Source: Burkholderiaceae bacterium
Lineage (GTDB): Bacteria; Pseudomonadota; Gammaproteobacteria; Burkholderiales; Burkholderiaceae_C
Assembly: GCA_016790175.1 (NCBI GenBank)
Contig: JAEUPI010000094.1
Span: 20,967-84,966, forward strand
Length of the DNA: 64,000 nucleotides
Direction of reading: 5' to 3'
The position numbers were made by a program, and so were the translations under genes. Shown here in pieces: positions 1 to 64,000 of the stretch. Under the pieces are notes generated by a model. It ran no database searches and was not told the origin of the DNA. It saw nothing but the letters and a program-made list of their open reading frames with translations. Positions within the stretch are counted from its first letter, which is position 1; each line of letters opens with the position of its first letter.

Positions 1-2
1 AG

Positions 3-1700
3 TTCTTCCCGCTCGAGGAGTTCAACGAGAAGTACCGCGGCGGCGTCACCTACTGGAAGTTCGACCGCAAGGCCGGCCGCATCGACACCAAGGCCTCGTT
101 CTCGCTCGAGCTGCCGCCGTATTCGCAGGACCTGTCGGACTTCGGCAAGGGCCCGTCGGACGGCTGGAGCTTCACCAACAGCTTCTGCTCCGAGCGCTAC
201 GTGGGCGGCATCGAGAAGGGCCGTCCGCCGTATGAAGCCGGCTGCTCGGCCAAGGACACCGACTACCTGCACGTGGTGAACTGGAAGAAGGCCGCCGAGC
301 TGGTGGCCGCCGGCAAGGCCAAGCAGATCAACGGCCACAACGTGCTGATGATGGACACGGCCGTCAAGGAAGGCGTGCTGTTCCTCATTCCCGAGCCGAA
401 GAGCCCGCACGGCGTGGACGTGACGCCCGACGGCAAGTTCATGGTCGTGGCCGGCAAGCTCGACACCCACGTGTCGGTCTACAGCTTCGAGAAGATCCAG
501 GCCGCCATCAAGGCCGGCAAGTTCGAGAGCAAGGACCCGTACGGCATCCCGGTGATCGCGATGAAGGACGCGCTGCACACGCAGGTGTCGCTCGGCCTCG
601 GCCCGCTGCACACGCAGTACGACAGCAAGCCTTGCCTGGCCTACACGTCGCTCTACGTCGACTCGCAGGTCGCGAAGTGGAACTTCTGCGAAGGCAAGGT
701 CGTCGACAAGATCAGCGTGCACTACAACATCGGCCACCTGATGACGATGGAGGGCGACTCCACCAAGCCCGGCGGCAAGTACCTGGTGGCGCTGAACAAG
801 CTGGCGATCGACCGCTTCGTGCCGGTGGGCCCGCTGCACCCGCAGAACCACCAGCTGATCGACATCAGCAACGACAAGATGCAGCTGCTGTACGACATGC
901 CGCTGCCGCTGGGTGAGCCGCACTATGCGGTGTCGATCGCGGCCAACAAGCTCAAGCCGGCCGTTCGCTACAAGGTCGGGACCGACAGCCGGACCGATGA
1001 GCCGCACCCGTTCGCCACCAAGGCGGGCGAGGAGAAGATCGTCAAGAAGGGCAACAAGGTCGACGTCTATGCGACGCTGATCCGCTCGCACATCACGCCC
1101 GAGACGATCGAGGTCGACGTGGGTGACGACGTGGCGATCCACCTGACCAACCTCGAGCGCGCGCAGGACGAGACCCACGGCTTCACCGTGTCGACCTACA
1201 ACACCCATGCGTCGGTCGAACCGGGCAAGACGGTGTCGGTGAAGTTCAAGGCCGACAAGGAAGGCGTCTACCCGTACTACTGCACCGAGTTCTGCAGCGC
1301 GCTGCACCTCGAGATGCAGGGCTACCTGCTCGTCAAGCCCAAGGGCTGGAAGCCGACCAAGACCACGCTCGCGGCGCAGAACTACACCGAGGCCGACTAC
1401 AAGGCCACGGTGAAGAAGATCGTCGACACGCAGGCGGTGATCGACTCGGTGGTGGCCTACATCACGAGCGTGAACTACAAGGACTTCCCCGAGGTCGTGG
1501 CGATGGTCGACGACGCGTTCGACCAGCTCGGCAAGACCAAGGACGCGAAGGCCAAGCACGAAGCCGCCGCCGGCAAGAAGGACTGGGAGCAGGCCAACCT
1601 CTGGGCCGAGCAGGTCTGGCAATACCAGGTCAAGACCGCCGACCTCGGCTTGCGTGCCAAGACCTTCCTCGAGCAGAACGGTGCGAAGAAGGTGAAGTGA
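3..1700 (+). CDS. nosZ: Nitrous-oxide reductase NosZ, 3' ~1.7 kb (5' end lies upstream of the window)
   Basis: Frame 3 is open from base 3 (FFPLEEFNEKYRGGVTYWKF...), so the ORF-track start at 201 is an internal GTG. Cupredoxin CuA signature GVYPYYCTEFCSALHLEMQGYLLVKP. Followed by a full set of nos accessory genes. Confidence 0.93.
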   Translation, partial: FFPLEEFNEKYRGGVTYWKFDRKAGRIDTKASFSLELPPYSQDLSDFGKGPSDGWSFTNSFCSERYVGGIEKGRPPYEAGCSAKDTDYLHVVNWKKAAELVAAGKAKQINGHNVLMMDTAVKEGVLFLIPEPKSPHGVDVTPDGKFMVVAGKLDTHVSVYSFEKIQAAIKAGKFESKDPYGIPVIAMKDALHTQVSLGLGPLHTQYDSKPCLAYTSLYVDSQVAKWNFCEGKVVDKISVHYNIGHLMTMEGDSTKPGGKYLVALNKLAIDRFVPVGPLHPQNHQLIDISNDKMQLLYDMPLPLGEPHYAVSIAANKLKPAVRYKVGTDSRTDEPHPFATKAGEEKIVKKGNKVDVYATLIRSHITPETIEVDVGDDVAIHLTNLERAQDETHGFTVSTYNTHASVEPGKTVSVKFKADKEGVYPYYCTEFCSALHLEMQGYLLVKPKGWKPTKTTLAAQNYTEADYKATVKKIVDTQAVIDSVVAYITSVNYKDFPEVVAMVDDAFDQLGKTKDAKAKHEAAAGKKDWEQANLWAEQVWQYQVKTADLGLRAKTFLEQNGAKKVK

Positions 1701-1722
1701 GGCCTCAGCGCATCTGACCCAA

Positions 1723-1750
1723 GCCGGGGGCCGATTCGTCGACCCCCGGC
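1723..1750 (+). other. GC-rich stem-loop between nosZ and the next gene (possible partial terminator or mRNA-stabilising hairpin)
   Basis: GCCGGGGG (1723-1730) pairs with CCCCCGGC (1743-1750) around a 12-nt loop. No T-tract follows. Confidence 0.35.
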
Positions 1751-1771
1751 CCACTTAGGAGACCCCAAACC

Positions 1772-2089
1772 ATGAAGTCAACGTTGTTTCTCGCCGCTGC
1801 GGCGCTCGCGCTGGCCGGCACGGTGCAGGCGCAGGCGCTCGACGGCGCCAAGCTCTACACCGAGAAGACCTGCGTCGCCTGCCACGGCAAGGACGGCACC
1901 AAGCCGCTGACGCCCGAGTACCCCAAGGTGGCCGGCCAGAACGCCAAGTACGCCGAGCGCCAGATGCTCGACATCAAGAGCGGCGCGCGCGCCAACGGCA
2001 ACACCGCCGCGATGAAGGGCGTGATGCACCTGGTGAGCGACGCCGAGATCAAGGCGCTCGCCGAGTACCTCTCCAAACTGAAGCCCTGA
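1772..2089 (+). CDS. Monohaem class-I cytochrome c (NosC-like electron donor)
   Basis: Signal peptide MKSTLFLAAAALALAGTVQA, a single CVACH haem motif, distal Met region; RBS taggaga upstream; sits inside the nos operon. Confidence 0.85.
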   Translation: MKSTLFLAAAALALAGTVQAQALDGAKLYTEKTCVACHGKDGTKPLTPEYPKVAGQNAKYAERQMLDIKSGARANGNTAAMKGVMHLVSDAEIKALAEYLSKLKP

Positions 2090-2137
2090 AGCACTGAAGC
2101 TCCAGCAGCGCGAACCTCAACCCCGAAAGGATCCATC

Positions 2138-2890
2138 ATGACGAAACATGCCATCTCCCTCGCCGTTGCGGCCGCGCTGGTATCCACGCTCGCCGCCGCA
2201 CAAGATCCACGCCAGGCGCCCAAGGCCGCGGGCATCGAGTCCAAGGGCTACGAATGGGCCAAGATGGAAGGCGAGATGAAGGCGGCGCTCGCCGTCAAGG
2301 GCGACGCCAAGAAAGGCGAAGAAGGCTACGAGGTCTGCGGCGCCTGCCACCTGCCTTCGGGCGCCGGCCGCCCGGACGGCACCTTCCCGCAGCTTGCCGG
2401 CCAGCACAGCACGGTGCTGATCAAGCAGATGGCCGACATCCGCATGGGCCTGCGCGACAACCCGACGATGTATCCGTTCGCCAAGGAGCTGCACGACCCG
2501 ACCGAGCTGGCGCATGTGTCGGCCTACATCCAGAGCCTGTGCATCCCGGTGGACCACGGCAAGTACGAAGGCAAGGACGCCGCCGTACAGATCGCCACCG
2601 GCAAGGGCCTGTACGAAAAGCAATGCCAGGAATGCCACGGCAAGAACGGCGAGGGCCAGAAGGACAAGTTCTACCCCGTCATCGCCGGCCAGCACTACGC
2701 CTACCTGCTGCGCCAGATGACCGAGATCCGCGACGGCAAGCGCCGCAACGCCAACCCCGACATGGTCAAGGTGATCAAGCCCTACACCAACGAGCAGCTG
2801 GTGGCGATCTCGGCCTACCAGTCGAGCCTGGTGATGCCCGGCGCGATGTGCAAGCCCGCCAAGGGCGCGGCGACGGCGAAGAAGAAGTAA
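2138..2890 (+). CDS. Dihaem cytochrome c (c4-like)
   Basis: Signal peptide, two haem motifs CGACH and CQECH, each followed by a ...AGQH... segment. Confidence 0.85.
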   Translation: MTKHAISLAVAAALVSTLAAAQDPRQAPKAAGIESKGYEWAKMEGEMKAALAVKGDAKKGEEGYEVCGACHLPSGAGRPDGTFPQLAGQHSTVLIKQMADIRMGLRDNPTMYPFAKELHDPTELAHVSAYIQSLCIPVDHGKYEGKDAAVQIATGKGLYEKQCQECHGKNGEGQKDKFYPVIAGQHYAYLLRQMTEIRDGKRRNANPDMVKVIKPYTNEQLVAISAYQSSLVMPGAMCKPAKGAATAKKK

Positions 2891-2909
2891 GCACGAGGAC
2901 GGCGCCATC

Positions 2910-3923
2910 ATGAACCCCGCCGCTCGTTCGCGTGGACTCGTCGCCGCGCTCACCATCGCCGCGCTGGTGGCGATGGTGGCGGCCTATTTCGCGCCGATCT
3001 GGTGGGTGGCACTGACGGCGCCCAACTACCCGAAAGACGCCTTCCCCGACGGCATCCGCATCCACTTCCACTTCGACGGCGTGCAAAACGGCTGCACCAC
3101 GCCGGGCGCCGGCTCGCGCATGGGCCAGGAGACCATGCAGGGCGATCTCGGCAAGGACTCCGAGCGCTACAACCCGATCACCGACAAGAACAAGGACATC
3201 AACAAGGGCGCCGCGGGCCTGGACTGCGTGCACGAGATGAACACCATCAACCACTACGTGGGCATGTTCCCGATCGCCACGGGCGCCCCGGTGGAAAAGC
3301 CGCTGGCCAAGTTCTTCTTCGGCTTCTTCGCGGTGATGCTGGTCGGCTTCGCGATCACGCAGAAGAAGGCGCGGCTCGCGGTCCTCGCCATCGGCTTCGC
3401 GGCCGTGGCGGCCTGGGCCGTGGTGGATCAGTACGTGCTGGGCCATCTGGCGCGCCATGTGGCCGACTACGTGAACGAGGCCGGCACCTTCTTCAAGGAG
3501 CCGGCCAAGATCGCCGCCTGGGGCGACAACGTGCGCCTGGCCACGCACGGCGCCATCGCGGGGCTGATCGTCGCGATGGTCGTGGTGGTGTGGGGCGTGG
3601 CGCGGGTGCGCGGTTTCGAGCTGCTGCTGGCACTGGTGCCGGCACTGCTGCCGCTGTACTTCGTGATCACCTATGCCGCGTGGCTGTGGTTCTTCGGGCA
3701 CAACCTGCATCCCTGGGGCGCGTTCACCGTCAAGCCCTTCATGCCCACCGTGTTCGGCGAGGGCAAGGTGGCGCAGTTCTCGACCTACTCGTATCCCTAC
3801 TGGGGCTACGCGCTGCTGATCGTGGTGTTCGTCTGCCTGATGCTGGCGCTGCTGCTGCGCCGGCGCGATCTGCGCGAACAAGCGTCCGTGCCGCAGGTCG
3901 CGCAGGCGCCGCAGGCGGCATGA
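2910..3923 (+). CDS. nosB: NosB-like polytopic membrane protein of clade-II nos clusters
   Basis: About 6 hydrophobic helices with a large first periplasmic loop (APNYPKDAFPDGIRIHFHFDG...). Its position between the cytochromes and nosD matches clade-II nos clusters. Assignment rests on context plus topology. Confidence 0.65.
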   Translation: MNPAARSRGLVAALTIAALVAMVAAYFAPIWWVALTAPNYPKDAFPDGIRIHFHFDGVQNGCTTPGAGSRMGQETMQGDLGKDSERYNPITDKNKDINKGAAGLDCVHEMNTINHYVGMFPIATGAPVEKPLAKFFFGFFAVMLVGFAITQKKARLAVLAIGFAAVAAWAVVDQYVLGHLARHVADYVNEAGTFFKEPAKIAAWGDNVRLATHGAIAGLIVAMVVVVWGVARVRGFELLLALVPALLPLYFVITYAAWLWFFGHNLHPWGAFTVKPFMPTVFGEGKVAQFSTYSYPYWGYALLIVVFVCLMLALLLRRRDLREQASVPQVAQAPQAA

Positions 3924-3930
3924 GGGCCAG

Positions 3931-5319
3931 ATGCTGCGGATGCGCCGTTTCGCCTTTGGGCCGCTCGGCCTTGCGCTGCTGCTGGGCTCGTCGCTGCTGG
4001 CTGCCCGCAACAGCGAAACGCTGGACGAAACGCGTGCCCCGCTCGCTGCCACCGAGCGTGCCCACGAAGCCGGCGCACCGCGCGTCGGCGTCGACCGGCC
4101 GAAGCCGACTTTTCCGCTGTATCAGCGCGACAAGCGCATTCACGGGCTGAAGCCGCTGCAGCCGCTGGTCGATGCGGCGCCTGCGGGCTCGGTGCTGAAG
4201 CCGCCGCCGGGCAGCTACGCCGGCCCGGTGGTGCTCGCCAAGCCGCTCACGATCGACGGCGGCGGCCAGGTGACGATCGATGCCGGCGACAAGGGCACGG
4301 TGTTCTCGCTGCAGGCCGACGGTGCCGTGCTGCGCGGCCTGCACCTCACCGGCTCCGGCGATTCGCACGACACCGACGATGCATGCCTCGACGTGCGCGG
4401 CCACCGCAACCACATCGAGCAGCTCGTGATCGACAACTGCCTGTTCGGCATCGACCTGAAGCAGTCGAACGACAACATCCTGCGCGGCAACCGCGTGCGC
4501 TCCAAGCCGCTGGCGATCGGCGTGCGCGGCGACGGGCTGCGCCTCTGGTACAGCCACCGCAACTTGATAGAGGTCAATACGATCGTCGAGTCGCGCGATA
4601 TGGTCGCCTGGTACTCGCACCACAACGTCTATCGCGGCAACGTGGGCGAACGCAGCCGCTATTCGATCCACTTCATGTTCGCCCATCACAACCTCGTCGA
4701 GGACAACCGCTTCGTCGACAACGCGGTCGGCGTGTACTTCATGTACACCGAGGGCGGCACGCTGCGGCGCAACCTGATCTCGCATGCCACCGGCGCCACC
4801 GGCATGGCGGTGGGCTTCAAGGAGGCGAGCAACACCGTCGTCGAGGACAACGAGTTCGTCTACAACGCCATCGGCATCGGCTCGGACCTCTCGCCGTTCC
4901 AGCCCGACAGCAAGATCTGGATCCGCCGCAACCGTTTCGCCTACAACGGCATCGCGGTGCAGCTCACCAGCGAGCTCGGCGGCAACGTGGTGAGCGACAA
5001 CCTGTTCGAAGGCAACCTCACCCACGTGGTGCAGGCCGGCCGCGGCAAGGCCGGCCTGAACGAGTGGCGCGGCAACTACTGGGACGATTTCGCCGGCTTC
5101 GACCGCGACGCCGACGGCCGTGGCGACACGCCCTACGAGGCGTATGCCTATGCCGACCGCATCTGGATCGAGCAGCCGCCCGCGCGATTCTTCAAGACCG
5201 CCCCGGTGATGGAGCTGCTCGACTTTCTCGAGCGTCTGGCACCGTTCACGTCGCCCGAGCTGACGCTGAAGGACGACGCCCCTCGGTTCGCGAAGCCCTC
5301 GACAAGGAGCCCCGCGTGA
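3931..5319 (+). CDS. nosD: NosD, periplasmic right-handed beta-helix copper/sulfur-delivery protein
   Basis: Signal peptide; repeated beta-helix rungs (NxIxxNxI...GIxL pattern); C-terminal ...GRGDTPYEAYAYADRIWIEQPPARFF...LLDFLERLAPF. Confidence 0.9.
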   Translation: MLRMRRFAFGPLGLALLLGSSLLAARNSETLDETRAPLAATERAHEAGAPRVGVDRPKPTFPLYQRDKRIHGLKPLQPLVDAAPAGSVLKPPPGSYAGPVVLAKPLTIDGGGQVTIDAGDKGTVFSLQADGAVLRGLHLTGSGDSHDTDDACLDVRGHRNHIEQLVIDNCLFGIDLKQSNDNILRGNRVRSKPLAIGVRGDGLRLWYSHRNLIEVNTIVESRDMVAWYSHHNVYRGNVGERSRYSIHFMFAHHNLVEDNRFVDNAVGVYFMYTEGGTLRRNLISHATGATGMAVGFKEASNTVVEDNEFVYNAIGIGSDLSPFQPDSKIWIRRNRFAYNGIAVQLTSELGGNVVSDNLFEGNLTHVVQAGRGKAGLNEWRGNYWDDFAGFDRDADGRGDTPYEAYAYADRIWIEQPPARFFKTAPVMELLDFLERLAPFTSPELTLKDDAPRFAKPSTRSPA

Positions 5320-5330
5320 ACCGAAAGCCG

Positions 5331-6128
5331 ATGACGCGCCAGGAGCGCCGCCGCTGGCTGCGCACCGTGCTGCTCGCCGGCGGCGTGCTCGGCGCGGCCC
5401 TTTCGGGCTGGCTGCCGGTGGCCTACGGCCAGAAGAAGCGGCTGCGCCCGCCCGGTGCGCTCGACGAGAAGGACTTTCTCGCTTCGTGCATCAAGTGCGG
5501 GCAATGCGTGCAGGTGTGCCCGGTGCAGGCGATCAAGCTCGCCGATCTGGTCGACGGCTTCGGCGTCGGTGTGCCCTTCATCGACGCGCGCGACCAGGCC
5601 TGCGACTTCTCGTGCGACGCGGTGCAGTGCATCCTCGCCTGCCCCACCGGTGCGCTGGTCTACCAGAAGCCCGGCTTCCTCGGCACGCGCAGCGGCGCGC
5701 CGTTGGCCGCCAAGCCGGTGCTCAAGGCCAAGGCCAAGGACCCGGAGCCGACGCTGAACCTCAAGGAGCGCATCGGCGTGGCCCGCCTCAACCGGCCCGA
5801 GGCCTGCCTCGCCGTGCAGGGCAAGGGCTTCAAGGGCCAGGCACGCGGCGCGGGCTTCACCGGCAAGCTGCGCTACATGGAGGTCGACCGCTGGAAGCCG
5901 ATCCGCGTGAGCGAGCACCCGTACGACCTGAAGGAATGCGACCTGTGCGTGCGCGAGTGCCCGGTCGAAAAGGCGATTTCGATCGAGACCTTCACGCTGC
6001 CCGACGGCCGCACGCGCCGCCAGCCGGTGGTGCATGAGCCCTGCGTGGGCTGCGGCGTATGCGAGATGGTGTGCCCGGTCGAACCGACCTGCATCACCGT
6101 CGAGTCGCGCGGGGTCTTCAGCACATGA
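5331..6128 (+). CDS. nosG: NosG, Tat-exported NapG-like poly-[4Fe-4S] ferredoxin
   Basis: Twin-arginine leader MTRQERRRWLRTVLLAGG; Cys clusters CIKCGQCVQVCP, CILACP, CDLCVRECP, CVGCGVCEMVCP. An alternative GTG start at 5316 overlaps the nosD stop. Confidence 0.85.
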   Translation: MTRQERRRWLRTVLLAGGVLGAALSGWLPVAYGQKKRLRPPGALDEKDFLASCIKCGQCVQVCPVQAIKLADLVDGFGVGVPFIDARDQACDFSCDAVQCILACPTGALVYQKPGFLGTRSGAPLAAKPVLKAKAKDPEPTLNLKERIGVARLNRPEACLAVQGKGFKGQARGAGFTGKLRYMEVDRWKPIRVSEHPYDLKECDLCVRECPVEKAISIETFTLPDGRTRRQPVVHEPCVGCGVCEMVCPVEPTCITVESRGVFST

Positions 6129-7114
6129 GCACGCACGCGCAGGTGCACCGCGCGCGCTGGCGCGAGCAGATCGCCGTGCTGCTCGGCCGCGAACCCAAGA
6201 AGCCGGCGCATGTGACCGAGGTGGCGATCAAGCTGCACGAGATCAAGCGCGCGCGGCCCAAGGCCGAGGTGAAGGCGGCGATCGAGGCCGCGCACGCCAC
6301 GCCGCGCGGCCACAAATGGCGCAACCGGCGTTGGGCGGTGCTGATCGCGGCCAACCTGCTGTTCACGGTGTCGTATCTGCTCGACATCCAGGTGCTCGAA
6401 GGCGCGTTGACGGCGTCGCGCTTCATCGGCTTTCACCTGATCGACCTGAACTCGGCGCTGCAGGTGATGCTGGCGCACAAGCACGTGATCACGAACCTGG
6501 TGATCGGCACGCTCACGGTGGCCACCGGCTGGATGCTGCTCGGCGGCCGCACGTTCTGCTCGTGGGTGTGCCCGTACCACCTGCTGTCGGAATGGGCCGA
6601 GAAGCTGCACCTGTGGCTGGCCAGGAAGAAACTGGTGAGCGACCAGCACATGGACCGGCGTCTGCGCGTCGCATTCTGGGTCGCCTTCGCGCTGGCGGCA
6701 CTGGCCACCGGGTACACGGTGTTCGAGGCGATCTCGCCGACCGGTATCGTCTCGCGCGCGCTGATCTACGGCCCCGGCCTCGCGCTGCTGTGGGTCGCGG
6801 CGCTGCTGCTGTTCGAGGTGGTGATCAGCCGCCGCGCCTGGTGCCGCTACGCCTGCCCGATCGGGCTGACCTACGGTGTGGTGGGCATCTTCGCGCCGCT
6901 GCGCGTGAAGTACAACCTGCAGAACTGCCTGCACGAGGGCGACTGCCGCAAGGTCTGCCTGGTGCCGCATGTGCTCGAGACGGTGATCAAGAGTCGCGCC
7001 GCCGATGTCGACGTACCGCTCGGCCCCGACTGCACGCGCTGCGGGCTGTGCGTCGACCAGTGCCCCACCGGCTCGCTGACGTTCGACGTCAAGGGCCTGA
7101 GCAAGCTGCTGTAG
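6125..7114 (+). CDS. nosH: NosH, NapH-like membrane-bound iron-sulfur quinol dehydrogenase subunit
   Basis: ATGA overlap with the nosG stop; TM helices with CSWVCPYHLL and CRYACPIGL motifs plus C-terminal CxxCxxCxxxCP (CTRCGLCVDQCP). Confidence 0.85.
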   Translation: MSTHAQVHRARWREQIAVLLGREPKKPAHVTEVAIKLHEIKRARPKAEVKAAIEAAHATPRGHKWRNRRWAVLIAANLLFTVSYLLDIQVLEGALTASRFIGFHLIDLNSALQVMLAHKHVITNLVIGTLTVATGWMLLGGRTFCSWVCPYHLLSEWAEKLHLWLARKKLVSDQHMDRRLRVAFWVAFALAALATGYTVFEAISPTGIVSRALIYGPGLALLWVAALLLFEVVISRRAWCRYACPIGLTYGVVGIFAPLRVKYNLQNCLHEGDCRKVCLVPHVLETVIKSRAADVDVPLGPDCTRCGLCVDQCPTGSLTFDVKGLSKLL

Positions 7115-7123
7115 GCGCAGGCC

Positions 7124-7986
<863 letters not shown>

Positions 7987-7990
<4 letters not shown>

Positions 7991-8511
7991 AGCGCCGCGC
8001 CGTGCTCGCCTGCGGTTCGCTGCTCACGCCGGTGGCGAGCCTGCTGCTCGCCGCCTGCGCCGACGACTCCGGCCCCTGGCCCGAGGGCATGGCGCCGATC
8101 AAATGGGATCGCGACACCTGCGCGCGCTGCGCGATGGTGATCTCGGATCGCCGCTTCGCGGCCGAGGTGCGTGGAACCGGCGCGAACCAGGTCGCCAAGT
8201 TCGACGACATCGGCTGCGCCGTCACCTGGTGCGCCGAGAAGACGAAGCAGCATGTCTGGCTCACCGACCCGGCCACGCGTCTCTGGGTCGCCGAGTTCGC
8301 CGGCCAGGGCAAGCGCTGGCTCGATGCCAAGACCGCCCATTTCGCGCCCGGCCCACGCTCGCCGATGGGCTACGACCTCGCGGCGCATGCGCAAGCTGCG
8401 GCCGGCAGCACCGACTTCGACACCATGGCGCGCAAGGCCGCCTCCACCTGGCCGGCGCAGTGTCTGCCGGGCAAGCACGCCGGTGCAGCGAACAGCATAG
8501 GCGCGTCATGA
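7987..8511 (+). CDS. nosL: NosL copper-chaperone lipoprotein
   Basis: ATGA overlap with nosF; lipobox LLLAAC; DTCARCAMVISDRRFAAEV...KFDDIGC motif typical of NosL. Confidence 0.85.
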
Positions 8512-9335
8512 AAAGTCTCTGGCTCGCTGCACGACTGGACCTTGCGGAGACACTTCGCGCACGCTGGTTCGCGATCTACACGCTGGTGTTCGGCGGCATC
8601 GTGGCGCTGCTGTTCCTGTTCGGCCTCACCGAGTCGCGCGTGCTCGGCTTCATCGGCCTGTCGCGGCTGCTGGTCACCTACATCCAGCTCACGATGGCGA
8701 TCCTGCCGATCTTCGTGCTGCTGACCACCGTGCGCTCGGTGGCCGGCGACCGCGAGGCCGGCGTCTACGAGTACCTGCTGTCGCTGCCGGTGTCGCTGGC
8801 GGGCTGGTTCTGGGGCCGCACGATCGGCCGCTACCTGGCGATCTTTGCGCCGGTGTTCGGCGCGATGCTGCTCGCGGTGGCGATCGCGCTGGTGCGCGGC
8901 ATCGAGGTGCCCTGGGCCGTCTTCGGCTTCTACACCGCGCTGCTGGCGGTGATGTGCGCCTGCTTCCTGGGCCTGGGCATGCTGATCACCGCCCTCGCCC
9001 GCTCGACCGACATGGCGCAGGGCGCCGCGTTCCTGCTGTGGCTGGTGCTGCTGCTGTTTCTCGACCTGATCCTGCTCGGCGTGATGATCCAGGGCAAGGT
9101 CGCGCCCGAGACCGCGGTGACGATCGCGCTGGCCAACCCGCTGCAGGTGTTCCGCACCGCGGCGCTGGCCCTCTTCGATCCGCAGCTGATCGTGCTCGGG
9201 CCCTCGGCCTACGTGATCCTCGATCTGTTCGGCGCCGCGGGCTACAAGGCCTTCGCGCTCGCCTACCCCACCGCGCTAGGCCTTGGCGCCGCCGCGCTCG
9301 GCTACTGGCGCTTCCGGCGCGGGGATCTGCCATGA
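8508..9335 (+). CDS. nosY: NosY, ABC-2 type permease
   Basis: ATGA overlap with nosL; six hydrophobic segments; operon context with nosD/nosF. Confidence 0.85.
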   Translation: MKSLWLAARLDLAETLRARWFAIYTLVFGGIVALLFLFGLTESRVLGFIGLSRLLVTYIQLTMAILPIFVLLTTVRSVAGDREAGVYEYLLSLPVSLAGWFWGRTIGRYLAIFAPVFGAMLLAVAIALVRGIEVPWAVFGFYTALLAVMCACFLGLGMLITALARSTDMAQGAAFLLWLVLLLFLDLILLGVMIQGKVAPETAVTIALANPLQVFRTAALALFDPQLIVLGPSAYVILDLFGAAGYKAFALAYPTALGLGAAALGYWRFRRGDLP

Positions 9336-9901
9336 AGCGGCGCTCGCTCGCGGGCGCGCTCGGACTGCTGCTCGGCGCACCGTCGTTCGTGCGCGCCCAG
9401 GCGAATACGCCAGTGCCGGCGCCAGCGCCGGTGCCCCCGACCGCGGGCCTGACCTTGATCGAGCCCGGCCGCATGGGCAGCGAAGCGCTGTTCGCCGCGA
9501 AGCTGATCGGCCTCGATGACCGCCCCACACAAGCCACGCTGCCCAAGGGCCGCGCGCTGGTGGTGAACTTCTGGGCCCGCTGGTGCGGCCCGTGCAAGGT
9601 CGAGATTCCGGAGCTGATCGCGCTGCGCAAGCGCGTGCCGGAGGTCGAGGTGCTGGGCATCGCCATCGAGACCGATGCCGCGGCCGTGCGCGACTTCGCG
9701 CGGGCCTACGAGATGGACTACCCGCTGCTGCTCGCCCGCGACGGCGGCCTCGAGCTGATGCGCGCGCTCGGCAACGCCAAGGCCGGCCTGCCCTTCACGC
9801 TGGTGCTCGACCGGCGCGGGGCGCCGGTGGCGATGCGCCTCGGGCTGGCCAGCCGCGAGCAGCTCGACGCCGCCGTGCAGCTCGCGCTGCGCCGGGGCTG
9901 A
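9332..9901 (+). CDS. TlpA/ResA-like periplasmic thiol:disulfide oxidoreductase
   Basis: ATGA overlap with nosY; signal peptide; thioredoxin active site NFWARWCGPCKVEIPEL. Confidence 0.85.
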   Translation: MKRRSLAGALGLLLGAPSFVRAQANTPVPAPAPVPPTAGLTLIEPGRMGSEALFAAKLIGLDDRPTQATLPKGRALVVNFWARWCGPCKVEIPELIALRKRVPEVEVLGIAIETDAAAVRDFARAYEMDYPLLLARDGGLELMRALGNAKAGLPFTLVLDRRGAPVAMRLGLASREQLDAAVQLALRRG

Positions 9902-9917
9902 CGTCGGAGCGCACGCG

Positions 9918-11171
9918 ATGTCACGCGCCGCGGCCGCGGCCTTCACGCTGGCCGGCCTGTGTGCGGCGGCCGCAGCGATCGCGCCGCCGCCGTCAGCACG
10001 AGCGTTGCAGCCGCTGATCGACGCCACGCCGACCGGTGCCACGTTGAGCCTGCCCGCCGGTGACTACCTCGGCCCGGCCACGATCGGCAAGCCGATGGTG
10101 CTCGACGGTGCCGGCGTCGCCCGCATCGTGGGCGACGGCCACGGCAGCGTGCTCGCGGTGCGCGCCGACGGTGTGACGCTGCGCGGGCTGCGCATCGAAC
10201 GCAGCGGCGATTCGACCGACCGCATCGACGCCGGCATCGTGCTGCAGGGCCGCGGCCATGTGGTCGAGCACAACGCGCTCGACGATGTGCTGTTCGGCAT
10301 CCACCTGCAGGGCACGAACGACTCGCTCGTGCGCAACAACCGCGTGCACGGCAAGGCGCTGGCGCCGGGGCTGCGCGGCGACGCCCTGCGGCTGTGGAAC
10401 GCGCGGCGCAACCGCATCGAGGACAACGCGTTCGAACGGGCGCGCGACCTCACGCTGATCAACTCGCCCGACAACCGGCTCGCCGGCAACCGCTTCCGCG
10501 ACGGCCGCTACGGCCTGCACGTGGTGTTCTCGCCGCGCCTGGCGGCCGAGCGAAACCGGCTCGAACACACCGGCACCGGCATCGTGGTGCTGTACTCGCC
10601 GCAGCTCGTGCTGCGCGGCAACCGCGTGGCCCATGCGCTCACCGACGGCGGCGCCGGCATCGTGCTGAAGGAAAGCGACGACTCCACCGTCGAAGGCAAC
10701 GAGGTACTGCACTGCGCGGTAGGCCTCAAGCTCGACACGCCGGTCGAGGGGCGCGGCAGCCTCGTCGTGCGCGGCAACCATTTCGCGCACAACATCGTGG
10801 GTCTGTTCTTCTATGGCGAGGCCGGCGCCGGGCAGTTCGACGACAACCGCTTCAGCCACAACCTCACCACGGTGGCCATCAGCGCACCGGGTGCCGGCAG
10901 CGCGCACCGCTGGCGCGGCAACCAGTGGGACGAATACCAGGGCCTGGATCTCGACCGCAACGGCATCGGCGACACGCCGCACGAGGTGCTGCTGTGGGCC
11001 GACCGCATCTGGATGGAGCGGCCGATGGCCACCTTCTTCCGCAACTCACCCGCACTCGAGCTGCTCGACCTGCTGGAGCGGCTGGCGCCGTTCACCTCAC
11101 CGGTGCGGGTGCTGCACGACCCCCGGCCGCGCCTGCACGGCGCGGCCACCGAACTGGAGACCTCACCATGA
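9918..11171 (+). CDS. Second NosD-family beta-helix protein (paralogue of 3931-5319)
   Basis: Colinear with NosD, including the C-terminal GIGDTPHEVLLWADRIWMERPMATFF...LLDLLERLAPFTSP. No dedicated nosF/nosY follows it. Confidence 0.85.
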   Translation: MSRAAAAAFTLAGLCAAAAAIAPPPSARALQPLIDATPTGATLSLPAGDYLGPATIGKPMVLDGAGVARIVGDGHGSVLAVRADGVTLRGLRIERSGDSTDRIDAGIVLQGRGHVVEHNALDDVLFGIHLQGTNDSLVRNNRVHGKALAPGLRGDALRLWNARRNRIEDNAFERARDLTLINSPDNRLAGNRFRDGRYGLHVVFSPRLAAERNRLEHTGTGIVVLYSPQLVLRGNRVAHALTDGGAGIVLKESDDSTVEGNEVLHCAVGLKLDTPVEGRGSLVVRGNHFAHNIVGLFFYGEAGAGQFDDNRFSHNLTTVAISAPGAGSAHRWRGNQWDEYQGLDLDRNGIGDTPHEVLLWADRIWMERPMATFFRNSPALELLDLLERLAPFTSPVRVLHDPRPRLHGAATELETSP

Positions 11172-12052
11172 CCCGACGACTGCTCGCACTCGCCGCCATG
11201 CTGACCGGCACCCTCGGCACGCCATCGGCGCTCGCCCAAGCTGAAGACATGGCCTTGCAGGCGGTGGCCGAGCTGGCGCGCCTGAACGGCCAGGCACTGG
11301 CCTGTCGCGACAGCGCAGCGGCGCAGCGCGCGAAGGCATTGATGCTGGAGCTGGCACCGAAGACCGGACGGTTCGGCAACGTGTTCGACGAAGGCACGCA
11401 GAACGCCTTCCTCGCGCAGACGCGCGCTGAGCGCCCCTGCCCGCCGGCTGCCGAGCTGAGTGCACAGCTCGATGCACAGGCGCGGCGCCTGCGCAGCGCA
11501 ACGGCCGGCCTGGCACATGCCCAGATCGCCGACGACAGCGAGCTGCCGCGTCACAGCATGCCTCGTTATCTGCTGCAAGGCCCGCGCGGCGGCGCGGTGA
11601 CGGGCGACGACTTCCGCGGCCGTTTCCAGCTCGTGGCCTTCGGCTTCACCTCGTGCCCCGACGTGTGCCCCACCACGCTGATCGAAGTGAAGCAGACGCT
11701 CGAGGCGCTCGGCGAGCGCGCGGCGAAGCTGCAGCCGGTGTTCATCACCATCGACCCGCAACGCGACACGCCGGTGGTGATCGAGGCCTACACCAAGGCG
11801 TTCGATCCGCGCATTCTCGGCCTCACCGGCAGCGAGGCGCTGGTGCGCCGCGCGGCAGACAGCTTCAAGGTGCGCTATCGCCGGGTGCAGGAGCCCGGTG
11901 CCGCGCCCGACGTCTACACGATGGAGCACAGCGCAGGCATGTTCCTGCTCGGCCCCGACGGGCAGCTGCTCGAACGCATCGTCTACGGCACCACGGTGCG
12001 CGAGATCGTCACGCGCATCGGAACCTGGATGGACACCGCCGCCGCGCGATGA
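11168..12052 (+). CDS. SCO1/SenC-family copper chaperone with a ~110-aa N-terminal extension
   Basis: ATGA overlap with the previous gene; signal peptide; FGFTSCPDVCPTTL (CxxxC) and a downstream His (MEHSAGMFL). Confidence 0.85.
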   Translation: MTRRLLALAAMLTGTLGTPSALAQAEDMALQAVAELARLNGQALACRDSAAAQRAKALMLELAPKTGRFGNVFDEGTQNAFLAQTRAERPCPPAAELSAQLDAQARRLRSATAGLAHAQIADDSELPRHSMPRYLLQGPRGGAVTGDDFRGRFQLVAFGFTSCPDVCPTTLIEVKQTLEALGERAAKLQPVFITIDPQRDTPVVIEAYTKAFDPRILGLTGSEALVRRAADSFKVRYRRVQEPGAAPDVYTMEHSAGMFLLGPDGQLLERIVYGTTVREIVTRIGTWMDTAAAR

Positions 12053-13344
12053 AGCGGCGCGCGCTGCTGCGGCTCGCGGGCGCCGCCGGCGTGTGGGCCG
12101 GGCAGCTGGGCGCCGGGCGCGCGGCCACTGGCGCCAAACCCCGCGTCGTGATCGTCGGTGCCGGCTGGGGCGGCCTGGCGGCGGCCTCTGCGCTGACGCG
12201 CGACAGCGAAACGTTCGACGTGCGGGTGTTCGATCGCGAGCGCGAGTTCCGCTCGCTGCCCCTCGCCAACGCCTGGCTCGTCGGACGCACGCCGCTGCGC
12301 CTGCCACCGCTGGACCTGGCCACGCTGGCGCGCCGCCAGGGCTGGCGCTTCGACGCCGCGCCGGTGCAGGCGATCGACCGCGCAAGGCGCGAGGTGCAGG
12401 CCGGCGGCGAGCGCATCGGCTACGACGCGCTGGTGCTCGCCACCGGCGCCGTCGGCGACCCCGCGGCCTGGTTCGGCGACGACGCGCGCGCCGCGAGTGA
12501 AGCGCGCACGCGATTCCCGGCCGGCTTCGAGGTCGGCGAGCTCGAAACCTGCCGCCAAAGGCTCGAGGCCTTTGCCGAAGTCGGCGGCGGCACGCTGCTG
12601 ATGACCGTGCCGCCGGCGCCCTACCGCTGCCCGCCGGCACCCTATGAACGCGCGGCGCTGATCGGCTGGTGGATCAAGACGCGCCGGCTGAAGGCGAAGT
12701 TGATCGTGCTCGATGCCGGCGGCGGCATGCCGCGCTTCAACCGCTTGTTCGGCGAACGCTACCAGGCGCAGATCGAACATCGCCTGCACACGCCGGTGCG
12801 CCGCGTCGATCCGTTTCGCAAGACGGTGACCACCGACGACGGCGAAGAACGCTTCGACCATGCGCTGCTGCTGCCGACCATGCATGCGGGCGCATTGGTG
12901 CGCGAGGCCGGCCTGCTCGGCCGCGATGCCCAGGGTGCCGCCACGCGCTGGGCCGCGGTGGACGCCGGCACGCTGCGCTCGCCGCACGACGAACGGGTGT
13001 GGATCGTCGGCGATGCGATGGACAACGTGTCGCCGCTCTTCGGCGCCTATCCGAAGACGGCGCACATCGCGGCCGATCTCGGTGCGGCCGCCGCGGCACA
13101 GATCGGCGCCGCGCTGCACGGTGCGCGCGATGCGGCGCCGGCCGCACTGCCGCGCAGCCTGTGTCATGTGTGGCTCGACGCCGAGCCGGCCGAGCAGTTG
13201 ATCCTCGACGCGAGCTTTCGCCGGCGCGGCGACGGCCTGATCGTTCAGAGCGTGCGCCAGACCGACAACCCGCAGCCGCGCGACGAGGACTTGCAGTGGG
13301 CGCGCGAGTTGATGGCACAACGGCTGGGCGTTTCGCTCGGCTAG
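12049..13344 (+). CDS. Tat-exported FAD-dependent oxidoreductase, FccB/SoxF (flavocytochrome c sulfide dehydrogenase flavoprotein)-like
   Basis: ATGA overlap with the sco1 stop; leader MKRRALLRLAGAAG; dinucleotide fold VVIVGAGWGGLAAA; PPAPYRCPPAPYERA motif as in FccB-type enzymes. No cytochrome subunit follows. Confidence 0.7.
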   Translation: MKRRALLRLAGAAGVWAGQLGAGRAATGAKPRVVIVGAGWGGLAAASALTRDSETFDVRVFDREREFRSLPLANAWLVGRTPLRLPPLDLATLARRQGWRFDAAPVQAIDRARREVQAGGERIGYDALVLATGAVGDPAAWFGDDARAASEARTRFPAGFEVGELETCRQRLEAFAEVGGGTLLMTVPPAPYRCPPAPYERAALIGWWIKTRRLKAKLIVLDAGGGMPRFNRLFGERYQAQIEHRLHTPVRRVDPFRKTVTTDDGEERFDHALLLPTMHAGALVREAGLLGRDAQGAATRWAAVDAGTLRSPHDERVWIVGDAMDNVSPLFGAYPKTAHIAADLGAAAAAQIGAALHGARDAAPAALPRSLCHVWLDAEPAEQLILDASFRRRGDGLIVQSVRQTDNPQPRDEDLQWARELMAQRLGVSLG

Positions 13345-13620
13345 GGCTGGCGTAAGGCAGGGCAACCGTTCGCCGTCGTGCCGGGCGAATGCGCGCAGCC
13401 GTGTGACCGAGCTTCATTTCAAGCCCGCGCAGCGCCCTCGCAACTCGGTCCGCTGGTTCGGTCCAACCGGCCGCTCTTGTTCGCCATTGCGATCGACGGG
13501 CCACTTCGCGGCAATTGCATAACTCAGAATGCCTGCGGTTGGATGTCCATTGATGTCGGGCGACTGCTCACGGCCACATCCTGCCGCTGACCACGGGCAG
13601 CTCTGGCAACGCTCCGTGCG

Positions 13621-13941
13621 TCAGCGGTAGTCGTTCTCGTGCTGGTCTCGCGCGGCGAGCAACAGGACATCGGCATCGCGAATCGCAAACAGAATGACGC
13701 ACCCGCCCTGTCCAAACGGGACGATCAGCTCGCGAAATTCCCTTTCCTCTTCGGCTCGGCGACAAGTGTGCGGCGCAAACGAGAGAATCCCCATCGCACG
13801 CTCGACCGCGTCGCGGAACCGAAAAAGACACGCCTCATCCGGCGTGTTGCTGGCGAGTTCGCGCTCGACGATGTGATCCTCGAGGCGCTTGACATCGTCT
13901 TGGAAAGTGGCGGTCGCAACAACGCGATACCGCTCACTCAC
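13621..13941 (-). CDS. ParE/RelE-superfamily type II toxin
   Basis: 106 aa; YRVV..A..D...L.. start and C-terminal ...ILFAIRDADVLLLAARDQHENDY pattern; 4-nt overlap with the upstream antitoxin gene. Confidence 0.75.
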   Translation of the reverse strand: MSERYRVVATATFQDDVKRLEDHIVERELASNTPDEACLFRFRDAVERAMGILSFAPHTCRRAEEEREFRELIVPFGQGGCVILFAIRDADVLLLAARDQHENDYR

Positions 13942-14246
13942 CGTGTTGCCCGCGTTTTCTTCGTCGCGACCGCATCACGAATGCGCTGCTGTGCCGCCCG
14001 GGCACGCTGCTCCATGCCCACCAGGAAGTCCTCGACCGTCAACAGGCCGACGCCCCTGTCAGCGCTGCGCAATGCCTTCTTCGCGCGTGCAACTGCGGCG
14101 TTCTGCTCAGCGCGAAACTCGGCCTCGCGGCGAACGGCGCTCTCGATGAACTGCGTCAACGATTCGCCTTCTCGCAGCACAGCCTCGAGGCTGGCCTTCG
14201 TTTCGGGTTCGACGCGGATGGGCGGCAAGGTGGCGGAGCGGGTCAT
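13938..14246 (-). CDS. Type II antitoxin (ribbon-helix-helix-like N-terminus) paired with the ParE-like toxin
   Basis: 102 aa starting at the ATG at 14246 (the ORF-track 300-aa ORF is an over-extension). PPIRVEPETKASLEAVL... beta-strand/helix start, then a helical charged tail; stop overlaps the toxin start. Confidence 0.7.
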   Translation of the reverse strand: MTRSATLPPIRVEPETKASLEAVLREGESLTQFIESAVRREAEFRAEQNAAVARAKKALRSADRGVGLLTVEDFLVGMEQRARAAQQRIRDAVATKKTRATR

Positions 14247-14256
14247 GAGGCATGAG

Positions 14257-14276
14257 TGTATAGCATTTCGTATACA
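14257..14276 (-). promoter_or_regulatory. AT-rich inverted repeat TGTATA-N8-TATACA just upstream of the antitoxin start (candidate TA operator / -10 region)
   Basis: Perfect 6-bp arms at 14257-14262 and 14271-14276, 11 nt from the ATG; locally AT-rich within a GC-rich background. Confidence 0.5.
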
Positions 14277-14449
14277 GATTCGAGCCGGGAGATTCGCTGC
14301 TGTCCGACCGAGCGACCGCTCTCTGGACGCGCACTCGGGGCCGCGGATGTCGCTGATGGGTCGAAAACAGCCCGTCGCCCCACCCGGCCGGGCGCCTGAA
14401 CCCAGTCCGCAGCACCCAGCGCCGAGCAGGGCTTGAAGTAGCCAACAGT

Positions 14450-15283
14450 TCATGCGACGTCTGTGTCTGGCAAGCCTGCGGCACGAAAGGCCATCGCGCG
14501 CTCGATGGCGCGCAGTTGCGGCTCGTGGACCGGTGCGGCGATCCGGACTTCCTGGATGGGCACCGCGTCCAGCACTTCGATGCCATGCAGACGGAAGATC
14601 TGACGGCCGGCGCGGCTGCGCGCAAGCTTGTGCACCTGGCGGATCAGCGCACCCAGTCGCTCGCGCTCGTTGGGCTGTCGCAGCACGCGGCGAATCGCCT
14701 CGCGCGCCACGTCGACAGCCCAGATTGCCTGGGTGACGACGTGTGGGCCTTTCGATTCCAGCAGGCCCACGGCGTTCTGCACCCTGGAATCCAGCACATG
14801 TAGCGGGTGCATGACGCGGATGATGTGCCCCGGCTTCCATTCGATTTCGACGCTTTCGCGCCAGACCGCCTGCGTGAACTCGCGAGACTTGCGCAGCCCG
14901 CCCACGGTGAACAGCAAGTGCAACACGTCGATGTTGCGCACCTTCCCCGCCGAGCCCGTGGGGATGCGGATCTGCGAAACCAGCGGGGTGAGGGTGGCGG
15001 CCTGTGGGGTGAGCATCGCCGCGCGCAAGTGCACGGCGATGCGCCGGGCGCGCTCCAGATTTCCGAGCACGTCGCCGTCGTTGGAGATGCTGGCCGTCGT
15101 TGTCGTGACGCCGTAACGGTCCATCCAGAAGGCAAGCGCTTGCCCGCCAACCAGGACCATGTCGGTGCCCACGCCCTCCAGAAACGCATCGAGCGTGGCC
15201 GCGTCCAGCGGCGCCTCGTCTTCCGGCAGCAAAGGCCGGGTTGCTGGCTCGGGCGAGCGTTGGCGGCGCTTGCTCATCACCAT
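14450..15283 (-). CDS. Uncharacterised protein with a polymerase-beta-type nucleotidyltransferase motif pattern (candidate toxin partner of the ParD-like gene)
   Basis: VLVGGQALAFW...(20 aa)...SNDGDVLG...RNIDVLH fits hG[GS]-x-D.D-x-D. Starts 19 nt after the ParD-like stop. Start taken at MVMSKRR (15283); 15277 is also possible. Confidence 0.5.
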   Translation of the reverse strand: MVMSKRRQRSPEPATRPLLPEDEAPLDAATLDAFLEGVGTDMVLVGGQALAFWMDRYGVTTTTASISNDGDVLGNLERARRIAVHLRAAMLTPQAATLTPLVSQIRIPTGSAGKVRNIDVLHLLFTVGGLRKSREFTQAVWRESVEIEWKPGHIIRVMHPLHVLDSRVQNAVGLLESKGPHVVTQAIWAVDVAREAIRRVLRQPNERERLGALIRQVHKLARSRAGRQIFRLHGIEVLDAVPIQEVRIAAPVHEPQLRAIERAMAFRAAGLPDTDVA

Positions 15284-15302
15284 GCCCGGCCGTAGGCCGG
15301 GC

Positions 15303-15641
15303 CTACAGCGGCGACTTGATCGCCTTGGCGCGCCGCGCACGGCCGCCCGAGAACCAGCTCATCGACTCGTTGCTCGCCCGGCCTGACTCGATGGCTGCGA
15401 TGTCGCGCGCCTGCTGGGCGCGCTTGGCAGCCCACAACGTGCTTTCAGGCGGATTGCGCGTCGCCTTGTCACCATGCAGCAATTCAACGAGTTCGCCAAC
15501 CGACAGACCGCTCTGCTCCAGCGCAGCGCCCAACCGCGCCCAGTGCTCAAGCTGCTGGGCAGCCGATCGCGACAGAACCTCGCCGTGGCGCTGGGCGTGC
15601 TCGAACAGCTCGGCGGAGATGCGGATGGAGTTGCTGCTCAT
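15303..15641 (-). CDS. ParD-like (PF11903-type) antitoxin family protein
   Basis: IRISAELFEHAQRHGEVLSRSAAQQLEHWARLGAALE matches the ParD-like RS..QQ(I/L)EHWA(R)LG signature as I remember it. ATG at 15641 preferred over the GTG at 15662. Confidence 0.65.
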   Translation of the reverse strand: MSSNSIRISAELFEHAQRHGEVLSRSAAQQLEHWARLGAALEQSGLSVGELVELLHGDKATRNPPESTLWAAKRAQQARDIAAIESGRASNESMSWFSGGRARRAKAIKSPL

Positions 15642-15758
15642 GCTGCTGTGGCAGATTACCACAATTCCGTCCGCGCGGCCTCAGCACTCGCGCACGAGAT
15701 GCGCTCGCGCCTTCGGCAGCCGAAGCGTCGTCCGCAGTGGACGCCGCTTCGCGCGGCC

Positions 15759-16595
15759 TCAGCGCCGGTCGCGCACCACGAACGGCTCGATCAGCGCCTC
15801 CTGCACCGACGGCGGCCGGTTGCGCGCCTTGTCGAAGTTGGCGTTCCAGACATCGGCGTTCGAAAGCTCGGCGTCGCGCATGTCGGCATCCTCGAACACG
15901 GCATGGCGAAGCGTGGCGCCGAGCAGCTTGGTACCCACGAGCTGGGACCGCGAGAAGTCCACCTTCTCCAACGCCGCGCCGGTGAGGTCGGCCCCGCTCA
16001 GGTTCGCGCCGACAAACCTGGCGCCGGAGAACACGCCGCGCAACGCATAGCAGCCCTGGATCGAGCCGCCGCTCAGGTCGATGCCCTCCATCAGCACGTC
16101 TTTCAGGTAGGCACCGCCGAAATCGGCACGCGGCGCCTTGGTGCCGATCAGGTTGGCGCCGAACAGGTTGGCACCGCCGAACATCCCATCGGAGACGTCG
16201 GCGTCGTCGAAGGTGGCGTGAAACAGGTCGGCCTTGCGAAAGTCGGCCTTCGCGAGCTGTGCGCCGGTGAAGTTGGCCCACTTGGCGTTGCTGCCGCCAA
16301 AGTCAGCGCCCTCCAGACGCGCCCGCCGCAGGTCGGCGCTTTCGAGCTTGGCACCGGCCAGGCGCACGCCGCGCAGATCGCGACCCGACAGCCGCGCGCG
16401 CGTGAAGTCGCACGCCGAGAGATCGGTCTGCGGCCTCGGGTCGGTGCAGTTGCCGCGCGGCAGGTCGGCGGCCTGCGCCACACCGACCAGCACGACCGCC
16501 ACGCGCGCCCAAGCGGACGCCGCGGATCCGGCTTCGCCGGTCCGCCAGCGGCGCCCCCTGGGGGGAGGCGCCGAAGGCGCTTCGGGGGGGGTCAC
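15759..16595 (-). CDS. Pentapeptide-repeat protein (exported?)
   Basis: About 40 consecutive A(D/N)LxG-type pentapeptides (ADLSGADLTGAALEKVDFSRSQLVGTKLLGATLRHAVFEDADMRDAELSNADV...); N-terminal hydrophobic stretch VAVVLVGVAQA. Confidence 0.85.
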   Translation of the reverse strand: MTPPEAPSAPPPRGRRWRTGEAGSAASAWARVAVVLVGVAQAADLPRGNCTDPRPQTDLSACDFTRARLSGRDLRGVRLAGAKLESADLRRARLEGADFGGSNAKWANFTGAQLAKADFRKADLFHATFDDADVSDGMFGGANLFGANLIGTKAPRADFGGAYLKDVLMEGIDLSGGSIQGCYALRGVFSGARFVGANLSGADLTGAALEKVDFSRSQLVGTKLLGATLRHAVFEDADMRDAELSNADVWNANFDKARNRPPSVQEALIEPFVVRDRR

Positions 16596-16596
16596 A

Positions 16597-17139
16597 TCAA
16601 TGCCGCGCGTAGATGCTCGTCTTGCCGTCTGGGGACACCAGCAGCGTCACGAATGCCTCGCGGCGGATCTCGTTCTCGCGACCGGCGTTGTCGAGGATCG
16701 TGCACGCCGTCTCGCAATACGGGTTGTAGTTCTCTCGCCCCGGCGCACCGCGCGGCAGCCCCGGCACCGCGAGGCCGCGCGCCTTGGGCCGCTCCTTAAG
16801 CAACGTGAGGATGTCGGTGGCCGGCACATGGCCCTCGATGAAGTAGCCCGCCACGCGCGCGGTGTGCACCGATTCGAGCTGCGACGGCACGTTGAGCCAG
16901 CGCTTGATGCGCGGCATCTCGGCGCTCGGCTTGTCTTCGATGGTCACCGCGAAGCCGTGCTTGCGCAGGTGTTCGGCCCAGTCGATGCACGCGAGGCACG
17001 GGCTGGGCGCGTAGACCACCACGGGCGGCAGCCCGGTGCGGTCGTTCGCCGCCGCTGGCGCAATGAGGGCAGCGCTCAATACGGCAACGGCCGCGAGCCT
17101 CAGCACGGCTTTTCCTTCGAGCAGCCTTTGAGGATCCAC
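16597..17139 (-). CDS. DUF411 (CopG-like) periplasmic metal-binding protein
   Basis: Signal peptide; SPCLACIDW; hallmark ESVHTARVAGYFIEGHVPATDI. An alternative GTG start at 17106 would reduce the overlap with the upstream gene. Confidence 0.8.
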   Translation of the reverse strand: MDPQRLLEGKAVLRLAAVAVLSAALIAPAAANDRTGLPPVVVYAPSPCLACIDWAEHLRKHGFAVTIEDKPSAEMPRIKRWLNVPSQLESVHTARVAGYFIEGHVPATDILTLLKERPKARGLAVPGLPRGAPGRENYNPYCETACTILDNAGRENEIRREAFVTLLVSPDGKTSIYARH

Positions 17140-17591
17140 AGCGAGATCTCGCCGGCCACCTCGTCGGCGCGCACCTTGCGCGCCATGCTCAGCACATCGC
17201 GCCCGGCCTCGGTCTTGGCGTGCGGGTCGGCCCCGGCGCGCAGCAGCAGCTTGGTATTGGCCGTGCGCGTGGCAAAGGCCGCCATGTGCAGCGGCGTGCG
17301 GCCTTCGGCGTCGCGCGCGTTGGGGTTGGCGCCGGCGGCCAGCAGCGCCTGCGTGGGGCCGGGGTCGAGGTTCATCGCCGCATAGTGCAGCGGCGTGGCG
17401 CCCTGCGTGGTGCGCACGTCGCGCTGCGAGGCGTCGGCCTTCAACAAGCCCTCGACGGTTGCGCGCGTGCCCTGGCGCGCGGCGTCGTGGATCGGGCGTT
17501 CGTTCTGGCCCTGCGCGAAGGCATCTGCCGCCGCAAGCACCAGCGCACCGGCGAGCATCGCCCCAAGGGCTACACGCACGGCGCCCCTCAT
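17100..17591 (-). CDS. Exported ankyrin-repeat protein
   Basis: Start at MRGAVRVALGAMLAGALVLAAADAFA (ATGA overlap with the cytochrome gene stop); ANK repeats GATPLHYAA...LLAAGANPNARDAEGRTPLHMAA...LLLRAGADP. Confidence 0.85.
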   Translation of the reverse strand: MRGAVRVALGAMLAGALVLAAADAFAQGQNERPIHDAARQGTRATVEGLLKADASQRDVRTTQGATPLHYAAMNLDPGPTQALLAAGANPNARDAEGRTPLHMAAFATRTANTKLLLRAGADPHAKTEAGRDVLSMARKVRADEVAGEISLWILKGCSKEKPC

Positions 17592-18283
17592 GGCTTGCCC
17601 CCGGCGGTCGTGGCCGTGCCGGCCGGGCCGGACTGGATCAAGGTGAGGTAGGCCAGCACGTCCAGCAGCTCCTGTTCCTTCATCTCGTTGAGGATGCCTT
17701 TGACCTCGACCTCGTCGTGCGGCCGATCGCCCTTGACGAAGGCGTCGATCTGCTTCTTCAGATAGGCCGTGTACTGCCCCACCAGCCGCGGGAACTTGCC
17801 CTTGCCCATGCCGTCTTTCGCGTGGCAGGCCGCGCATTCCTTCTGGTAGAGCTTGCCGCCCTGCTCGGTGTCGCCCGGCGATCGCGGGATGATCATCACC
17901 TTCTCCATCGCCGTCAATCGCGTGAGCGCATCGTCGCCCGGCTTGAACTCGGGCCACTGCGTGGGCAGCTCCACCTGCGCCAGATAGGCCGACACGTCCT
18001 CGATATCGGCGTCGGACAGCTCGCGCTCCTGCGTGTACGGGTACATCGGGATGTTGATGCGCGTGCGTTTGCGAAAGGCGCGCAGCTGGTCCACCAGGTG
18101 TGCCATTCGCTGGCCGGCCAGCCGCGGATACTCGCCGCGCTTGCCGCCCTGGCCGAATTCGCCGTGGCAGCCGGCGCAGGTGGCGTTGATCTCCTTGCCG
18201 CGCTCGAGGTTCTGCGCCGGCGCGGCCAGCGCCAGGCTCAGCAACAGTGCCCCTACGCACGGCGACAGCCGGTTCGTCTTCAT
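17588..18283 (-). CDS. Dihaem cytochrome c (c4 family)
   Basis: Signal peptide MKTNRLSPCVGALLLSLALAAPA; CAGCH and CAACH motifs. The upstream ATG at 18355 falls inside the FNR-type box, so 18283 is preferred. Confidence 0.85.
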   Translation of the reverse strand: MKTNRLSPCVGALLLSLALAAPAQNLERGKEINATCAGCHGEFGQGGKRGEYPRLAGQRMAHLVDQLRAFRKRTRINIPMYPYTQERELSDADIEDVSAYLAQVELPTQWPEFKPGDDALTRLTAMEKVMIIPRSPGDTEQGGKLYQKECAACHAKDGMGKGKFPRLVGQYTAYLKKQIDAFVKGDRPHDEVEVKGILNEMKEQELLDVLAYLTLIQSGPAGTATTAGGKP

Positions 18284-18348
18284 GACCTTCTTGGCGCGGG
18301 CCGCGCCCGCGACGACAGCGAGCATCGCGCCGGGCCGGGACGCGGTCC

Positions 18349-18362
18349 TTGACATTGTTCAA
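18349..18362 (-). promoter_or_regulatory. FNR/Dnr/NnrR-type box TTGAC-ATTG-TTCAA
   Basis: TTGA-N6-TCAA palindrome centred ~72 nt upstream of the cytochrome c ATG (18283), in the 93-nt gap after the SPASM remnant. Confidence 0.6.
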
Positions 18363-18376
18363 GGAAGCGCGCGCGC

Positions 18377-18796
18377 TCAGGGTATCACTTCGACGGACTC
18401 GTAGACCTCGCAATCGGTGAGCTGCCGCCGCAGCGGCGGCGACAGCCGCGCGAACCAGTCCTGCGGGCGCTGGCGGTCAACCTCGCGGCCGATGAAGCGC
18501 AGCAGCTCGCAGATCGGTTCGACCACATTGGTGCGGTAGCGCAGATCGTTCTTCACGTGGCCGAGGTAGAGGTTCTTCATGCAGTTGCCGCGGCACCAGG
18601 CGTAGGCCTCGCAGCCGTGGCACGGCATCGCGGGCGTCTGCTGCAATGGGCTCGGCTTCAGCCAGTTGCCCTGGACGCTGCCCATCCGCATCGCCGGCAC
18701 GTACATCATGTCGGGGCAGGGGTAGATGCTGCCGTCGGGCATCACGTTGATCATGTGCGACGACACGCGGCACTGCGTGCGGCCGGCGTACAGCAA
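18377..18796 (-). pseudogene. 5'-truncated radical-SAM/SPASM maturase remnant (SPASM domain only)
   Basis: GRTQCRVSSHMINVMPDGSIYPCPD...MPCHGCEAYAWCRGNCMKN is a SPASM Cys pattern, but no CxxxCxxC radical-SAM core. The frame is closed by a stop at ~18863, only a TTG start is available, and luxR begins 170 nt away. Confidence 0.7.
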
Positions 18797-18968
18797 CTGG
18801 GCGCGGCCGGCGGAGTCATTCGGGCTAATACCGACGCGCGGATCGCTCGACCTTGCGGGCGATCAAACCCGGCGGCGTCCGTGGCGCACACCTTGACATC
18901 TCGATGGGGAGGTTGGGCGCGATGTCGATGCTACTCGTCCGCGAGAATGCGCTTGCGCTTCTCATGGC

Positions 18969-20171
18969 ATGCGCCGACGGGCGGCACCCCGCATGACGAA
19001 CACGCGGGCCAACGTCGTCGAGGCGGCGGACACACTGATCGCCGATTTGTACCGGGCGGCGACGGGGGAACTGCCATGGGGCGAACCGCTCGCGGCGCTG
19101 CGAGCGCTGTTCAGCGCGTGGGGTGTGCACCTGCACGCCGTGCGCCTCGCGACCGGCACGGTCGCCTTCAGCTACGAAGTCGGCGGTTTTCCGCCCGAAG
19201 GGGTGCTGGCCTACGTTCGCGAGTATCACCGGATCGATCCGCGCGCCGCGCTGGTGGCGCGCCTGGGCCTCGGCGAATGGATCAGCTGCCACCAGCACTT
19301 CGACGACGCCTTCGTCGCGCGAGATCGTTTCTACCAGGACTTCCTGATCCCCTACGGCGGGCGCTACGTGTCCGCCGCCAAGGTCCACGAAGACGCCGAG
19401 ATCGTGGCCATCCTCGGCATTCACCGTGGGCGCGGCATGCAACCCTTGACCGGCGACGAGGTGGCGCTCGCCGCACGAATGGGCCGACATGTCTCGACGG
19501 CGCTGGGAATGTGGCGGCGCCAGCGTCGACTGCTCGAGGAGCGTCTGCTCGGCAATGCGGCGCTCGATCAACTGCCGCACCCGGTCATGCTGATCGACGA
19601 GCAGCAGCGGCTGCATCACGCGAACGCGGCTGCGCGGCGGCTGCTGCAGGCGAACCGCGCGCTGCGCCTGCACGAGGGCGCCCTGCAGCTCGCCTCGCCG
19701 CCGTGCCATCACGAACTGCTGCTGGCATTGCGCCGACTGCGGATCGGCGGCGGGCAGTCGTACCGCGACGACACGCCGCCCGTCGGGCGCGCGATCGTGC
19801 GCCTGGGTGCGCCCAGGTGCGACCACTTCATGGCGCTCGTGATCAGTCGGCTACGCCCCGACGAGACGATGGGCGCCTTCGGGCAGCGCGATCTCGCCAT
19901 GGTGCTTGTGCACGACCTACGCCGTCGCGCACCGGTCGACCGCTTCGTGGCAGCGTCGATCTTCGGCTTCACGCCGGCCGAAGCCGCGGTGGCGGTGGCG
20001 GTGGCTGAAGGGCGCACGCCCGCCGACATCGCTGCCGAGCACGGCGTGGCCAGATCGACGATCCGCGCGCAGCTCAACTCGGTGTTCGCCAAGATGGGCG
20101 TGAGTCGGCAGGCCGAGGTGGCCGGGGCGCTGGCGTCGCTGCCCTCGGCCGAACGGCCGATGATCGACTGA
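18969..20171 (+). CDS. LuxR/GerE-family transcriptional regulator with an uncharacterised N-terminal sensor region
   Basis: C-terminal HTH FGFTPAEAAVAVAVAEGRTPADIAAEHGVARSTIRAQLNSVFAKMGVSRQAEV. Alternative start at 18993. Confidence 0.8.
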   Translation: MRRRAAPRMTNTRANVVEAADTLIADLYRAATGELPWGEPLAALRALFSAWGVHLHAVRLATGTVAFSYEVGGFPPEGVLAYVREYHRIDPRAALVARLGLGEWISCHQHFDDAFVARDRFYQDFLIPYGGRYVSAAKVHEDAEIVAILGIHRGRGMQPLTGDEVALAARMGRHVSTALGMWRRQRRLLEERLLGNAALDQLPHPVMLIDEQQRLHHANAAARRLLQANRALRLHEGALQLASPPCHHELLLALRRLRIGGGQSYRDDTPPVGRAIVRLGAPRCDHFMALVISRLRPDETMGAFGQRDLAMVLVHDLRRRAPVDRFVAASIFGFTPAEAAVAVAVAEGRTPADIAAEHGVARSTIRAQLNSVFAKMGVSRQAEVAGALASLPSAERPMID

Positions 20172-20387
20172 AGTGGCGGACCGGGGGCCGGCGAGAGCCC
20201 CGTTGACGGTGACCCCGCGTCGGCCGTGAGACCCCCGAGTCGCGGGGGGTGGCATCCATCGTTCGATGAATGCGGCGGATACGCGACGCGGCTTAGCGTT
20301 GCGCCATCTCGACGGCCTTGTCGTTTGCCAAACCTGCGGGCACCGAGGTTTTCGGTCCCCAGCATGAGCATCAACATCGGAGGTTCC

Positions 20388-21314
20388 ATGAAAACTCGCA
20401 TGCCCTTGTTCTTGGCCTGCGCCGCCGGCCTGTTCGGTTCCACGAACTCGGCCGCACAAGTGACGGCCGCACCTTGGGAGTTGGTCACCCAACAAGCGGT
20501 GATCGGCGGCTCTTCGGGTGTGACTGAAGTCTCCCGCTGCAACAACGCGAGTGGCGTGGCAAGTGGTTCGTCATGCAGCGGCTACGTCGACATCGGCACC
20601 TCGACGATACTCAGCGACAGCCTGAGCGGAACCCTGACCACCTCGTCGGGAAACGCAAACCTCGCGACCGGCGAGGTCAAGATCGGCGCCACAGGTCCGA
20701 CCTACAGCGACGCACGCTCTGGGGCCGGTCTGCGCGACAGCATCGCGCTGTCGATCCCAGGGCTCGATGCGGGCGAAACCACGACGATCGGCATTCGGTT
20801 CACCATTGACGGATCGTTCGCCGACGGTGCGCAGCTATCGGGCATTTTCTCCGCGATCTCGGCGTTCGACAGCCTGATCGGAACGCCGATCTGGCGCGGT
20901 ACCTTCCTCGGCGGCAACACCGAGTCCATGTCGTCGACGATCTACTCGATCGACGCGGCGCCCGGATACCAATGGAACAGCGCTTCAGGTGACTGGTCGC
21001 AGACCGGTGCATCGGTCTTCGAGGGCCAGGTCGACATCTGGGGTTCCGACCCGCTGCTCAACATCAACATGTGGCTCACCGGCTCGAACAACTTCGATCT
21101 GCTGTCCACGGCGACGATCGACCTGATCCTCCCGACGGGATCGAGCTTCACCTCGGATTCCGGCGTCTTTCTTTCGGCGCGCGGCGGTGGAGGCGGCGGT
21201 GGCACCGTGCCGACGCCGGGCAGCCTGCCGTTGGTGATCGCTGCGCTGAGCGTCGCCACCCCCCTGCTCGTGCGGATGCGATCACGCAAGATCGCATCTC
21301 ATGTGTACAGCTGA
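20388..21314 (+). CDS. PEP-CTERM-type sorting-signal exported protein
   Basis: RBS ggagg + MKTRMPLFLACAAGLFG signal peptide; C-terminus GGGGGGGTVPTPGSLPLVIAALSVATPLLVRMRSRK (PEP-like motif, TM helix, basic tail). Confidence 0.7.
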   Translation: MKTRMPLFLACAAGLFGSTNSAAQVTAAPWELVTQQAVIGGSSGVTEVSRCNNASGVASGSSCSGYVDIGTSTILSDSLSGTLTTSSGNANLATGEVKIGATGPTYSDARSGAGLRDSIALSIPGLDAGETTTIGIRFTIDGSFADGAQLSGIFSAISAFDSLIGTPIWRGTFLGGNTESMSSTIYSIDAAPGYQWNSASGDWSQTGASVFEGQVDIWGSDPLLNINMWLTGSNNFDLLSTATIDLILPTGSSFTSDSGVFLSARGGGGGGGTVPTPGSLPLVIAALSVATPLLVRMRSRKIASHVYS

Positions 21315-21325
21315 AGGCCGGCGTC

Positions 21326-22321
21326 TTGATCGCGCGCGCAATCGCGTGGCTCTTGCTTGCCTTCGAGCTCGCGGCGTGCGGCGGCGGCGGATCGGCGACC
21401 GCCCCTGCACCGGCATCGGGCACGACGACGTTCTACGTAGCGATCGATGGCAACGACGGCTGGAGCGGCACCACGACCGCGGTAACTGGCAATGATGGCC
21501 CGTTCCGGAGCATCGCCCGCGCCCAGGCTGCCGTGCGAGCTGCGATCGGCGGCGGCATGCGAGAGGACGTCACGGTGTTCATCCGGGCGGGAGCCCACTA
21601 TCTGGGCGACGAGATTCGATTTCGTGCGGAGGACTCGGGGCGAGACGGCTTTCAGGTCATCTATCGCAACTACCCGGGCGAGCAACCGCTCGTTCATCGC
21701 GCGCGACGCTTGACCGGGTGGCAGCCGGACTCGGGTCAGATCTACAAGGCTCGGGTCGACTGGTCGTTCGACATGCTGTTCGAGAACGGCGTTCGCGCCA
21801 TCAACGCCCGGCACCCGAATGCCCCGGCCGGCAGCCGCTTCGCCTACAGCAGGACCTGGGCGACTGTCGCAGGGGCGGAAACGAAACGCTTCGGCTTCAC
21901 GGTCGCCGACATTCCGGCCGTTGCGCAGCCCGGTGCGCTCGCAATCGTGTTGTGGCCGGGAGGGCCTGACGGCGAGTTCAGCTGGAACCAGCAGATCTTC
22001 GTCGGCAACACGGTGGACCATGCGGCTGGAATCGCCACGCTCGGCCGGGAAGCCGGACGCAATGCCACCACCGCGGTCTTGCCGATCGGCGCCAACTCGC
22101 GCTACTTCGTGCAGGGCGCGCGCGAACTGCTCGACCAACCAGGCGAGTACTGGGTCGGGGGCGGCTTTGTCTACTATTGGCCGCGCCAGGCACCGATTGA
22201 GCAACAAGCCATCCTTGCCCCGCGAGCGTCGCAGTTTCCCGGCGTCTTCTCGTGCCGCGGCGCCACAGCGGACCTTCCGGTGCGCGGTATCCGGCTGGAG
22301 GGGCTATTGACGTTCCGGTAA
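21326..22321 (+). pseudogene. Lipoprotein with the N-terminal part of a right-handed beta-helix (pectate-lyase-fold) protein, 3'-truncated at the IS630 junction
   Basis: Lipobox LAFELAAC (start probably TTG 21326); TFYVAIDGNDGWSG...GPFRSIARAQAAV is the typical head of such proteins. The reading frame ends in the TA(A) formed at the IS end, before any helix rungs. Confidence 0.6.
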
Positions 22322-23393
22322 ATGAGTGACGCTCTACAGCGCCAGTTCGGCTTGTTGCCAGAAGGCGGTGATGAGCGCCGGCCGGCGCTGCATCGACTTC
22401 AAGCGCCGGCGCGCGTAGTCGCTGACCCGATCGATGCTGCTGGCGCAGAAGTTGGCGATCTCGTGCTTCTTCAGGTACGCCCAGATCGCCTCGACCGGAT
22501 TGAGTTCGGGTGCATACGGGGGCAACGCCGCCAGTGCGAAGTGCCTGTGCTGCTTCTCGAGCCAGTTGCGCAGCACGCGGCTGCGATGCGTGGCCGCACC
22601 ATCCCAGATGATGAGCAGGCGCTGCTTGATCTGCTGCTTGAGCGCGGCGAGGAACTCGATGACCTGCTCGGACTTGATGGAGCCGTCGAAGAAGCGGAAG
22701 TAGAAGCGCCACCAGCTCAGCCCGGCAATGGCCGACATCTGGTTCCAGCTGAAGCTCTGCTGGATCACCGGCGTGCACCCGCGCTTGGCCCAGGTGCGCG
22801 TGACGGGGCACTTCTCCGACAGACCCGACTCGTCTACGAAGACGATCGTTCGGCGCTCGCGGCGCGCTTTTTCTTGAGCGCAGGCCAGGTCTTGCGCTTC
22901 CACTGGACGAAGGCCTGCTCGTCGCGCTGAGTGGCGCGCTTCTCGGGCATCTGCGGCGAGAAGCCCAGGCTGCGCAACAGCTCCCAGCAGCCGGTCTGGC
23001 TGTACTCGAGACTGAACTCGCGCTTGATGACAGCACGCACGCGCTTGACGGTCCACAGCTCGGTGGCGAAGCCCGCCTGCAGTGCGCCGGCCACCAGCGC
23101 GCGCGACAGCAGTTCGCACTGCGCAGCATCGAGCCGCTTCGGTCGTCCCAAGGGCCTGCCCTTGAGCTTGCCCACCGCGCCGTTGACCTCGGCAAGCTGT
23201 CGCGCCCACACGCTGACCGCCACGCCCAGCTCGCGCGCCACCTCGGCCTGCGGCACCTTGCGCTTGAGCATGCGCGCACCTGCAATGCGGCGCGCTGCGA
23301 TGGCTTCCATGTCCCGCTTCGTGCTCACTCGTGGTCTCCGGCATCAACGATACCGGCGCAGCGTTCGAGGTGCACGGGCGGTTGTCAACCATT
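22321..23393 (-). mobile_element. IS630-family insertion sequence (~1.07 kb)
   Basis: Flanked by TA at 22319-22320 and 23394-23395. Imperfect terminal inverted repeats AATGAGTGAC / AATGGTTGAC (8 of 10). Carries a two-frame DDE transposase. Confidence 0.85.
22334..23328 (-). CDS. IS630-family transposase, two overlapping frames (orfA 23328-22834, orfB to 22334) joined by a probable -1 frameshift
   Basis: N-terminal HTH part (...VPQAEVARELGVAVSVW...) and DDE part (TIVFVDESG...LIIWDGAATHRS...LPPYAPELNPVE). The frames overlap at AAGAAAAAG (plus strand 22867-22875). Confidence 0.85.
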
Positions 23394-23581
23394 TAGTGGT
23401 TCCTCAATAGCGCCGCGCCGGCTTCAGGCATCAGGCCGAGCACGCCGCCGCCGCCGGGCAGGGCGAATGCGGTCATGCCCGGCACGTTCAGCCGCGGCGC
23501 CCGGACCAGCGCCGCTTCGTAGAACGCGGTGCCGTGCGCCTGGTCGGCGACGCAGAGGATGAAGTGGGAGGCCAAGCGCAT
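23393..23581 (-). pseudogene. VOC/glyoxalase-family gene, N-terminal half only, 3'-truncated at the IS630 junction
   Basis: MRLASHFILCVADQAHGTAFYEAAL...FALPGGGGVLGLMPEAG is the first beta-alpha-beta-beta-beta module. The stop codon is created at the IS end. Confidence 0.6.
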
Positions 23582-23661
23582 GCAGCGATGCTCGCATGCG
23601 ACGCAAGCGCTTGTGTCGCGTCAAAATCCTGCCGGCCGTGAACGGGCCCACTGTGGGCTTG

Positions 23662-24111
23662 ATGAACATGAAGCACGCGCAAGCGCCGAACGAGCAGCCC
23701 GCGCCAAGCGAGCTGCCGCTGGTCTATGCCTGCTCGGGCTGCTCCAGCGCGGCGCAGCTCGCCAATCACCTGGCGGTGCGCCTGGACCGCGAAGGCGTGG
23801 CCGAGATGTCGTGCATAGCCGGCGTCGGCGGCAACGTGCGCAGCCTGGTGCGCAAGGCGCAGGCGGCGGCGGCAGCGGGGCGCCGCATCGTCGCCATCGA
23901 CGGCTGCGCACTGGCCTGCTGCGCCTGTGCACTGGCCTTGCGCGGCGTGACGGCCGACTGGCATCTGCAGCTCGCGCAGCACGGCGTGCGCAAGCGCTAC
24001 CGCACCGATTTCGATCCGAGCGAGGCGGCGCGCCTGCTGGCCGAGTTGCGCGACGCGCTTCCGAGTGCGGCATATCTGACGATGAGCGGCAGCACCCGGG
24101 CGCGTCGATGA
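23662..24111 (+). CDS. DGC-domain putative zinc-binding protein
   Basis: LVYACSGCSSAAQLAN...CIAGVGG...IVAIDGCALAC pattern. Confidence 0.7.
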   Translation: MNMKHAQAPNEQPAPSELPLVYACSGCSSAAQLANHLAVRLDREGVAEMSCIAGVGGNVRSLVRKAQAAAAAGRRIVAIDGCALACCACALALRGVTADWHLQLAQHGVRKRYRTDFDPSEAARLLAELRDALPSAAYLTMSGSTRARR

Positions 24112-26336
24112 CGCTCCCGGACCAGTTCGGCAAGTACGAGATCCGCCGCGTCATCGGCCGCGGTGCGATGGGTGTCGTCTACGAGGGTTTCGACCCGGTG
24201 ATCCGGCGCGCGGTCGCGATCAAGGCCGTTCGGCTCGATTCGAGCAGCGCCGAACTGGTGGCCGAGACGCTGGCGCGCGCGCGGCGCGAGGCGCAGGCGG
24301 CCGGGCGGCTCAACCATGTCGGCATCGTCGCCGTCTACGACTACGGCGAGGAGGTCGGCGAGCAGGGCGAACGCCGGCCCTTCATCGCGATGGAGCTGGT
24401 CGACGGGCGCGACCTGAGGTCGCTGCTCGAATCGGGCCACCGCTTCGACCCCGCGCAGGCCGCCGCGCTGATGACGGCCGTCCTGGCGGCACTGCAGCAC
24501 GCGCACGAACGCGGTGTCGTACACCGTGACATCAAGCCCGGCAACCTGCTGCTGCTCGGCGATGGCAGCGTCAAGATCACCGACTTCGGCGTCGCCCACC
24601 TCGAAGGCTCGGACCTGACGATGACCGGCGCGATGATCGGCACGCCGCAGTACATGGCGCCCGAACAACTGCTCGGCCAGACCATCGACGGCCGCGCCGA
24701 CCTGTTCGCCTGCGGCGCCATCCTCTACGAGCTGCTCGCCGGCCGCAAGGCGTTCAGCGGCAGCTACGCCAGCGTGGTCCAGAAGCTGCTCAACGAAGAC
24801 CCCGAGCCGCCTTCGCGGATCATGCCCGGGCTGGCGCCCGGCTGGGATTCGGTGTTGCGGCGCGCGCTCGCCAAGGACCGGGCCGAACGCTTCCAGAGCG
24901 CGGCCGAGTTCGCGGCTGCGATCCGGCAAGTGCCGCTGCCCACCACAGCCTTGCCCGACGACGACGCGACGGTGATTCTGCCGCGGCGGCACGCCGGGCC
25001 CACCGACCCGCGCACCGCGAAGACGTTGCCGGCCGCGCTGGCGGCGACGGTGCCGCCGGTGTCACTGGCGCATCCGGGCAAACCGCGCCGCTGGCCCGGG
25101 CTCGCCGCCGGGCTGGCCGTGGCCGCCGTTGTCGCGGCCGGCGGCTACGCCCTCTGGCCGCGTGAGCGGGCCGGACCGCCCGTGGTGACCAAGCCGCTGG
25201 GCGATCCGGCCCATGCCGAGCCGCAAACACCGCCACCGGTTGCGGCGCCGCCCGCGCCGGTCGCGGAGTCCATCGCGCCGCCGCCGCCACACCCCCCGAC
25301 TCCGCTCGACGAATGGCAGCGTCGCTGGGCCGAGCTCGACCCGCCGGGCGCCGCGAACGGCCTTGCCGACGGCCTGACGCTGCTGCTCGACCTGCGCGCA
25401 GCGAAGGACAAGGCGCTGGTGGCCGAGTTCGAACAGCTCTCGCGGCCGGCCGGCAACCCGGGCGCATTGGCGTTCGGCACCGCCGACGGCCGCGTCCGTT
25501 GGGCCTGGAGCTTGGCCACTGGCGGCGATGCGACCGCCGAGCGCAGCGCCTGCGCGAAGCTCGCGCTCGCACCATGCAGCGTCGTGATGAGCGACGGGCG
25601 TTTCCAGCCACCGGCCTTCCGGAAGTGGTCGCGGTCGCTCGGCAGCCGCAGCGTCGCCGAGGTCCGGGCTGCGCTGCTGCGCGCGCTGAACGCCGAACTG
25701 CCGGCGATGCGAACACGCTTGGCCGAAGCGAAGGCCCCGGCCCCGCCACCACCCGCCGCGCCGCCGGTGGCGACGCCGGTGCCCGCAACGCCGGTGCCGG
25801 AGGCGCCACGCGCGGCGTCGACACCGCCGGCGGCAGCGCCTGCACCGCCGGCATCACGCGCCGCGGCGACACCGCCGCCGGCATCGCGTGCCGCGCCATC
25901 GCCACCGTCAGCGCCACCGCGCTGGACCGACGAGCCGGTGCAGGCGCTGCGCGGCGAGTTCAGCCCGCAGACGTTGCGCGGCGCGCTCGCCGTGCTGCTC
26001 GACGCCCGCAGCGCCGACGACCTGGACACGCTCGAACACTTCGAGACCGCGATGAAGCGGCTGCCCTACCACAGCGCGCTCGCATTCGGCGAGCGCGGCG
26101 GGCAGATCTTTTATGCCTATGTTCGCCAGCGCAGGAGTGTCGACTGGGCCGGCGAGGAGGCGCTCGACCTCTGCCGCAACGTCACCGGCAGCTACTGCAA
26201 CCTGGTGATGGCCAGCGGCAGTTTTCGGGCCGACTCCTTCGTGTCGTTCGCCAACCGGCTCGGCCAGGCACCGCAGGGCAGCGTCCGCCAGGCCCTGCTC
26301 GGCACTATGCGCAGAAACCTCGAGCGCGGCATCTGA
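24108..26336 (+). CDS. Membrane Ser/Thr protein kinase with two tandem Cys-containing extracytoplasmic repeats
   Basis: ATGA overlap with the DGC gene. Hanks kinase motifs GRGAMGVVY, AIK, HRDIKPGN, DFG, APE; Pro-rich linker; TM WPGLAAGLAVAAVVAAGGYALW. Two ~130-aa repeats follow (ALAFGTADGRVRWAWS...CAKLALAPCSVVM and ALAFGERGGQIFYAYV...CRNVTGSYCNLVM), DUF4189-like by pattern. Confidence 0.85.
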   Translation: MTLPDQFGKYEIRRVIGRGAMGVVYEGFDPVIRRAVAIKAVRLDSSSAELVAETLARARREAQAAGRLNHVGIVAVYDYGEEVGEQGERRPFIAMELVDGRDLRSLLESGHRFDPAQAAALMTAVLAALQHAHERGVVHRDIKPGNLLLLGDGSVKITDFGVAHLEGSDLTMTGAMIGTPQYMAPEQLLGQTIDGRADLFACGAILYELLAGRKAFSGSYASVVQKLLNEDPEPPSRIMPGLAPGWDSVLRRALAKDRAERFQSAAEFAAAIRQVPLPTTALPDDDATVILPRRHAGPTDPRTAKTLPAALAATVPPVSLAHPGKPRRWPGLAAGLAVAAVVAAGGYALWPRERAGPPVVTKPLGDPAHAEPQTPPPVAAPPAPVAESIAPPPPHPPTPLDEWQRRWAELDPPGAANGLADGLTLLLDLRAAKDKALVAEFEQLSRPAGNPGALAFGTADGRVRWAWSLATGGDATAERSACAKLALAPCSVVMSDGRFQPPAFRKWSRSLGSRSVAEVRAALLRALNAELPAMRTRLAEAKAPAPPPPAAPPVATPVPATPVPEAPRAASTPPAAAPAPPASRAAATPPPASRAAPSPPSAPPRWTDEPVQALRGEFSPQTLRGALAVLLDARSADDLDTLEHFETAMKRLPYHSALAFGERGGQIFYAYVRQRRSVDWAGEEALDLCRNVTGSYCNLVMASGSFRADSFVSFANRLGQAPQGSVRQALLGTMRRNLERGI

Positions 26337-26601
26337 CTCCATCCTGGAACGGCGGCCGCCGCGCCCGCCGGCGCCGCATCAGGTGCCGCCGCCGCAGCAC
26401 GAACCCGATCATCAGTCGGCTTTGCATCCAGGTCAGGCGGACGACGGCCTCGGTGCCGAAGTCGAAGCGGCGCATCCAGCGCTGGCAGCGCATCAGCGCG
26501 TCCAGCGGTGCGATCGGGTAGACGCGAAAGCCGCAGAGCGAATCGCCGACGCCGGCGAACGGCGTCTCGAGGTTGGTCCAGGTGTTGCCGACCGGCGGCC
26601 G
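26305..26601 (-). pseudogene. Remnant of a family-2 glycosyltransferase gene (C-terminal piece)
   Basis: The open frame reads ...PFAGVGDSLCGFRVYPIAPLDALMRCQRWMRRFDFGTEAVVRLTW..., resembling the GT2 D-x-x-CGFR-x-YP / FDF-x-TE region. No N-terminal half; it abuts the IS91 remnant at ~26601. Confidence 0.4.
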
Positions 26602-26872
26602 TCACGTATCGCATCGCTTTCGGGCCCCGCGCCGGGCAGAAGCTGCCGACCCTGAGAGGCGCGATGCCGTGCGAGGACTGGGCTCGCCGGCCGCTGTGTG
26701 CCGACATCGACGGCAACAGAGCAGCACGCTGCTGTGCGGGCCGAAGCTCACGATCGCCGGCGACTGGAGGAACTGTGCCGCTACATCACGCGGCCGGCAC
26801 TGTCGGACGAACGGGTGCAAGTCCACTCCGCGGGACAGGTGAAGTTGAAGCTCAGGATGCCCTGGTGCGACG
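26601..26872 (+). pseudogene. Degraded IS91/ISCR-family transposase fragment (frameshifted, both ends missing)
   Basis: VTYRIAFGPRAGQKLPTL...ADIDG in one frame, then HAAVRAEAHDRRRLEELCRYITRPALSDERVQVHSAGQVKLKLR.PW in another. This matches the conserved C-terminal block of IS91-type transposases as I remember it. Confidence 0.6.
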
Positions 26873-26891
26873 TCTCCCGCTCAGCGGGAGA
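26873..26891. repeat. REP-like hairpin TCTCCCGC-TCA-GCGGGAGA
   Basis: 8-bp perfect stem directly at the end of the IS91 remnant; same style as the hairpin at 49697-49717. Confidence 0.5.
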
Positions 26892-26991
26892 GGGAACGAA
26901 GCGTTCTCGCGGTCGATCACCCTTGGTTGTTCGGGGCCGCGCGCCGAACTCTTGCGGCTGATCAATCAGCGTCTGCCGCGGCTTCCTACTA

Positions 26992-27014
26992 TAGATGTAT
27001 CTGAAATGCATCTT
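26992..27014 (+). promoter_or_regulatory. NsrR operator (11-1-11 inverted repeat)
   Basis: TAGATGTATCT-G-AAATGCATCTT fits the AAGATGCATTT-N-AAATGCATCTT NsrR consensus. It lies 20 nt upstream of the DUF2249 ATG in an AT-rich patch, and nsrR is the next gene but one. Confidence 0.8.
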
Positions 27015-27034
27015 ATAGTCAAAGGACGCTGCCC

Positions 27035-27361
27035 ATGACCGCTGCCACTGCCCCCGCCGCCACAGCCCTCGCCGCGATTGCCACCACCGTCGACGTGCGC
27101 GAACTCGCCCCGCGCGAGCGCCACCCGTTGATCCTCTCGACCTTCCAGCGCCTGGCGCGCGGGCAGGCGATGGAGCTGGTCAACGACCACGACCCGAAAC
27201 CGCTCTATTACCAGTTCCAGGCCGAGATGCCGGGCGACTTCGACTGGCGCTATCTCGAAGCCGGACCCGACGTCTGGCGCGTCGCGATCACGCGCACCGG
27301 CAATGCCGGCGCTTCGCGCGCGGTCGGCGGTTGCTGCGGCGGCGGTTGCTCGGGCACCTGA
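27035..27361 (+). CDS. DUF2249-domain protein (NO-stress regulon member)
   Basis: VDVRELAPRERHPLILSTFQRLARGQAMELVNDHDPKPLYYQFQAE..DFDWRYLEAGPDVWRVAITR; Cys/Gly-rich tail. Confidence 0.8.
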   Translation: MTAATAPAATALAAIATTVDVRELAPRERHPLILSTFQRLARGQAMELVNDHDPKPLYYQFQAEMPGDFDWRYLEAGPDVWRVAITRTGNAGASRAVGGCCGGGCSGT

Positions 27362-27408
27362 TCCACGCGCGACACGTCGACCCGGCGCGGCGGCGACACT
27401 GATCGGCC

Positions 27409-27900
27409 ATGCGACTGACCAGCTTCACCGACTACAGCTTGCGGGTGCTGATCTTCCTGGCGGCCGAGCCCGGGCGGCGCGCCACGATCGCCGAGATCAG
27501 CACCGCCTTCGGCGTCTCGGAGAACCACCTGACCAAGGTGGTTCATTTTCTGGGGCGCGAGGGCTGGCTCGCCACCGTGCGCGGCAAGGGCGGTGGAGTG
27601 GAGCTGGCGCTGCCGCCCGAGGCCATCGTCGTCGGCGCGGTCGTGCGTGCCGCCGAGGGCGGCGCGGTGCCGGCCGAGTGCTTCGGCGCCGATCGCGACG
27701 CGCTCGCCTGCTCGATCGTGCGGGTGTGCCGGCTGCGCGGCGTGCTGGCCGAGGCGGTGCAGGCCTTCGAAGCGGTGCTGGAACGCTACACGCTGGCCGA
27801 CCTGGTGCAGCACCAGCGCGCCACGCTGAGGCGGGTGCTCATGATCGCCCCCGGGGCCGGGGCAGGCCCGGCCCGCGCCGGCGCCGGAGGAACCCGCTGA
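27409..27900 (+). CDS. nsrR: NsrR, Rrf2-family nitric-oxide-sensing repressor
   Basis: MRLTSFTDYSLRVLIFLA...ATIAEISTAFGVSENHLTKVVHFL plus three Cys (ECF...ACSIVRVC) for the Fe-S cluster. Confidence 0.88.
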   Translation: MRLTSFTDYSLRVLIFLAAEPGRRATIAEISTAFGVSENHLTKVVHFLGREGWLATVRGKGGGVELALPPEAIVVGAVVRAAEGGAVPAECFGADRDALACSIVRVCRLRGVLAEAVQAFEAVLERYTLADLVQHQRATLRRVLMIAPGAGAGPARAGAGGTR

Positions 27901-29087
27901 TGGCCGGCTTCATCCCGATCGAGGAACCGCACCGCGCGCCGCCGCGCGGCTTCGCGTTGTGGCAGCTCGGCTTCCGGCCGTTCTATCTGCTGGCGAGCGT
28001 GTTCGCGTCGTTGTCGATCGCGCTCTGGGCGGCGCAGACCGCCGGCTGGATCCGGCCGCTGCTGCCCTCGCCGCTGCGGCACGCCCACGAGATGGTGTTC
28101 GGCTATACGCTTGCGGTGATCGTGGGTTTCCTGTTCACCGCCGGGCGCAACTGGACCAATCGGCCGACGCCCACCGGCGCCGCGCTCGCCGCGCTGGCCG
28201 GCTGGTGGCTGGCCGGCCGCGTGCTGGTGCTGACGCCCTACGCCAGCGCGGCGGCGATCGTCAACGCGACCTTCCCGCTCGCGGCGGCGGTGGCGCTGGC
28301 GATTCCGTTCTGGGCCGCGCGCAACCGGCGCAACTACTTCTTCGTCGCGCTGCTGGTGCTGCTGGCGCTGGCCAACGCGGCGATCCACGCCGCGAATGCC
28401 GGCGTGCTCACGCTGCCGGGCGCGCTCGGCGTGCAGGTCGCGCTCGACGTCGTCATCTTCGTGATGGCGGTGATGGGCGGCCGCGTGATTCCGATGTTCA
28501 CCAACAACGGCGTGCCCGGTGCCGGCGCGCTGCGCGACGTGCGGGTCGAGCGCGCCGCGCTCGGCTCGGTGCTGGTGCTGCTGGCGGCCGACGCGCTGCA
28601 GGTGCGGGCCGCTGCGATGGCCGCGGTGCTGGCCTTCGCCGCGCTGGCCCACGGCGCGCGGCTGGCGCTGTGGCATCCCTGGCGCACGCGTCGCACGCCG
28701 CTGGTGTGGTCGCTGCACGTGGCCTACGCCTGGATCGTGGTGCACCTCTTGCTGCGCGCACTCGCGGAGTTCGGTCTCGTCGTGCCGACGCTCGCTACCC
28801 ACGCGCTGACCGTTGGCGCGATCGGCGGCCTCACGATGGCGATGATGACGCGCACCGCGCGCGGTCACACCGCGCGGCCGCTGCGCGCCGACCGCGCCGA
28901 CGTGGCCTGCTACACACTCGTGCTGCTCGCCGCGCTGGTGCGCGTGGTGGTGCCGCTGGTCGCGCCGGGCGCCTGGCTGGCGGCCGTGGTGGCCTCTGCC
29001 GCCGCGTGGTCGGCCGCCTTCGGCCTGTACGCGCTGCACTACGGGCCGTGGCTGATCCGCCCGCGGCTCGACGGTGCGCCGGGCTGA
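27900..29087 (+). CDS. nnrS: NnrS haem-copper membrane protein
   Basis: Start overlaps the nsrR stop (TGATG); FRPFYLLASVFA..., about 12 TM helices, conserved His residues (RHAHEMVFGY). Confidence 0.85.
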   Translation: MAGFIPIEEPHRAPPRGFALWQLGFRPFYLLASVFASLSIALWAAQTAGWIRPLLPSPLRHAHEMVFGYTLAVIVGFLFTAGRNWTNRPTPTGAALAALAGWWLAGRVLVLTPYASAAAIVNATFPLAAAVALAIPFWAARNRRNYFFVALLVLLALANAAIHAANAGVLTLPGALGVQVALDVVIFVMAVMGGRVIPMFTNNGVPGAGALRDVRVERAALGSVLVLLAADALQVRAAAMAAVLAFAALAHGARLALWHPWRTRRTPLVWSLHVAYAWIVVHLLLRALAEFGLVVPTLATHALTVGAIGGLTMAMMTRTARGHTARPLRADRADVACYTLVLLAALVRVVVPLVAPGAWLAAVVASAAAWSAAFGLYALHYGPWLIRPRLDGAPG

Positions 29088-29369
29088 CTCACACCCTCGC
29101 CCGCTTGCGGGGCGGTCACGGCAGCGGTGGCCTTGCTCCCGCCTTTCGACTCCCAGCCTCAAGAAAGGACCTCTTGACGCTTCATAGCTGGTGTGCTGCA
29201 TGGCAAGGCATTCACCTTGGTTGTCGAGAGCAGCCTCCACTTGCCGCGGGCCCGGGCAGCGGCTACCACCCTCGGGCTACCAGTCTGGGGTATTGAGCGC
29301 TCTCCTCAGAGCCGCCACGATCCATTTCCGAAAGAGCGGATTCCTTCCGCGATGCATGGGGAAACGACG

Positions 29370-29963
29370 ATGAACGGAATCGCTCGCTGGCACAAGGCGC
29401 CGCTGGCACTATCCGCCGTGTTGCTGGCATCGTGCGCGACGACAACTGCGCCGCCGCGGGCACAGCTGGACGAGGCCCGCGCGATCGCCGCGCGCGTCCC
29501 GGCCAACCTGCTGACGGTGTTGAGCACCGAACTGCAGAGCAAAGGCCCGTCCGGAGCGATCGAGGTCTGCCAGGTCAAGGCGCCTGAAATGGCGCGCAAC
29601 GCTTCGGCGCAGACCGGCTGGCAGATCCGCCGCGCCAGCCTGCGCAACCGCAATCCCAAGGGCGTGCCGGATGCCTGGGAGCGCGCAACGCTGGAAGAAT
29701 TCGACGCCAAGCAAGCAGCAGGCGCCGACGCTGCGACGCTTGAGCGCGCCGAGGTGGTGAACGACGGCGGCATGCAATGGGTGCGCTACGCGAAGGCGCT
29801 GCCCACGCAGCCGCTGTGCGTGCAGTGCCACGGGCCGGTCGATCAGCTGGGTCCAGGCGTGCAGGCAAAACTGGCGGCGCTGTACCCGGACGACCGCGGC
29901 ACCGGTTATGCCCCCGGACAAATCCGAGGCGGCCTGTTTCTGAAAAGGCCGGTGCAGCGCTAG
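29370..29963 (+). CDS. DUF3365 (Tll0287-like) c-type haem lipoprotein
   Basis: Lipobox LLASC; C-terminal CVQCHGP followed by YPDDRGTGYAPGQIRGGLFL. Confidence 0.7.
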   Translation: MNGIARWHKAPLALSAVLLASCATTTAPPRAQLDEARAIAARVPANLLTVLSTELQSKGPSGAIEVCQVKAPEMARNASAQTGWQIRRASLRNRNPKGVPDAWERATLEEFDAKQAAGADAATLERAEVVNDGGMQWVRYAKALPTQPLCVQCHGPVDQLGPGVQAKLAALYPDDRGTGYAPGQIRGGLFLKRPVQR

Positions 29964-30014
29964 GCGCCGCAAGCGGGGCGCGCGCCGGCAGGTCCGGCGC
30001 CGACTACCCCGCGC

Positions 30015-30467
30015 TCAACGATTGGCGAGCCGGATCACCGTAAAGCCTGCGGACAGGCGCTCCGACGAATAGGACGCCTTGGCGGTGAACATCTTCGACC
30101 CGATCCAGGTGCCCGCCGTGCCGGAGGTCGTGATCGTGAACGTCGCCTGGTCCCTGCCCGCCGGCACGGTGACGAACTGCGGCACGATGACACCGTCGAG
30201 CGCGAAGCCGACGCCCTCGATGGCCGTGCCGCCGGTCAGAGAGAGGTCTACCCGCAGGTCGCTGGCCGCGCGCCTGGCCAGCTTCACCGTCCCGGTGAAC
30301 TTCGTGCCTGCGGTGGCGGACGCCGGGCTCACGGCCATGCTGCTGAGCCAGCGGATCGTCAGATTGGGCGCGCTCTTGGGCAGCGGTGTCTGCGCGGGCA
30401 CAGCGATGGACAGTGTCACGCCCAGCAGCGCGATGGCCGTGGAAATCGCTCGCCTATGGATGCTCAT
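30015..30467 (-). CDS. Small exported beta-sandwich-like protein (150 aa), last gene of the secretin locus
   Basis: ATG at 30467 with RBS aggagc; signal peptide MSIHRRAISTAIALLGVTLSIAVPAQT; LSLTGGTAIEGVGF...VTVPAGRDQATFTITT resembles a Calx-beta/Ig-like strand pattern (weak). Confidence 0.65.
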   Translation of the reverse strand: MSIHRRAISTAIALLGVTLSIAVPAQTPLPKSAPNLTIRWLSSMAVSPASATAGTKFTGTVKLARRAASDLRVDLSLTGGTAIEGVGFALDGVIVPQFVTVPAGRDQATFTITTSGTAGTWIGSKMFTAKASYSSERLSAGFTVIRLANR

Positions 30468-30544
30468 GGTTGCTCCTTTCGAGAGAAAGCGCACCCGCGC
30501 CGGATCGGCCGTGGTGCAGGAATTCCGGACGCATCGCGACCCGA

Positions 30545-32362
30545 TCAGCGCAGGCGCGCCAGGGTGTCGCTGATCGCCTGCCGGGCAAGCCCCGCGTCCG
30601 TGGCCGCAGGCAGGTGCAGGTCGCTGGGCTGCGGCCTGAAATGCCAGGCGATCTTGTCGCGGATCTTGTCGGTCAACGCGTCCAGGTTGGCCAGCGGATC
30701 GACCAGATCCTTCCACACCGACAGCAGCCGTGTCAGCGTCTCGGCACGGAATGCGCGTGTGCCGGTGTCCAGGGTACCGGCCAAGCGCGGCGTGACGAGC
30801 ACGATCGCGGCGTCGCGGCTCTGGGTCTTCTGGCGTTCGTTGAACAGCAGGTTGCCGATGGGAATGTCGCCGACCACGGGCACCTTCGACGTCCAGCCCA
30901 CGTTCACCGCCTCGTAAAGGCCCGACAGGATCAGCGTCTTGCCGAACTCGACCTCTGCCGTGGCGCCGACGGTCTGCTTAAAGGTCGTCACCGACTCGGT
31001 GAACGTGCCGCTCGACGTGGGTACGAAGAACGAGCGCACGGTGTCGACGCGGAACTTCGTGCGTTCGCCGCTGATCTCGAGCGGCGTCAGCTTCACCGAC
31101 GTGCCGACGTCGATCGTCTGCAGTGCGCCGGTGTTGATGCCGCTGACCGCGACGCTCAAGGTGCGGCCGATGAAGAACTCGGACTGCTGGCCGAGCATGG
31201 CCACCAGCGACGGGCGTACGACGACGTCGTAGAAGTCGTCGTGGGTGTTGAACAGGTTCAGGCTGTAGGTGATCTGCGGCACCGTCAGCGCGGTGGTGAT
31301 CACCCGGCTGAAGGCATCGGCCGATCCCGTGCCGCGGCGCCGCTCGGTCTTGTTGTCGCCGCCGAACTGCAGCTTCAGGCCGTCCAGCAGGTTGATGCCG
31401 ACGCTGTGCTTCGTGGTGTCCTGACTCAGCAGCAGCGTGACCTCGACCATGACCTGCTGCGGCGAGTCGCCCGGCGCCCCGGCGTTGGCGGCCGGCGCTC
31501 GAGGCTGCGGTGCCGGGGTGTCCTGGGCCGGTGGGGCCGGTTGAGGGGTTTGGGCAAGTTGACCCGAATCGTCTGCGGCCGCCTCCGCTGCGATTCGCGT
31601 CGGCCGATCATCCGCCGCCGCCAGCACGGCAGTTCGCAGCAGCTGCGCGAAACGCGGCGTGTGGGCAGACAGCCCGCTCGACGGCAGCGCATTGGCGCGC
31701 TCGATCACCGCGGCCAGCCGCTGGCGGTCGCCCTGAGCCGCCGCCACAAAGGCCGACGCCCTAAGCATCAGCGGATCCTGCGGCGCCAGCGCGAGGGCCT
31801 TATCGGTGGCCACCCGCGCCACGCCGAGATCGCCGGCGTAGTAGGCCGAGGCGGCCAGCCCTGCGAACGCCTGCGGCGCGTCGGGTCTGTCCAGGATCGC
31901 CCACGCGAACTCCTCGGCTGCAGCTGGGTAGTTTTTCTGATCGAACCGCGCCAGCCCTGCGTAATAGTGCGACCAGAAGTAGCCCGGCGCGAACTTCACC
32001 GCCGCGTCGTAGCCCACCTGCGCCAGCTCCGCCGATTGCTGCGAGGCGTCGGCCAGCTGATAGTTGAGACCATTGAGCAGATGCAGGTACCCGTTCTGCG
32101 GCTCGGCCCTCAGCGCTGCCGTCAGCAGCGGGCGCGCGGCCTCCGGCTTGCCGTCGCGCAGCGCCGCGGCGATGTCGTCGCGCTGCGCGTGCCCGTGAGC
32201 CTGCGCCGCGCCTTGTGCGGCCGGCTGCGTCGCACAGCCTCCCAGGGCGAGCGGCAGGCTCAGCGCGACGATCGCCGCAACCGACAACGGCGTCAACCGC
32301 CAGCGGGTGTGCGTCGGCGCGCGAGGCGATGACGAGCGCGCGTCGTGCATGACAGTCTTCAT
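30545..32362 (-). CDS. Lipoprotein with N-terminal TPR domain fused to a secretin (T2SS/T3SS/T4P-type) C-domain
   Basis: Start MKTVMHD with RBS ggagga; lipobox LALGGC; ~200 aa of TPR-like repeats; Pro-rich linker. Secretin core runs QVMVEVTLLLSQD...GINLL... to the hallmark SKVPVVGDIPIGNLLFNERQ...IVLVTPRL. No N0/N1-type domains are recognisable. Confidence 0.8.
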   Translation of the reverse strand: MKTVMHDARSSSPRAPTHTRWRLTPLSVAAIVALSLPLALGGCATQPAAQGAAQAHGHAQRDDIAAALRDGKPEAARPLLTAALRAEPQNGYLHLLNGLNYQLADASQQSAELAQVGYDAAVKFAPGYFWSHYYAGLARFDQKNYPAAAEEFAWAILDRPDAPQAFAGLAASAYYAGDLGVARVATDKALALAPQDPLMLRASAFVAAAQGDRQRLAAVIERANALPSSGLSAHTPRFAQLLRTAVLAAADDRPTRIAAEAAADDSGQLAQTPQPAPPAQDTPAPQPRAPAANAGAPGDSPQQVMVEVTLLLSQDTTKHSVGINLLDGLKLQFGGDNKTERRRGTGSADAFSRVITTALTVPQITYSLNLFNTHDDFYDVVVRPSLVAMLGQQSEFFIGRTLSVAVSGINTGALQTIDVGTSVKLTPLEISGERTKFRVDTVRSFFVPTSSGTFTESVTTFKQTVGATAEVEFGKTLILSGLYEAVNVGWTSKVPVVGDIPIGNLLFNERQKTQSRDAAIVLVTPRLAGTLDTGTRAFRAETLTRLLSVWKDLVDPLANLDALTDKIRDKIAWHFRPQPSDLHLPAATDAGLARQAISDTLARLR

Positions 32363-32442
32363 GGGTTCCTCCGACGTTCGAGCGCAGACGGAAATCGGGC
32401 GTGGCCGCCTGACCGCAGGGCACCCGCCCGGGTGTGGGTCTG

Positions 32443-33753
32443 CTATGGAATACGTATCCGGATCTGGCACTGCGTGAAGGCGGGCCCCGACTCCGCGCCG
32501 CGCGCGCCGACCCAGAACTTCAGCGTGTGCGCCACCGGCGACGTTCGGCTGGCGCACGCAGTGCCCGCCGAGGTGTTGCCGCCCACTGCGCGAAATGGGA
32601 TCTGATGGAAGGTGCCGGTGGCCGGCGCCGTGAAGTTGCCCAGCCCGCTTGCGCTGCTGTAGATGACACTGGGCGAGCCGGAGGCCACGCACAGACGATC
32701 CTGCACCTCGAACTCGATGCGTTGCCCACCCGCCGGTGGCTGCTGCGACAGCCGGAGCTCGCACTGGAAGTTGTCGTTCGCGTTGACCGTGTCGCCGGTC
32801 GTCTGGTTGCGGCAGACGCAGGCCTGCGTGAACGCGTTCGCGGCCGGCGGCGGGTTGATCACCAGCGTCAGCGTGTCGGACCGGTTCGGGTTGGGCGTGG
32901 CGACGGTCAGCGTCGATGTGCGCGTGGCCCTCGTGCCGCGGATATTGGCGACGTCGCCGGTGAAGCGCATCACCATGTCTTGCCACGGCGGAACTCGCCG
33001 GATGTTGCCGCCGCTGACGAGCCTCACGTGCGCCGGCGACGTGACGGTGTAGCCGAACTCGCCCCAGATATCGATCTCACGCGGAAGCTTGCCAGCGACA
33101 CGCGTTCGAAACTCCAGCTCGCAATTGCTCGTGTCGCTGTTGGCGCCCGGTGGCAGCGTGATGGTCATGCGCGTGTTGTTGAGGTCCTGCACCACCGTGC
33201 CGATGTTTTTCGTCAGGCACTGCGACGGCCTCTGCACCAGTCCCGAACTTTCGAACGTCCACACCGGCGTGGAGAACGGCACCGCACGCATCTGCAGGCG
33301 CGACTCGTCGCCGAGGGGCATGCGGAATCGCAGCGAGCGCTGGCGCGTCGTCCCCGCCTCGGCGGGCGAGTCGACCTCGACCTCCACAGAGCCCTTGAGG
33401 ATCCTGCAGCCGCGCATCAGGTTCTCGGCCCCGTTGTGGGCCCGGATGATCCGCGCCGTGACGAGCGAATCGACGTTGCTGTCGTCAACTGTGACGCGGA
33501 CCGCCGGGCTGACGTCGATACCGTCGCCCCAGACTTCGAAGCGCATGTTGTTGCCGGCCTGCACCCGCAGGTCCTTGCCGTCGCCGATCGTGTCGACCTT
33601 GTCGCAAGTGCCGACCGGGGTGACGAATTCGACCGCCGCCCGGCTCGTAGCCGGCAACAGCGCGGCCGAGGCCGCCAGCCCGGCGACGATCATGGCGACG
33701 CGCGGCGACCATGACGAACGGCTCGCGGCGGATGGATGACGACACGCAGTCAT
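32443..33753 (-). CDS. Exported Cys-rich protein of unknown function (436 aa), first structural gene of the secretin locus
   Basis: ATG at 33753 with RBS aggaga; signal peptide ...VAMIVAGLAASAALLPATSRA; more than 10 Cys; no motif I recognise. Confidence 0.7.
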   Translation of the reverse strand: MTACRHPSAASRSSWSPRVAMIVAGLAASAALLPATSRAAVEFVTPVGTCDKVDTIGDGKDLRVQAGNNMRFEVWGDGIDVSPAVRVTVDDSNVDSLVTARIIRAHNGAENLMRGCRILKGSVEVEVDSPAEAGTTRQRSLRFRMPLGDESRLQMRAVPFSTPVWTFESSGLVQRPSQCLTKNIGTVVQDLNNTRMTITLPPGANSDTSNCELEFRTRVAGKLPREIDIWGEFGYTVTSPAHVRLVSGGNIRRVPPWQDMVMRFTGDVANIRGTRATRTSTLTVATPNPNRSDTLTLVINPPPAANAFTQACVCRNQTTGDTVNANDNFQCELRLSQQPPAGGQRIEFEVQDRLCVASGSPSVIYSSASGLGNFTAPATGTFHQIPFRAVGGNTSAGTACASRTSPVAHTLKFWVGARGAESGPAFTQCQIRIRIP

Positions 33754-33839
33754 GATCAGTCTCCTTCTATGTGAACGATGGGTGTTGCACGACGGGCCCT
33801 GCGACGCGGCCACCCGCTGTGGGCCAGTGCCGAGCCTGC

Positions 33840-33874
33840 ACGCTATCGGTGAGGCGTTTGTCGAGCGTTTGCCG
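33840..33874 (-). promoter_or_regulatory. Promoter with tandem 11-bp direct repeats (site 1): CGGCAAACGCT-CGACAAACGCC-N7-TAGCGT
   Basis: Repeats at 33853-33874, -10-like hexamer at 33840-33845, 87 nt upstream of the ATG at 33753. The same architecture occurs at 34163-34198 and 60796-60830. Confidence 0.6.
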
Positions 33875-33915
33875 GCGGCGGCACACGCGTGCGCACGTGA
33901 TCGGCCGAGCGCGAT

Positions 33916-34134
33916 TCAGCATGACTCCGGCCTCGTCGAAGGCGGCGCCGCAGGTTGCGGCGCGTCGTCGGCGGCGGGCGGCGGCGCCTCTGCGCTGGCC
34001 TCGCGCAGGAACTCGCCGAGCTGCGCCGGCTCGTCGAACAGCCGCGGCTCGTCCTGGTCCACGCTGCGCACGGCAGCTCGGAACTGGCTCAGGTGCTGCC
34101 ACACCCGCACGAGAAACAGCCGAGGTTCGCTCAT
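33916..34134 (-). CDS. Small cytoplasmic protein (72 aa), LFLVRVW...FRAAVRSVD type
   Basis: RBS ggag + ATG at 34134; no signal peptide; own repeat-type promoter. Colinear weak similarity to the 81-aa ORF at 43340-43585. Confidence 0.6.
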   Translation of the reverse strand: MSEPRLFLVRVWQHLSQFRAAVRSVDQDEPRLFDEPAQLGEFLREASAEAPPPAADDAPQPAAPPSTRPESC

Positions 34135-34162
34135 GGCCCGCTCCGCAATCGCGTTGCGGCGG

Positions 34163-34198
34163 ACCTTAGTGCAGGGGGCGTTTGCTCAGCGTTTGTCG
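34163..34198 (-). promoter_or_regulatory. Promoter with tandem 11-bp direct repeats (site 2): CGACAAACGCT-GAGCAAACGCC-N7/8-CTAAGGT
   Basis: Repeats at 34177-34198; -10-like TAAGGT at 34163-34168; ~30 nt upstream of the ATG at 34134. Lies in the divergent region shared with the hemolysin-III gene. Confidence 0.55.
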
Positions 34199-34329
34199 GC
34201 AGGCGACGGCTCGGCGACGGCCCGGGCGAACGCCAGCCGATCCATCACGGCGGTCAGTGTGAGCGGCTCGTGCCCGCCCCGGGCGTGCAACGCCCGCCAC
34301 AGCGTGTGCGGCACGGATAGACTGCCATC

Positions 34330-34968
34330 GTGATGCGAGAGCAATCCGTCGGCGAGGAGATCGCCAACGCCCTGAGCCACGGCATCGGCTGCTTGCTGGC
34401 CATTGCGTCGCTGCCGATCCTCGTCCACCAGGCGGCCACACGCGGCAGTGCAGCCGCCGTCGTCGGTGCCAGCCTGTTCGCCGGCACGGGAATCGTCCTG
34501 TACTTCGTCTCGGCGCTGTACCACGCGCTGCCGGCGGGTGCGGCCAAGCGCTGGCTGAACCGGCTGGACCACGCGGTCATCTTCCTGTTCATCGCGGGCA
34601 GCTACATGCCGTTCGTGCTGGGGGTGCTGATCGGTGCCTGGGGCTGGGCGCTGTTCGGCGTCGTCTGGGGCGCCGCTTCATTGGGCGTCGTCGCGAAGCT
34701 GTTCGACCGCCTGCGCCATCCGCTGTGGTCGACCGCGTTGTACGTCGCGATGGGCTGGGTCGCGCTCGTCGCCGCAGTGCCGCTGGTCGAGCGCATGTCG
34801 TGGTCGGGGCTGGCCTGGCTGGTGGCCGGCGGCGTGTCGTATACGGTCGGCGCGATCGTGTTCCTGTTCGATTCGAAGCTGCGCTACGCGCACTTCGCGT
34901 GGCATGTCCTCGTGATCGGCGGAAGCACCTGCCACTTCTTCGCCGCCCTGTGGCACGCCGGCGGCTGA
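34330..34968 (+). CDS. Hemolysin III / PAQR-family channel protein
   Basis: EEIANALSHGIG..., seven TM helices, conserved HFAWHVLVIGGSTCHF. Confidence 0.85.
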   Translation: MMREQSVGEEIANALSHGIGCLLAIASLPILVHQAATRGSAAAVVGASLFAGTGIVLYFVSALYHALPAGAAKRWLNRLDHAVIFLFIAGSYMPFVLGVLIGAWGWALFGVVWGAASLGVVAKLFDRLRHPLWSTALYVAMGWVALVAAVPLVERMSWSGLAWLVAGGVSYTVGAIVFLFDSKLRYAHFAWHVLVIGGSTCHFFAALWHAGG

Positions 34969-35103
34969 CGCGGCCTCGAGCAGCGAGCCGCGCAGAGATA
35001 GACATTCCAAAGCCGCAGCCCTTGCAACGCCGCATCGTCCGGAGCGGCACTGCTCGCTGGCGCCCTGCTCGGTCACGAGGCCGTCGCGGTGGCGCGCCGG
35101 CGA

Positions 35104-35406
35104 TCAACGCCACAGCAACGTGTACACCGTGACCGGTTCGCTGATGCCCTTCAGAGCGACCGTGCGTGGATCGGCGCCTCCCCCCCGGCGCTGGGTGGCC
35201 CTGATCGTCTGCTCGCTGACGGTGATTTCTCCGCCGGCGGCCAGAGCCCCGATTCGTGCCGCCTCATGGACGCCCTTGCCTGTGTACTTGCGCCTTTGGG
35301 TATCGCAGTACTCGCGTGCAGTTCGCATCACGTCATCACCAGCACTATGCGATGCGCACCACGCTCGACCTCGACGACGACGTGCCGTACTGGCACCGAA
35401 CGCCAA
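35104..35406 (-). pseudogene. C-terminal fragment of a class III adenylate/guanylate cyclase domain
   Basis: ...YTGKGVHEAARIGALAAGGEITVSEQT......VALKGISEPVTVYTLLW is the last third of a cyclase homology domain. No upstream catalytic part or start context. Confidence 0.55.
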
Positions 35407-35653
35407 GCTGCGCTCGCTGGTCCAAGCACTTCAGGCCACTGCAGCACCGTCACAGGCTCCGCCACACGTCGACCGGGGGGCGTTTGAAACTACCATGCGC
35501 GAGCGCCTGATGAGCCGCGAAGCCGTGGTCGGCGGCGGCGTCAGCGCGTCTCCGGCGCGCTGCTGAAACGGTTCTCGGGCGGGAACTTCGGCAAGCTGGT
35601 GTTGAGGATCGTCGACGATTGGCGGCCGTTGGTCGCCTTAGCAGGAGCGCGTG

Positions 35654-36712
35654 ATGGACAAGGCGAAGTCGCAGCAGTTCATGCTCAAGGTGGTCGGCGA
35701 CGTCGGCACGGTGCTGGCGGCTGGCGCGGCACTCGTCGGTGACCGCTCGGGTCTGTTCCGCGCGATGGCCGGCGCCGGTGCGTTGAGCGCACAGGTCATC
35801 GCCGAGCGCAGCGACGTGCAGCCGCGCTACGTCGAAGAATGGCTCGCGGTGATGACCGGTGCCGGTTACGTCGAGCACGACGCCGCCCATGACACCTACA
35901 CGCTGCCCGACGAACACGCCCTCTTCCTCACCAACCCGGCGACCGAGTACTACCTCGGTGGGCTGTTCCACGGCTTGCCGGGGTTGATGTCGTCGCTGCC
36001 GCGCGTGGCGCAGGCCTACCAGACCGGCGAAGGCGTGCACTTCGCCGACTTTGGCGCCGAGATGCCACTCGCGCTCGAGGCGATGAACCGGCCGGTCTAC
36101 GAGACCCGCCTGGTACGCGACTGGCTGCCCGCGCTGCCTGCCGCGCTCGAGCGCCTGCGCGCCGGCGGCCGCGCGCTCGATGTCGGCTGCGGCACCGGCG
36201 TCGTGCCGATCACGCTGGCCAAGGCCTTCGAGCGCGCGACGATCGCCGGGCTCGACCTCGATGCTCGCTCGATCGCCATCGCGCGCGAGCGCGCCCGCGA
36301 AGCCGGCGTCGGCGAGCGCGTGCAATTCCTGCAGACTCCCGTCGAGCAGTTGCCGCGCGACGAGCGCTGGGATCTGATCACGACCTTCGACGTCATCCAC
36401 GACCTGCCCGATCCGCACGGCACGCTGGTACTCATCCGCGCCGCGCTGGCCGAAGGCGGCACCTACCTGATGGTCGAACCGAAGGTGGCCGACCGGCTCG
36501 AGGACAACGTCGCCAACCCGTTCGCGCGCATGCTGTACGGCATGAGCTGCCTGCACTGCGTGCCGCAGTCGCTGGCGCAGGGTGGCCCCGGGCTCGGCGC
36601 GTGCTGGGGCGAGTCGCGCGCCCGCGCGCTGGCGCGGGCCGCGGGGTTCGCCGAGTTCCGCCGTCTCGAGGTGCGCAGCCCGGCGATGTCGTTCTATGCG
36701 CTGAGCGGGTGA
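35654..36712 (+). CDS. Class I SAM-dependent methyltransferase with N-terminal winged-helix-like domain
   Basis: RBS aggag + ATG at 35654; motif I ALDVGCGTGV; post-I IAGLDLD; motif II/III region WDLITTFDVIHD. Confidence 0.8.
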   Translation: MDKAKSQQFMLKVVGDVGTVLAAGAALVGDRSGLFRAMAGAGALSAQVIAERSDVQPRYVEEWLAVMTGAGYVEHDAAHDTYTLPDEHALFLTNPATEYYLGGLFHGLPGLMSSLPRVAQAYQTGEGVHFADFGAEMPLALEAMNRPVYETRLVRDWLPALPAALERLRAGGRALDVGCGTGVVPITLAKAFERATIAGLDLDARSIAIARERAREAGVGERVQFLQTPVEQLPRDERWDLITTFDVIHDLPDPHGTLVLIRAALAEGGTYLMVEPKVADRLEDNVANPFARMLYGMSCLHCVPQSLAQGGPGLGACWGESRARALARAAGFAEFRRLEVRSPAMSFYALSG

Positions 36713-37057
36713 GGGCCGATCGACGCCTGTAGGCACCCGCGTTTGCGCGGCCCGTACCATCTTCGGGTCTTCTCGCGCGCGGTCGGCGCGGCGCGGCGGG
36801 CGGTACCCGCCTGGGACTCACACTGGGTCGGTCGACGCCTGCGGCGCCGACTACGCTGCGTTGCCCGGTCTTTCGGCCCCGCTGCCGAACTCGCTGCGTG
36901 ATCGGCCGCGGCAGCGGACCGACCGTATTGAGAACTCTCCCCAGGGCACGGCCACAGGTTCTGGCCGCCATGGGTGGGCATCTTCCCCGGGCGCGCCGCG
37001 GCAGGCCCTGCGGCTGCGCGCTGCGAACGACGCCCGGCGCCGATACCGCGGAAACCG

Positions 37058-38602
37058 TCAGCGGCGCAGCTGCAGACGGCACGATTGCACCGCGCGTCGA
37101 ACGTGCCAAGCTTCGCAGCGTCGCACGCCGGACTCGTCGGCGCAGACGAAGTGCAGCGAGCCGCCGCGCGACATGCATCCCACCGCGGCCAGCTCGCGTT
37201 GCACGCCCGCTGGCGACGTCAGCGACTGCGGCGCCGGAGCGGCCACACCGGCCGCCGCGGCAGCGGTGACCGAGCGCTCGCCGGCAACCGGACCGGCCGC
37301 GGTCGGCGAGCGCTGTGGCACGGCCCCCGGCAGCAGATCGACCTTCGACGGTGGCCGCGGATGCGCCGGCTGATTCGCCGCCGAGACGCTGTAGACGCAG
37401 CTTTCGCCGACGCTCGCCATGAACGGCTTGCACGTCGCCATCGCGCTGGCGCTCGGGCAGCCGAGCCCCGGACAGACGCTGCCCACCAGCTTGGCGTCGC
37501 GGAAGGCCTTGACGAAGGCCGCCCTGTTGCCCTGCCAGAACACCTGGTTGCACCAGGTGTAGTTGCCGATCAGCTTCAGCTCGGCCGCCTTGGCCGTGTG
37601 CGCGTTGACCCATCGCGTCACGTGCGAGTAGCCGAGCGTCACGAAGCGCTGGTTGCAGTACAGCGGCACCGACGTGGCAGGCAGCTTCTTGCTGTCGGAT
37701 TGGTAGCGCGCCCAGGCGTTGGCCGCGGCCAGTGCCACCGAGCCGGCGCCGTTGAAGTTGACGCGCTCCTTGGTCAGCTGCGGCAGCACCTGCTGGACCA
37801 CGTGTGCCGACCACTGTGCATCGAGCGCCTTGTCGTACACCTCGACCGCCTTGCCGATCTCGGCATCGGCGTGGCCGCCTGCCTTGGCCTTGGCCTTGAT
37901 CGAATCGACCAGCTTCTGCAGCGCCCACAGGTCCTCCGACTCGATCGCCGTCAGCCCCTCCGGCAGCAGGCGCGGCTTGAAGTACTTCTCGTACACCTGC
38001 TGCGATTTCGGCTTCGGCGGCGGCCCGCTGCTGTCGCAGCCACCGAACAGCTTGCCGGCCGTGGCGCAGTAGCCGTCCTTCGCGACGTTGTAGGCGCCTT
38101 CGCCGAGATCGGCGAAGAACTCCGCCACCGCCTTGCCGCCCGAGTAGACATCCTTGGCGAACTCGATCAGCTCGGCGATCAGCGCGCAGGCGTCGGCGCC
38201 GCCGAGCAGCACCTGCACCACCGCGCAAGTGGCCGCGGCACCGAGGTGATAGGCCACGCCCCAGTAGTCCTTGTCCTTGTAGGCGATGTAGGCATCGACC
38301 GCCTGCCAGAACGACGACGGCACGCCGGCTTCGTTCGACGCCTTCTTGCCGAGCGGCGTGTCGTGGAAGCTGTCGACGCAGACCACCGGATCGGTCTTCC
38401 CCGAGGCGAGGCAATCGAAGAGACCCTTCGACGCCGCGAGATCGGCTGCCGATACCGGCAGCGAATTCGGCGGCGCGGCCTTGTCGATCTTCTGATAGGT
38501 ACTGATGAAGTCGTCGAGCGTGTCGGCGCGTGCCGGGCCGGGTGCGAGCCAGGCCAGCGGCAGCAGCAGGACCAGCGCCACCATCGACCCGAACCGCCGC
38601 AT
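37058..38602 (-). CDS. Exported Cys-rich protein of unknown function (514 aa), last gene of the CsgG-like operon
   Basis: ATG at 38602 with RBS; signal peptide MRRFGSMVALVLLLPLAWLAPGPARA; about 20 Cys; no recognisable domain. Confidence 0.7.
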   Translation of the reverse strand: MRRFGSMVALVLLLPLAWLAPGPARADTLDDFISTYQKIDKAAPPNSLPVSAADLAASKGLFDCLASGKTDPVVCVDSFHDTPLGKKASNEAGVPSSFWQAVDAYIAYKDKDYWGVAYHLGAAATCAVVQVLLGGADACALIAELIEFAKDVYSGGKAVAEFFADLGEGAYNVAKDGYCATAGKLFGGCDSSGPPPKPKSQQVYEKYFKPRLLPEGLTAIESEDLWALQKLVDSIKAKAKAGGHADAEIGKAVEVYDKALDAQWSAHVVQQVLPQLTKERVNFNGAGSVALAAANAWARYQSDSKKLPATSVPLYCNQRFVTLGYSHVTRWVNAHTAKAAELKLIGNYTWCNQVFWQGNRAAFVKAFRDAKLVGSVCPGLGCPSASAMATCKPFMASVGESCVYSVSAANQPAHPRPPSKVDLLPGAVPQRSPTAAGPVAGERSVTAAAAAGVAAPAPQSLTSPAGVQRELAAVGCMSRGGSLHFVCADESGVRRCEAWHVRRAVQSCRLQLRR

Positions 38603-38676
38603 CGTCGTGCCCGGAGGTGCCACGCGGTTCGGTGTGCAACCTCCGGGCTGCGAGCACCGTTCGGAGCGGTCCGTGC

Positions 38677-39333
38677 TCATGGCCGGCTCCCCGCCGGCGT
38701 GGCGCGCTGCCCGGTGGCCGCCGCCAGCTCGCGCTTGATTGCGCCGACCGTGACGCGCCGGCCCGAGGGCGACTCGAGCACGGTGTCGTCGGGCCGTGAC
38801 AGCACCGCGCGCCAGTCGGTGCGGGCGTCGACGCGCAGTACCCGTCCCGCCGCCGGCTGGCCGGGCGCGGTCACGGCGCGGCCGAGCCGGGCTTCGACGC
38901 GCGGCATCACGAAGCGCAACTGCTCGGCCGTCACCGTGCGGCCGGACGGCAGCTGGAACACCTCGGTGCCGGGCCGGCGCAGCGCGTCGTTCAGGTCCTC
39001 GCCGCTGCGCAGCGGCGTGCCGCTGCGCCCCGGCGGCGCGACCAGCCCGGCCGGTGCCGCACGCTCGCCGCCGCGCATGCGGCTCGCGGCGGCGTCCAGG
39101 CGGCGCAGATCGCCGACACGCATGCGACGGTTCGGCGCGAACTCGACGATGTCACTGTCGGCGCGGCCGGCAAGCGAGCGCGCGGTCATGGCCGGCGTGT
39201 AGGGGATGACGGCCCTCGATGCCGCGGTGGCGCGTGCCGGCGCCTCGGCAGCCGCGAGCGCCGGCGCGCCGGGCGCGAGCATCGCCGCGGCCGTAACGGC
39301 CGTCCGGGCCGCGATCAGGAAGCGTGCGTCCAT
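38677..39333 (-). CDS. Exported protein (218 aa) with three short internal repeats
   Basis: Signal peptide MDARFLIAARTAVTAAAMLAPGAPALA. Repeats FAPNRRMRVGDLRRL / QLPSGRTVTAEQLRF / ESPSGRRVTVGAIKREL. Confidence 0.65.
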   Translation of the reverse strand: MDARFLIAARTAVTAAAMLAPGAPALAAAEAPARATAASRAVIPYTPAMTARSLAGRADSDIVEFAPNRRMRVGDLRRLDAAASRMRGGERAAPAGLVAPPGRSGTPLRSGEDLNDALRRPGTEVFQLPSGRTVTAEQLRFVMPRVEARLGRAVTAPGQPAAGRVLRVDARTDWRAVLSRPDDTVLESPSGRRVTVGAIKRELAAATGQRATPAGSRP

Positions 39334-39364
39334 GTCGAGGTCCTCTCTCGAATCCGAATCCTGC

Positions 39365-40609
39365 TCAGCGTGAACCCGAAGGCATGTGCAGCCGACCGGC
39401 GGCTGCCGGCGCGGTGCCGTCCTGCGCCGGGCTGAAGCGCAGGTTGTCGGTGGCTGCGGCCTGCGGCGGCGGCAGCGGCGCACCACCGCACAGTCCCGCG
39501 ACGCTGACCGTCAGCATGAATTCGTTGTTGGCCTTGCTGGCTTCCTTCAGCTGGTTCAGCGGGTCCAGGCGCAGCCGCAGCTTGTTGACGCCCGGCCGCA
39601 GACCGATCGTGTCGACGCGGCTCACCGCGGCCCCGGCGGCGATCGCCGGCGTCTGCGCCACCTGTGCGCCGGGGCTGCCTTCGACCGTCCACTGGCGGTC
39701 CGATGCGGGGCTGCCGGCCGCGCCGAGGTTGCGGACCTCGTGTTCGAACGCGACCTGGCACACGCCGTTGGCGGTCGTGCGCGCGTCGGTGTCGGGCAAT
39801 GCGAGCATGGCGCCCGACGCGGCGCTGTGCTTGCCGGCGACGACGACGCGCGCGCCGCTGGCCAGATCGGGCAGCGCCGCCCCGATCGCAGGCAGGGTCG
39901 CGAGCCGTCCCCTGCCCGGCGCCGTCATGTCCGCACCGGGCTGCGCCGTCGCGTCTGGCGTGCTCTGCCCCGCTGCGCCCGTCTTGCCCCGGGGCAAGGG
40001 CGGCGTCTGGACCTGCTGCGCCGCCATCCGGCCGGACGGTGACACCGGCTTATTCATCGCTGCCAGCTTGTTCGCCTCGGCTCCGGTCGTGGCCCTCGAC
40101 AGCAGCGGGCGATTCTTCTCGGCGGGTACCGAGAATCCCGACCAATCGGTGAGGTTCTTGAATTCGAGCCGCACGCACGGGTCGTCTTGGACGACGGGGT
40201 CACCCGTGCACTTGAACTCCGAGCGCAAGGTGCCCGAATGTTTCTTGCCCGGATCGGTCAACTTCACCAGCTCTTCGAGCCGGCTCGCGCCCGAATGCCA
40301 GGTAACCCGAGCCTCGGCCCACAGCGCCGACTCGCCTGTATTGGGCGCGGCCACGCCTGCCTTGACGTGGTCGACCCAGATCTTGCAGATGCCGTCGAAC
40401 CAGTAGCTGCGCGTGCGGGCGGCGGCATCGTCGGTCACCTGCTTCAGCTTGAAGCTGCCGCAGTCGGCCATGTGCTTGACGAGGTGCGTCTTGTCGACGG
40501 TCGTGGTCGTGCTCGAAAAGCCGAGCGCCGACACCGCCTGCGGCAGGCACAGCGCCGCCGGCAGCAGCGCCGCGCCGGTAACGCGCCGCGACAGAAGAGC
40601 GATCGTCAT
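39365..40609 (-). CDS. Exported protein (414 aa): Cys-containing N-domain, Pro/Ala linker, CARDB-like C-terminal beta-sandwich
   Basis: ATGA overlap with the upstream gene; signal peptide. C-terminal ...CQVAFEHEVRNLGAAGSPAS...GAAVSRVDTIGLRPGVNKLRLRLDPLNQLKEASKANNEF resembles CARDB. Confidence 0.65.
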   Translation of the reverse strand: MTIALLSRRVTGAALLPAALCLPQAVSALGFSSTTTTVDKTHLVKHMADCGSFKLKQVTDDAAARTRSYWFDGICKIWVDHVKAGVAAPNTGESALWAEARVTWHSGASRLEELVKLTDPGKKHSGTLRSEFKCTGDPVVQDDPCVRLEFKNLTDWSGFSVPAEKNRPLLSRATTGAEANKLAAMNKPVSPSGRMAAQQVQTPPLPRGKTGAAGQSTPDATAQPGADMTAPGRGRLATLPAIGAALPDLASGARVVVAGKHSAASGAMLALPDTDARTTANGVCQVAFEHEVRNLGAAGSPASDRQWTVEGSPGAQVAQTPAIAAGAAVSRVDTIGLRPGVNKLRLRLDPLNQLKEASKANNEFMLTVSVAGLCGGAPLPPPQAAATDNLRFSPAQDGTAPAAAGRLHMPSGSR

Positions 40610-41238
40610 GGCAACACCTTCTTGGCGTTCAGCTCGACCTGAGTGGCATATGCCGCGAGCTGCTGGCTCAGAGCCCGGGCCTCGGCGGCGGTGGCCGCCG
40701 CCGTCTTCTGGAACTCCTGCAGCGAGAAGCCGATCTTGGCGTTGCCGGCGCCTGCGTTGGGCAGCCTGACGCCGCCGGCGGAACCTCCGCCCAGACCCAG
40801 AACCGGCAGACTCGTGCTCTGGTAGCTCTGCAGGCAGTGTTTCAGCAGCTTGTCGGAACACTGCGCCACCGTGTCGTTGGCGGTGCAGCCGGCCTTGGTC
40901 TGATCCTGCACGCTGTACGACTTGTTCGCGCATTCCTGCGCCATGCCCGGAACGGCTTTGACCATCGACTCGAAGGCCTTCGCGTCGCCGGAGAACTTGT
41001 TGAAGTCTTTCGCGAGCGTGTCGAGCCCAAGAGCCGGAATGACCAGGCGCGGCACGTTGCCGGGCGACAGGCGCAAGTCGCCTTTCAGCGGGGCCGCCAC
41101 GGCCTGGCGTGCCGGCCCGGCAGGCGCAGGCGTGGGCGTGTTGCGTGCGTTGTCGGCCGCGCTCGCGGCGGCCGAGGCCAACGACGTCACGATGGCGGCG
41201 GCCCGCAGTGCCGCGCAGAAGGGACTGGTGTGCTGCAT
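40606..41238 (-). CDS. Exported protein of unknown function (210 aa), four-Cys helical region
   Basis: Signal peptide MQHTSPFCAALRAAAIVTSLASAAASA; ...AQECANKSY...KAGCTANDTVAQCSDKLLKHC... Confidence 0.6.
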   Translation of the reverse strand: MQHTSPFCAALRAAAIVTSLASAAASAADNARNTPTPAPAGPARQAVAAPLKGDLRLSPGNVPRLVIPALGLDTLAKDFNKFSGDAKAFESMVKAVPGMAQECANKSYSVQDQTKAGCTANDTVAQCSDKLLKHCLQSYQSTSLPVLGLGGGSAGGVRLPNAGAGNAKIGFSLQEFQKTAAATAAEARALSQQLAAYATQVELNAKKVLP

Positions 41239-41250
41239 CGCGTCCTCCGT

Positions 41251-41997
41251 TCAGGGCTCGAACCGTCTGGCCAGCTGCAGCACCGCCTCGTCGATCACCG
41301 CGCGCAGCGCCGAGTCGATGCCTTCGCTATGGCGCTGCTGCGCCTGGACCTCGGGCGTGTAGGGCGACGACTTGCCGCGCTGCGCGAGGATCGTGCCGAT
41401 CAGGCTGCTCGTGCCGCTGACGCCGGCCTCGTCGGAGCGGATCGACCTGCGTACGCTGACCGCATCGACGATGTCGCCGTTGCCGGCGTCGACGATGCGC
41501 ACGTCGATCGCGATCGTGTCGCGGTTGCTGCTGCCGCCGAGCTGCGCACCGGCAACGCCGACGCCGGCCGAGCGCTGCCGCTCACCGGCGTTGGTCTCCG
41601 ACAGCGTGCCCTCGAAGACATACTGCGCGCCGCGCAGCGTCCGCGCCGCCGCCTTGCCCGACGCCAGGCCGCTTAGCTGCAGCTGCTTCTCGCGCATCAC
41701 GCCGTCGTTCAAGCGCGCGCGCTCGACGACGCGGAACTGTCCGCTCTGCACGAGCGCGGTCTTGAACATCTCGGTCGCCGATCGGGCGCTGACACCCGGC
41801 AGCTCGGTGCGGACCTCGTAGAGGGTCACCGCGACGCGCTCGCCGGCCTTGCGCGGCAGCTTCTTCAGCGCCTGTGCGCCGACGGTCGCATCGGCGCGCG
41901 CCGGCTGCGCGGCCAGCGCACCCATTGTCTGACTGCAGGCGGCGAGCACGACGCCGATGGCGGCGGCGAGCGCCAGGCGGAGGCAGGGATGCTTCAT
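41251..41997 (-). CDS. CsgG-family outer-membrane lipoprotein (curli-type secretion channel fold)
   Basis: Lipobox VLAAC; ERVAVTLYEV...SATEMFKTALVQSGQFRVVERARLNDGVMREKQL; GAQYVFEGTLSE...; DTIAIDVRIVDAGNGDIVDAVSV. Colinear with the CsgG family. Confidence 0.8.
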   Translation of the reverse strand: MKHPCLRLALAAAIGVVLAACSQTMGALAAQPARADATVGAQALKKLPRKAGERVAVTLYEVRTELPGVSARSATEMFKTALVQSGQFRVVERARLNDGVMREKQLQLSGLASGKAAARTLRGAQYVFEGTLSETNAGERQRSAGVGVAGAQLGGSSNRDTIAIDVRIVDAGNGDIVDAVSVRRSIRSDEAGVSGTSSLIGTILAQRGKSSPYTPEVQAQQRHSEGIDSALRAVIDEAVLQLARRFEP

Positions 41998-42026
41998 CGT
42001 GGTGACTCCTCGTGGACGACAGTGCC

Positions 42027-42734
42027 TCAGTGCGTGCGCCAGGGCCAGGGCTGACCGAAGACCGATCGGCATGCGGCGTCGAACAGCGCCGGCGCGGCCG
42101 CATCGGCGACGCCCGCGGCCAGCAGCGCCGCGCCGATCAGGCCGAGCACGGCGCCGGCCAGGCGCGTCGTCAGATCCTGCACCGCATGCATCGCGCGCCG
42201 CGCGAGGTCGCCGCGCCGGTCGGCGAAGCCGATCAGCAGCCCCAGCGCGTTCAGCACAAACCACAAGCCGAGCGGAATCAGCGCGAACGCCGGCCGCGCG
42301 AGCAGCGCGTCGTGCAACTGCGCCGGCGTGACGCCGAACACCCACGCCAGCACCAGCGCGAACCCGCACAGCCCGAGCCAGGCGAGCGCGACCCCGAACG
42401 GCACCGCCGCCGCGCCCTCGTAGATGACGAAGCGCGCCTCGCGCCGCATGAAGCTGCGCGCGAAGAACATCAAGCGTCGTTCGGCAACCGCCAGCACGCC
42501 GACGGCGACCGCGATCGCAGCAAACCCGGCCATGCCGAGCGCCAGCCACGCCGGGCGCGCCAGGTGAAACCCGGTCAGCGCGACGGCCGTCGCCGCCAGC
42601 GGCGCGACCAGGTACAGCGCGACGATGCGGCGTTCGACCCGCGCCGCTTCGGCGGCCGACACCGGATACCGGCCGCCGCTGAAGGGCAACGGCGGATCGA
42701 CCGGGCCGGCGTCGGCGAGCGCGTCGCGGTTCAT
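42027..42734 (-). CDS. Polytopic inner-membrane protein of unknown function (~235 aa)
   Basis: Five to six hydrophobic helices. ATG at 42734 preferred over the GTG at 42743. Confidence 0.6.
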   Translation of the reverse strand: MNRDALADAGPVDPPLPFSGGRYPVSAAEAARVERRIVALYLVAPLAATAVALTGFHLARPAWLALGMAGFAAIAVAVGVLAVAERRLMFFARSFMRREARFVIYEGAAAVPFGVALAWLGLCGFALVLAWVFGVTPAQLHDALLARPAFALIPLGLWFVLNALGLLIGFADRRGDLARRAMHAVQDLTTRLAGAVLGLIGAALLAAGVADAAAPALFDAACRSVFGQPWPWRTH

Positions 42735-42750
42735 CGTGGGCACCGGTTGC

Positions 42751-43311
42751 TCAGTACTTGACGTCGTCGCGTTTGACGAAGGCGCCGTCCCTGCCGCTCA
42801 ACGTCACCGACGACATGCCCTTGTCGGTCATGACCGACACCGACCAGAACAGCTGTGGCTTGCCGAGCGCCTGGTTGCCGACCACCAGGCCCAGGCCGAG
42901 GTTCTTCGCCGACTTGTCGAGCTTCAGCCCGGCCTTGGCGGCGGCCGCGACCGCCTGGTCGCTGTCGACGAAATCGCTGCCGATCGCGTCGACCGAGGTG
43001 TTGCGCACATCGGCCTCGACCTCGACCTTGCCGCCGTCGCGCACGGTGACGATGGCGCTCTTCTTCGCGCCCGGCGAATAGAAGGTCACGAGCCAGCTCG
43101 CCGCGCGGCCGTCGCCGCCGCCGCGCAGCGTCGACACGTGGGTCGCCACCGCGTCGCCGCGCCACTTGGTGGCGGCGGGTGCCGCCTGCGCGAGCGCTGC
43201 CCTGGCGGTCTGCGCCAGCGCGGCGGTGGCGGTCAGTGCCAGTGCGATGCCGGCCAGGCCGACCAGCGTGGCCGCGGCGCCGAAGCGTCGATGGATCGTT
43301 GCGAGGGTCAT
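42751..43311 (-). CDS. Exported protein (186 aa), PepSY-like pattern (weak)
   Basis: Signal peptide ...LVGLAGIALALTATAALAQT; ...IGSDFVDSDQAVAAAAKAGL... helix typical of PepSY-type domains. Confidence 0.55.
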   Translation of the reverse strand: MTLATIHRRFGAAATLVGLAGIALALTATAALAQTARAALAQAAPAATKWRGDAVATHVSTLRGGGDGRAASWLVTFYSPGAKKSAIVTVRDGGKVEVEADVRNTSVDAIGSDFVDSDQAVAAAAKAGLKLDKSAKNLGLGLVVGNQALGKPQLFWSVSVMTDKGMSSVTLSGRDGAFVKRDDVKY

Positions 43312-43339
43312 GGCGATGGCTCCTGAACGTGAACAGTTC

Positions 43340-43585
43340 CTAGCGGAGGTCCCGCGGCGGTCGCGGCGAGGGCGCGGCCAGATCGACCAGCCAGCGGATC
43401 AGTTGATGCAGGCTGGCGACTTCGCGCGGCCGGTCGTGACCTTCGATCACGGCCTGCCAGCGCTCGCCGCGCCGCTGCAGCTCGATGTGGAACAGTGCGG
43501 CCTCGCGGCCAGCAGGCGCGGGCATGACGCCGCCATCGCGCCGCGCGAGTTCTCCGTCGTTCATGGCTTGGCCCCCGCGGTGCAC
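43340..43585 (-). CDS. Small cytoplasmic protein (81 aa; possibly 68 aa from 43546), LFHIELQ...WQAVIEGHD type
   Basis: No signal peptide. Colinear with the 72-aa ORF at 33916-34134 (LF-x-[VI]-x-[VL]-x6-[FW]-x-A-x-[VI]-x3-D ... L..[FW]L). Confidence 0.5.
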   Translation of the reverse strand: MHRGGQAMNDGELARRDGGVMPAPAGREAALFHIELQRRGERWQAVIEGHDRPREVASLHQLIRWLVDLAAPSPRPPRDLR

Positions 43586-44295
43586 TGCTGAAGCGCAATG
43601 GCGGGCGCGCCGAGCACCGTGCCGAGCATGAGCGACGCTTTCGGTGCCAGCGGCGCCTGCAGCGTGTGCACACCACCGGGCGGTGTCGGCGCCGCGGTGT
43701 GCGGCTGCACCGACCAGACGATGCGCAACGCCGCCGGCAGCGGCGCGCTGCCGGTATGGGTCGCCGTAAACTCGTACTCGCGCTTCATCGTCGCGAAACT
43801 GCCGCTGCCCACCGCCTTCATGCCCTTGGCCGCGAGGCCGCAGGCGAGCGTCACGTCGGGCAGCGCCTTCGGGACCCTGCCTGCATCCGCCGTCGCACGC
43901 GCTGCGGGCATCGCCTTCGTTGCCGTGCCGTCGCGCCCCGGCGACGCGGTCGAGTCCGGCGCGACGGCCCGCAGGCCGGTGGCCGACGGCGGCGACATCC
44001 TGCGTGCGCCACCGGCGCTGCCTTGCTGCTCATAGGTCTTCATGCACTGCTCGATGTACTGCTGCACCTTCTGCTTGAAGGCGTCGGTGCCGGCGCCGGG
44101 CGAGGTCGGCGGGTATTTCGTGGCCGCCTGGTACGAGCACATCGTGTACGGCGAAGTCGGCGGCTTGACGCAGCCGCCGAGCGCGCCGGGCACCTGTCCC
44201 GGCGGGCAGGCCGCGTACACGGCGGCCCCGGTGCCGGCGAGCACGGCGGCCTGCGCGCGCGGTGCGACCGGTCGGAACGCGAATCGCCTTGGCAT
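43561..44295 (-). CDS. Exported Pro/Cys-containing protein of unknown function (244 aa), first gene after the SARP regulator
   Basis: RBS agagga + ATG at 44295; N-terminal MPRRFAFRPVAPRAQAAVLAGTGAAVYAA leader; 5 Cys. Confidence 0.6.
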   Translation of the reverse strand: MPRRFAFRPVAPRAQAAVLAGTGAAVYAACPPGQVPGALGGCVKPPTSPYTMCSYQAATKYPPTSPGAGTDAFKQKVQQYIEQCMKTYEQQGSAGGARRMSPPSATGLRAVAPDSTASPGRDGTATKAMPAARATADAGRVPKALPDVTLACGLAAKGMKAVGSGSFATMKREYEFTATHTGSAPLPAALRIVWSVQPHTAAPTPPGGVHTLQAPLAPKASLMLGTVLGAPAIALQQCTAGAKP

Positions 44296-44400
44296 GGACG
44301 GGTCCTCTGTCGTTGCCGGGTCGCTTCGGTCATCCGAAGCCTGGACGCGACGATAGGGCGCGCGGCGTTACCGCCGCGTCACAACCGCCCGATGCCGGCG

Positions 44401-47118
44401 TTACGGCGCGGCCTGCGCACGCAGCGCGGCCGCCTCGTCGTGGCGGCCGGCGGCCTGCAGGCGATCGATCAGGAGCTGCTCGAAGGCGCGCCGCAGCGGC
44501 AGACTGCCGATTTCGCGTGCTTCGGCGTGCGCCTGCATCAGGTCGCGAAGGCCGGCCGGCTCGTCGCCGCCGCGAAACGCCAGCTCGGCGCGGACCGAGA
44601 GCGACATCGCGTGGCCTCGCCGATAGCCGGCCGCCGCGGTGGCGACGAGCGAAACTTCGCACAGCTCGCGCGCACGCGCCAGATCGCCACGCTCGATCGC
44701 ACACTGGCACAGCCAGTAGGCGCAGTTGGCGTGCTTGAGCGCCGAGACGCCGCGATAGCGCTCCAGTGCCGTTGACAGCGCCGCCTCGGCCTCGCCGAGC
44801 AGCCCCGCCGCCTTCGACGCGGCGCCGAATTCGAGCAGCAGCGCGGCCTCGTCGACCGGATCGATGCGATCGCGCAGCGCGTCGATGGCGTCCCGCGCGG
44901 TGTGACGCGCCTCGGCGTAGCGGCCGTGCTCGAAGTGGTTCACGGCCTGCTTGACCGCCAGCTCGACGCGCCGGTGCGACTCGTCGGCGCCTTCGGCCAG
45001 CGCGGCAGCCATCGCGTCGATGGCTGCGGCCCGTCGCGTGTCGTCGTCGAGATTGCGCAGCAGTTCGACGCGTGCGCTGTGGATGTCGAAGGCGGTCGCG
45101 AGGTCGACGCCGTCGGCCAGCGCCAGGTCGTACTGCGCCAGTGCTTCCCCTTGCGCAAACACGCGTGCGGCCGCCTGCGCCGCCTGCACGCGGTGCGCCG
45201 CCGCCTCGGCCCCGCGCTGGCCGGCCTCGAGATGCGCGGCAATGTCGGCCGCCGGCGCACCGGCCCGGCGCAGGGCATCGGCGAGGCGGCGATGCAGCAG
45301 CTTGCGCCGCTCGCCGCCCAGCGCCTCATCGAGCGACCGTCGCACCAGGTCGTGCGTGAAGCGCAGGCCGCTGGCCGAGGCCGCGATCAGTTCCGCCTGC
45401 ATCGCACGATCGGTGGCGTCGGCGAGTGCCTGCTCGGGCAGCCCGGTGCAGTCCACCAGCCAGTCCAGCTCGAAGCCGTCGCCCGCCAGGCTGGCCGCCT
45501 CGAGCATCCGGCGCACCGGCTCGCCCAGCCGGTCGATGCGGCGCAAGACCGCGTCGCGCACGCTCGGCGACAGCGGTAGCTCGCGATAGTCCTCGGTCTG
45601 CTCGTCGAACGGCGTGCCCCAGGTGTCTTTCTCGTGCCACAACACGCCGGCTGCGAAGAGGTCGCGCAGTGATTCCAGGATGAACAGCGGGTTGCCTGCC
45701 GTGGCGGCATGCAGCCGGCGCGAGAATGCTGCCGCGGCGCGGCTGCCGGACATCGCGCGCACCAGCGCCAGCACCTGGGTCTCGCTCAGCGGCGACAGCG
45801 TCAGGCGCAGCAGCTCGCCGTCGCGCGCGATCGCCTCGAGCGCCTGCTGCGCGGCCGCGTCGCGCGGCAGTTCGGTGCTGCGTGCGGTGGCCAGCAGCCG
45901 CGCCCGTGGCCGGTGCCGAACCAGATGCGCCATCAGCTCGGCGGTCGTCGCGTCGTACCACTGGATGTCGTCGAAAACGATCGTGCCGGCGCCGGCGGCG
46001 GTCAGCAGCGCCGCGCTCAGCCCTTCGAGAAAGCGGGCCCGGGCCTCGACCAGCGGCCCAGCGGCCGGCGTTCCATCGGCATCGGACAAGGACGGCAGCA
46101 GCCGCGCCACTTCGCGGCGCCAGGCAGGGTCGAGCAGGTCGAACCAGCGGCTGTCGTCCTGGTAGGCGCTCATCAGCGCGTCGGCCACGGGATACAGCGG
46201 CGTCTCCCGCGACACCTCGCGGCCCTTGATGACGAGCAGCGCGGCGCCACGGGCGTGCACGAACTCCAGCGCCAGCCGGCTCTTGCCGACGCCGGCGTCG
46301 CCGTCGATCAGCACCAGCGCCTGCCTCGCTTCGGCGATCTGCTGCCATGCGGCCTCGCGGCCGATCAGCGGCGACTTGAGTTCGACCGATGCAGCGCCGG
46401 CATTTGCTGCCGGGCCGGCGGCCGATGCGCTGCGGACACGCTGCCAGAGCGCCACCGTCTCGCGATCGGGCTGGGCGTCGAGTTCGCTCGCGAGCCGGCT
46501 GCGCAGGCGTTCGAACAGTTCGAGCGCCGCGGCAGGGTCGCCGACCTGATGCGACAGGCGCATCGCCTCGCGGGTCAGCGCCTCGTCGGCCGGCACCGCG
46601 GCCAGTCCGTCGCGCAGCAGATCGAGCGCGCCTTGCGGGTCGCCGGCGGCTTCGCGCGCCGCCGCCGCGCGCCGGATGGCGTCTTGCCGCGACTGCTGCA
46701 TCGCGTCTCGCTCGGCGCGCAGCCAATCCATGAAGCCCTCGCCACCGCGCAGTTCGAAACCCTCCAGCAACTCGGCCGGCACGCCGGCAGGAAACTGCGG
46801 TGAGCCGGCGCCGCCGCGCCAGCCGGGCACGTCGAGCACGAAGCCCTCGCGCAGGCGCAACGTTTCTGCGCCGGCTTCGATCCAGCCGGCCACCGGCGTC
46901 TGCTGCAGGCGGTGGATTTCCTGGCGCAGGTTGCGGCGCGCGGCATCGTCGGGCTTACCGCTCCAGAGCAGCGCGGCCAACACGCTGCGCGGCGTCGGCC
47001 CGGCGAGCGCGAGGTAGGCCAGCAGCGCGACCGACTTGCGGGTGGGCAGGGCGACCTCGGCTCCCGCGACGGTGACACGCGGGCGGCCCAGCAACGCCAG
47101 CTCGAGACGCCGATCCAT
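44401..47118 (-). CDS. SARP-type regulator: OmpR-like winged helix + BTAD + P-loop NTPase + TPR (905 aa)
   Basis: Start MDRRLELALLGRPRVTVAGAEVALPTRKSVALLAYLAL...LWSG...RRNLRQEIHRLQQ; BTAD helices; Walker A LIDGDAGVGKSRLA; TPR-like C-terminus. The ORF-track 1294-aa ORF over-extends antisense into ubiU. Confidence 0.85.
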   Translation of the reverse strand: MDRRLELALLGRPRVTVAGAEVALPTRKSVALLAYLALAGPTPRSVLAALLWSGKPDDAARRNLRQEIHRLQQTPVAGWIEAGAETLRLREGFVLDVPGWRGGAGSPQFPAGVPAELLEGFELRGGEGFMDWLRAERDAMQQSRQDAIRRAAAAREAAGDPQGALDLLRDGLAAVPADEALTREAMRLSHQVGDPAAALELFERLRSRLASELDAQPDRETVALWQRVRSASAAGPAANAGAASVELKSPLIGREAAWQQIAEARQALVLIDGDAGVGKSRLALEFVHARGAALLVIKGREVSRETPLYPVADALMSAYQDDSRWFDLLDPAWRREVARLLPSLSDADGTPAAGPLVEARARFLEGLSAALLTAAGAGTIVFDDIQWYDATTAELMAHLVRHRPRARLLATARSTELPRDAAAQQALEAIARDGELLRLTLSPLSETQVLALVRAMSGSRAAAAFSRRLHAATAGNPLFILESLRDLFAAGVLWHEKDTWGTPFDEQTEDYRELPLSPSVRDAVLRRIDRLGEPVRRMLEAASLAGDGFELDWLVDCTGLPEQALADATDRAMQAELIAASASGLRFTHDLVRRSLDEALGGERRKLLHRRLADALRRAGAPAADIAAHLEAGQRGAEAAAHRVQAAQAAARVFAQGEALAQYDLALADGVDLATAFDIHSARVELLRNLDDDTRRAAAIDAMAAALAEGADESHRRVELAVKQAVNHFEHGRYAEARHTARDAIDALRDRIDPVDEAALLLEFGAASKAAGLLGEAEAALSTALERYRGVSALKHANCAYWLCQCAIERGDLARARELCEVSLVATAAAGYRRGHAMSLSVRAELAFRGGDEPAGLRDLMQAHAEAREIGSLPLRRAFEQLLIDRLQAAGRHDEAAALRAQAAP

Positions 47119-47176
47119 GCGACGCGGACAGTATCGCGACGCCGCTCGGCGACGGGTTGGCGCGGCTGACGGGCGG

Positions 47177-47190
47177 TTGACTGCGATCAG
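47177..47190. promoter_or_regulatory. FNR-like box TTGAC-TGCG-ATCAG in the divergent SARP/ubiU intergenic region
   Basis: 8 of 10 match to TTGAT-N4-ATCAA. Lies 109 nt upstream of the ubiU ATG and 59 nt upstream of the SARP ATG. Confidence 0.45.
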
Positions 47191-47298
47191 AGATTCGTCA
47201 CGGGTGGCGGGCCCCGGCGACACCATCACCAGCCGGTCGCGCGGCTTGACGTGGCGCAGAGCCGGCGGATCGCCCGCCGATAGACTCGCCTGCCGCTC

Positions 47299-48318
47299 AT
47301 GCCCGCCGCCGAGATCCGCGCCCCCGAACTGGTCTGCCCCGCCGGCTCGCTGCGGGCGCTGCAGCTGGCGGTCGACGCCGGTGCCGACGCGGTCTACGTC
47401 GGCCTGAAGAACGCCACCAACGCGCGCAACTTCGCCGGGCTGAACTTCGATGACGCGCAGCTGGCACGGGGCGTGGCCTATGCGCATGCGCGCGGCCGCA
47501 AGGTCTTCATGGCGCTGAACTCGTTCGCGCGCGCCGGCGCCGAGGCGCTGTGGTATCGAGCCGTCGACGCCGCGGCGAGGGCCGGCGCCGACGCGCTGAT
47601 CGTCGCCGACACCGCGGTGATGGCCTATGCGCGCGAGCGCCACCCCGCGTTGCGGCTGCACCTGTCGGTGCAGGCCTCGGCGACCAGCTACGAGGCGATC
47701 GACTTCTATCGCCGCCACTACGGCATCGAGCGCGCGGTGCTGCCGCGCGTGCTGACGCTGTCGCAGGTCGGCCACGTGCTGCGAAATACCACGATCGAGA
47801 TCGAGGTGTTCGCCTTCGGCAGCCTGTGCGTGATGGTCGAGGGACGCTGCACGCTGTCGTCGTATGCCACCGGCCAGTCGCCCAACAACGCGGGGGTGTG
47901 CTCGCCGCCGTCGGCCGTGCGCTGGACCGACACGCCGCAGGGCGTGGAGTCGCGCCTGAACGGCCTGCTGATCGACCGCTACGCGCCCAACGAGCCGCGT
48001 GGCTACCCCACGCTGTGCAAGGGCCGCTTCGAGGTCGACGGCCAGCGCGGTTATGCGCTGGAAGAGCCGACCAGCCTGAATTCGATGAGCATCCTGCCCG
48101 AGCTGATGCGCCTGGGCGTGCGCGGCCTGAAGATCGAGGGCCGCCAGCGCAGCCCCGCCTACGTCGAGCAGGTCACGCGCGTGTGGCGCCAGGCGATCGA
48201 CAGCGCGCACGCGCAGATCGAGCGCTTCGAGCCGCGCACCGAGTGGACCGCGGCGCTCGACCGCCTGGCTGAAGGCCAGCAGCACACGCTGGGCGCGTAT
48301 GACCGGCCCTGGCGCTGA
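47299..48318 (+). CDS. ubiU: UbiU, U32-peptidase-family Fe-S protein of O2-independent ubiquinone hydroxylation
   Basis: PELVCPAGSL..L..AVDAGADAVYVGL...; Cys cluster FGSLCVMVEGRCTLSSY...GVCSPP...TLCKGRF; followed by ubiV and ubiT. Confidence 0.85.
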   Translation: MPAAEIRAPELVCPAGSLRALQLAVDAGADAVYVGLKNATNARNFAGLNFDDAQLARGVAYAHARGRKVFMALNSFARAGAEALWYRAVDAAARAGADALIVADTAVMAYARERHPALRLHLSVQASATSYEAIDFYRRHYGIERAVLPRVLTLSQVGHVLRNTTIEIEVFAFGSLCVMVEGRCTLSSYATGQSPNNAGVCSPPSAVRWTDTPQGVESRLNGLLIDRYAPNEPRGYPTLCKGRFEVDGQRGYALEEPTSLNSMSILPELMRLGVRGLKIEGRQRSPAYVEQVTRVWRQAIDSAHAQIERFEPRTEWTAALDRLAEGQQHTLGAYDRPWR

Positions 48319-48322
48319 CGTC

Positions 48323-49285
48323 GTGAAGGAAGAACGCGCCTTCGCGCTGACCGTCGGCCCGGTGCTCGGCTACTGGTCGCGCCGCGCGCTGCACGACTTC
48401 TATGCCGACGTGGCCGACTCGTGCGTCGAGACGGTCGTGATCGGCGAGGTCGTCTGCGCGCGCCGGCGCGAGATGAAGCTCGACGACTGGCTGGCGCTGG
48501 GCGCCGAGCTGCGCAGCGCCGGCAAGGAGGTGGTGCTCGGCACCCAGGTCCTGATCGAATCGGAGTCCGACCTGCGTTTGCTGCGCCGCCAGGCCGGGCA
48601 GCGCGAGTTCCTGGTCGAGGCCGGCGACGCATCGGCGCTCAATGTGCTGGCCGGTGCCGGCGTGCCGTTCGTGCTGGGGCCCCACATCAACATCTACAGC
48701 GCCGCGGCGCTGCGCGAGCACCGGCGGCTCGGCGCGGTGCGCTGGGTCGCTCCGGCCGAGCTGCCGCTGGCCAGTCTGTCGCGGATCAACCCGCCAGCGC
48801 CCGATGACGGCGTCGCCGCGCACTTGCCGGACGACGGCGCCTGCTCGCCGGTGGCCACCGAAGTGCTCGCCTTCGGGCGGCTGCCGCTGGCGTTCTCGGC
48901 GCGCTGCTTCACGGCGCGGCACCACAAGCTGAGCAAGGACTCGTGCGACTTCCGCTGCGCCGACGATGCCGACGGGCTGCTGCTGTCGACCACCGACGGC
49001 ACGCCGTTCCTGGCGCTCAACGGGATCCAGACGCTGTCGGCGGCGCGTCATTGCCTCATCGGCGAGCGCGCGGCGCTGCAGGCGGCCGGCGTGACGCGGC
49101 TGCGCCTGTCGCCGTCGGCGGCGGGTTTCGCCGAGGTACTCGCCCTGTTCGACGCGGTGATGAACCACGACGCGCCGGCCGACATGGCGCGGCGCCGGCT
49201 CGAGGCGATGGCGTGGCCGGGCGGTCTTGCCAACGGATACGCCGGCGGCGGCGCGGGGCTGCAGTGGACGGGCGCGAGCGCATGA
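48323..49285 (+). CDS. ubiV: UbiV, U32-family partner of UbiU
   Basis: LTVGPVLGYWS...; Cys motif ARCFTARHHKLSKDSCDFRC. GTG at 48323 preferred; the ORF-track ATG at 48299 overlaps the ubiU end. Confidence 0.8.
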   Translation: MKEERAFALTVGPVLGYWSRRALHDFYADVADSCVETVVIGEVVCARRREMKLDDWLALGAELRSAGKEVVLGTQVLIESESDLRLLRRQAGQREFLVEAGDASALNVLAGAGVPFVLGPHINIYSAAALREHRRLGAVRWVAPAELPLASLSRINPPAPDDGVAAHLPDDGACSPVATEVLAFGRLPLAFSARCFTARHHKLSKDSCDFRCADDADGLLLSTTDGTPFLALNGIQTLSAARHCLIGERAALQAAGVTRLRLSPSAAGFAEVLALFDAVMNHDAPADMARRRLEAMAWPGGLANGYAGGGAGLQWTGASA

Positions 49286-49728
49286 GTCTGCTGCAGTGGC
49301 ACCAGCTCGCGGCCGTCTTCACCCGGCCGGTGCTGCAGCGCCTGCCGATGCGGCCACCGTCGCTGCTGCTGGCGCTGGCACTGAACCGCATGCTGCTGCC
49401 GCGGCTGCCGGCCGACGCCAAGGCGGCGCTAGCGGCACGGGCGGTCGAGGTCGCGCTCACCGACATGGGGATGACGCTGCGGCTGCGGTTGCAGCACGGC
49501 GGCTTCACGCCCGCGGCCGCGCACGAAAGCGTCGCCCTGCGCATTGCCGCGTCGCTGCCGACCTTCGTCCGCCTGGCCCGCGGCGACGACGACGCCGACC
49601 GCCTGTTCTTCGAGCGCGCGCTGGTGATGGAAGGTGACACCGAGTTCGCGCTGGTGCTGAAGAACACCCTCGATGCGATCGGGCCCCTCTTCACTCCCTC
49701 TCCCCTCCGGGGAGAGGCGACGGGGTAA
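49282..49728 (+). CDS. ubiT: UbiT, SCP2-domain lipid-binding accessory protein
   Basis: ATGA overlap with ubiV; ...DADRLFFERALVMEGDTEFALVLKNTLDAI SCP2 signature. The last ~12 codons run into a REP-like hairpin. Confidence 0.8.
   Translation: MSLLQWHQLAAVFTRPVLQRLPMRPPSLLLALALNRMLLPRLPADAKAALAARAVEVALTDMGMTLRLRLQHGGFTPAAAHESVALRIAASLPTFVRLARGDDDADRLFFERALVMEGDTEFALVLKNTLDAIGPLFTPSPLRGEATG
49697..49717. repeat. REP-like hairpin CCTCTCCCC-TCC-GGGGAGAGG followed by a G-rich tail
   Basis: 9-bp perfect stem at the ubiT 3' end, followed by GGGGTAAGGGGCGGGGGTCAGGGG. Confidence 0.5.
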
Positions 49729-49773
49729 GGGGCGGGGGTCAGGGGCGGATCTTCGGGGGCCGTGTGCAGCGGC

Positions 49774-50154
49774 TCAGAGCTGCGTCGAGGTCGCGGCAAT
49801 CCGCATCACCAGCGCGCCGCGCGCCCACGGGAACTTCTCGCGCACCAGGTCGAGATACTCGCCGGCGGTCACGATCTCGCCGGTGCCGTCGATCACGCAA
49901 CCCTGGCCGGGGCCGCGGCTGCCGGGCACCTTGCGCGAGGCGGCCATGACCTGGACGCGGCCGTTGGCGCGCAGGTTCTGCTCGGTGCGCTGGAAGCGGC
50001 CGACCGGGAACACCACCACGTCACCCGGATCGACGATGCGCATGTAGTTGCCCCAATGCCCGGCCAGATGCGGGCCGTCGGGCCCCTGAGTCACGATGGT
50101 GACGTACTCGGTGGCATCGCAGACGTCGCGGCACACCCCTTCGATAACGGCCAT
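49774..50154 (-). CDS. Pyridoxamine 5'-phosphate oxidase-fold (flavin-binding split-barrel) protein
   Basis: RBS ggaggag + ATG at 50154; ...VTIVTQGPDGPHLAGHWG...VFPVGRF.RTEQNL..NGRV.V pattern. Confidence 0.65.
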   Translation of the reverse strand: MAVIEGVCRDVCDATEYVTIVTQGPDGPHLAGHWGNYMRIVDPGDVVVFPVGRFQRTEQNLRANGRVQVMAASRKVPGSRGPGQGCVIDGTGEIVTAGEYLDLVREKFPWARGALVMRIAATSTQL

Positions 50155-50305
50155 GAGAGGACTCCTCCGAATACCGCAACGATAACGGCGTCGAGCCAGC
50201 CTCGGCCGGCAGCATCTCTTGCTCCGGGACAAGAAGATCGTGGCGAATCACTCCAGCGTGTGGCCTGCGCGAGGCGCAGCCTCGATCAACGGTCGCAAAT
50301 CGGCC

Positions 50306-50761
50306 TCAGCCCTCGAACACCTGACGTTGCCCGAACCCCTGCGCGTTGTCGATGAAGTACAGCCGCGCCAAGCGCAGCCGATACCAATGCACGCGCGCCA
50401 GCGCCTGGACGATCGCCGGCGCCGCCAGCGCCGGCCGCACGAACGGGAACTTCGCGCCGTACACCTGCTGCACGCGCACGCGTTCGTCGCCGTCGAGTTC
50501 GTCGACCCGTCCCTCGAGCTGAATGCCCTGGATGCTGCGCCAGTCGGCCACCTCCGACTGGATCGTCGCCGCGCAGCGCGCATCGAGCGCCAGGTTGCCG
50601 GCATGCCGGCTCGAAGGTGACGACAGGAAGATCAGATCGTCGCCGTCGCGCGCGAAGAACACCGCCGCCGCCCACGGCCCCTCGGCACCATGCGTGGCCA
50701 GCGTCATCACATGGTGATCGGCCAGGAACTGCGCCACCGGCGGCGGCAGCGCCAGCGTCAC
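50306..50761 (-). CDS. YhbP/UPF0306-like PNPOx-fold protein
   Basis: GTGA overlap with the activator stop; FLADHHVMTLATHGAEGPWAAAVFFA....LIFLSSPSSRHAGNL....CAATIQ.....IQGIQLEG. Confidence 0.65.
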   Translation of the reverse strand: MTLALPPPVAQFLADHHVMTLATHGAEGPWAAAVFFARDGDDLIFLSSPSSRHAGNLALDARCAATIQSEVADWRSIQGIQLEGRVDELDGDERVRVQQVYGAKFPFVRPALAAPAIVQALARVHWYRLRLARLYFIDNAQGFGQRQVFEG

Positions 50762-52485
50762 GGCGCCGGCCCGTCGATGCCGTCGTGCCCCTCGGCGTCG
50801 GCCGGCTCGTGCAGCCGCTTCAACCGGTACGCCAGCTGCGGCCGCCGCAGGCCCAGCATGCGCGATGCGGCCGACAGGTTGCCGTGCGCCTTGTCGACCG
50901 CCGTCTCGATCAGCATCGCCTCGACCTGGTCGAGCGTCATCACGCCGTTGAACACCGCCTCGCACAACTCCTTGCCCGCGGCCCAGCGGTGCAGGTCGAG
51001 GTTGCCGTCGCCGTCGAGGCCGAACTCGGCCGGCTGCACGTCGCCACAGCGCGTGAACAGGTGACTGACTTCGACGCTCGAGCCGTTCGGCGCGAGGATG
51101 ACGCCGCGCTCGACCATGTTCTGCAGCTCGCGGATGTTGCCCGGCCACGGGTAGGTGAGCAGCGCGCGCTTGGCCTTGTCGGTGAAGCCGCGCAGCTTCT
51201 TGCCGTGGATGGCCGAGTGCTTCTCGAGGAAGCGCTTGGCCAGCAGCGAGATGTCTTCCTTGCGCTCGCGCAGCGGCGGGATCTGGATCTGGAACGGGTT
51301 CAACCGGTAGTACAGGTCGGAGCGGAATCGACCCTCCTTCACCAGCCCCAGCAGCTCGGTGTTGCTGGCGGCGACGACGCGCACGTTGACGCGCCGCGTG
51401 CGGTGGTCGCCCAGGCGCTCGATCTCGCCTTCCTGCAGCACGCGCAGCAGCTTGCTCTGCGCCGTGAGCGGCAGGTCGCCGATCTCGTCGAGAAACAGCG
51501 TGCCGCCGTCGGCGCGCTCGAAGCGGCCCGGCCGCGCCGCCTGCGCGCCGGTGTAGGCGCCGCGCTCGACGCCGAACAGCTCCGACTCGACCAGCTCGTT
51601 CGGGATCGCCGCGCAGTTCACCGCAATGAACGGCTTGTCGCGCCGCGTGCCCATCGCGTGCAGCGCGCGCGCGAACAGCTCCTTGCCGGAGCCCGTCTCG
51701 CCCGACAGCAGCACCGTGATCTGGCTGCCGCCGGCCTGCCGCAGCAGCTCGAAGGCCTGCCGGAAGCCCGGTGAGGTGCCGATCATGTCTGCGGGCAGCT
51801 TCTGCTGCTCGCCGATGGTCGAGCGCAGCTGCACCACCTGGGTCTGCAGCTCGATCAGCTGCTCGGCGATCGGCTCGGGCCGGAAGAAGCGCTCGTGCTC
51901 GGCAGCGTCGTCCCACTCCTCGACCGGCTTGCCGATGATGCGGCAGTTGGGATGGCCCATGCCGACGCACTCGACCTCCTTGTAGAGGATCGGCCGCCCC
52001 ATGAAGGCCGAGGTGTACCCGCAGGCGTAGCCGATCTGCGTCCAGCACATCGGCTCGTCGTGCTGACCGTAGTGGCGACGGTGCCACTGGCCCTCCCACG
52101 AGTTCTCCCACAGGAACTCGCCGTAGAAGCGACCGGCCATGCGGTCGAGCTGCAGCTGCACCGGCGTGACGTGCACGATGCCTTCCAGCGTGTGCAGCTG
52201 CGGCCCGGTCATGAAGGCCTCGACGTCGCTGCTGTCCTGCGAGCGCGTGCGCGCCAGTTCGGCGTCGCGCAGCCCCGACGCGTAACCCATGCGCGTGAGG
52301 AGCCCGCGCGCGCGGTCCATACCGAGGGTGTCGATCAGCTCCTTGCGCAGCATCGCCTGCGCTTCGGCGTGCACCAGCAGCATGCGGTGCTCATGCAGCC
52401 AGATCTGGCCGGTCTCGGCGCAGAAGTGCACGCGCGCCCGCAGGTCGTCGCGGGTCGCGCGCGCAATGCTGTGGAGCTTGGCCAT
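50758..52485 (-). CDS. Sigma-54-dependent activator, XylR/DmpR type (XylR_N + V4R sensor, AAA+, Fis HTH)
   Basis: V4R-type CxxxxC region [16 protein letters not shown]...GHPNC; AAA+ [14 protein letters not shown]-like [13 protein letters not shown]; C-terminal [25 protein letters not shown]. Confidence 0.88.
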
Positions 52486-52608
52486 CGTGGCGCCCCTCCT
52501 GCGAAAGGTTGCTTCTAGGACGCGGCGGTCGTCGCCGGCTTGCGCGGCGTCAAGCCGTCCGGCATGAACGCCCGGGGTTGTCCCGGATACGGTGGCGGCG
52601 CACCGTAC

Positions 52609-52660
52609 TTCATCAAATCGTCGAATCGCCGCTTCATCGAGGCGCCGCCCTCATCAAAGC
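52609..52660 (+). promoter_or_regulatory. Candidate upstream activating sequences for the XylR-type activator
   Basis: TTCATCAAATC (52609-52619) and CTCATCAAAGC (52650-52660) resemble the TTGANCAAATC XylR-type half-site as I recall it. They lie 115-165 nt upstream of the -24 element. Confidence 0.35.
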
Positions 52661-52772
52661 ATCAAGTCGCGCGCGGCGCCTTTCGCACGCCCGCAGGGTC
52701 GGCGTGCGAAAGCCGCTTCCCCCTCTTCCACCAATGGGAGCAGGAGTCGCTCGTCGCCGGCGCAACGCAATC

Positions 52773-52787
52773 TGGCACGGCCTTTGC
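52773..52787 (+). promoter_or_regulatory. Sigma-54 (-24/-12) promoter TGGCAC-GGCCT-TTGC
   Basis: Exact TGGCAC-N5-TTGC spacing, ~80 nt upstream of the ATG at 52866, divergent from the sigma-54 activator gene. Confidence 0.8.
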
Positions 52788-52865
52788 GATTGATCCCCCG
52801 ATGCGCAGCGTCGCACGCCCGGCCCCGTTGCACAGCTTCGGTTCCCTCGACAAGGAGATACCCTC

Positions 52866-54701
52866 ATGAAGTTCCCGGTTCCGCACGACGTCAAAGCCCA
52901 GACCATTCCCGGCACCGAAGGCTGGGAGCGCATGTATCCGTACCAGTACCAGTTCGTCACCGACGACCCGGTGAGGAGCGGCTACGAGAAGGAGACCTTC
53001 TGGTTCTACGACGGGCTGCACTACCCCGAGCCGCTGTACCCGTTCGACACCATCTGGGACGAGGCCTGGTACCTGGCCCTCTCGCAGTTCAACAACCGCA
53101 TCTTCATGGTGCCGCCGGTGCGCGGCGTCGACCACCGCATCATCAACGGCTACGTCTACATCTCGCCGGTGCCGGTGAAGGACGGCAACGAGATCGGCAG
53201 CCGGGTCCCGCACTTCATGGAGCGCGCCGGCCACTACTACAAGAACTGGGACGCGCTCGAGGCCAAGTGGAAGGTGAAGATGGAAGCCACCATCCGCGAG
53301 TTGGAGGCGCTGCAGATCCCGCGCCTGGCCGACATGGAAGACCTGTCGGTGGTGACCGGCGCGCTCGGCGAATCGCACGGCTACCACCTGCTGAAGAACT
53401 ACGACGACCTGATCAACCTCGGCATCAAGTGCTGGCAGTACCACTTCGAGTTCCTGAACCTCGGCTACGCGGCCTACGTGTTCTTCCTCGATTTCGCGCA
53501 GAAGCTGTTCCCCAACATCCCGGCGCAGCGCGTGACGCAGATGATCTCGGGCATCGACGTCATCATGTACCAGCCCGACGAGGAGCTGAAGAAGCTGGCG
53601 CGGCTGGCGATCGAGCTGCGCGTCGATGAAGTGATCACCTTCAGCCCACAGTGGAGCGTGGTCGAGGAGGCGCTGAAGAAGCTGCCGCAGGGCGTGAAGT
53701 GGCTGACCTCGCTGAACCTGGCGCGCGAGCCCTGGTTCAACATCTCCACCGGCACCGGCTGGTTCCACCACGACCGCTCGTGGAACGACCAGATGAACGT
53801 GCCGCTGTCGGGCATCGCGACCTACATCCACAAGCTCAAGCAGGGTGTGTCGATCGACCGGCCCACCGACAAGGTGCGCGCCGAGCGCGACCGCATCACC
53901 GCCGAGTACCGCGCGCTGATCGACAAGCCCGAGGACCTGAAGCAGTTCGACGAGCTGCTCGGCTGCGCCAAGACCGTGTTCCCGTACGTCGAGAACCATC
54001 TCTTCTACGTCGAGCACTGGTTCCACTCGGTGTTCTGGAACAAGATGCGCGAGGTCGGCGCGATCATGAAGGAGCATGGCGTCATCGCCGACGTCGAGGA
54101 CGTCTGGCTGCTGCGCCGCGACGAGATCAAGTCGGCGCTGTGGGACATCGTCACCGCCTGGGCCACCGGCGTCACGCCACGCGGCACGCAGACCTGGCCC
54201 AGGGAGATCGAGTGGCGCAAGGGCGTGATGAGCAAGTTCAAGGAGTGGCACGCGCCGCCGGCGATCGGCACCGCGCCGGAAGTGATTCAAGAGCCCTTCA
54301 CGATCGTCTTGTGGGGCGTCACCAACAAGTCGCTCGCCGACTGGGCCTCGGTGCAGGAGGTGGCCGACCCCGAAACCATCACCGAGCTGAAGGGCTTCGC
54401 CGGCAGCCCCGGCATCATCGAAGGCCGCGCGCGGGTGTGCCGCACGGTCGGCGAAGTCGGCGACCTGCGCGAAGGCGAGATCCTGGTCGCGCCGACCACC
54501 TCGCCGTCGTGGGCACCGGCGTTCGCCAAGATCGGCGCCTGCATCACCGACGTCGGCGGCGTGATGAGCCATGCCGCGATCGTCTGCCGCGAGTACGGCA
54601 TGCCCGCGGTGGTGGGCACCGGCCACGCGACCAAGGTGATCCGCACCGGCATGATGCTGCGCGTCGACGGCTCGACCGGGGCGGTCAGCATCGCACGCTA
54701 G
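52866..54701 (+). CDS. Phenylphosphate synthase alpha-subunit-like PEP-utilising enzyme (611 aa)
   Basis: C-terminal swivelling His domain ...GSPGIIEGRARV...GEILVAPTTSPSWAPAF...ITDVGGVMSHAAIVCREYGMPAVVG. The size and the split from the ATP-grasp subunit are as in PpsA. Confidence 0.7.
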   Translation: MKFPVPHDVKAQTIPGTEGWERMYPYQYQFVTDDPVRSGYEKETFWFYDGLHYPEPLYPFDTIWDEAWYLALSQFNNRIFMVPPVRGVDHRIINGYVYISPVPVKDGNEIGSRVPHFMERAGHYYKNWDALEAKWKVKMEATIRELEALQIPRLADMEDLSVVTGALGESHGYHLLKNYDDLINLGIKCWQYHFEFLNLGYAAYVFFLDFAQKLFPNIPAQRVTQMISGIDVIMYQPDEELKKLARLAIELRVDEVITFSPQWSVVEEALKKLPQGVKWLTSLNLAREPWFNISTGTGWFHHDRSWNDQMNVPLSGIATYIHKLKQGVSIDRPTDKVRAERDRITAEYRALIDKPEDLKQFDELLGCAKTVFPYVENHLFYVEHWFHSVFWNKMREVGAIMKEHGVIADVEDVWLLRRDEIKSALWDIVTAWATGVTPRGTQTWPREIEWRKGVMSKFKEWHAPPAIGTAPEVIQEPFTIVLWGVTNKSLADWASVQEVADPETITELKGFAGSPGIIEGRARVCRTVGEVGDLREGEILVAPTTSPSWAPAFAKIGACITDVGGVMSHAAIVCREYGMPAVVGTGHATKVIRTGMMLRVDGSTGAVSIAR

Positions 54702-54716
54702 CCGAGGCCGGCGGCG

Positions 54717-55856
54717 ATGAGCAGCGTGCTGCAGCCGATGACCGGCCGCGTTGCGGCGGCGGCGTCCACCTGGGCGACGCCGCCGGCGGTGTGCTGGTTC
54801 GAGGATTGCCGCAAGGACTCGGTGCCGCTGGTCGGCGGCAAGTGCGCGTCGCTCGGCGAGCTGATCAATGCCGGCGTGCGCGTGCCGCCCGGCTTCGCGT
54901 TCACCACCGAGGGCTACCGGCGCTTCGTCGCCGACGCCGGGGTCGGCGCCGAGCTGCGCTCGCTGCTGCAGGGTATCGACCTGCGCGACCTCGACGCGCT
55001 GGAGGCGGCCAGCGCACGCATCCGCACGCTGATCGAGGCGCATTCCTTCAGCGCCGAGATCGAGGACGAGGTCGCCGAGTGCTACCGCAAGCTGTCGCTG
55101 CGCTGCGGGCTGCCGGCGGCACCCGTGGCAGTTCGCTCCAGCGCCACCGCCGAAGACCTGGCCGACGCCAGCTTCGCCGGCCAGCAGGACACCTACCTGT
55201 GGATCCGCGGCGTCGACGAGGTGCTGCACCACATACGCCGCTGCATCTCGAGCCTCTACACCGGCCGCGCGATCGCGTACCGCGCCAACAAGGGTTTCGC
55301 GGACACCGGTCTCGGCATCAGCGTCGGCGTGCAGAAGATGGCCAACGCCTACACCGCCGGCGTGATGTTCACCGTGCACCCGGCCAGCGGCGACCGCTCG
55401 GTGATCGTGATCGACTCGAATTTCGGCTTCGGCGAGTCGGTGGTGTCGGGCGAGGTCACGCCTGACCAGTTCGTCGTCAACAAGGTCACGCTCGACATCA
55501 TCGAACGCACGATTTCGCAGAAGCTGGTCTGCGTCACGGTCGACCCGAAGGCGCAGGCGGCGCGCACGATCGAGGTGCCGTTCGAGCGCCAGCGCGTGCA
55601 GTCGCTGATCGACGACGAGATCACCGAGCTGGCCTGGATGGGCAAGAAGATCGAGCAGCACTACGGCCGCGCGATGGACATCGAGTGGGCGGTCGACAAG
55701 GACCTGCCCGCCGGCGGCAACATCTTCATCCTGCAGGCGCGCCCCGAGACCGTGTGGAGCGCGCGCCAGCAAGCGGCCGCCGGCACCACGCCGCCCGCGC
55801 GCTCGGCAATGGACTACATCCTCTCGGCGATGCTCACCGGCAAGAAGGTCGGCTGA
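54717..55856 (+). CDS. Phenylphosphate synthase beta-subunit-like ATP-grasp (PEP synthase N-terminal) protein (379 aa)
   Basis: ...LVGGKCASLGELINAGVRVPPGFAFT...VAVRSSATAEDLADASFAGQQDTYL...MDIEWAVDKD...IFILQARPET. Confidence 0.7.
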   Translation: MSSVLQPMTGRVAAAASTWATPPAVCWFEDCRKDSVPLVGGKCASLGELINAGVRVPPGFAFTTEGYRRFVADAGVGAELRSLLQGIDLRDLDALEAASARIRTLIEAHSFSAEIEDEVAECYRKLSLRCGLPAAPVAVRSSATAEDLADASFAGQQDTYLWIRGVDEVLHHIRRCISSLYTGRAIAYRANKGFADTGLGISVGVQKMANAYTAGVMFTVHPASGDRSVIVIDSNFGFGESVVSGEVTPDQFVVNKVTLDIIERTISQKLVCVTVDPKAQAARTIEVPFERQRVQSLIDDEITELAWMGKKIEQHYGRAMDIEWAVDKDLPAGGNIFILQARPETVWSARQQAAAGTTPPARSAMDYILSAMLTGKKVG

Positions 55857-55914
55857 CGCCCGCCATTCCTCCCACCCCTCTTCCGAAACCAGCCTCAACC
55901 ACGGAGTGACATCT

Positions 55915-57429
55915 ATGAACGCCCGCAACGAAGTCCGCCCGATCGACGACCTGCGCAGCTACATCGCGGCGCTCGAGGCGCACGGACAACTGCACCGCGT
56001 GAAGACCGAGGTCGACTGGAAGTTCGAGCTGTGCCACGTGTCCAAGGTCAACGAGGAGCAGAAGGGCCCGGCGCTGATGTACGAGAACGTGAAGGGCTAC
56101 GACATCCCGGTGTTCACCAGCGCCTTCACCACGCCGCAGCGCCTGGCGATCGCGCTCGAGCAGGACGCGTCGCTGTCGATGAGCCAGCTGTCGAAGAAGT
56201 GGATGCAGCTGACCACCGCCAAACTGATCAAGCCGACCATCGTGAAGGACCCGCCGGTGATGGACAACCAGATCACAGGCGACGCGATCGACATCGAGAA
56301 GTTTCCGTCGCCGTGGTTCTACCCCGACGACGGCGGGCGCTTCTTCGTCACCGCGGGCTACCTGGTGACCCAGGACCCCGACACCGGCTGGACCAATCTC
56401 GGCACCTACCGCTCGCAGGTACTGGGCAAGAACATCCTCGGCTCGCAGATCATCAAGGGCAAGCACGGCGACATGCACATGAAGAAGTACGCCGAGCGCG
56501 GCGAGCTGATGCCCGCGGCGGCGGTGGTCGGCTGCGACCCGGTGCTGTTCCTCGCCGGCTCGACGCTGGTGAGCGCCGGCGTCGACGAATACGACATCGC
56601 CGGCTCGCTGCGCGGCCGCCCGGTGCCGGTGTTCAAGTCCGAGGTCACCGGGCTCACGCTGCCGGCCAACGCCGAGATCATCGCCGAGGGCTTCATCGAC
56701 CCGAACGAGCTGATGGATGAAGGCCCGTTCGGCGAATACACCGGCTACTACTCGGGCAACAAGGGCAAGGACTATCCGAAGCCGGTGCTGCGCATCAAGC
56801 GCATCCTGCATCGCCACAAGCCGGTGATGTGGGCGACCACGGTCGGCAAGCCGATCAACGACATCCACATGATCCAGTCGCTGAACCGCACCGCCACGCT
56901 GTGGTACGACCTCGAGACGATGAAGGTGCCGGGCATCCAGAGCGTGTACATACCGCCCGAGGCCTGCGGCCGCTTCTGGGTGGTGGTGTCGGTGAAGCAG
57001 ATGTACCCGGGGCACTCAAGCCACGTCGGCAATGCCGTGATCGCAAGCACCACCGGACACTACGGCGTCAAGGGCGTGATCACCGTCGACCACGACATCG
57101 AGGCCGACGACTGGGACCGCGTCTGGTGGGCGCTGGCCACGCGCTTCGATCCCAAGCGCTCGGCGCAGATCATCGACCGCGGCCGCTCGACGCCGCTCGA
57201 CCCCGGGCTGCCGATCGAGGCGCGCGAGATCACCAGCCGCATCATCCTCGACGCCTGCACGCCGTTCGAGTGGAAGAACAAGCCCAACGAGATCTTCATG
57301 GACCGCGCGGTGCTGCAGAAGGTGTCGGACCGGTGGAACGACTATGGCTTCGCCGGCGCCAGCCCGGTGGCGGGGATGATCAATCGCCTGACGAAGCCCG
57401 AGGCGCCCAAGAAGGCCAAATCACAGTAG
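55915..57429 (+). CDS. UbiD-family (prenyl-FMN-dependent) reversible decarboxylase/carboxylase
   Basis: RBS ggag + ATG at 55915; IDDLRSYIAALEAHGQLHRVKTEVDW.FEL..V...; GPFGEYTGYY motif; about 505 aa. Confidence 0.85.
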   Translation: MNARNEVRPIDDLRSYIAALEAHGQLHRVKTEVDWKFELCHVSKVNEEQKGPALMYENVKGYDIPVFTSAFTTPQRLAIALEQDASLSMSQLSKKWMQLTTAKLIKPTIVKDPPVMDNQITGDAIDIEKFPSPWFYPDDGGRFFVTAGYLVTQDPDTGWTNLGTYRSQVLGKNILGSQIIKGKHGDMHMKKYAERGELMPAAAVVGCDPVLFLAGSTLVSAGVDEYDIAGSLRGRPVPVFKSEVTGLTLPANAEIIAEGFIDPNELMDEGPFGEYTGYYSGNKGKDYPKPVLRIKRILHRHKPVMWATTVGKPINDIHMIQSLNRTATLWYDLETMKVPGIQSVYIPPEACGRFWVVVSVKQMYPGHSSHVGNAVIASTTGHYGVKGVITVDHDIEADDWDRVWWALATRFDPKRSAQIIDRGRSTPLDPGLPIEAREITSRIILDACTPFEWKNKPNEIFMDRAVLQKVSDRWNDYGFAGASPVAGMINRLTKPEAPKKAKSQ

Positions 57430-57457
57430 CCGCAGCACCTCGACGGGCGCGACGACC

Positions 57458-58702
57458 ATGGCACGCAAGGGCATCGTCATCATCTGCAACCTCGACACGC
57501 GCGGGGAGGACATCGTCTTCGTCAAGGAGCTGATCGCCGCGCGTGGCCACGAGCCGATCCTGCTCGACTTCAGCATGGAGGAGCCGCCGCCCTTTGCCGG
57601 CGACATCACGACCGAACAGGTGGCCGCGCGCGGCGGCATGACGATCGCAACCGTGCGCGAGAAGTACCGCAGCGACCGCGACGCCGCCTCGCAGAACCAG
57701 ATCCGCGGTGCGGCAGCCATCGTCGGCGAGCTGCACAAGGCCGGCCGCGTGCATGGTGTGATCGGCATCGGCGGCGGCACCTGCACACTGGTGGCGACCT
57801 CGGTGATGAAGCAGCTGCCGTTCGGGCTGCCCAAGCTGATGGCCTCGCCGATGGCGGCGCATCCGGCCTACATCGACGGCTACGTCGGCACGCGCGACAT
57901 CACGATGCACCACACGGTGCTCGACATCGTCAAGATGAACCCGCTGCTGCGCGCGCAGATCACCAACGCGGTCGGCGCCATCTGTGGCATGGTCGAGATG
58001 ACGCTCGGCACCGACTTCCGCTTCGACAAGCCATGCGTCGCGATCTCGTCGTTCAGCTTCGGCGAGATGGCGGTGCAGGCGGCGCTGCCGATGCTCGAGG
58101 AAGCCGGCTTCACGCCGATCGTCTGTCACGCGCAGGGCAAGGGCGACCGCGCGATGGAAGAGATGATCCGCGACGGCGCCTTCCAGGGCGTGATCGACCT
58201 CTGCATCGGCGGCGTGATGGAGAACCTGTACAAGGGCAACCGCGATCCGGGCCCGGACCGGCTGAAGGCCGCCGCCGCGGCCGGCATCCCGGCCGTGCTG
58301 GCACCGTGCGGGCTCGACATCCTGTCGTACGGCGGCCGTGCCGACATGCTGGAGAAGACCAAGGACCGGCCGCAGTTCGTGCAGGACGCGCTGCGCGTGC
58401 AGGTGCGCACCAGCGCCGACGAGCTGCGCGCCGCAGCCGACGTGATCGCCGAGCGGCTGAACGCGGCGCGCGGGCCGTGGACCTTCCTCGTGCCGCGCAA
58501 GGGCTGGTCGTCGCTCGACCGTGAGGGCCGGCCGATCTTCGATCCGCAGGCCGACGCGGCCTTCGTCACGCGGCTGCAGGAGCGACTCGACGATCCGTCG
58601 CACGTGCAGGAAGTCGACCTGCACCTGTACACGCCCGAGTTCGCCGGCGCTGCGGTCGCCGAGTTCGTGCGGCTGTTCGGCGCTACGCCCGCGCGGGCCT
58701 GA
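57458..58702 (+). CDS. UPF0261 / Tm-1-like ATP-binding family protein
   Basis: GIVIICNLDTRGEDIVFVKELIAARGHEPILLDFS... and ...VIGIGGGTCTLVATSVMKQLPFGLPKLM... Confidence 0.7.
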   Translation: MARKGIVIICNLDTRGEDIVFVKELIAARGHEPILLDFSMEEPPPFAGDITTEQVAARGGMTIATVREKYRSDRDAASQNQIRGAAAIVGELHKAGRVHGVIGIGGGTCTLVATSVMKQLPFGLPKLMASPMAAHPAYIDGYVGTRDITMHHTVLDIVKMNPLLRAQITNAVGAICGMVEMTLGTDFRFDKPCVAISSFSFGEMAVQAALPMLEEAGFTPIVCHAQGKGDRAMEEMIRDGAFQGVIDLCIGGVMENLYKGNRDPGPDRLKAAAAAGIPAVLAPCGLDILSYGGRADMLEKTKDRPQFVQDALRVQVRTSADELRAAADVIAERLNAARGPWTFLVPRKGWSSLDREGRPIFDPQADAAFVTRLQERLDDPSHVQEVDLHLYTPEFAGAAVAEFVRLFGATPARA

Positions 58703-58719
58703 CGGCAAGGGAGCGGACC

Positions 58720-59424
58720 ATGCTGGTGCGCGACTGGATGCAGGCCGACCCGATCACGATTGCCAGCGACACGCTGGTGTCGCAGGCCAAGCGTCTGCTC
58801 GCCGACCACAACCTGCACGCGCTGCCGGTGGTCGACGACGGGCGGTTGCGCGGCCTGGTCACGCGCGCCAACCTGCTGCGCATGGGCGCCTTCGTGCTGC
58901 GCACGCAGGACCCCGACGAGTTCAACTACTTCGTGACGCGGCTGCGGGTGCGCGATGTGATGGTGCGCCGGCCGGCGACGATCCAGGCCGGCGACACGAT
59001 GCAGCAGTGCCTGCGCCGCGGCCGCGAACTCGGCGTCGCGCAGTTTCCGGTGCTCGACGGCGAGCGTGTCGTCGGCGTGATCTCGGCCAACGAGATCTTC
59101 CAGATCGCCGCGCACTGCCTCGGCGCCTGGGAGCGCCGCAACGGGCTGACGATCGGGCCGGTGCGCCTCGAACCCGGCGTGATCGGACGCGTGGCCGAGG
59201 TCGCTGAGCGCGCGGGCGCGGTGCTGCAGGCGCTGTTTCCGGTGCTGGGTCGGCGCGACGCGCCGTGCAGCGACGGTTCATCGCCGTGCCGGCTCATCGT
59301 GTGCTTCGACGCGGGCGACGTCGGCGCGGTCGCGGCGGCGCTCGCCGCCGACGGCTTTCCGGTGATCGAGTCGATCGCCCCGGTGCCACCGGTCGCGGCG
59401 GCACGGATACCCCATCCGGCCTGA
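58720..59424 (+). CDS. Tandem-CBS-domain protein (PpsC-like stimulatory subunit?)
   Basis: Two CBS motifs (VRDWMQADPITIASDT...LHALPVVDDGRLRGLVT; VRDVMVRRPATIQAGD...QFPVLDGERVVGVISANEIF) plus a C-terminal ACT-like region. Confidence 0.7.
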   Translation: MLVRDWMQADPITIASDTLVSQAKRLLADHNLHALPVVDDGRLRGLVTRANLLRMGAFVLRTQDPDEFNYFVTRLRVRDVMVRRPATIQAGDTMQQCLRRGRELGVAQFPVLDGERVVGVISANEIFQIAAHCLGAWERRNGLTIGPVRLEPGVIGRVAEVAERAGAVLQALFPVLGRRDAPCSDGSSPCRLIVCFDAGDVGAVAAALAADGFPVIESIAPVPPVAAARIPHPA

Positions 59425-59434
59425 GGAACCGCTC

Positions 59435-60028
59435 ATGACCCTGCCCCTGATCGTCGCGATCACCGGCGCCACCGGCGTCATCTACGGCGTCGAGCTGCTG
59501 CGCGTGCTGAAGCAGCTCGGCCAGCCGACTCACCTGATCCTGAGCGAGGCCGCGGGGCTGAACCTGTCGATCGAGACCGACTACACGCTGGAGGACGTGC
59601 GCGCGCTGGCCGACGTGGTGTATCCGAACAAGGACGTCGGCGCCGCGCCGGCCAGCGGCTCGTTCCGCACCCGCGGCATGATCGTCGCGCCGTGCACGGT
59701 GAAGACGCTCTCCGCCATCGCCAACTCGTTCACCTACAACCTGGTGGTGCGCGCCGCCGACGTGCAGCTGAAAGAGGGCCGCAAGCTGGTGCTCCTCGTG
59801 CGCGAAACGCCGCTGCACAAGGGCCATCTGGAGCTGATGGCGCGCGCCGCCGACTGCGGCGCGACGCTGTTGCCGCCGATGCCGGCGTTCTACCACCGCC
59901 CGCAGACGATCATGGACCTGGTGCACCAGACGATCGGCAAAGCGCTCGATCAGGTCGGCATCGAGCATGACCTGTTCCGCCGCTGGAGCGGGCACGGCGG
60001 CGACGACAAGAAGGCGGCACCGCGCTGA
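59435..60028 (+). CDS. ubiX: UbiX-family flavin prenyltransferase
   Basis: LIVAITGATGVIYGVELLRVL..., ...GMIVAPCTVKTLSAIANSF..NL..RAADV.LKE.RKLVL..RETPL.... Confidence 0.88.
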   Translation: MTLPLIVAITGATGVIYGVELLRVLKQLGQPTHLILSEAAGLNLSIETDYTLEDVRALADVVYPNKDVGAAPASGSFRTRGMIVAPCTVKTLSAIANSFTYNLVVRAADVQLKEGRKLVLLVRETPLHKGHLELMARAADCGATLLPPMPAFYHRPQTIMDLVHQTIGKALDQVGIEHDLFRRWSGHGGDDKKAAPR

Positions 60029-60243
60029 CGCGCTTACCGTCGCGCACCAATGCAGACGGGCGATGCGACGGCCGCCGTGCTGGCGCCGAACGCCAAGCGG
60101 CGTTCGCTGGTTCGACTAACCGGTGAACGTGCTGCGCGGCGGTGACCTCACTGGCCTGACCGTCACGCACCGCTGAGCCGCCGTCGCCGCGTGCTGCGGC
60201 CGGCGCCCCGACTGAACGAGGACACGAGCCGGGCCTGCAAATT

Positions 60244-60729
60244 CTATCTGGGAGTTGACGTGCACGACCGCCCGGAAGAGGTGCTTCGAGTGTTCTTGAC
60301 GGCTTTCGACGACGTGGATGACGACGTGCAGGGTGCACCCGAGCTGCTGGTCGAGGACTGCGACGAGGACGAGCCCGATGTGCTGCGGCTGCCGCCTTGC
60401 GACGTTCCGGTTCCGGTGCGCGAACTGCTCGACGACGTCTTCTTGGTCACCAGGGGTTCGATGCGCGGCAACCCGCTGCGCGTCTCGTACGTGTCGGTGT
60501 AGGGGTTGTAGTACTCGAAGTCGCCATTGCTCTGCCCGCTTCGACACGATGCCTGGAACGGCCGCACGGCGCTGTCGGTGCTGCCGTCCTCTTTGGTCGT
60601 ATAGACGGTGACCGTGCATGTTGACCCACTGCCGGAAGTGGCACCAGCGGCGAGAAGCGGCACCGGCGCAGTCCACAGCGCCATGGCGACACCGAGCGTC
60701 CCTGCAGATGAGTGCGATGCGATCTTCAT
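60244..60729 (-). CDS. Small exported protein with Ser/Thr-rich C-terminal tail (161 aa; 3' half uncertain)
   Basis: Strong RBS aaggaga + ATG at 60729; signal peptide MKIASHSSAGTLGVAMALWTAPVPLLAAG; preceded by repeat-type promoter site 3. The C-terminal 70 aa are low-complexity S/T and an acidic ORF lies antisense. Confidence 0.5.
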   Translation of the reverse strand: MKIASHSSAGTLGVAMALWTAPVPLLAAGATSGSGSTCTVTVYTTKEDGSTDSAVRPFQASCRSGQSNGDFEYYNPYTDTYETRSGLPRIEPLVTKKTSSSSSRTGTGTSQGGSRSTSGSSSSQSSTSSSGAPCTSSSTSSKAVKNTRSTSSGRSCTSTPR

Positions 60730-60795
60730 CGAGACTTCTCCTTTTCAGCGAATCGGCTGCTGCTTCCGGCTCGCGGCGACGGCCACCGAAATTCG

Positions 60796-60830
60796 ATGCT
60801 AGGCCGTAGGCGTTTGTCGAGCGTTTGTCG
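60796..60830 (-). promoter_or_regulatory. Promoter with tandem 11-bp direct repeats (site 3): CGACAAACGCT-CGACAAACGCC-N7-TAGCAT
   Basis: Repeats at 60809-60830 (units identical except for one base); -10-like TAGCAT at 60796-60801; 67 nt upstream of the ATG at 60729. Confidence 0.6.
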
Positions 60831-61051
60831 CAGGGGCACGCCCTGCAGGACTGCGGCATCGACCACCTGGGTGACGACCGCGAGCGCCTGCGCCAGCGCT
60901 ATGCGCCGGCGGCGCATCCGATGGCCGTCGAGGTCGTGCGTTGGCTGGAGGGCGCCGACGCCGTGGACAGCTGGGTCGAGGAGGCGTGATCGACTCACCG
61001 ACCCTTCGTCGATGCTCGCGCCGGGCCGCGGCCCGGGTGTGCGTCAGTCAG

Positions 61052-61654
61052 TCAGCGGTCGGCGTTGGCCCGCGCCCATTCGAGCGCATCCTCCAGGCGA
61101 TCGTCGCCCCAGAACGGCTCGGTGCCGAAGACGAAGGTCGGTGATCCGAACAGGCCCAGCTCGCGTGCGCGTGCGGTGCGCGATCGATAGGCGTCGCGCA
61201 CCGCATCGGACGACGCCTGCGCGAGGCAGCGATCCGCCGGCCGACCCAAGCCCTCCAGGATCGAGCGCAGGACCTCGGGCCGACCGGGATCCTGCTTGCC
61301 CAGGAACCATGTCCTGCAGGCCGCTTGCACGAACTCGGGGCACCAGCCTTCGAGCGCCGCCAACGTCGCCAAGTGATTGGCGAGTTCATCCGCGTCGATC
61401 GGGTACGGCGGGATGCCGTCGAACGGGATGCCGAAACGCAGCGCCCGGCGTTCGAGGTCGCGCCACATGTAGCGCATCTTCACGGGCTTGCCGACGAACG
61501 GGCTGTTGTTCTGCTCGCGCATCAGGGTCCGGACGCTGAACGGTCGCCACACCAGGTCCACCCCGGCGGCGTGCGCGGCCGCCTCGGCGCGCATCACCGA
61601 CAGGTAGCTGTAGGTGCTGCCGATGAAGAAGAAGAACTCGAGGCGGACAGGCAT
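61052..61654 (-). CDS. 2-hydroxychromene-2-carboxylate isomerase / DsbA-like thioredoxin-fold protein
   Basis: Start MPVRLEFFFFIGSTYSYL...; C-terminal ...LGLFGSPTFVFGTEPFWGDDRLEDALEWA, typical of the HCCA isomerase family. Confidence 0.75.
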   Translation of the reverse strand: MPVRLEFFFFIGSTYSYLSVMRAEAAAHAAGVDLVWRPFSVRTLMREQNNSPFVGKPVKMRYMWRDLERRALRFGIPFDGIPPYPIDADELANHLATLAALEGWCPEFVQAACRTWFLGKQDPGRPEVLRSILEGLGRPADRCLAQASSDAVRDAYRSRTARARELGLFGSPTFVFGTEPFWGDDRLEDALEWARANADR

Positions 61655-61761
61655 GGCTGCTCCCGAAAGGCTTTGGGCCGGCGCTCGATGCGTCCATCGC
61701 ATGCGGCCAAGGGGTCGGCGAAATCACGGTCGGGCACCTGACGCTGGCCCGGGTTTCTCAG

Positions 61762-63972
61762 TCATTCATCATCGAAATCAAACCCCACCAGGTCGGTTTC
61801 GAACACCACGCCGCCGCCGGGCTCCGCCAGCACGAGATGAACGTTGCCCGCGCACCCCGTCCCGGAGCCCGCCGGCGACCAGGCGATCGTGAACGCCCCC
61901 TGCGCGTTGGTCTGGCTGCTCGCGGTGGGGGCGATGCAGGCATCCCCGGTCACGCTCACCGACAGGCCGGGCACAGGATCTAGGGCACCGGGGAAGTCTG
62001 CGTGGGCCGTCACGGCCGCCAGATTGACCCACCACCGGCCGCAAGGATTGCCGGGGTCCAACAAGCAACCCCTCTCGGGCGTGTCCGCCAGCCAGATCGA
62101 GCGCGGCTGGGCCACCTCCAGCGCGAGCAACTCCGCCGGCATCAGCGAGGTCACGACGAAGGCGGAGAACTCGCTGGCCGAGCCGGAGACGGTGGCGGTG
62201 AAGGGGATCGTGAACTCCGTCTGCCCCGCGCTGGCCGCGGCGCTGGCAACGACGGTCGCCTCGAGGCCGTTCCTGCGCACCAGCAGCACACGCTGGATGT
62301 TGTACGGGCCGACGTTGGAGAAGAAGTCCTTGTGTGCCGGATCGAACTGCACGGTGAAGCGCACCGTGTCGCCGGCCGCGAACGAGGACCGGTCCACCAT
62401 CACCGTGCCCACGGGCGAACGGGCCAGATCGGTGCTGATCGTGCGCTCGAGCATCGAACTCAGGCTCTCCAGGCCGAGGAGCCCGAGCACGTCGCCCAGA
62501 TCCAGCCCCACGCCCGCCCTGGCCTCCAGCGAGACCTTGTAGTCGGACTTGTAGCCGGTATCGGTGATCTGGCTGATCTTGGGCGCGAAGCTGCCGGCCA
62601 GCTTGCCGCCGGCCCGGGCCTTGAAGGCATCGAAGCGGATCTGGCGCAGGAACGGGTTTCCGATCTCGGCGCCGAAGTAGCCGAAGGCCATCAGCGTCGG
62701 CTCGACCCGCAGGTCGCCCAGGCTGGGCAGGTCCAGCGTCGGCGCGTACTGCAGCGACGTGTCGCTCAGCTCGCCGACGAAGCCACAGCCTCCGCCGCCG
62801 GGGCAGGTCAGGCCGATCTGCGCCTTGGCCTTGGCCTCGACCCTGGCGCCGATGGCCAGCGTCGCCACCGTGACCTTGCCGCCGGCCTCGATGCCCACGC
62901 CCACCGGCACCAGGCCGCCGACGACCAGCGACAGCGCACCGCCCACCGGGATGCGGATCGCGAACAACTCCACCTTGCACTCGATCTTGCCTTCGAAAGC
63001 GGCCGTCACGTTCAGGCCCGCCTGCACGCGCACGACGGGCTCGGCGCGCACGATCAGGCGCTCGACGCCGTTGGCCGCAGTGAACAACACATCGAGCGCC
63101 GGGTCGATCGTCAGGTTGAACAGCGGCGGGCCGTCCAGTGCGATCGGCAGCGCGTTCAGCGTGGACTCGCACGAGGTGAACGGCGGCAGCGCATGGGTGC
63201 CCTGCGCGGCCAGCGCGCGCGCCCGCGGGCTCGCGCTGCCCGACGCCTTGGGCTTGGGCGTGAAGGTGTAGGTATGGCCGCTGCGGACGATGTCGTAGGC
63301 CGCGGCGATGTCGGGCGCGAACTCCACTGCCGCGCGCGACAGGTCGATGGTCTCGTTCAGGTTCAGGCCGGGCAGCAGCACGCGCGCCGGCACCAGCTTG
63401 AGCGTCACGGTGTGCGTGGCGCCGGAGGACGCGACGGCGACGACCTCGCCCGCCACCACCTTCGACTCGGTGTTGACCAGCCGCTGGCCGATGGCGGGGG
63501 CGGCCACGCCGCTGAGCACCACGCGATAGGTATTGGCAAAGCTCGGCGCCGCGCTCGGATCGCTGGCCACCGGGTCGCCGACGATCTGCGCGTCGGTGAG
63601 CAGCACGACGCCGGGCGCCGGTGTCGTCACTGCCACCAGCAGCGGCGCGGACGGCACGCCCTGAGCCTGCGCGGTGATCTGCGCCGAGCCGGTGGCGGCG
63701 TTGGCCGTCACGCGGCCGTTGCTGTCGACGCCCACGGCCGCGGCGTTGGTCGAACTCCAGCTCACGCCAACGTCCACCACCTGGCCCTGCTCATCGGTGA
63801 CCACCGCGGTCAGCTGCCGGCTCGCGCCCACTGCCGTCAGCAGCAAGCCCGTCTCGCGGATCTCGACCCTGGCCACGGTGGGCGGGGCCGCAGCCGTCTC
63901 GCTGCCACCTCCGCCGCATGCGGCCAGCATGGCCACCGTGCAGGCCACCAGCAGTGCATTGATGCGCTTCAT
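61762..63972 (-). CDS. Large lipoprotein (736 aa) with N-terminal Big_2-type Ig-like domain
   Basis: Lipobox MLAAC; VARVEIRETGLLLTAVGASRQLTAVVTDEQGQVV.VGVSWSSTNAAAVGVDSNGRVTA..TGSAQITA is a Big_2 pattern. The rest is beta-rich and unassigned. Confidence 0.7.
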   Translation of the reverse strand: MKRINALLVACTVAMLAACGGGGSETAAAPPTVARVEIRETGLLLTAVGASRQLTAVVTDEQGQVVDVGVSWSSTNAAAVGVDSNGRVTANAATGSAQITAQAQGVPSAPLLVAVTTPAPGVVLLTDAQIVGDPVASDPSAAPSFANTYRVVLSGVAAPAIGQRLVNTESKVVAGEVVAVASSGATHTVTLKLVPARVLLPGLNLNETIDLSRAAVEFAPDIAAAYDIVRSGHTYTFTPKPKASGSASPRARALAAQGTHALPPFTSCESTLNALPIALDGPPLFNLTIDPALDVLFTAANGVERLIVRAEPVVRVQAGLNVTAAFEGKIECKVELFAIRIPVGGALSLVVGGLVPVGVGIEAGGKVTVATLAIGARVEAKAKAQIGLTCPGGGGCGFVGELSDTSLQYAPTLDLPSLGDLRVEPTLMAFGYFGAEIGNPFLRQIRFDAFKARAGGKLAGSFAPKISQITDTGYKSDYKVSLEARAGVGLDLGDVLGLLGLESLSSMLERTISTDLARSPVGTVMVDRSSFAAGDTVRFTVQFDPAHKDFFSNVGPYNIQRVLLVRRNGLEATVVASAAASAGQTEFTIPFTATVSGSASEFSAFVVTSLMPAELLALEVAQPRSIWLADTPERGCLLDPGNPCGRWWVNLAAVTAHADFPGALDPVPGLSVSVTGDACIAPTASSQTNAQGAFTIAWSPAGSGTGCAGNVHLVLAEPGGGVVFETDLVGFDFDDE

Positions 63973-64000
63973 GTTCGTGCCTTTCCGCCTCTGATGGAGC

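Follow-up and report, generated by a model that had tools for sequence, protein, structure and literature searches.

Four genes that follow nosY in the 64,000-nucleotide (nt) stretch of DNA analyzed here (the window) are real and form the 3' end of a betaproteobacterial nitrous oxide reductase (nos) operon of clade II (Sec type), which has 14 genes in all. On balance we favor the view that this block (positions 9332-13344) serves Sec-exported NosZ as an accessory module handling thiols, copper, and sulfide in the periplasm. What we observed directly is gene content, motifs, conservation, and synteny, and it is from these that we infer each functional step proposed below. Our literature search retrieved no published description of the additions, i.e., a thioredoxin gene plus a nosD2-X-sco-flavoprotein cassette.

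Layout of the extended nos operon

We regard the four genes as real because their GC3 values are 0.86-0.94, their Pfam matches are strong (Redoxin, 3.8e-13; NosD, 2.5e-30; SCO1-SenC, 5.9e-45; FCSD_central, 5.9e-21), and many genomes carry orthologues arranged in the same way, among them a Burkholderiaceae MAG, Sphaerotilus microaerophilus, Rhodoferax, and Sulfuritalea. For all four genes, the independent JGI and NCBI annotations of the source contig gave identical coordinates. The 14 operon genes lie on the same strand, with gaps of ≤71 nt in the junction table and 4-nt ATGA overlaps at 6 of the 13 junctions. More specifically, the ATG of the thioredoxin gene overlaps the nosY stop codon as ATGA, a 16-nt gap separates it from nosD2, and ATGA overlaps recur at the nosD2/sco and sco/fccB-like junctions. 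The preliminary description, which had the operon continuing past nosY through such overlaps into TlpA-like, NosD, SCO1, and FccB-like genes, was thus correct as to both boundaries and protein families. A consensus scan detected no sigma-70-like promoter in positions 9000-14500; it returned a weak hairpin past the flavoprotein stop codon (Table 1).

The best NCBIfam match of nosZ, which is 763-782 aa when complete on the source contig, was the Sec-type model. The encoded NosZ carries the CuA motif CTEFCSALHLEM, including the CuA Cys pair, and ends in a helical tail of ~110 aa. The operon resembles the clade II cluster of Wolinella succinogenes (nosZ-B-D-G-C1-C2-H-F-Y-L) in having a Sec-type NosZ, nosB, nosD, nosGH, nosF/Y/L, and two cytochrome c genes. 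However, its gene order is Z-c-c-B-D-G-H-F-L-Y, and the thioredoxin gene and then the optional cassette are appended to it. The nosL gene had gone unmentioned in the preliminary description.

Table 1 Coordinates of the nos operon and of neighboring features in the window
Feature	Position	Strand	Basis
nosZ, clade II/Sec type, 5' end cut by window	1-1700	+	TIGR04246, 580 bits on partial protein; Pfam nos_propeller, Cupredoxin_1
c-type cytochrome gene, monohaem	1772-2089	+	Pfam Cytochrom_C / Cytochrome_CBB3
c-type cytochrome gene, two cytochrome c domains	2138-2890	+	Pfam Cytochrom_C / Cytochrome_CBB3
nosB	2910-3923	+	Position and no family match, as in clade II clusters
nosD1	3931-5319	+	Pfam, NCBIfam, gene calls
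nosG	5331-6128	+	Pfam, NCBIfam, gene calls
nosH	6125-7114	+	Pfam, NCBIfam, gene calls
nosF	7124-7990	+	Pfam, NCBIfam, gene calls
nosL, between nosF and nosY	7987-8511	+	Pfam, NCBIfam, gene calls
nosY	8508-9335	+	Pfam, NCBIfam, gene calls
Periplasmic TlpA/ResA/DsbE-family thioredoxin, signal peptide, W84-C85-G-P-C88	9332-9901	+	Pfam Redoxin/AhpC-TSA; PDB sequence matches ResA, TlpA
NosD2, secreted beta-helix NosD paralogue	9918-11171	+	TIGR04247, 324.9 bits (cut-off 300)
X domain, signal peptide and four-helix bundle, invariant C46, C91	11168-11545 (end approximate)	+	Alignment; model pLDDT 89.8
ScoI-like domain, C163-PDV-C167, H254	11567-12052	+	PF02630, 153 bits, residues 134-266
Tat-signal FCSD-type flavoprotein (FccB-like), GAGWGG FAD fold	12049-13344	+	Pfam; alignments to 5n1t_A, 1fcd_A
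Weak terminator-like hairpin, ~108 nt past flavoprotein stop	13452-13473	+	Consensus scan only
DUF411 (CopG-fold) variant, convergent with flavoprotein gene	16597-17106	-	PF04214; alignment to CopG 6wis
Periplasmic ankyrin-repeat (Ank) protein, unit with DUF411	17100-17558	-	Pfam, gene calls
Dihaem cytochrome c4-like protein, unit with DUF411	17588-18325	-	PDB sequence matches cytochrome c4

Features of the appended proteins

The first appended protein has the active-site motif WCGPC and was earlier called TlpA-like, a label that holds for family and motif but not for orthology: scoring 45.5 bits where the NCBIfam TlpA model requires 230, it is not a TlpA orthologue. The solved TlpA-ScoI complex (4txo) was among the PDB matches of both this thioredoxin and the Sco domain.

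NosD2 is 39.7% identical to NosD1 and scores above the NCBIfam cut-off for the beta-helix NosD family. Its alignment to NosD of the Pseudomonas stutzeri NosDFY-NosL system (PDB 7o0y and related structures) spans residues 7-395 and includes the C-terminal region, in which NSPxxExL is kept. In contrast, identity to that protein is 30%, and the Met pair of its H207/M209/M231 triad is gone from NosD2 (H201, V203, L225). This H-x-M...M triad is probably the canonical NosD Cu(I) site, judging from conservation and beta-helix geometry; of 77 diverse NosD proteins used as representatives, 65 and 67 retain its two Met residues (about 85-90%), and each of the 20 NosD2 orthologues examined has Val and Leu instead. 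NosD2 has an invariant set of its own (H129, H265-C266, H355, and M366). It had been presented as a second NosD paralogue without its own NosF/NosY; this is correct, but without the Met pair it is not merely an extra NosD. NosD-like proteins lacking Met were also found as orphans distant from nos.

The single sco open reading frame (ORF), previously described as an SCO1 gene, does encode a Sco domain, which retains CPDVCP and the ligand His and whose best PDB sequence match was B. japonicum ScoI (4wbr, motif aligned), but the ORF as a whole (11168-12052) is a fusion in which a small unfamiliar protein, X, precedes Sco. In most relatives X is a separate gene of 118-139 aa, and stand-alone X ORFs with their own signal peptides were seen in loci L001, L004, L007, L009, L013, L019, L083, and L087. 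The fusion occurs in the window and in L081, and this alternation between fused and adjacent genes argues for a joint function of the two proteins. No Pfam domain was found among 27 X homologues, the few named ones being annotated "hypothetical protein," and the predicted X model had no structural match in the PDB (best E = 2.9). None of the operon proteins scanned matched the PCuAC family, and X may take its place.

These proteins recall the TlpA-ScoI(-PcuC) CuA pathway of Bradyrhizobium cytochrome oxidase, in that a periplasmic thioredoxin accompanies a ScoI-like protein with identical CPDVCP and ligand His. As in that pathway and in Paracoccus denitrificans SenC2/PcuC, there is a CuA-bearing target, here encoded in the same operon. 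Unlike in Bradyrhizobium, the thioredoxin is not the TlpA orthologue and Sco lacks a membrane anchor and is fused to the four-helix X; unlike in either organism, the thioredoxin and Sco genes lie within the nos operon and not elsewhere in the genome. Speaking against a Sco role in NosZ maturation, ScoI of Bradyrhizobium is reportedly dispensable for NosZ. Speaking for such a role, Paracoccus mutants in Sco (senC2) and PCuAC (pcuC) show lower N2O reduction at low copper (PMC7558416), and Bacillus azotoformans has been described as carrying a senC beside nos (PMC3475470).

The last gene was proposed to encode a Tat-exported flavoprotein with the motif of flavocytochrome c sulfide dehydrogenases (FCSD), and our data bear this out. 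Its twin arginines (R3 and R4) are invariant in the family, as are C194, C372, and H373; both FCSD redox cysteines (C194 and C372) are kept; and RCPPxPYERA is common to it and the solved FccB chains. The predicted model (pLDDT 86.1) had FCSD chains as its top structural matches (TM 0.73-0.81). The Tat signal, FAD fold, and FCSD central domain are likewise shared with FccB (1fcd, 3vrd, and 5n1t). However, the flavoprotein is only 26-30% identical to FccB, has Leu70 at the position of the covalent-FAD Cys, gave no Pfam match to the C-terminal PF09242 domain, and belongs to a family with its own motifs (C-H-V-W-L-D and DNPQPRDED), whose constant neighbor is a DUF411 variant and not a cytochrome. 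The earlier statement that it has no cytochrome partner is right in that no fccA is adjacent, although the vicinity contains three genes for c-type cytochromes (Table 1). SoxF of Paracoccus is monomeric and acts alongside the periplasmic thioredoxin SoxS; the flavoprotein resembles SoxF in having no adjacent fccA and a periplasmic thioredoxin alongside. The crystal structure of its closest solved relative, 5n1t, is that of a complex with the copper chaperone CopC; the 5n1t genes sit together with copCD in a copper-enzyme gene cluster (PMC5328954).

Distribution of the cassette and alternative explanations

Among 69 related metagenomic loci, the thioredoxin gene lies directly 3' of nosY in 66 and can be counted among the core genes of this type of nos cluster, outside the optional nosD2-X-sco-flavoprotein cassette, which is present in about half of them. 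Since the cassette is missing from the remaining half of similar clusters, it is not essential for NosZ. At every nosD2-X-sco locus with upstream sequence available, nosY and the thioredoxin gene preceded it, all in one orientation. In 18 of 32 loci the sco stop and flavoprotein start codons overlap as ATGA, which argues, for the nos-linked clade, that the flavoprotein is co-produced with the cassette.

The flavoprotein has a wider distribution. Of 70 betaproteobacterial loci, 61 have a convergent DUF411 gene downstream of it (39 of them within 400 bp), usually accompanied by an Ank gene, even where nos is not nearby. Its upstream neighborhood varies: 17 loci have nosD2-sco, another 17 a MacAB-type pump (TolC/HlyD/MacB-type), and 6 a thioredoxin gene; the others checked have unrelated genes such as MetRS, a GAF-domain cyclase, or WS/DGAT, with housekeeping genes among them. 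In a neighbor-joining (NJ) tree, the copies linked to nos make up a single clade, one of several. At 6 of 10 Aquificaceae loci, a thioredoxin gene lies no more than about 3 kb from a relative of the flavoprotein, and no nos gene was detected in the flanks. The DUF411 variant itself shares with the copper-resistance protein CopG (6wis) its fold family and the GHVP histidine, but has CLAC (CxxC) for CGCC, lacks the CHT cysteine and the two Met ligands, and carries an additional CxxxC at the C terminus. These substitutions recur in almost all of 64 neighbor genes; owing to them, a tetranuclear copper cluster appears unlikely and a thiol-redox role more likely.

This pattern suits a rival reading that we consider plausible though not probable, namely, that the flavoprotein, DUF411 variant, ankyrin protein, and thioredoxin are a general betaproteobacterial housekeeping set for periplasmic sulfide/thiol redox, only the thioredoxin, NosD2, and X-Sco being nos-related. 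The frequent DUF411 gene, the varied upstream contexts, the NJ tree, and the Aquificaceae loci all point that way. The sco/flavoprotein overlap in the nos-linked clade argues against it, as does a possible nos role exerted at a distance: to our knowledge, every named flavoprotein carrier comes from a genus noted for clade II nosZ. The housekeeping set and the accessory module overlap in part.

The preliminary description had instead proposed that NosD2 and the flavoprotein form a dedicated branch supplying sulfide or persulfide to CuZ, which is possible but, in our assessment, unlikely. In its favor, a 2021 paper still assigned CuZ sulfur supply to NosDFY (PMC8179356), the loss in NosD2 of the Met pair and its gain of an invariant His-Cys pair are compatible with a non-copper cargo, and conserved Cys pairs in five neighbors (thioredoxin, X, Sco, flavoprotein, and DUF411) are relay-like. 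Nevertheless, about half of the close nos clusters lack the cassette, as do all classical nos systems, which still build CuZ. FCSD-type enzymes oxidize sulfide, and producing it with electrons from cytochrome c or quinol is thermodynamically uphill. Moreover, the flavoprotein family is not nos-specific, its upstream contexts vary, and its constant neighbor is DUF411, all of which weakens the case for such a branch.

That the flavoprotein serves as an electron-input enzyme, passing electrons from sulfide through the c-type cytochromes of the operon or the c4-type cytochrome to NosZ and so coupling sulfide oxidation to N2O respiration, appears quite improbable. It would fit the retained FCSD fold and catalytic cysteines, the two cytochrome c genes in the operon and the dihaem c4-like gene in the convergent unit, and the presence among carriers of Sulfuritalea and Sulfurisoma, both sulfur oxidizers. 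However, no fccA-type partner is adjacent, the c4-like protein matches FccA weakly (E between 1e-5 and 1e-4), its gene was not detected beside DUF411-Ank in Rhodocyclales-type loci, and the position of the flavoprotein gene behind those for Sco and a NosD paralogue would go unexplained. Very unlikely is maturation of another, merely co-located periplasmic cuproenzyme (e.g., a haem-copper oxidase or copper nitrite reductase): although CuA assembly in cytochrome oxidase is the setting in which Sco and TlpA-type proteins are best known (PMC7558416) and Met-less NosD-like orphans occur away from nos, nosD2-X-sco keeps its fixed place after nosY and the thioredoxin gene, and no oxidase or nirK gene adjoins it in the window, L081, L083, or L087.

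Proposed role in NosZ maturation

The accessory module that we favor comprises five periplasmic functional units, the thioredoxin, NosD2, X, Sco, and the flavoprotein. In this model, Sec-exported NosZ would arrive unfolded, and its CuA cysteines and those of Sco would have to stay reduced in an oxidizing periplasm. A strongly reducing TlpA-family thioredoxin would keep both sets of cysteines reduced, and this proposed need could explain why its gene is nearly constant in the cluster type. X-Sco would handle copper for the CuA site in parallel to NosL-NosD1-NosFY, and NosD2, with its beta-helix and C-terminal region kept, may be another adaptor in the periplasm whose cargo or ligands (His/Cys) differ from those of NosD1. 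The flavoprotein, translationally coupled to Sco and paired genome-wide with the cysteine-rich DUF411 variant, would oxidize sulfide or protein persulfide/thiol via the Cys194-Cys372 disulfide and FAD, and would protect NosZ maturation and activity from sulfide rather than act as an obligate sulfur donor. Its most likely role is control of free sulfide and of the thiol redox state around periplasmic copper trafficking, a function that may be general given its occurrence far from nos. This conserved, unstudied periplasmic gene set provides testable candidates for building or protecting the copper-sulfur centers of NosZ.

Organization of the genes downstream of nosY

Immediately downstream of nosY, the window carries four genes on the same strand, encoding a thioredoxin, a second NosD (NosD2), a Sco protein, and a flavoprotein resembling the FccB chain of flavocytochrome c sulfide dehydrogenase (FCSD). 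The preliminary description had placed these genes at 9332-13344, joined by three ATGA overlaps and one 16-nt gap. Our translations, the junction table, and the JGI and NCBI gene calls on the source contig (575 kb, from JGI metagenome 3300009873 and also within MAG GCA_044222585.1) yielded the same four genes with identical coordinates, and the junction table reproduced the overlaps and the gap. Across the whole operon, 4-nt overlaps occur at 6 of 13 junctions, and the widest gap is 71 nt. A consensus scan of positions 9000-14500 detected no sigma-70-like promoter, and a weak terminator-like hairpin was found ~108 nt 3' of the flavoprotein stop codon. The four genes have GC3 values of 0.86-0.94, and their Pfam assignments are Redoxin/AhpC-TSA, NosD/Beta_helix, SCO1-SenC, and FCSD_central plus Pyr_redox_2, respectively.

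The genes upstream make up a clade II nos cluster (nosZ, two cytochrome c genes, nosB, nosD1, nosG, nosH, nosF, nosL, and nosY), in which nosB, nosG/nosH, and c-type cytochrome genes stand in place of nosR/nosX and nosDFYL are present; neither nosR nor nosX was seen within the nos cluster. The name nosB is given by position alone to the gene for a 337-aa protein with no family match. The top NCBIfam match of NosZ is TIGR04246 (Sec-dependent NosZ; 580 bits versus a cut-off of 625), the gene being truncated at the window start with its signal-peptide region outside; the cysteine motif of its CuA center is CTEFC. Beyond the cupredoxin domain, NosZ has a helical, Lys-/Ala-rich tail of ~110 aa (1340-1700, + strand) without a Pfam match or CxxCH motif. 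The genes named in the preliminary description are all present, and its list lacked nosL (7987-8511, + strand), which encodes a lipoprotein (MKRRAVLACGSLL...LLAAC) and overlaps nosF and nosY by 4 nt each, so that the genes run F-L-Y and not, as is usual, F-Y-L.

The stretch 13400-15700 (- strand), which separates the flavoprotein gene from the pentapeptide/DUF411 genes, has a GC content of 0.66, versus ~0.70-0.74 in the last 4 kb of the operon. It is likely an insertion, because it is absent at that position in the closest relative (L081).

Genes of the distal nos operon and of the adjoining low-GC stretch
Feature	Position	Strand	Basis
Thioredoxin	9332-9901	+	Translation, nosY-junction sequence, junction table
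nosD2	9918-11171	+	Translation, junction table
sco (X-Sco fusion)	11168-12052	+	Translation, junction table
Flavoprotein	12049-13344	+	Translation, junction table
Two small ORFs	13621-14246	-	
277-aa gene, no family	14450-15283	-	
ParD-like antitoxin gene	15303-15641	-	

Beyond this stretch lies a convergent unit (15759-18796, - strand) whose products are a small SPASM-domain-like protein (18377-18796), a c4-like dihaem cytochrome, a periplasmic ankyrin protein, a variant of DUF411, and a protein with pentapeptide repeats. The cytochrome, ankyrin, and DUF411 genes constitute the tail of a napDAGHB operon in two relatives (L081 and L083); the examined parts of the window yielded no nap genes. 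Positions 50758-60028 hold genes for a XylR-type sigma-54 activator followed by proteins with PEP-utilizers and PPDK_N domains, a UbiD-family carboxylase, a UPF0261 protein, a CBS protein, and a flavoprotein similar to UbiX, a set reminiscent of an anaerobic phenol (phenylphosphate synthase/carboxylase) cluster. Genes for a 935-aa Ser/Thr protein kinase (23529-26336), a secretin (30545-32986), and a 1294-aa BTAD/AAA_16 regulator (44401-48285) show no obvious tie to the genes described here.

Features of the four encoded proteins

The thioredoxin possesses a signal peptide and the motif W84-C85-G-P-C88. It had been described as TlpA-like, which is accurate for the wider TlpA/ResA/DsbE thioredoxin-fold group only: its scores fall below the cut-offs of the TlpA equivalog model (NF047696 in NCBIfam; 45.5 versus 230 bits) and of the ResA model (51 versus 170 bits).

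NosD2 passes the NosD family model TIGR04247 (324.9 bits versus a cut-off of 300), matches Pfam NosD and Beta_helix, and is 39.7% identical to NosD1 and 30% identical to P. stutzeri NosD. The residues of an H-x-M...M triad (H207/M209/M231 in P. stutzeri) are retained in 69, 65, and 67, respectively, of 77 aligned diverse NosD representatives, and all three in NosD1 (H247/M249/M271). The two methionines are 22 residues apart, i.e., one beta-helix rung, and should therefore stack beside the histidine; judged from this pattern, the triad is a putative Cu(I) site of NosD. At the corresponding positions NosD2 has H201/V203/L225, and in all 20 NosD2 orthologues checked the two Met positions are occupied by Val/Ile and Leu. 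Residues H129, H265-C266, H355, and M366 are invariant and particular to NosD2. The cluster has a single nosF and a single nosY. Thus, the earlier view of NosD2 as a second paralogue without its own nosF/nosY stands, and its loss of the Met pair means that it is not a plain extra NosD. We rejected a wider NosD2-type cassette defined by other Met-less NosD-like representatives (P0242 and P0244-P0246), these being either orphans or located on short contigs, with no nos, sco, or flavoprotein neighbors. Orphan genes for Met-less NosD-like beta-helix proteins were seen at L169 (4814-5980) and L170 (9001-10320) without nos, sco, or ABC neighbors, which suggests functions for the NosD fold beyond the maturation of N2O reductase.

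The sco ORF encodes a fusion, in which residues 1 to ~126 comprise a signal peptide and a small two-cysteine domain (X), and residues 134-266 a ScoI-like domain. The assignment to SCO1 in the preliminary description was correct for the latter part, which scores 153 bits with PF02630 and has B. japonicum ScoI as its top PDB sequence match, with an identical CPDVCP motif and ligands (C163 and C167 of the CxxxC motif, and H254) that align to ScoI 4wbr; that the ORF is an X-Sco fusion had gone unnoticed. A Sco membrane anchor was not found in the protein, the N terminus being a cleavable-looking signal peptide followed by X. X and Sco are fused in the window and in L081, its closest relative; in L001, L004, L007, L009, L013, L019, L083, and Sphaerotilus microaerophilus, X is a separate 118-139-aa gene with its own signal peptide, located between nosD2 and sco, and the Sco proteins of relatives have their own signal peptide. 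C46, M59, and C91 of X are invariant, and His62 is nearly so, being replaced in the fused forms. X matches no known family or fold: searches of Pfam and NCBIfam returned nothing, its 27 database homologues contain no Pfam domain (the few that are named are "hypothetical protein"), and its model, a confident four-helix bundle (pLDDT 89.8), found no match in a structure search of the PDB (best E 2.9). A hit to a copper-storage protein in that search (E 9.7) was insignificant.

The flavoprotein had been proposed to be a Tat-exported FCSD-type protein without a cytochrome partner, which the sequence bears out in its Tat signal, its FCSD features, and the lack of an adjacent fccA. Its twin arginines (R3, R4), C194, C372, and H373 are invariant, and C194/C372 align with the redox-active Cys161/Cys337 of the Allochromatium enzyme (1fcd) and occur without exception in 21 family members. 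The FAD Rossmann fold and the FCSD central domain are both present (PF07992, 44 bits, and PF21706, 75 bits, versus cut-offs of 26 and 27), and Pfam detected no C-terminal domain PF09242. The cysteine that binds FAD covalently in 1fcd (8-alpha-S-cysteinyl Cys42) aligns with Leu70, a residue invariant across the flavoprotein family. FCSD flavoproteins are the top structural matches of the model (pLDDT 86.1; TM 0.73-0.81), with sulfide:quinone reductases (SQRs) and NDH-2 ranking lower. The top match, 5n1t, is the FCSD enzyme of Thioalkalivibrio paradoxus, crystallized with the copper chaperone CopC, and its genes sit in the cluster of thiocyanate dehydrogenase, a copper enzyme, together with copCD (PMC5328954). 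An identity as SQR was rejected, since the best SQR model (type III) yields 61 bits versus 525 and SQR structures rank below FCSD chains; the C-terminal end is a single modeled helix (residues 413-426), versus the C-terminal membrane-binding helices of SQR. No fccA gene adjoins the flavoprotein gene. The convergent dihaem cytochrome, considered as the missing FccA, was rejected as a general partner, as it is c4-like, matches FccA weakly (E 1e-5 to 1e-4), and was not detected in Rhodocyclales-type loci.

The block represents a variant clade II nos cluster that borrows some of its parts from the CuA assembly pathway and others from sulfur oxidation. It conforms to known systems in NosD score, Sco, and general FCSD fold and active site, and departs from them in the TlpA equivalog, the NosD Met pair, the FCSD covalent-FAD cysteine, and the FccA partner.

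Conservation and genomic contexts

A NosY scan of metagenome contigs yielded 80 loci (identity ≥81%). The gene directly after nosY encodes the thioredoxin in 66 of the 69 loci with enough downstream sequence, and at least 11 loci end at this gene. Of the 29 loci that extend at least 7 kb downstream, 28 have the thioredoxin gene, 15 nosD2, 13 sco, and 11 the flavoprotein gene. By these counts and the adjacency to nosY, the thioredoxin gene belongs to the core of this type of nos cluster, and the cassette nosD2-X-sco-flavoprotein is optional, occurring in about half of the related loci.

Databases contain more than 430 close homologues of the flavoprotein, whose names go no further than FAD-dependent oxidoreductase, and at least 592 relatives occur in species-representative genomes. 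We mapped the window proteins onto the best 80 loci. The order nosF-L-Y, thioredoxin, (insert), nosD2, X/sco, flavoprotein was observed at 17 loci (Rhodoferax, Sulfuritalea, Aalborgicola, and Burkholderiaceae); at another 6, a thioredoxin gene lies immediately upstream of the flavoprotein gene, in 2 cases directly after nosY without nosD2 and sco. A TolC/HlyD/MacB-type efflux pump precedes the gene at 17 loci (Dechloromonas and Azonexus), as in Dechloromonas agitata (L049, 5271-9857), where TolC-like, HlyD-like, and MacB-type ABC efflux genes lie on the same strand, an arrangement shared with 16 other loci. The remaining loci have no recognized gene upstream, and the five checked have unrelated ones (MetRS, GAF-domain cyclase, WS/DGAT, etc.). 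In a neighbor-joining tree, nos-linked flavoproteins form one clade, and those from other contexts form separate clades. The sco stop and flavoprotein start share an ATGA overlap in 18 of the 32 loci where these genes adjoin. Cultured carriers include Sphaerotilus microaerophilus and Sulfuritalea hydrogenivorans.

The insert found between the thioredoxin gene and nosD2 in most relatives, and absent from the window, encodes a MenG/UbiE methyltransferase (TIGR01934, 258 bits), a MenA DHNA prenyltransferase (TIGR00751, 164 bits versus a cut-off of 102), and a BASS-family transporter; the extra genes were located at L087 of Sphaerotilus microaerophilus (7365-9990), L004 (5211-7739), and L009 (6697-7650). 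A betaproteobacterial nos operon thereby combines the final steps of menaquinone synthesis (MenG/UbiE and MenA) with the NosGH quinol dehydrogenase. In Aquificaceae, the nearest relatives of the flavoprotein (31-34% identity) are encoded among housekeeping genes (Hydrogenobacter sp. L079, 9866-14048, and five other loci). Each of these six loci has a periplasmic thioredoxin gene on the opposite strand, no more than ~3 kb away, and in five of them another FCSD-like gene lies between the two; this context says little about flavoprotein function.

Possible roles in N2O reductase maturation

From the gene content, motifs, fusion, conservation, and synteny described here, we infer, with slightly better than even confidence, that the cassette and the thioredoxin serve as an accessory periplasmic module for a presumably Sec-exported NosZ. 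By analogy with TlpA-ScoI-CoxB, the thioredoxin would hold the CuA cysteines (CTEFC) and the Sco cysteines reduced; the solved TlpA-ScoI complex (4txo) is among the PDB matches of both thioredoxin and Sco. X-Sco would handle copper for CuA, and NosD2 may act as a second adaptor with an altered ligand set. Cys194/Cys372 and FAD of the flavoprotein could react with sulfide, or with persulfides/thiols, and so keep free sulfide and the thiol redox state compatible with copper trafficking. The literature searched on nos maturation, Sco, thioredoxin, and flavocytochrome contained no description of this operon extension, an absence that is not proof, and in public genomes the arrangement occurs under generic names. 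The only precedents were senC adjoining nos in Bacillus azotoformans (PMC3475470), the need for SenC2 and PcuC in N2O reduction by Paracoccus at low copper (PMC7558416), and fccAB in the thiocyanate dehydrogenase cluster (PMC5328954).

Downstream of the flavoprotein gene, a convergent DUF411 gene occurs at 61 of 70 betaproteobacterial loci (within 400 bp in 39), usually with a periplasmic ankyrin gene alongside. An identity of the DUF411 protein as a true copper-cluster protein of the CopG kind was rejected, most of the cluster ligands being replaced: it has CxxC versus the CGCC of CopG, has lost the CHT cysteine and both Met ligands, and has gained a C-terminal CxxxC (63-64 of 65 aligned sequences). 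The flavoprotein, DUF411, and ankyrin genes might constitute a general housekeeping set tied to nos by position alone, a possibility that overlaps partly with the accessory module and that we regard as credible, albeit with odds against it.

The preliminary description suggested, from the flavoprotein beside an extra NosD, a dedicated sulfur-supply or sulfide-detoxification branch for N2O reductase; its observation holds, and its interpretation does so only in part. FCSD enzymes oxidize sulfide rather than make it, the cassette is optional, and the flavoprotein is also found away from nos; on these grounds, a dedicated supply branch appears improbable. It is slightly more doubtful still that sulfide drives electron input to NosZ via the operon cytochromes. 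No better a prospect than the latter is an arrangement of one NosFY motor with two periplasmic heads, in which NosD2, carrying sulfur rather than copper, would be the counterpart of NosD1, dock on the NosFY of NosD1 and on NosZ, and donate sulfur for CuZ after being loaded by a persulfide relay running from the flavoprotein via X-Sco and thioredoxin to His265-Cys266 of NosD2. If true, the cassette would be the missing sulfur-donor pathway for CuZ, dispensable only with another sulfide source. That the cassette matures another cuproenzyme is very unlikely.

To our knowledge, N2O reductase is the only biological sink of a major greenhouse gas. Clade II enzymes prevail in many soils and wastewater plants, and assembly of CuA and CuZ is only partly understood; we know of no established sulfur source for CuZ and of hardly any studies of clade II maturation. 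The cassette offers concrete, genetically separable maturation candidates in cultured bacteria (Sulfuritalea hydrogenivorans and Sphaerotilus microaerophilus)—namely, a dedicated thioredoxin, a Sco joined by a new partner, a NosD paralogue that lacks the Met pair, and a predicted sulfide-reactive flavoprotein—and natural comparisons are possible because it is missing from about half of the sister clusters. It is thus a conserved, optional, and uncharacterized set of genes adjoining an environmentally important enzyme. Even a conservative role, i.e., the shielding of copper trafficking and of NosZ from sulfide and thiol oxidation, would bear on the failure of N2O reduction in sulfidic or copper-poor settings.

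Follow-up and report, generated by a model that had tools for sequence, protein, structure and literature searches.

A putative TPR lipoprotein-secretin fusion, devoid of N-domains and with no secretion machinery genes found nearby, is encoded beside exported proteins

We identified in a genome of a Burkholderiaceae bacterium a 605-aa protein that joins a lipoprotein TPR domain, through a Pro-rich linker, to a genuine secretin domain. The protein lacks the N-domains of classical secretins, it is conserved over its full length throughout a family of relatives, and its gene lies among genes for exported proteins, with no secretion machinery encoded nearby at this or any related locus examined (within ~8-10 kb). 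Sequence comparisons show that this TPR-secretin is no one-genome oddity but belongs to an unnamed clade that is both large and widespread. As a tentative model, to which we give slightly less than an even chance, we propose a lipidated, self-targeting secretin that exports neighbouring folded, Sec-exported proteins without a motor.

The TPR-secretin gene (30545-32362) belongs to a run of four ORFs (30015-34134), all on the minus strand of the window, i.e. the whole stretch of 64,000 nucleotides that was analysed. The run starts with p72 (33916-34134; 72 aa), which is cytoplasmic and has no signal peptide, followed by p436 (32443-33753; 436 aa), which is Sec-exported with a signal peptide ending in LLPATSRA ahead of AVEF, by the TPR-secretin and by p150 (30015-30467; 150 aa), which carries a signal peptide and no Cys; the successive gaps are 162, 80 and 77 nt. 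All four ORFs of the initial annotation were recovered, and they coincide with the public gene calls for these contigs. Substitutions among relatives accumulate at codon position 3 in both p436 (1159 versus 722 and 627 at the other positions) and p72 (149 versus 89 and 50), therefore these are real genes and not shadow ORFs of a GC-rich antisense strand. For related loci, GC3-based gene calling chose antisense shadow ORFs over p436 and p150 and was discarded; gene models there were built from public gene calls, homology clustering and the codon-position substitution test. A promoter and terminator scan of 29.7-34.5 kb returned nothing exceeding shuffled expectation. Separate from the TPR-secretin, the window also holds a CsgG-like gene at 41251-41997.

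The domain order originally described, i.e. lipobox, TPR repeats, Pro-rich linker and a secretin core devoid of N0/N1-type ring domains, is borne out by Pfam and AlphaFold2 (AF2). Residues 1-43 (32234-32362, minus strand) form a signal peptide with a lipobox (LALGG-C43, then A-T-Q), C43 being the sole Cys of the protein. This Cys is kept in at least 90% of 81 relatives, and a lipobox-like motif is present in 92 of the 126 full-length members of the wider clade. The combination of a lipobox Cys with no inner-membrane retention residue is consistent with an outer-membrane lipoprotein signal. The TPR domain (31568-32206, minus strand; residues 53-265) comprises about six repeats according to Pfam (TPR_16/TPR_2, matches spanning residues 64-234) and AF2, which models the helices 53-265 with pLDDT >90, in keeping with the superhelical groove of TPR pilotins. 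The motifs NGYLHLLNGLxY and VGYDAAVKFAPGYYW are strongly conserved within it. Its match to the PilW model TIGR02521 (residues 33-224, E 1.4e-5) scores 24.8 bits, far below the cut-off of 154, a weak and generic resemblance to PilW/PilF-type pilotins; the TPR part might just as well serve as a scaffold or as a dock for cargo. The Pro/Ala/Gln-rich linker (31463-31567, minus strand; residues 266-300) is disordered, with pLDDT <50 for residues 270-297, and differs in length among relatives, its alignment columns being variable and gappy.

The secretin β-barrel/gate domain (30782-31462, minus strand; residues 301-527) starts directly with QQVMVEVTLLLSQ, no N3 domain preceding it. Pfam Secretin (PF00263) matches residues 379-527 with 65.6 bits against a cut-off of 27.5, the motif SKVPVVGDIPIGNLLF quoted in the initial annotation is found in the protein, as is the conserved secretin motif VPxLGDIP, and the AF2 model, a monomer with parts of the barrel at moderate confidence, contains nothing but β-strands between residues 303 and 527. 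A Foldseek search of the PDB retrieved secretins of T2SS, T3SS, T4P and Tad systems and phage pIV, about 40 solved structures in all (probability 1.0, E between 1.5e-13 and 5e-8), and PDB profile searches matched GspD (3e-14) and RcpA (8e-14); both Pfam and Foldseek thus place the domain among the secretins. The gate hairpins are present; compared with E. coli GspD and XcpQ, GATE1 is shortened by 6-9 residues.

No Pfam match to Secretin_N, STN, AMIN, BON or pil_N was obtained for the 605-aa protein, nor one to PF13629. Neither Pfam nor AF2 shows an N0, N1, N3 or VirB9-like domain; in the AF2 model only disorder connects the TPR domain to the first barrel strand, leaving no α/β N-domain. The N0-N1-N2-N3 series of the GspD family is accordingly missing, and the family models score far under their cut-offs (GspD TIGR02517, 44.1 bits versus 351.35, aligned at model positions 335-588; PilQ TIGR02515, 38.4 bits versus 284). 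At the position of the S-domain, the protein carries a family-specific C-terminal tail (30548-30781, minus strand; residues 528-605) with helices predicted by AF2 at 540-553, 560-575 and 590-604 and with invariant W550 and D581. The tail is kept in the close family, recurs in the wider clade as FRxGD...W, and gave no match to solved structures in a PDB sequence search.

The close family comprises ~100 protein clusters and 42 species-level genome loci, and the nearest relatives of the secretin domain form hundreds of clusters at 50% identity. The 80 clade members sampled all have a Secretin domain, at least 57 have TPRs and none has a secretin N-domain. Many of the carriers are activated-sludge Burkholderiales; among cultured hosts are Hydrocarboniphaga effusa AP103, Sinimarinibacterium sp. 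CAU 1509, several Sphingomonadales such as Sphingobium sp. CAP-1, and Asticcacaulis sp. AND118. The minimal context had been called unusual, a description that stands for the orphan setting but not for rarity, as the clade counts hundreds of clusters: the fusion is widespread, and it is orphan at every related locus examined. We found no published description of this architecture in a full-text literature search, the coverage of which excludes most subscription-journal papers. Purifying conservation is strong over the full length, TPR domain included, across hundreds of clusters, which makes it hardly credible that the protein derives, or is left over, from a pIV-type secretin of a filamentous phage, or that it is a secretin fragment in decay and without function. 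Although pIV is compact, with a barrel of similar size and weak matches, phage genes are missing nearby and 50,697 phage records contain no TPR-secretin, the barrel alone matching at ~25% identity; we rejected a phage origin on the basis of this absence.

The absence of an ATPase, platform protein, pilin and prepilin peptidase, as initially noted, was confirmed for the window by Pfam searches of called genes and ORFs (a few obvious metabolic genes being left unscanned) and by a six-frame motif screen that detected neither a T2SS/T4P/Tad-type ATPase nor a type IV prepilin. Extending the screen to 951 kb, i.e. the window plus 50 locus records (including a few duplicates) with flanks of up to 8-10 kb per gene, revealed neither the Walker-A motif G.[TS]GSGK[ST] nor the type IV prepilin motif. 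Eleven annotated or Pfam-scanned loci of different lineages are free of T2SS, T4P, Tad and T3SS machinery genes, except for a lone T2SSC-domain gene 3 kb from the TPR-secretin in one of them (L054). Linkage to gspC-M genes including GspE and pseudopilins is seen neither in the window nor in the 8-10 kb flanks, and linkage to pilin, ATPase or platform genes, as is typical of PilQ or RcpA/CpaC, is not seen at the loci examined.

These findings bear on the possibility that the protein is the outer-membrane part of a T2SS, T4P or Tad machine encoded elsewhere, with the TPR domain acting only as a built-in pilotin and the neighbours being incidental. To our knowledge all characterised secretins serve such machines, some clade members are labelled 'PilF', 'TadD' or 'CpaC' in source databases, and the stretch inspected is 8-10 kb around each gene, with the T2SSC-domain gene mentioned above within it. 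Moreover, it is T4aP and Tad systems that use TPR pilotins (PMC10499894). We nevertheless consider this explanation unlikely: secretins of T2SS, T4P and Tad systems are normally encoded in operons with their machines, an ATPase or pilin was found within ~8-10 kb at none of ~50 loci, and the flanks consistently encode exported non-pilin proteins. Secretins dock to GspC, PilP and other inner-membrane partners via their N0/N-domains, and these are absent here as well as in 80/80 clade members. As the TPR-secretin lacks an N0/N1/N3 ring and is never encoded together with an ATPase, a platform or pilins at the loci examined, its docking onto a motor in the inner membrane is improbable.

The proteins that do accompany the TPR-secretin are mostly exported. 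p436 contains 11 Cys, ten of them in the mature part, and its all-β AF2 model (pLDDT 90; domains at ~40-157, 163-299 and 312-433) shows three tandem Ig-like β-sandwich domains, for which Foldseek returned generic Ig, cadherin and PrgB-Ig matches without a functional clue. The sequence pattern of p150 suggests a single Ig-like domain. None of p436, p72 and p150 has a Pfam or NCBIfam match. Homologues of p436 form 88 clusters; p436-like proteins or the p436 N-domain adjoin the secretin in 14 of ~45 loci, including Asticcacaulis, and the N-terminal domain is found beside TPR-secretins in alpha-, beta- and gammaproteobacteria. Homologues of p150 occur in 5 of ~45 loci: in three gammaproteobacterial ones they immediately follow the secretin, and in one further Burkholderiales locus they lie in its vicinity. 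We regard both p436 and p150 as candidate cargo or partners. p72, the N-terminal 45 aa of which are conserved (LFLVRVWQHLSQFRAAVR...), adjoins the secretin in 13 loci, all from Burkholderiales; it gave no match in a sequence search of the PDB and possibly has a regulatory role. TPR-secretin clusters usually include a local regulator. The three partners named at the outset, i.e. exported p436 and p150 and cytoplasmic p72, are indeed present in this run, yet they are not universal, since other loci have different exported proteins. Almost all of the ~20 immediately flanking genes inspected encode a Sec signal peptide and most encode several Cys, the domains including Ig-like, cadherin/Big_9, DUF11+CARDB, Jacalin+Big_3_5, Tectonin, Fn3 and Zn-PLC. 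A Cys-rich domain (c3) occurs at 18 loci, and one cluster includes a DsbA-like oxidoreductase. Two further candidate associations were dismissed: the Ser/Thr kinase at 24108-26336 groups with regulators of Nevskiaceae loci through its generic kinase domain only and is separated from the operon by NO-response genes, and a PEP-CTERM/exosortase link was not upheld because the TPR match to PrsT is generic and the neighbours lack PEP-CTERM tails.

The exported neighbours might instead be structural accessories, forming, for instance, a ring in the periplasm or a cap at the surface in place of the N-domains, with the real substrate being different. The occurrence of the p436 N-domain beside the secretin in three proteobacterial classes and of the c3 domain at 18 loci would fit this idea, as would the tandem Ig-like domains, which suit the building of a ring or stalk, and classical secretins do have accessory proteins such as TsaP, RcpB/C and PilP. 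We judge this improbable, since no neighbour family is universal, the lectins, giant Fn3 proteins and phospholipase-C-like enzyme look like secreted products, and p436 homologues in Acidobacteriota sit beside Ser/Thr kinases with no secretin within ~3-8 kb. Our own assignment of the neighbours as cargo is likewise circumstantial, because the neighbours vary among loci, two loci (L052 and L054) have hardly any, and the Acidobacteriota homologues of p436 have no nearby secretin.

Our observations are compatible with a model according to which the motor-free, self-targeting TPR-secretin would be exported by Sec, lipidated at C43 and carried by the Lol pathway to the outer membrane, reaching its inner leaflet; there the C-terminal domain would form a secretin-type pore by oligomerisation. 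With the fused TPR domain standing in for a separate pilotin of the PilF/PilW/TadD type, the secretin would be self-piloted; this domain may bind the conserved helical C-terminal tail of the same or an adjacent subunit and may double as a periplasmic docking site. There is precedent for both elements: the PilF-like TPR lipoprotein TadD binds RcpA at its C-terminus, and secretin assembly requires it (PMC10499894), and a lipid anchor by itself can pilot the secretin HxcQ, as reported by Viarre 2009 according to its citation in PMC12475490. Neighbour-encoded, Sec-exported, disulfide-bonded and folded β-sandwich proteins would then pass the outer membrane through the pore; this putative cargo would be p436 and p150 in the window, and Cys-rich-domain proteins, lectins, Fn3/cadherin-like giants and the phospholipase-C-like enzyme elsewhere. 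A bolder extension, which we consider possible though rather doubtful, is a hitherto unrecognised 'secretin-only' route with a lipid-anchored, self-assembling TPR-secretin as its sole dedicated component. The TPR domain would capture Sec-exported, disulfide-bonded, folded proteins of adjacent genes, which would then be let out through the outer membrane or delivered to the surface, with no need for ATPase, pseudopilus and platform. Such a route would differ from T2SS, T3SS, T4P, Tad and phage export.

According to the textbook view, secretins are parts of multi-protein, ATP-driven, envelope-spanning machines to which they are coupled through their N-domains. The clade described here has dropped every N-domain, has acquired a fused lipoprotein TPR module and keeps company solely with exported proteins. 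If its members work alone, they would represent an undescribed route by which folded proteins cross the outer membrane and would pose the problem of how the gate of a secretin is opened in the absence of a piston; we know of no secretin operating without one, be it a pseudopilus, a pilus, a needle or a phage. On a conservative reading, the protein would be a natural pilotin-secretin fusion from which to learn how secretins are targeted and assembled, and as a compact secretin it could serve structural or nanopore studies. The cultured carriers make the question directly testable, and the adhesin- and lectin-like neighbours may bear on floc or biofilm matrix formation.

Among known systems, RcpA with TadD, as well as PilQ with PilF/PilW/Tgl, combine an outer-membrane TPR lipoprotein with a compact secretin barrel, and RcpA ranks with the top matches of the TPR-secretin in both sequence and fold. 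In the RcpA-TadD complex, the TPR groove accommodates the C-terminus of the secretin, whose assembly requires the pilotin (PMC10499894). Here, in contrast, both parts form one polypeptide with the TPR domain N-terminal and a disordered linker in between, the VirB9-like, N0 or AMIN domains of RcpA/PilQ are missing, a helical tail of about 75 aa replaces a short coil, and no tad or pil genes are nearby. The liposecretins HxcQ of P. aeruginosa and BfpB and TcpC of type IVb pili share the N-terminal lipobox on the secretin polypeptide, which by itself targets HxcQ to the outer membrane independently of a pilotin (Viarre 2009, as cited in PMC12475490), and BfpB is a Foldseek match of the TPR-secretin. 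Unlike the TPR-secretin, they have no TPR domain, keep N0/N3 and lie in complete T2SS or T4bP operons. GspD/PulD/XcpQ share the barrel and gate fold (Foldseek E ~1e-11; PDB profile E ~1e-14), and the TPR-secretin has a C-terminal extension at the position of their S-domain, but it lacks N0-N3 and has no gsp genes nearby.

PelB, PgaA, BcsC and AlgK+AlgE likewise have a periplasmic TPR scaffold fused or attached to an outer-membrane pore and operate without a dedicated outer-membrane energy source. This shared logic, together with weak TPR matches to the PgaA and PrsT models and the implication of secretins in cyanobacterial and myxobacterial slime secretion (PMC12475490), raises the idea of an exporter of an exopolymer such as a polysaccharide, in which the TPR domain guides the polymer and the secretin replaces the porin. 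We consider this very unlikely, since the TPR matches lie far under the family cut-offs (PgaA TIGR03939, E 0.17) and the inspected neighbourhoods encode no synthase, glycosyltransferase or polymer-modifying enzyme. The pore of these known exporters is moreover a monomeric 16-18-stranded porin that is synthase-linked and has polysaccharide as cargo, whereas the pore domain of the TPR-secretin is a secretin. For export of neighbouring proteins by a self-targeting, motor-free TPR-secretin, CsgG of the curli system (type VIII secretion) provides a functional analogy: although its fold is unrelated and its cargo unfolded, this lipoprotein forms, by oligomerisation, an outer-membrane channel, not gated by ATP, for the export of Sec-delivered periplasmic proteins encoded nearby.

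The TPR-secretin gene (30545-32362, 605 aa) is the third of four genes in a head-to-tail run on the minus strand spanning 34134 to 30015, preceded by p72 (33916-34134, 72 aa) and p436 (32443-33753, 436 aa) and followed by p150 (30015-30467, 150 aa), the intergenic gaps being 162, 80 and 77 nt. The window has a G+C content of ~70% and matches contigs GCA_044222585.1 and a 575-kb JGI contig (uncultured Burkholderiaceae bacterium), and public gene calls support the proposed reading frames of the run. Since antisense frames are open as well over these genes in GC-rich DNA, the frames were verified independently by codon-position mismatches against relatives; the nucleotide alignments give 1159 mismatches at codon position 3 versus 722 and 627 at the other positions for p436, and 149 versus 89 and 50 for p72.

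The initial annotation described the product as a TPR lipoprotein fused to a secretin core devoid of N-domains, and Pfam, NCBIfam, AlphaFold2, Foldseek and the lipobox data agree with this architecture in every point. C43, the sole cysteine, lies within the lipobox LALGG-C followed by A-T-Q and is kept in at least 90% of 81 relatives; a lipobox cysteine without Asp at +2 results in Lol-dependent sorting to the outer membrane. Several Pfam TPR models match within residues 64-234, and residues 379-527 match Secretin (PF00263) with 65.6 bits against a cut-off of 27.5. The NCBIfam models for GspD, SctC, PilQ, HofQ and MshL cover the C-terminal barrel only and score far under their cut-offs (GspD 44 bits, cut-off 351, the alignment starting at model position 335), and the model of PilW-type TPR lipoproteins weakly covers residues 33-224 (24.8 bits, cut-off 154); no curated Pfam or NCBIfam family spans the whole protein. 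An AlphaFold2 model built with an 81-sequence alignment comprises a TPR superhelix (residues 53-265, pLDDT >90), a disordered Pro-rich linker (270-297), a segment of beta-strands only (303-527) and three helices (540-604), with no N0/N1/N3-type alpha/beta domain between TPR and barrel. In a Foldseek search of the PDB ~40 secretin structures precede the first TPR protein (E 1.5e-13 to 1e-8), including the Acidithiobacillus caldus secretin, PulD, ExeD, GspD, InvG, RcpA, PilQ, BfpB and pIV, and a PDB sequence profile matches GspD (3e-14) and RcpA (8e-14), identifying the C-terminal domain as a secretin. The last 75 residues match no solved structure by sequence; this tail is conserved, W550 and D581 being invariant. 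Within the secretin domain (window 30782-31462), the GATE1 segment (FFIGR to IDVG, residues ~400-417) falls short of that of E. coli K-12 GspD by 6 residues and of that of P. aeruginosa XcpQ by 9 in pairwise HMMER alignments, which suggests a shorter inner-gate hairpin.

By its sequence the TPR-secretin is a member of a widespread unnamed clade with hundreds of 50%-identity representatives, making the feature more general than initially thought. The close family comprises ~100 clusters at 90% identity and occupies 42 loci among GTDB species representatives; its members share 32-90% identity with the window protein, and nearly all have a length of 540-625 aa. It is hosted by Burkholderiales (Rubrivivax, Ideonella, Rhodoferax, Piscinibacter), by several lineages of gammaproteobacteria and by a few other bins. 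Among the gammaproteobacterial lineages are the Nevskiaceae, to which the cultured Hydrocarboniphaga effusa AP103 and Sinimarinibacterium sp. CAU 1509 belong. A search with residues 298-605 (barrel and tail) against 1.84 billion 50%-identity representatives returned 3505 matches at E ≤1e-3, 492 at E ≤1e-10 and 78 at E ≤1e-30; the best 150 are mostly 530-810 aa long with the barrel beginning at residue ~230-490. Pfam detects Secretin in all 80 wider-clade proteins analysed and TPR models in at least 57, whereas Secretin_N, STN, AMIN, BON and the pilus-secretin N-domain are found in none of the 80; 17 of the 19 families matching them are TPR-type or TPR-containing. The wider-clade consensus displays the lipobox, the TPR motif LHFLNxLxYHL and a C-terminal FRxGD...W. 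TPR region, barrel and tail are conserved clade-wide, and a phage or degenerate origin is considered scarcely credible. A profile search added Sphingobium sp. CAP-1, Sphingomonas canadensis, Sphingomonas sp. J315, Novosphingobium sediminis, Erythrobacter tepidarius, Asticcacaulis spp. and Aquisalinus luteolus as cultured hosts, and one Elusimicrobia MAG carries a TPR-secretin, as does the Stagnimonas MAG chromosome OZ257257.1. Members are named 'hypothetical', 'secretion protein' or 'tetratricopeptide repeat protein' at source, or bear automatic 'PilF/TadD/CpaC' labels.

The orphan context proposed initially holds, motor, platform and pilin genes being absent locally. GspE/PilB/PilT/TadA-type ATPases carry the Walker-A box G.[TS]GSGK[ST]. 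In a six-frame motif screen, run without a positive control, of the window and 50 fetched locus records (951 kb, a few records being duplicates of one another), neither this box nor a type IV prepilin N-terminus was found, and the sole secretin motif was the TPR-secretin itself. As the screen had no positive control, annotated contexts were read as well. Pfam assigns the scanned called genes and ORFs of the window to nos, cytochrome, NO-response, kinase, methyltransferase, HlyIII, CsgG-like, STAND regulator and aromatic-catabolism genes, with no secretion-machine gene among them, and such genes are absent from ten other loci of different lineages save for one lone T2SSC-domain (GspC-type) gene. 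This gene (L054 13725-14627, metagenomic contig) lies 3 kb from the TPR-secretin with malate synthase between and no other gsp genes in view; no further type II secretion component was seen close to a member of the family, and the proximity of this gene is probably a coincidence. A TPR-secretin serving in trans a machine encoded elsewhere would be compatible with this local absence and would have to do so without N0-type domains, via which secretins are coupled to GspC or PilP (PMC10499894); we regard this as unlikely.

Besides p72, the locus contains only exported proteins next to the TPR-secretin, as first described, and this largely extends to related loci. Where gene calls are good, inspection of the N-termini indicates Sec signal peptides for almost all products of the ~20 genes directly flanking the TPR-secretin, and most of these proteins have several cysteines. 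Proteins resembling p436, or at least its N-terminal domain, occur in 14 loci, and on an Asticcacaulis plasmid a 463-aa p436-like protein adjoins the TPR-secretin (hhalign probability 95.6%, E 1.2e-8). The p436 model consists of three tandem beta-sandwich domains (pLDDT 90) with generic Ig/cadherin/PrgB-Ig fold matches only, and eight cysteines are conserved; in a Rubrivivax MAG (L008 6519-7866) the homologue is split over three overlapping ORFs, reflecting either a pseudogene or assembly frameshift errors. p150 is present in 5 loci, whereas the 13 loci with p72 are all Burkholderiales. A further exported domain, c3, of ~140 aa with 12-14 conserved Cys (CFGAxGxxCG...HDxCC...W.KA..R...GL.W.R...CAP...CCS...LRC[RQD]), lies beside TPR-secretins in 18 loci outside the window (L006-L014, L022, L030-L038, L043; e.g. 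L031 9434-9955 and L011 7231-8160, minus strand). In Burkholderiales c3 follows a CarboxypepD_reg-like domain within one fused protein, and in Nevskiaceae it forms a protein of its own; c3 itself has no Pfam match. Other neighbours are a 1127-aa Big_9/cadherin protein, a DUF11+CARDB protein, a Jacalin+Big_3_5 lectin, Tectonin and Tectonin+Fn3 giants with a DsbA-like oxidoreductase and, in Elusimicrobia, a Zn-phospholipase-C-like gene 28 nt upstream of the TPR-secretin; hardly any candidate neighbour is seen at L052 and L054. The neighbour link is strong in kind, i.e. exported, often disulfide-rich beta proteins, and not as a fixed gene set. These proteins may be cargo, or they may be structural accessories substituting for the missing N-domains, a reading we judge improbable. 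The p436 homologues of Acidobacteriota (L049 2963-4234; L050 8001-9317) have no secretin within ~3-8 kb and adjoin other Ig-like proteins, which calls for caution towards neighbours as cargo. These homologues are encoded in divergent orientation to Ser/Thr-kinase+TPR genes, a pairing echoing the wHTH-kinase-TPR regulators beside Nevskiaceae TPR-secretins; that of L050 additionally has CARDB/Flg_new_2 proteins and an ECF sigma factor as neighbours.

Most TPR-secretin clusters include a regulator: BTAD-NB-ARC/AAA_16-TPR STAND proteins in Burkholderiales, wHTH-Ser/Thr-kinase-TPR proteins in Nevskiaceae, a LuxR-type regulator in one gammaproteobacterial group and elsewhere a response regulator with histidine kinase or an HTH-TPR protein. 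The BTAD+AAA_16 STAND regulator of the window (44401-48285, minus strand), 10 kb upstream of the TPR-secretin, is 30% identical to regulators beside TPR-secretins in other Burkholderiales. This regulator and three uncharacterised genes precede a second outer-membrane-channel cluster (37058-42743, minus strand), in which a CsgG/LpoB-like lipoprotein (41251-41997) is followed by four proteins without Pfam families (210, 414, 218 and 540 aa), of which at least the first and the last have signal peptides; the Elusimicrobia contig L053 likewise has a CsgG-like gene and small uncharacterised proteins 4 kb from its TPR-secretin. A small acidic ORF (60257-60487, plus strand), 26 kb from the TPR-secretin and beside UbiD/UbiX-type genes, is 75% identical over 77 aa to c19, a small ORF that comes after the STAND regulator at other TPR-secretin loci of Burkholderiales. 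The window further contains a nitrous-oxide reductase cluster (3-11171, plus strand; NosZ fragment, cytochromes c, two NosD-like proteins, 4Fe-4S membrane protein, ABC ATPase and permease) and an NO-response set (DUF2249, Rrf2 family, NnrS; 27035-29087, plus strand), which lies directly downstream of the secretin operon and is oppositely oriented to it. At 23596-26336 (plus strand) a DGC-domain protein overlaps the start of a 742-aa Ser/Thr kinase, which has a Pro-rich spacer and, at its C-terminus, two copies of an unnamed domain; adjoining it is an IS-type transposase whose HTH_33 and DDE_3 parts lie in separate ORFs (~22334-23310). At 50758-60028 a sigma-54 XylR/DmpR-type activator is followed by anaerobic phenol/aromatic carboxylation-like genes, encoding a PEP-utilising enzyme and proteins that resemble UbiD-type and UbiX-type enzymes in their N-terminal sequences.

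Outer-membrane export without a local energy source is represented by CsgG-type curli export and by TPR-porin polysaccharide exporters. By analogy with PelB/PgaA/BcsC and secretin-dependent slime export (PMC12475490), the TPR-secretin might export an exopolymer; we consider this quite improbable. We favour a self-targeting, self-assembling secretin in which the fused TPR ring would replace the pilotin, possibly gripping the conserved helical tail, and which, probably unable to dock on an inner-membrane machine, would serve periplasmic, folded clients encoded nearby. A lipid anchor on its own can pilot the secretin HxcQ (Viarre 2009, cited in PMC12475490). The TPR lipoproteins PilF/PilW/Tgl and TadD are pilotins, the TadD groove holding the RcpA C-terminus (PMC10499894). 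Together with lipobox sorting and N0-dependent coupling, this makes the three-part model the most economical one, and we give it nearly an even chance. The shortened GATE1 may leave the gate less occluded or easier to open. A smaller but real chance exists that the TPR-secretin defines a new motor-free secretion route.

The full-text literature searched describes neither a fused TPR-secretin nor a stand-alone secretin; its coverage was incomplete, so this is no proof of absence. The TPR-secretin belongs to the secretin superfamily and is set apart from GspD, PilQ, RcpA/CpaC and SctC by its model scores, its lack of N-domains and its operon context. The N-terminal half shows TPR-pilotin features, yet scores below the PilW family threshold. 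With liposecretins it has the lipobox in common but neither their N-domains nor their operons, and its likeness to PelB/PgaA/BcsC is one of logic only.

Follow-up and report, generated by a model that had tools for sequence, protein, structure and literature searches.

The 64,000 nucleotides of Burkholderiaceae DNA analysed here (contig JAEUPI010000094.1, hereafter the window) carry, at three places on the minus strand, a pair of 11-bp direct repeats followed at a short distance by a -10-like hexamer. Two of these places belong to a secretin locus and the third lies 27 kb away, which raises the questions of whether the repeats mark the promoters of one small regulon and, if so, which protein binds them. 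The first-pass annotation had answered the first question with a conserved activator-dependent promoter module and the second with a 905-aa SARP-type regulator encoded in the window (Reg1). Of these two proposals the former gained support from related genomes, while the latter gave way to a likelier regulator, Reg2, whose gene lies just beyond the right end of the window.

All three sites were found where they had been described when the minus strand was read (Table 1). Searching with the repeat pattern SRRCAAACGCYSRRCAAACGCC at up to 2 mismatches, we obtained 3 matches in the window against 0.00 expected from 100 shuffles, and the full module including the -10 hexamer likewise gave 3 matches against 0.03 expected. 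When the pattern was loosened to 3 mismatches in a search for weaker copies, only chance-level matches were added in the window. The absence of any other full copy, as stated earlier, is true of the window but not of the DNA beyond it, for a fourth perfect box is located 17-34 nt past the right end (L120 9939-9956, L120 being the extension of the window; equivalent to ~64017-64034). This box, CAAACGCTGAGCAAACGC, is followed by 8 nt and then TACGGT; it overlaps the stop codon of the Reg2 gene (…ADKR, stop) and is placed 45 nt ahead of the ATG of the gene for a 736-aa protein. All sites are intergenic or at the ends of ORFs and point toward genes. The start codons assigned to sites 1, 2 and 3 (33753, 34134 and 60729, respectively) were correct; they follow the -10 hexamer by 86, 28 and 66 nt, and each has a plausible ribosome-binding site. 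Transcription is predicted to start at ~33833, ~34156 and ~60789 for sites 1, 2 and 3, respectively, and ~7 nt past TACGGT for the fourth box. No terminators were predicted at the sites, and no known RNA family was detected at threshold across the whole window.

Table 1. Positions of the boxes, hexamers and genes in the window, all on the minus strand.
Feature	Positions	Strand	Remarks
Secretin gene	30545..32362	-	N-terminal TPR region and lipoprotein signal; 605 aa from ATG 32362
436-aa protein gene	32443..33753	-	target of site 1; exported, Cys-containing, no known family
Site 1 -10-like hexamer TAGCGT	33840..33845	-	8 bp past second heptamer; preceded by TCACCGA
Site 1 box CGGCAAACGCT CGACAAACGCC	33853..33874	-	heptamers 33871-33865 and 33860-33854; strand read and pattern search
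72-aa protein gene	33916..34134	-	target of site 2; conserved, cytoplasmic, no known family
Site 2 -10-like hexamer TAAGGT	34163..34168	-	9 bp past second heptamer; preceded by CCCTGCAC
Site 2 box CGACAAACGCT GAGCAAACGCC	34177..34198	-	heptamers 34195-34189 and 34184-34178; strand read and pattern search
Reg2-like 3'-end remnant	34186..34293	-	ends in …HEPLTLTAVMDRLAFARAVAEPSPADKR and stop; last codons form first repeat of site 2
Reg1 gene	44401..47118	-	905-aa wHTH-BTAD-AAA_16-TPR regulator, SARP-type
161-aa protein gene	60244..60729	-	target of site 3; exported, Ser/Thr/Gly-rich, 4 conserved Cys
Site 3 -10-like hexamer TAGCAT	60796..60801	-	8 bp past second heptamer; preceded by TACGGCC
Site 3 box CGACAAACGCT CGACAAACGCC	60809..60830	-	heptamers 60827-60821 and 60816-60810; strand read and pattern search
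DsbA-like gene	61052..61702	-	between 736-aa gene and site 3
736-aa protein gene	61762..63972	-	weak Big_2 match; target of fourth box just outside window

We also scanned a collection containing one genome per species, using the repeats only (RCAAACGCYSRRCAAACGCC) and leaving the -10 hexamer out of the pattern. At least 119 loci were recovered, most of which were chance matches in unrelated phyla. In a group of Burkholderiales MAGs (Ideonella, Rubrivivax, Casimicrobiaceae and further Burkholderiaceae), the loci contained between 1 and 3 copies, with CTAnnGT after every one. Among the matches listed, TAnnnT was present at an offset of 8 or 9 in 18 of the 19 from the family, as compared with 1 of the 109 from unrelated genomes (Fisher p = 9e-20). 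The double heptamer was also recovered from Streptomyces loci, which have neither a -10 at the right offset nor a SARP gene within 8 kb and were set aside as probably unrelated.

Pooling of 16 loci (the window, its extension and 14 related Burkholderiales MAG loci) yielded at least 37 unique sites, and 8 further sites came from three more loci. The box consensus of the 37 unique sites is cG-R-CAAACGC-T-s-R-R-CAAACGC-C, in which the heptamers are invariant save for three single-base exceptions (1.8-2.0 bits per position) and the flanks and spacer are weakly conserved (0.1-0.7 bits). The 7-8 nt that follow the second heptamer are free (0.2-0.7 bits). Of the 37 sites, 22 have TAnnnT at a distance of 8 bp from this heptamer and 13 have it at 9 bp. 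The hexamer itself reads T-A-n-n-G-T, its fifth base being G in 31 of 35 cases, and the -10 consensus TAGCRT drawn from the window was accordingly revised to TAnnGT. At all 35 promoters the best match to TTGACA at a spacing of 16-18 bp covered only 1-2 of 6 positions, and a consensus scanner predicted no canonical sigma-70 promoter at the sites. From the poor or absent -35 we infer that the promoters depend on an activator. The initial reading, a conserved promoter module under the control of an activator, is supported.

In every related genome the matches fell within a single gene cluster and invariably preceded genes, and the heptamers were invariant between genera while the adjoining DNA diverged. 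Two boxes were arranged back to back in 10 genomes, driving divergent operons, and in 7 of these 10 the offset between the upstream heptamers was exactly 33 bp (3 x 11) even though the DNA between them was not conserved. An exact offset without conserved intervening sequence suggests a phasing constraint, possibly imposed by an oligomeric regulator.

The same comparison bears on the suggestion that the secretin locus is linked to a gene 27 kb away. Homologs of the 72-aa, 436-aa, secretin and 161-aa genes form one cluster in related genomes, where boxes precede the 72-aa, 436-aa and 161-aa genes. Since the four genes adjoin one another in the relatives, their separation by 27 kb in the window is secondary, and the link is thereby strengthened. 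Three loci (L016, L017 and L065) contained a 72-aa homolog followed by a homolog of the 736-aa gene of the window. Within the window, site 1 is located between the 72-aa ORF and the 436-aa gene, and site 3 in a gap of 322 nt between the DsbA-like gene and the 161-aa gene. The likeliest start of the secretin, the ATG at 32362, is supported by a GGAGGA ribosome-binding site and a lipobox, LALGGC; with a gap of 80 nt to the 436-aa gene, the secretin gene is predicted to be co-transcribed after it.

The 436-aa and 161-aa proteins had no Pfam or NCBIfam match and no profile match in PDB at E <= 1. The latter is 63-82% conserved across 9 genomes, and its gene is absent from the annotation in public records. 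For the 72-aa protein, an AlphaFold model of moderate confidence (pLDDT 68.5) was obtained; the N-terminal 47 aa are nearly invariant, and the tail is variable and predicted with low confidence. There was no Pfam or NCBIfam match to this protein and Foldseek against PDB gave no hit better than E = 3, so no function can be assigned to it. In many genomes the 72-aa ORF crosses the box of the next promoter: the tail P-A-N-A-G/E-Q-T-P corresponds to translated CCG GCA AAC GCT GRG CAA ACG CC, and the -10 hexamer begins with the TAG that ends the ORF. Read at the nucleotide level, the seemingly conserved tail of the 72-aa protein is promoter DNA.

We then asked which regulator accompanies the boxes. 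Reg2 is a 1007-aa BTAD-NB-ARC/nSTAND-TPR protein encoded directly upstream of, and co-directional with, the 736-aa gene; its placement beyond the right end of the window was taken from four independent assemblies that carry an identical 736-aa gene. An ortholog or paralog of Reg2 (46-79% identity) was located 0.1-7 kb from boxes in 15 loci (L120, L124, L125, L126, L129, L130, L133, L134, L135, L136, L071, L100, L017, L076 and L014). These include orthologs with 59-76% identity (L124, L125, L126, L134 and L136) and more distant Reg2-like proteins with 46-57% identity (L130, L133, L135, L014, L017 and L076), and the box-adjoining regulators in other genomes are full-length relatives of Reg2. A reciprocal search that started from Reg2 identified 7 loci in metagenomes. 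Boxes and target genes were present in L129, L130 and L133, which are all the loci with at least 5 kb of sequence downstream of Reg2; the other four contigs end at most 600 bp off.

Pfam searches of Reg2 gave BTAD at E = 2e-8 and Trans_reg_C at E = 0.0018, the latter below threshold, and the extension typical of large SARPs was present in the form of NB-ARC, nSTAND1, AAA_16, TPR_12 and TPR_MalT matches. A profile of the Reg2-family N-terminus, built from an alignment that also included Reg1 and more distant BTAD proteins, matched AfsR (8k60, 8jke, 8hvr; E = 7e-31) and EmbR (2fez; E = 8e-29) over a stretch that runs from the winged helix through the BTAD into the beginning of the NOD, and a single-sequence phmmer search of the Reg2 N-terminus against PDB returned no match. 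Its domains and its profile homology place Reg2 among the large SARPs. All Reg2-like proteins share the recognition helix ARRNLRHV[VI]F[KR]AR, in parallel with the invariant heptamer.

No intact Reg2-like gene was found within the window, only a remnant of 35 codons upstream of site 2 with 66% identity to residues 973-1007 of Reg2 (E = 7e-7). An ORF of 935 aa at 23529-26336 was considered as a Reg2-like gene and rejected, as it encodes a Ser/Thr kinase. The closest relative of the secretin locus of the window, L130 (HlyIII 93%, secretin 90%), retains a Reg2-like gene adjoining the secretin operon. The lineage of the window seems to have lost its secretin-side copy, and would depend on the remaining Reg2 in trans.

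Published descriptions of SARPs provide a close match to the module. In a SARP box, direct repeats of a heptamer are separated by 4-bp spacers and end 8 bp before the -10 (PMC7040171); in the AfsR box, the protein contacts only the first 8 bp of each of two 11-bp repeats (PMC10936776). The direct-repeat geometry had initially been likened to that of SARP and OmpR-type activators, and the larger set of sites supports the likeness. All the features of the sites that we tested are those of a SARP box, with a spacer of 9 bp instead of 8 in about a third of the cases.

The AfsR/afs box system of Streptomyces coelicolor resembles that of Reg2 in having a large winged helix-BTAD-NOD-TPR SARP and a 22-bp box of two 11-bp repeats, with about 8 conserved and 3 free bp per repeat and a poor or absent -35. 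At the afsS promoter, the 3' repeat is 8 bp from a suboptimal -10, CACTGT (PMC10936776), which ends in GT as does TAnnGT here. The NOD and TPR domains modulate the activity of AfsR (PMC10936776). The two systems differ in the recognition sequence, here CAAACGC, in the host, a Gram-negative member of the Burkholderiales rather than an actinomycete, and in the predicted targets, which here are a secretin and exported proteins rather than regulators of antibiotic pathways. The boxes are, unlike those of AfsR, often divergent pairs offset by 33 bp, and a third of the sites have the longer spacer. By analogy only, the 72-aa gene may be compared to afsS, whose 63-aa product is likewise encoded by a small gene that adjoins the regulator gene and is its direct target.

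Small SARPs such as ActII-ORF4, DnrI, RedD, FdmR1, Aur1PR4 and PapR2 (PMC7040171) also use heptamer repeats with 4-bp spacers 8 bp before the -10, and their genes are located within the cluster that they control, in which several promoters have the box. Unlike Reg2, they are 250-350 aa in size, have no NOD and TPR domains and belong to biosynthetic clusters of actinobacteria; they use heptamers of the TCGAGxx type. Outside the SARPs, the proteobacterial activator HilA of Salmonella combines an OmpR/ToxR-type winged helix with C-terminal TPRs, binds direct repeats and activates operons for type III secretion, a secretin gene among them; it differs from Reg2 in having no NOD/STAND ATPase and in that its box is further upstream.

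We consider it likely, given the linkage and the architecture of the sites, that they are activator-dependent promoters that tie the secretin gene cluster to the AfsR-like Reg2. Binding, activation, transcription starts and the trigger at these promoters are predictions from sequence. The two 11-bp direct repeats would take the place of the missing -35 and spacer, ending 8-9 bp before the weak TAnnGT. By analogy with AfsR, the SARP domain of Reg2 (OmpR-type winged helix and BTAD) would bind the two repeats as a side-by-side dimer, which would contact RNA polymerase and sigma region 4 in lieu of a -35 ('sigma adaptation') and so turn the promoter on, and the NOD/STAND ATPase and TPR domains may gate this activation upon a signal. 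In the proposed regulon, site 4 would drive the gene for the 736-aa protein and probably the DsbA-like gene as part of the same transcript, site 3 that for the 161-aa exported protein, site 2 that for the 72-aa protein, and site 1 those for the 436-aa exported protein and the TPR-lipoprotein secretin.

Another winged-helix activator that recognises 11-bp repeats, for example a response regulator of the PhoB/OmpR family, might bind the boxes instead, in which case the linkage to Reg2 would be indirect. Such regulators use the same repeat geometry, so that geometry alone does not identify the binder: a pho box has two 11-bp direct repeats (7 conserved and 4 variable bp each) that replace the sigma-70 -35 and are bound by tandem winged-helix domains. 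Pho-box promoters differ, however, from those studied here in sequence and in the distance to the -10, which at 8 bp follows the SARP rule, and their binder is a phosphorylated response regulator, none of which is linked to these boxes. No conserved gene with both Response_reg and Trans_reg_C was present near the clusters. The candidates amounted to one in L124, at the edge of the locus and 10 kb off, and to LytTR proteins in L126 and L134; the other loci had none. Under this explanation, both the strict linkage to Reg2 and the conservation of its helix in step with the heptamer are left unexplained, and we regard it as improbable.

The claim that Reg1 is the binder, alone or with cross-talk from Reg2, we now regard as quite improbable. 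Reg1 does have a SARP-like N-terminus with BTAD, AAA_16 and TPR domains, is encoded 10 kb from site 2 and is the first in a series of minus-strand genes, one of which encodes a CsgG-like protein. Yet its identity to the box-linked regulators is only ~30% and is limited to the N-terminal 290 aa. With the 71-aa DNA-binding segment of Reg2 as query, Reg1 was not recovered at E <= 1e-3, and a Reg1 ortholog accompanies the boxes in none of the other loci. In AfsR, T88 and R92 make base contacts (PMC10936776), and the Reg1 helix, ARRNLRQEIHRLQ, differs at the aligned positions, which are occupied by H76 and K80 in Reg2. Past its own stop codon, Reg1 is followed by another 11-bp-phased repeat, GTRACGC, in the arrangement GTAACGC-N15-GTGACGC-N4-GTAACGC-N9-TATCGT ahead of the next gene, and Reg1 may thus have a different box of its own, as this single instance suggests. 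A search for orthologs of the gene downstream of Reg1 returned the query alone.

A third explanation takes the conserved elements for -35 and -10 motifs recognised by an ECF-type sigma factor; it appears very unlikely. The 'AAC' in the heptamers and the 'CGT' that ends several of the hexamers superficially recall the AAC and CGT motifs at the -35 and -10 of ECF promoters, but the distances between heptamer and hexamer are 8-9 or 19-20 bp as compared with an ECF spacer of 16-17 bp, and the hexamers TAAGGT, TATGGT and TAGCAT have no CGT. Nor would it explain why the heptamer is repeated in 11-bp phase, and no sigma factor gene was present in any neighbourhood examined. A sigma-54 promoter was also considered at the sites and rejected on spacing and context. 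That the boxes are a dispersed mobile repeat, a recent duplication or chance matches is hardly credible: the regulator remnant upstream of site 2 does indicate that the locus has been rearranged, but the chance expectation for the repeat pattern is zero, the flanks of the three window copies are mutually unrelated, the repeats are direct and have no terminal inverted repeats, and in the relatives an invariant heptamer upstream of genes in a single cluster is the rule.

Returning to Reg2 as the activator, SARPs are generally seen as regulators that switch on antibiotic synthesis in actinobacteria, and SARP-like matches in proteobacteria have been doubted as true SARPs (PMC7040171). The system described here is unusual in its Burkholderiales host, in having an orphan TPR-lipoprotein secretin and uncharacterised exported proteins as predicted targets, in the CAAACGC sequence and in the phased divergent pairs; the hosts of Reg2 are Burkholderiales MAGs, and the setting is not that of actinobacterial secondary metabolism. 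In our searches of the literature we came across no account of a secretin locus associated with a SARP. For the annotation of the window, the comparison adds a missed gene, that for the 161-aa protein, and corrects the tail of the 72-aa protein.

A betaproteobacterial AfsR-like protein that is accompanied by a textbook SARP box, by a recognition sequence that does not vary and by what appears to be a small, delimited regulon provides a testable case for the sigma-adaptation mechanism with a Gram-negative RNA polymerase, and the pair of recognition helix and heptamer would be useful toward a code of DNA recognition by SARPs. It also offers a regulatory handle by which to switch on a secretin gene cluster that is common in Burkholderiales from wastewater and freshwater. 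More speculatively, and in our view doubtful as a whole, the large SARP may act as an ATP-driven STAND oligomer on the phased back-to-back boxes, firing both divergent promoters at once and switching on a hitherto undescribed secretin-based export or surface-structure system of the type found in Burkholderiales of the Sphaerotilaceae, with the 436-aa and 161-aa proteins as substrates and the 72-aa protein as an AfsS-like regulator acting downstream. If this were true, the regulon would be the first defined for a SARP outside the Actinobacteria, and the first to be tied to protein secretion.

Double heptamer boxes (CAAACGC-N4-CAAACGC) facing in opposite directions were placed back to back, the offset being exactly 33 bp in seven of the ten genomes (loci L014, L071, L124, L125, L126, L129 and L133) and 31 bp, 20 bp and 16 bp in the remaining pairs (L083, L100 and L076, respectively). 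The DNA between the two boxes showed no sequence conservation. Several boxes overlapped coding sequence (see table). The PANA[G/E]QTP tail of the 72-aa protein is a translation of the box of the next promoter, whose -10 hexamer starts with TAG, the stop codon of the 72-aa reading frame. A box likewise encodes the end of the AfsR-like regulator Reg2 (ADKR*), including the stop.

Located between a gene of the HlyIII family (34330-34968, plus strand) and the box of site 2, which precedes the gene for the 72-aa protein, is a 35-codon segment matching the 3' end of a Reg2-like gene. This remnant points to the former presence of a second regulator copy at the secretin locus, which would since have been lost.

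The gene for the 161-aa exported protein downstream of site 3 was missing from the gene calls of all four assemblies with the window-end locus (L120-L123), where the other strand was annotated with an 80-aa ORF instead. The protein was 63-82% identical among 9 genomes, which also retained its low-complexity tail and four cysteines. The neighbouring segment at 47299-60028 contained U32 peptidase genes and an anaerobic phenol-type gene set, and NapDAGHB nitrate reductase genes were present where L120 extends past the window.

Features in the window and in other loci (L numbers)
Feature	Position	Strand	Remark
935-aa Ser/Thr protein kinase gene	window 23529-26336	+	4 kb past 3' end of secretin operon, 7 kb from site 1
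Reg2-like remnant, last 35 codons	window 34186-34293	-	66% identity, E = 7e-7
Gene run downstream of 905-aa regulator	window 36400-44300	-	
CARDB-like protein gene	window 39365-40933	-	in this run
CsgG-like protein gene	window 41251-42549	-	in this run
GTAACGC-N15-GTGACGC-N4-GTAACGC-N9-TATCGT	window 44350-44404	-	directly 3' of stop codon of 905-aa regulator
UbiU/UbiV-like U32 peptidase genes	window 47299-49285		
XylR-type sigma-54 activator gene	window 50758-52485		phenol-type set
Phenylphosphate synthase-like genes	window 52866-55856		phenol-type set
UbiD-like gene	window 55906-57429		phenol-type set
UPF0261 gene	window 57458-58702		phenol-type set
UbiX-like gene	window 59435-60028		phenol-type set
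161-aa exported Ser-rich protein gene	window 60244-60729 (L120 about 13245-13730)	-	
Coding sequence/promoter overlaps	L124 10151-10213; L125 10148-10210; L120 9937-9948		
Kinase gene	L135 16948-18540		divergent neighbour of Reg2 ortholog

Double heptamers were also found in other organisms. Five Streptomyces species (L011, L049, L077, L078, L107) shared GCAAACGCTSGGCAAACGCC within conserved and apparently non-coding flanks; at these loci, neither offset 8 nor offset 9 had a -10 hexamer, and no gene within 8 kb encoded a SARP. An unclassified MAG (L046) contained four GCAAACGCTCA units in tandem.

Kinase genes were located near the secretin operon in the window and next to a Reg2 ortholog in L135, their products being 37% identical in the kinase domain. 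By analogy, this arrangement recalls AfsK/AfsR, in which AfsK phosphorylates AfsR.

The GTRACGC array after the 905-aa regulator gene precedes the gene at 43561-44295. It is possibly a separate SARP box with a heptamer unlike CAAACGC, the pattern being represented by the single instance from which it was derived. Several ORFs without family assignment were also present in the downstream run, which may be a second gene cluster, encoding exported or surface proteins and controlled by its own SARP.
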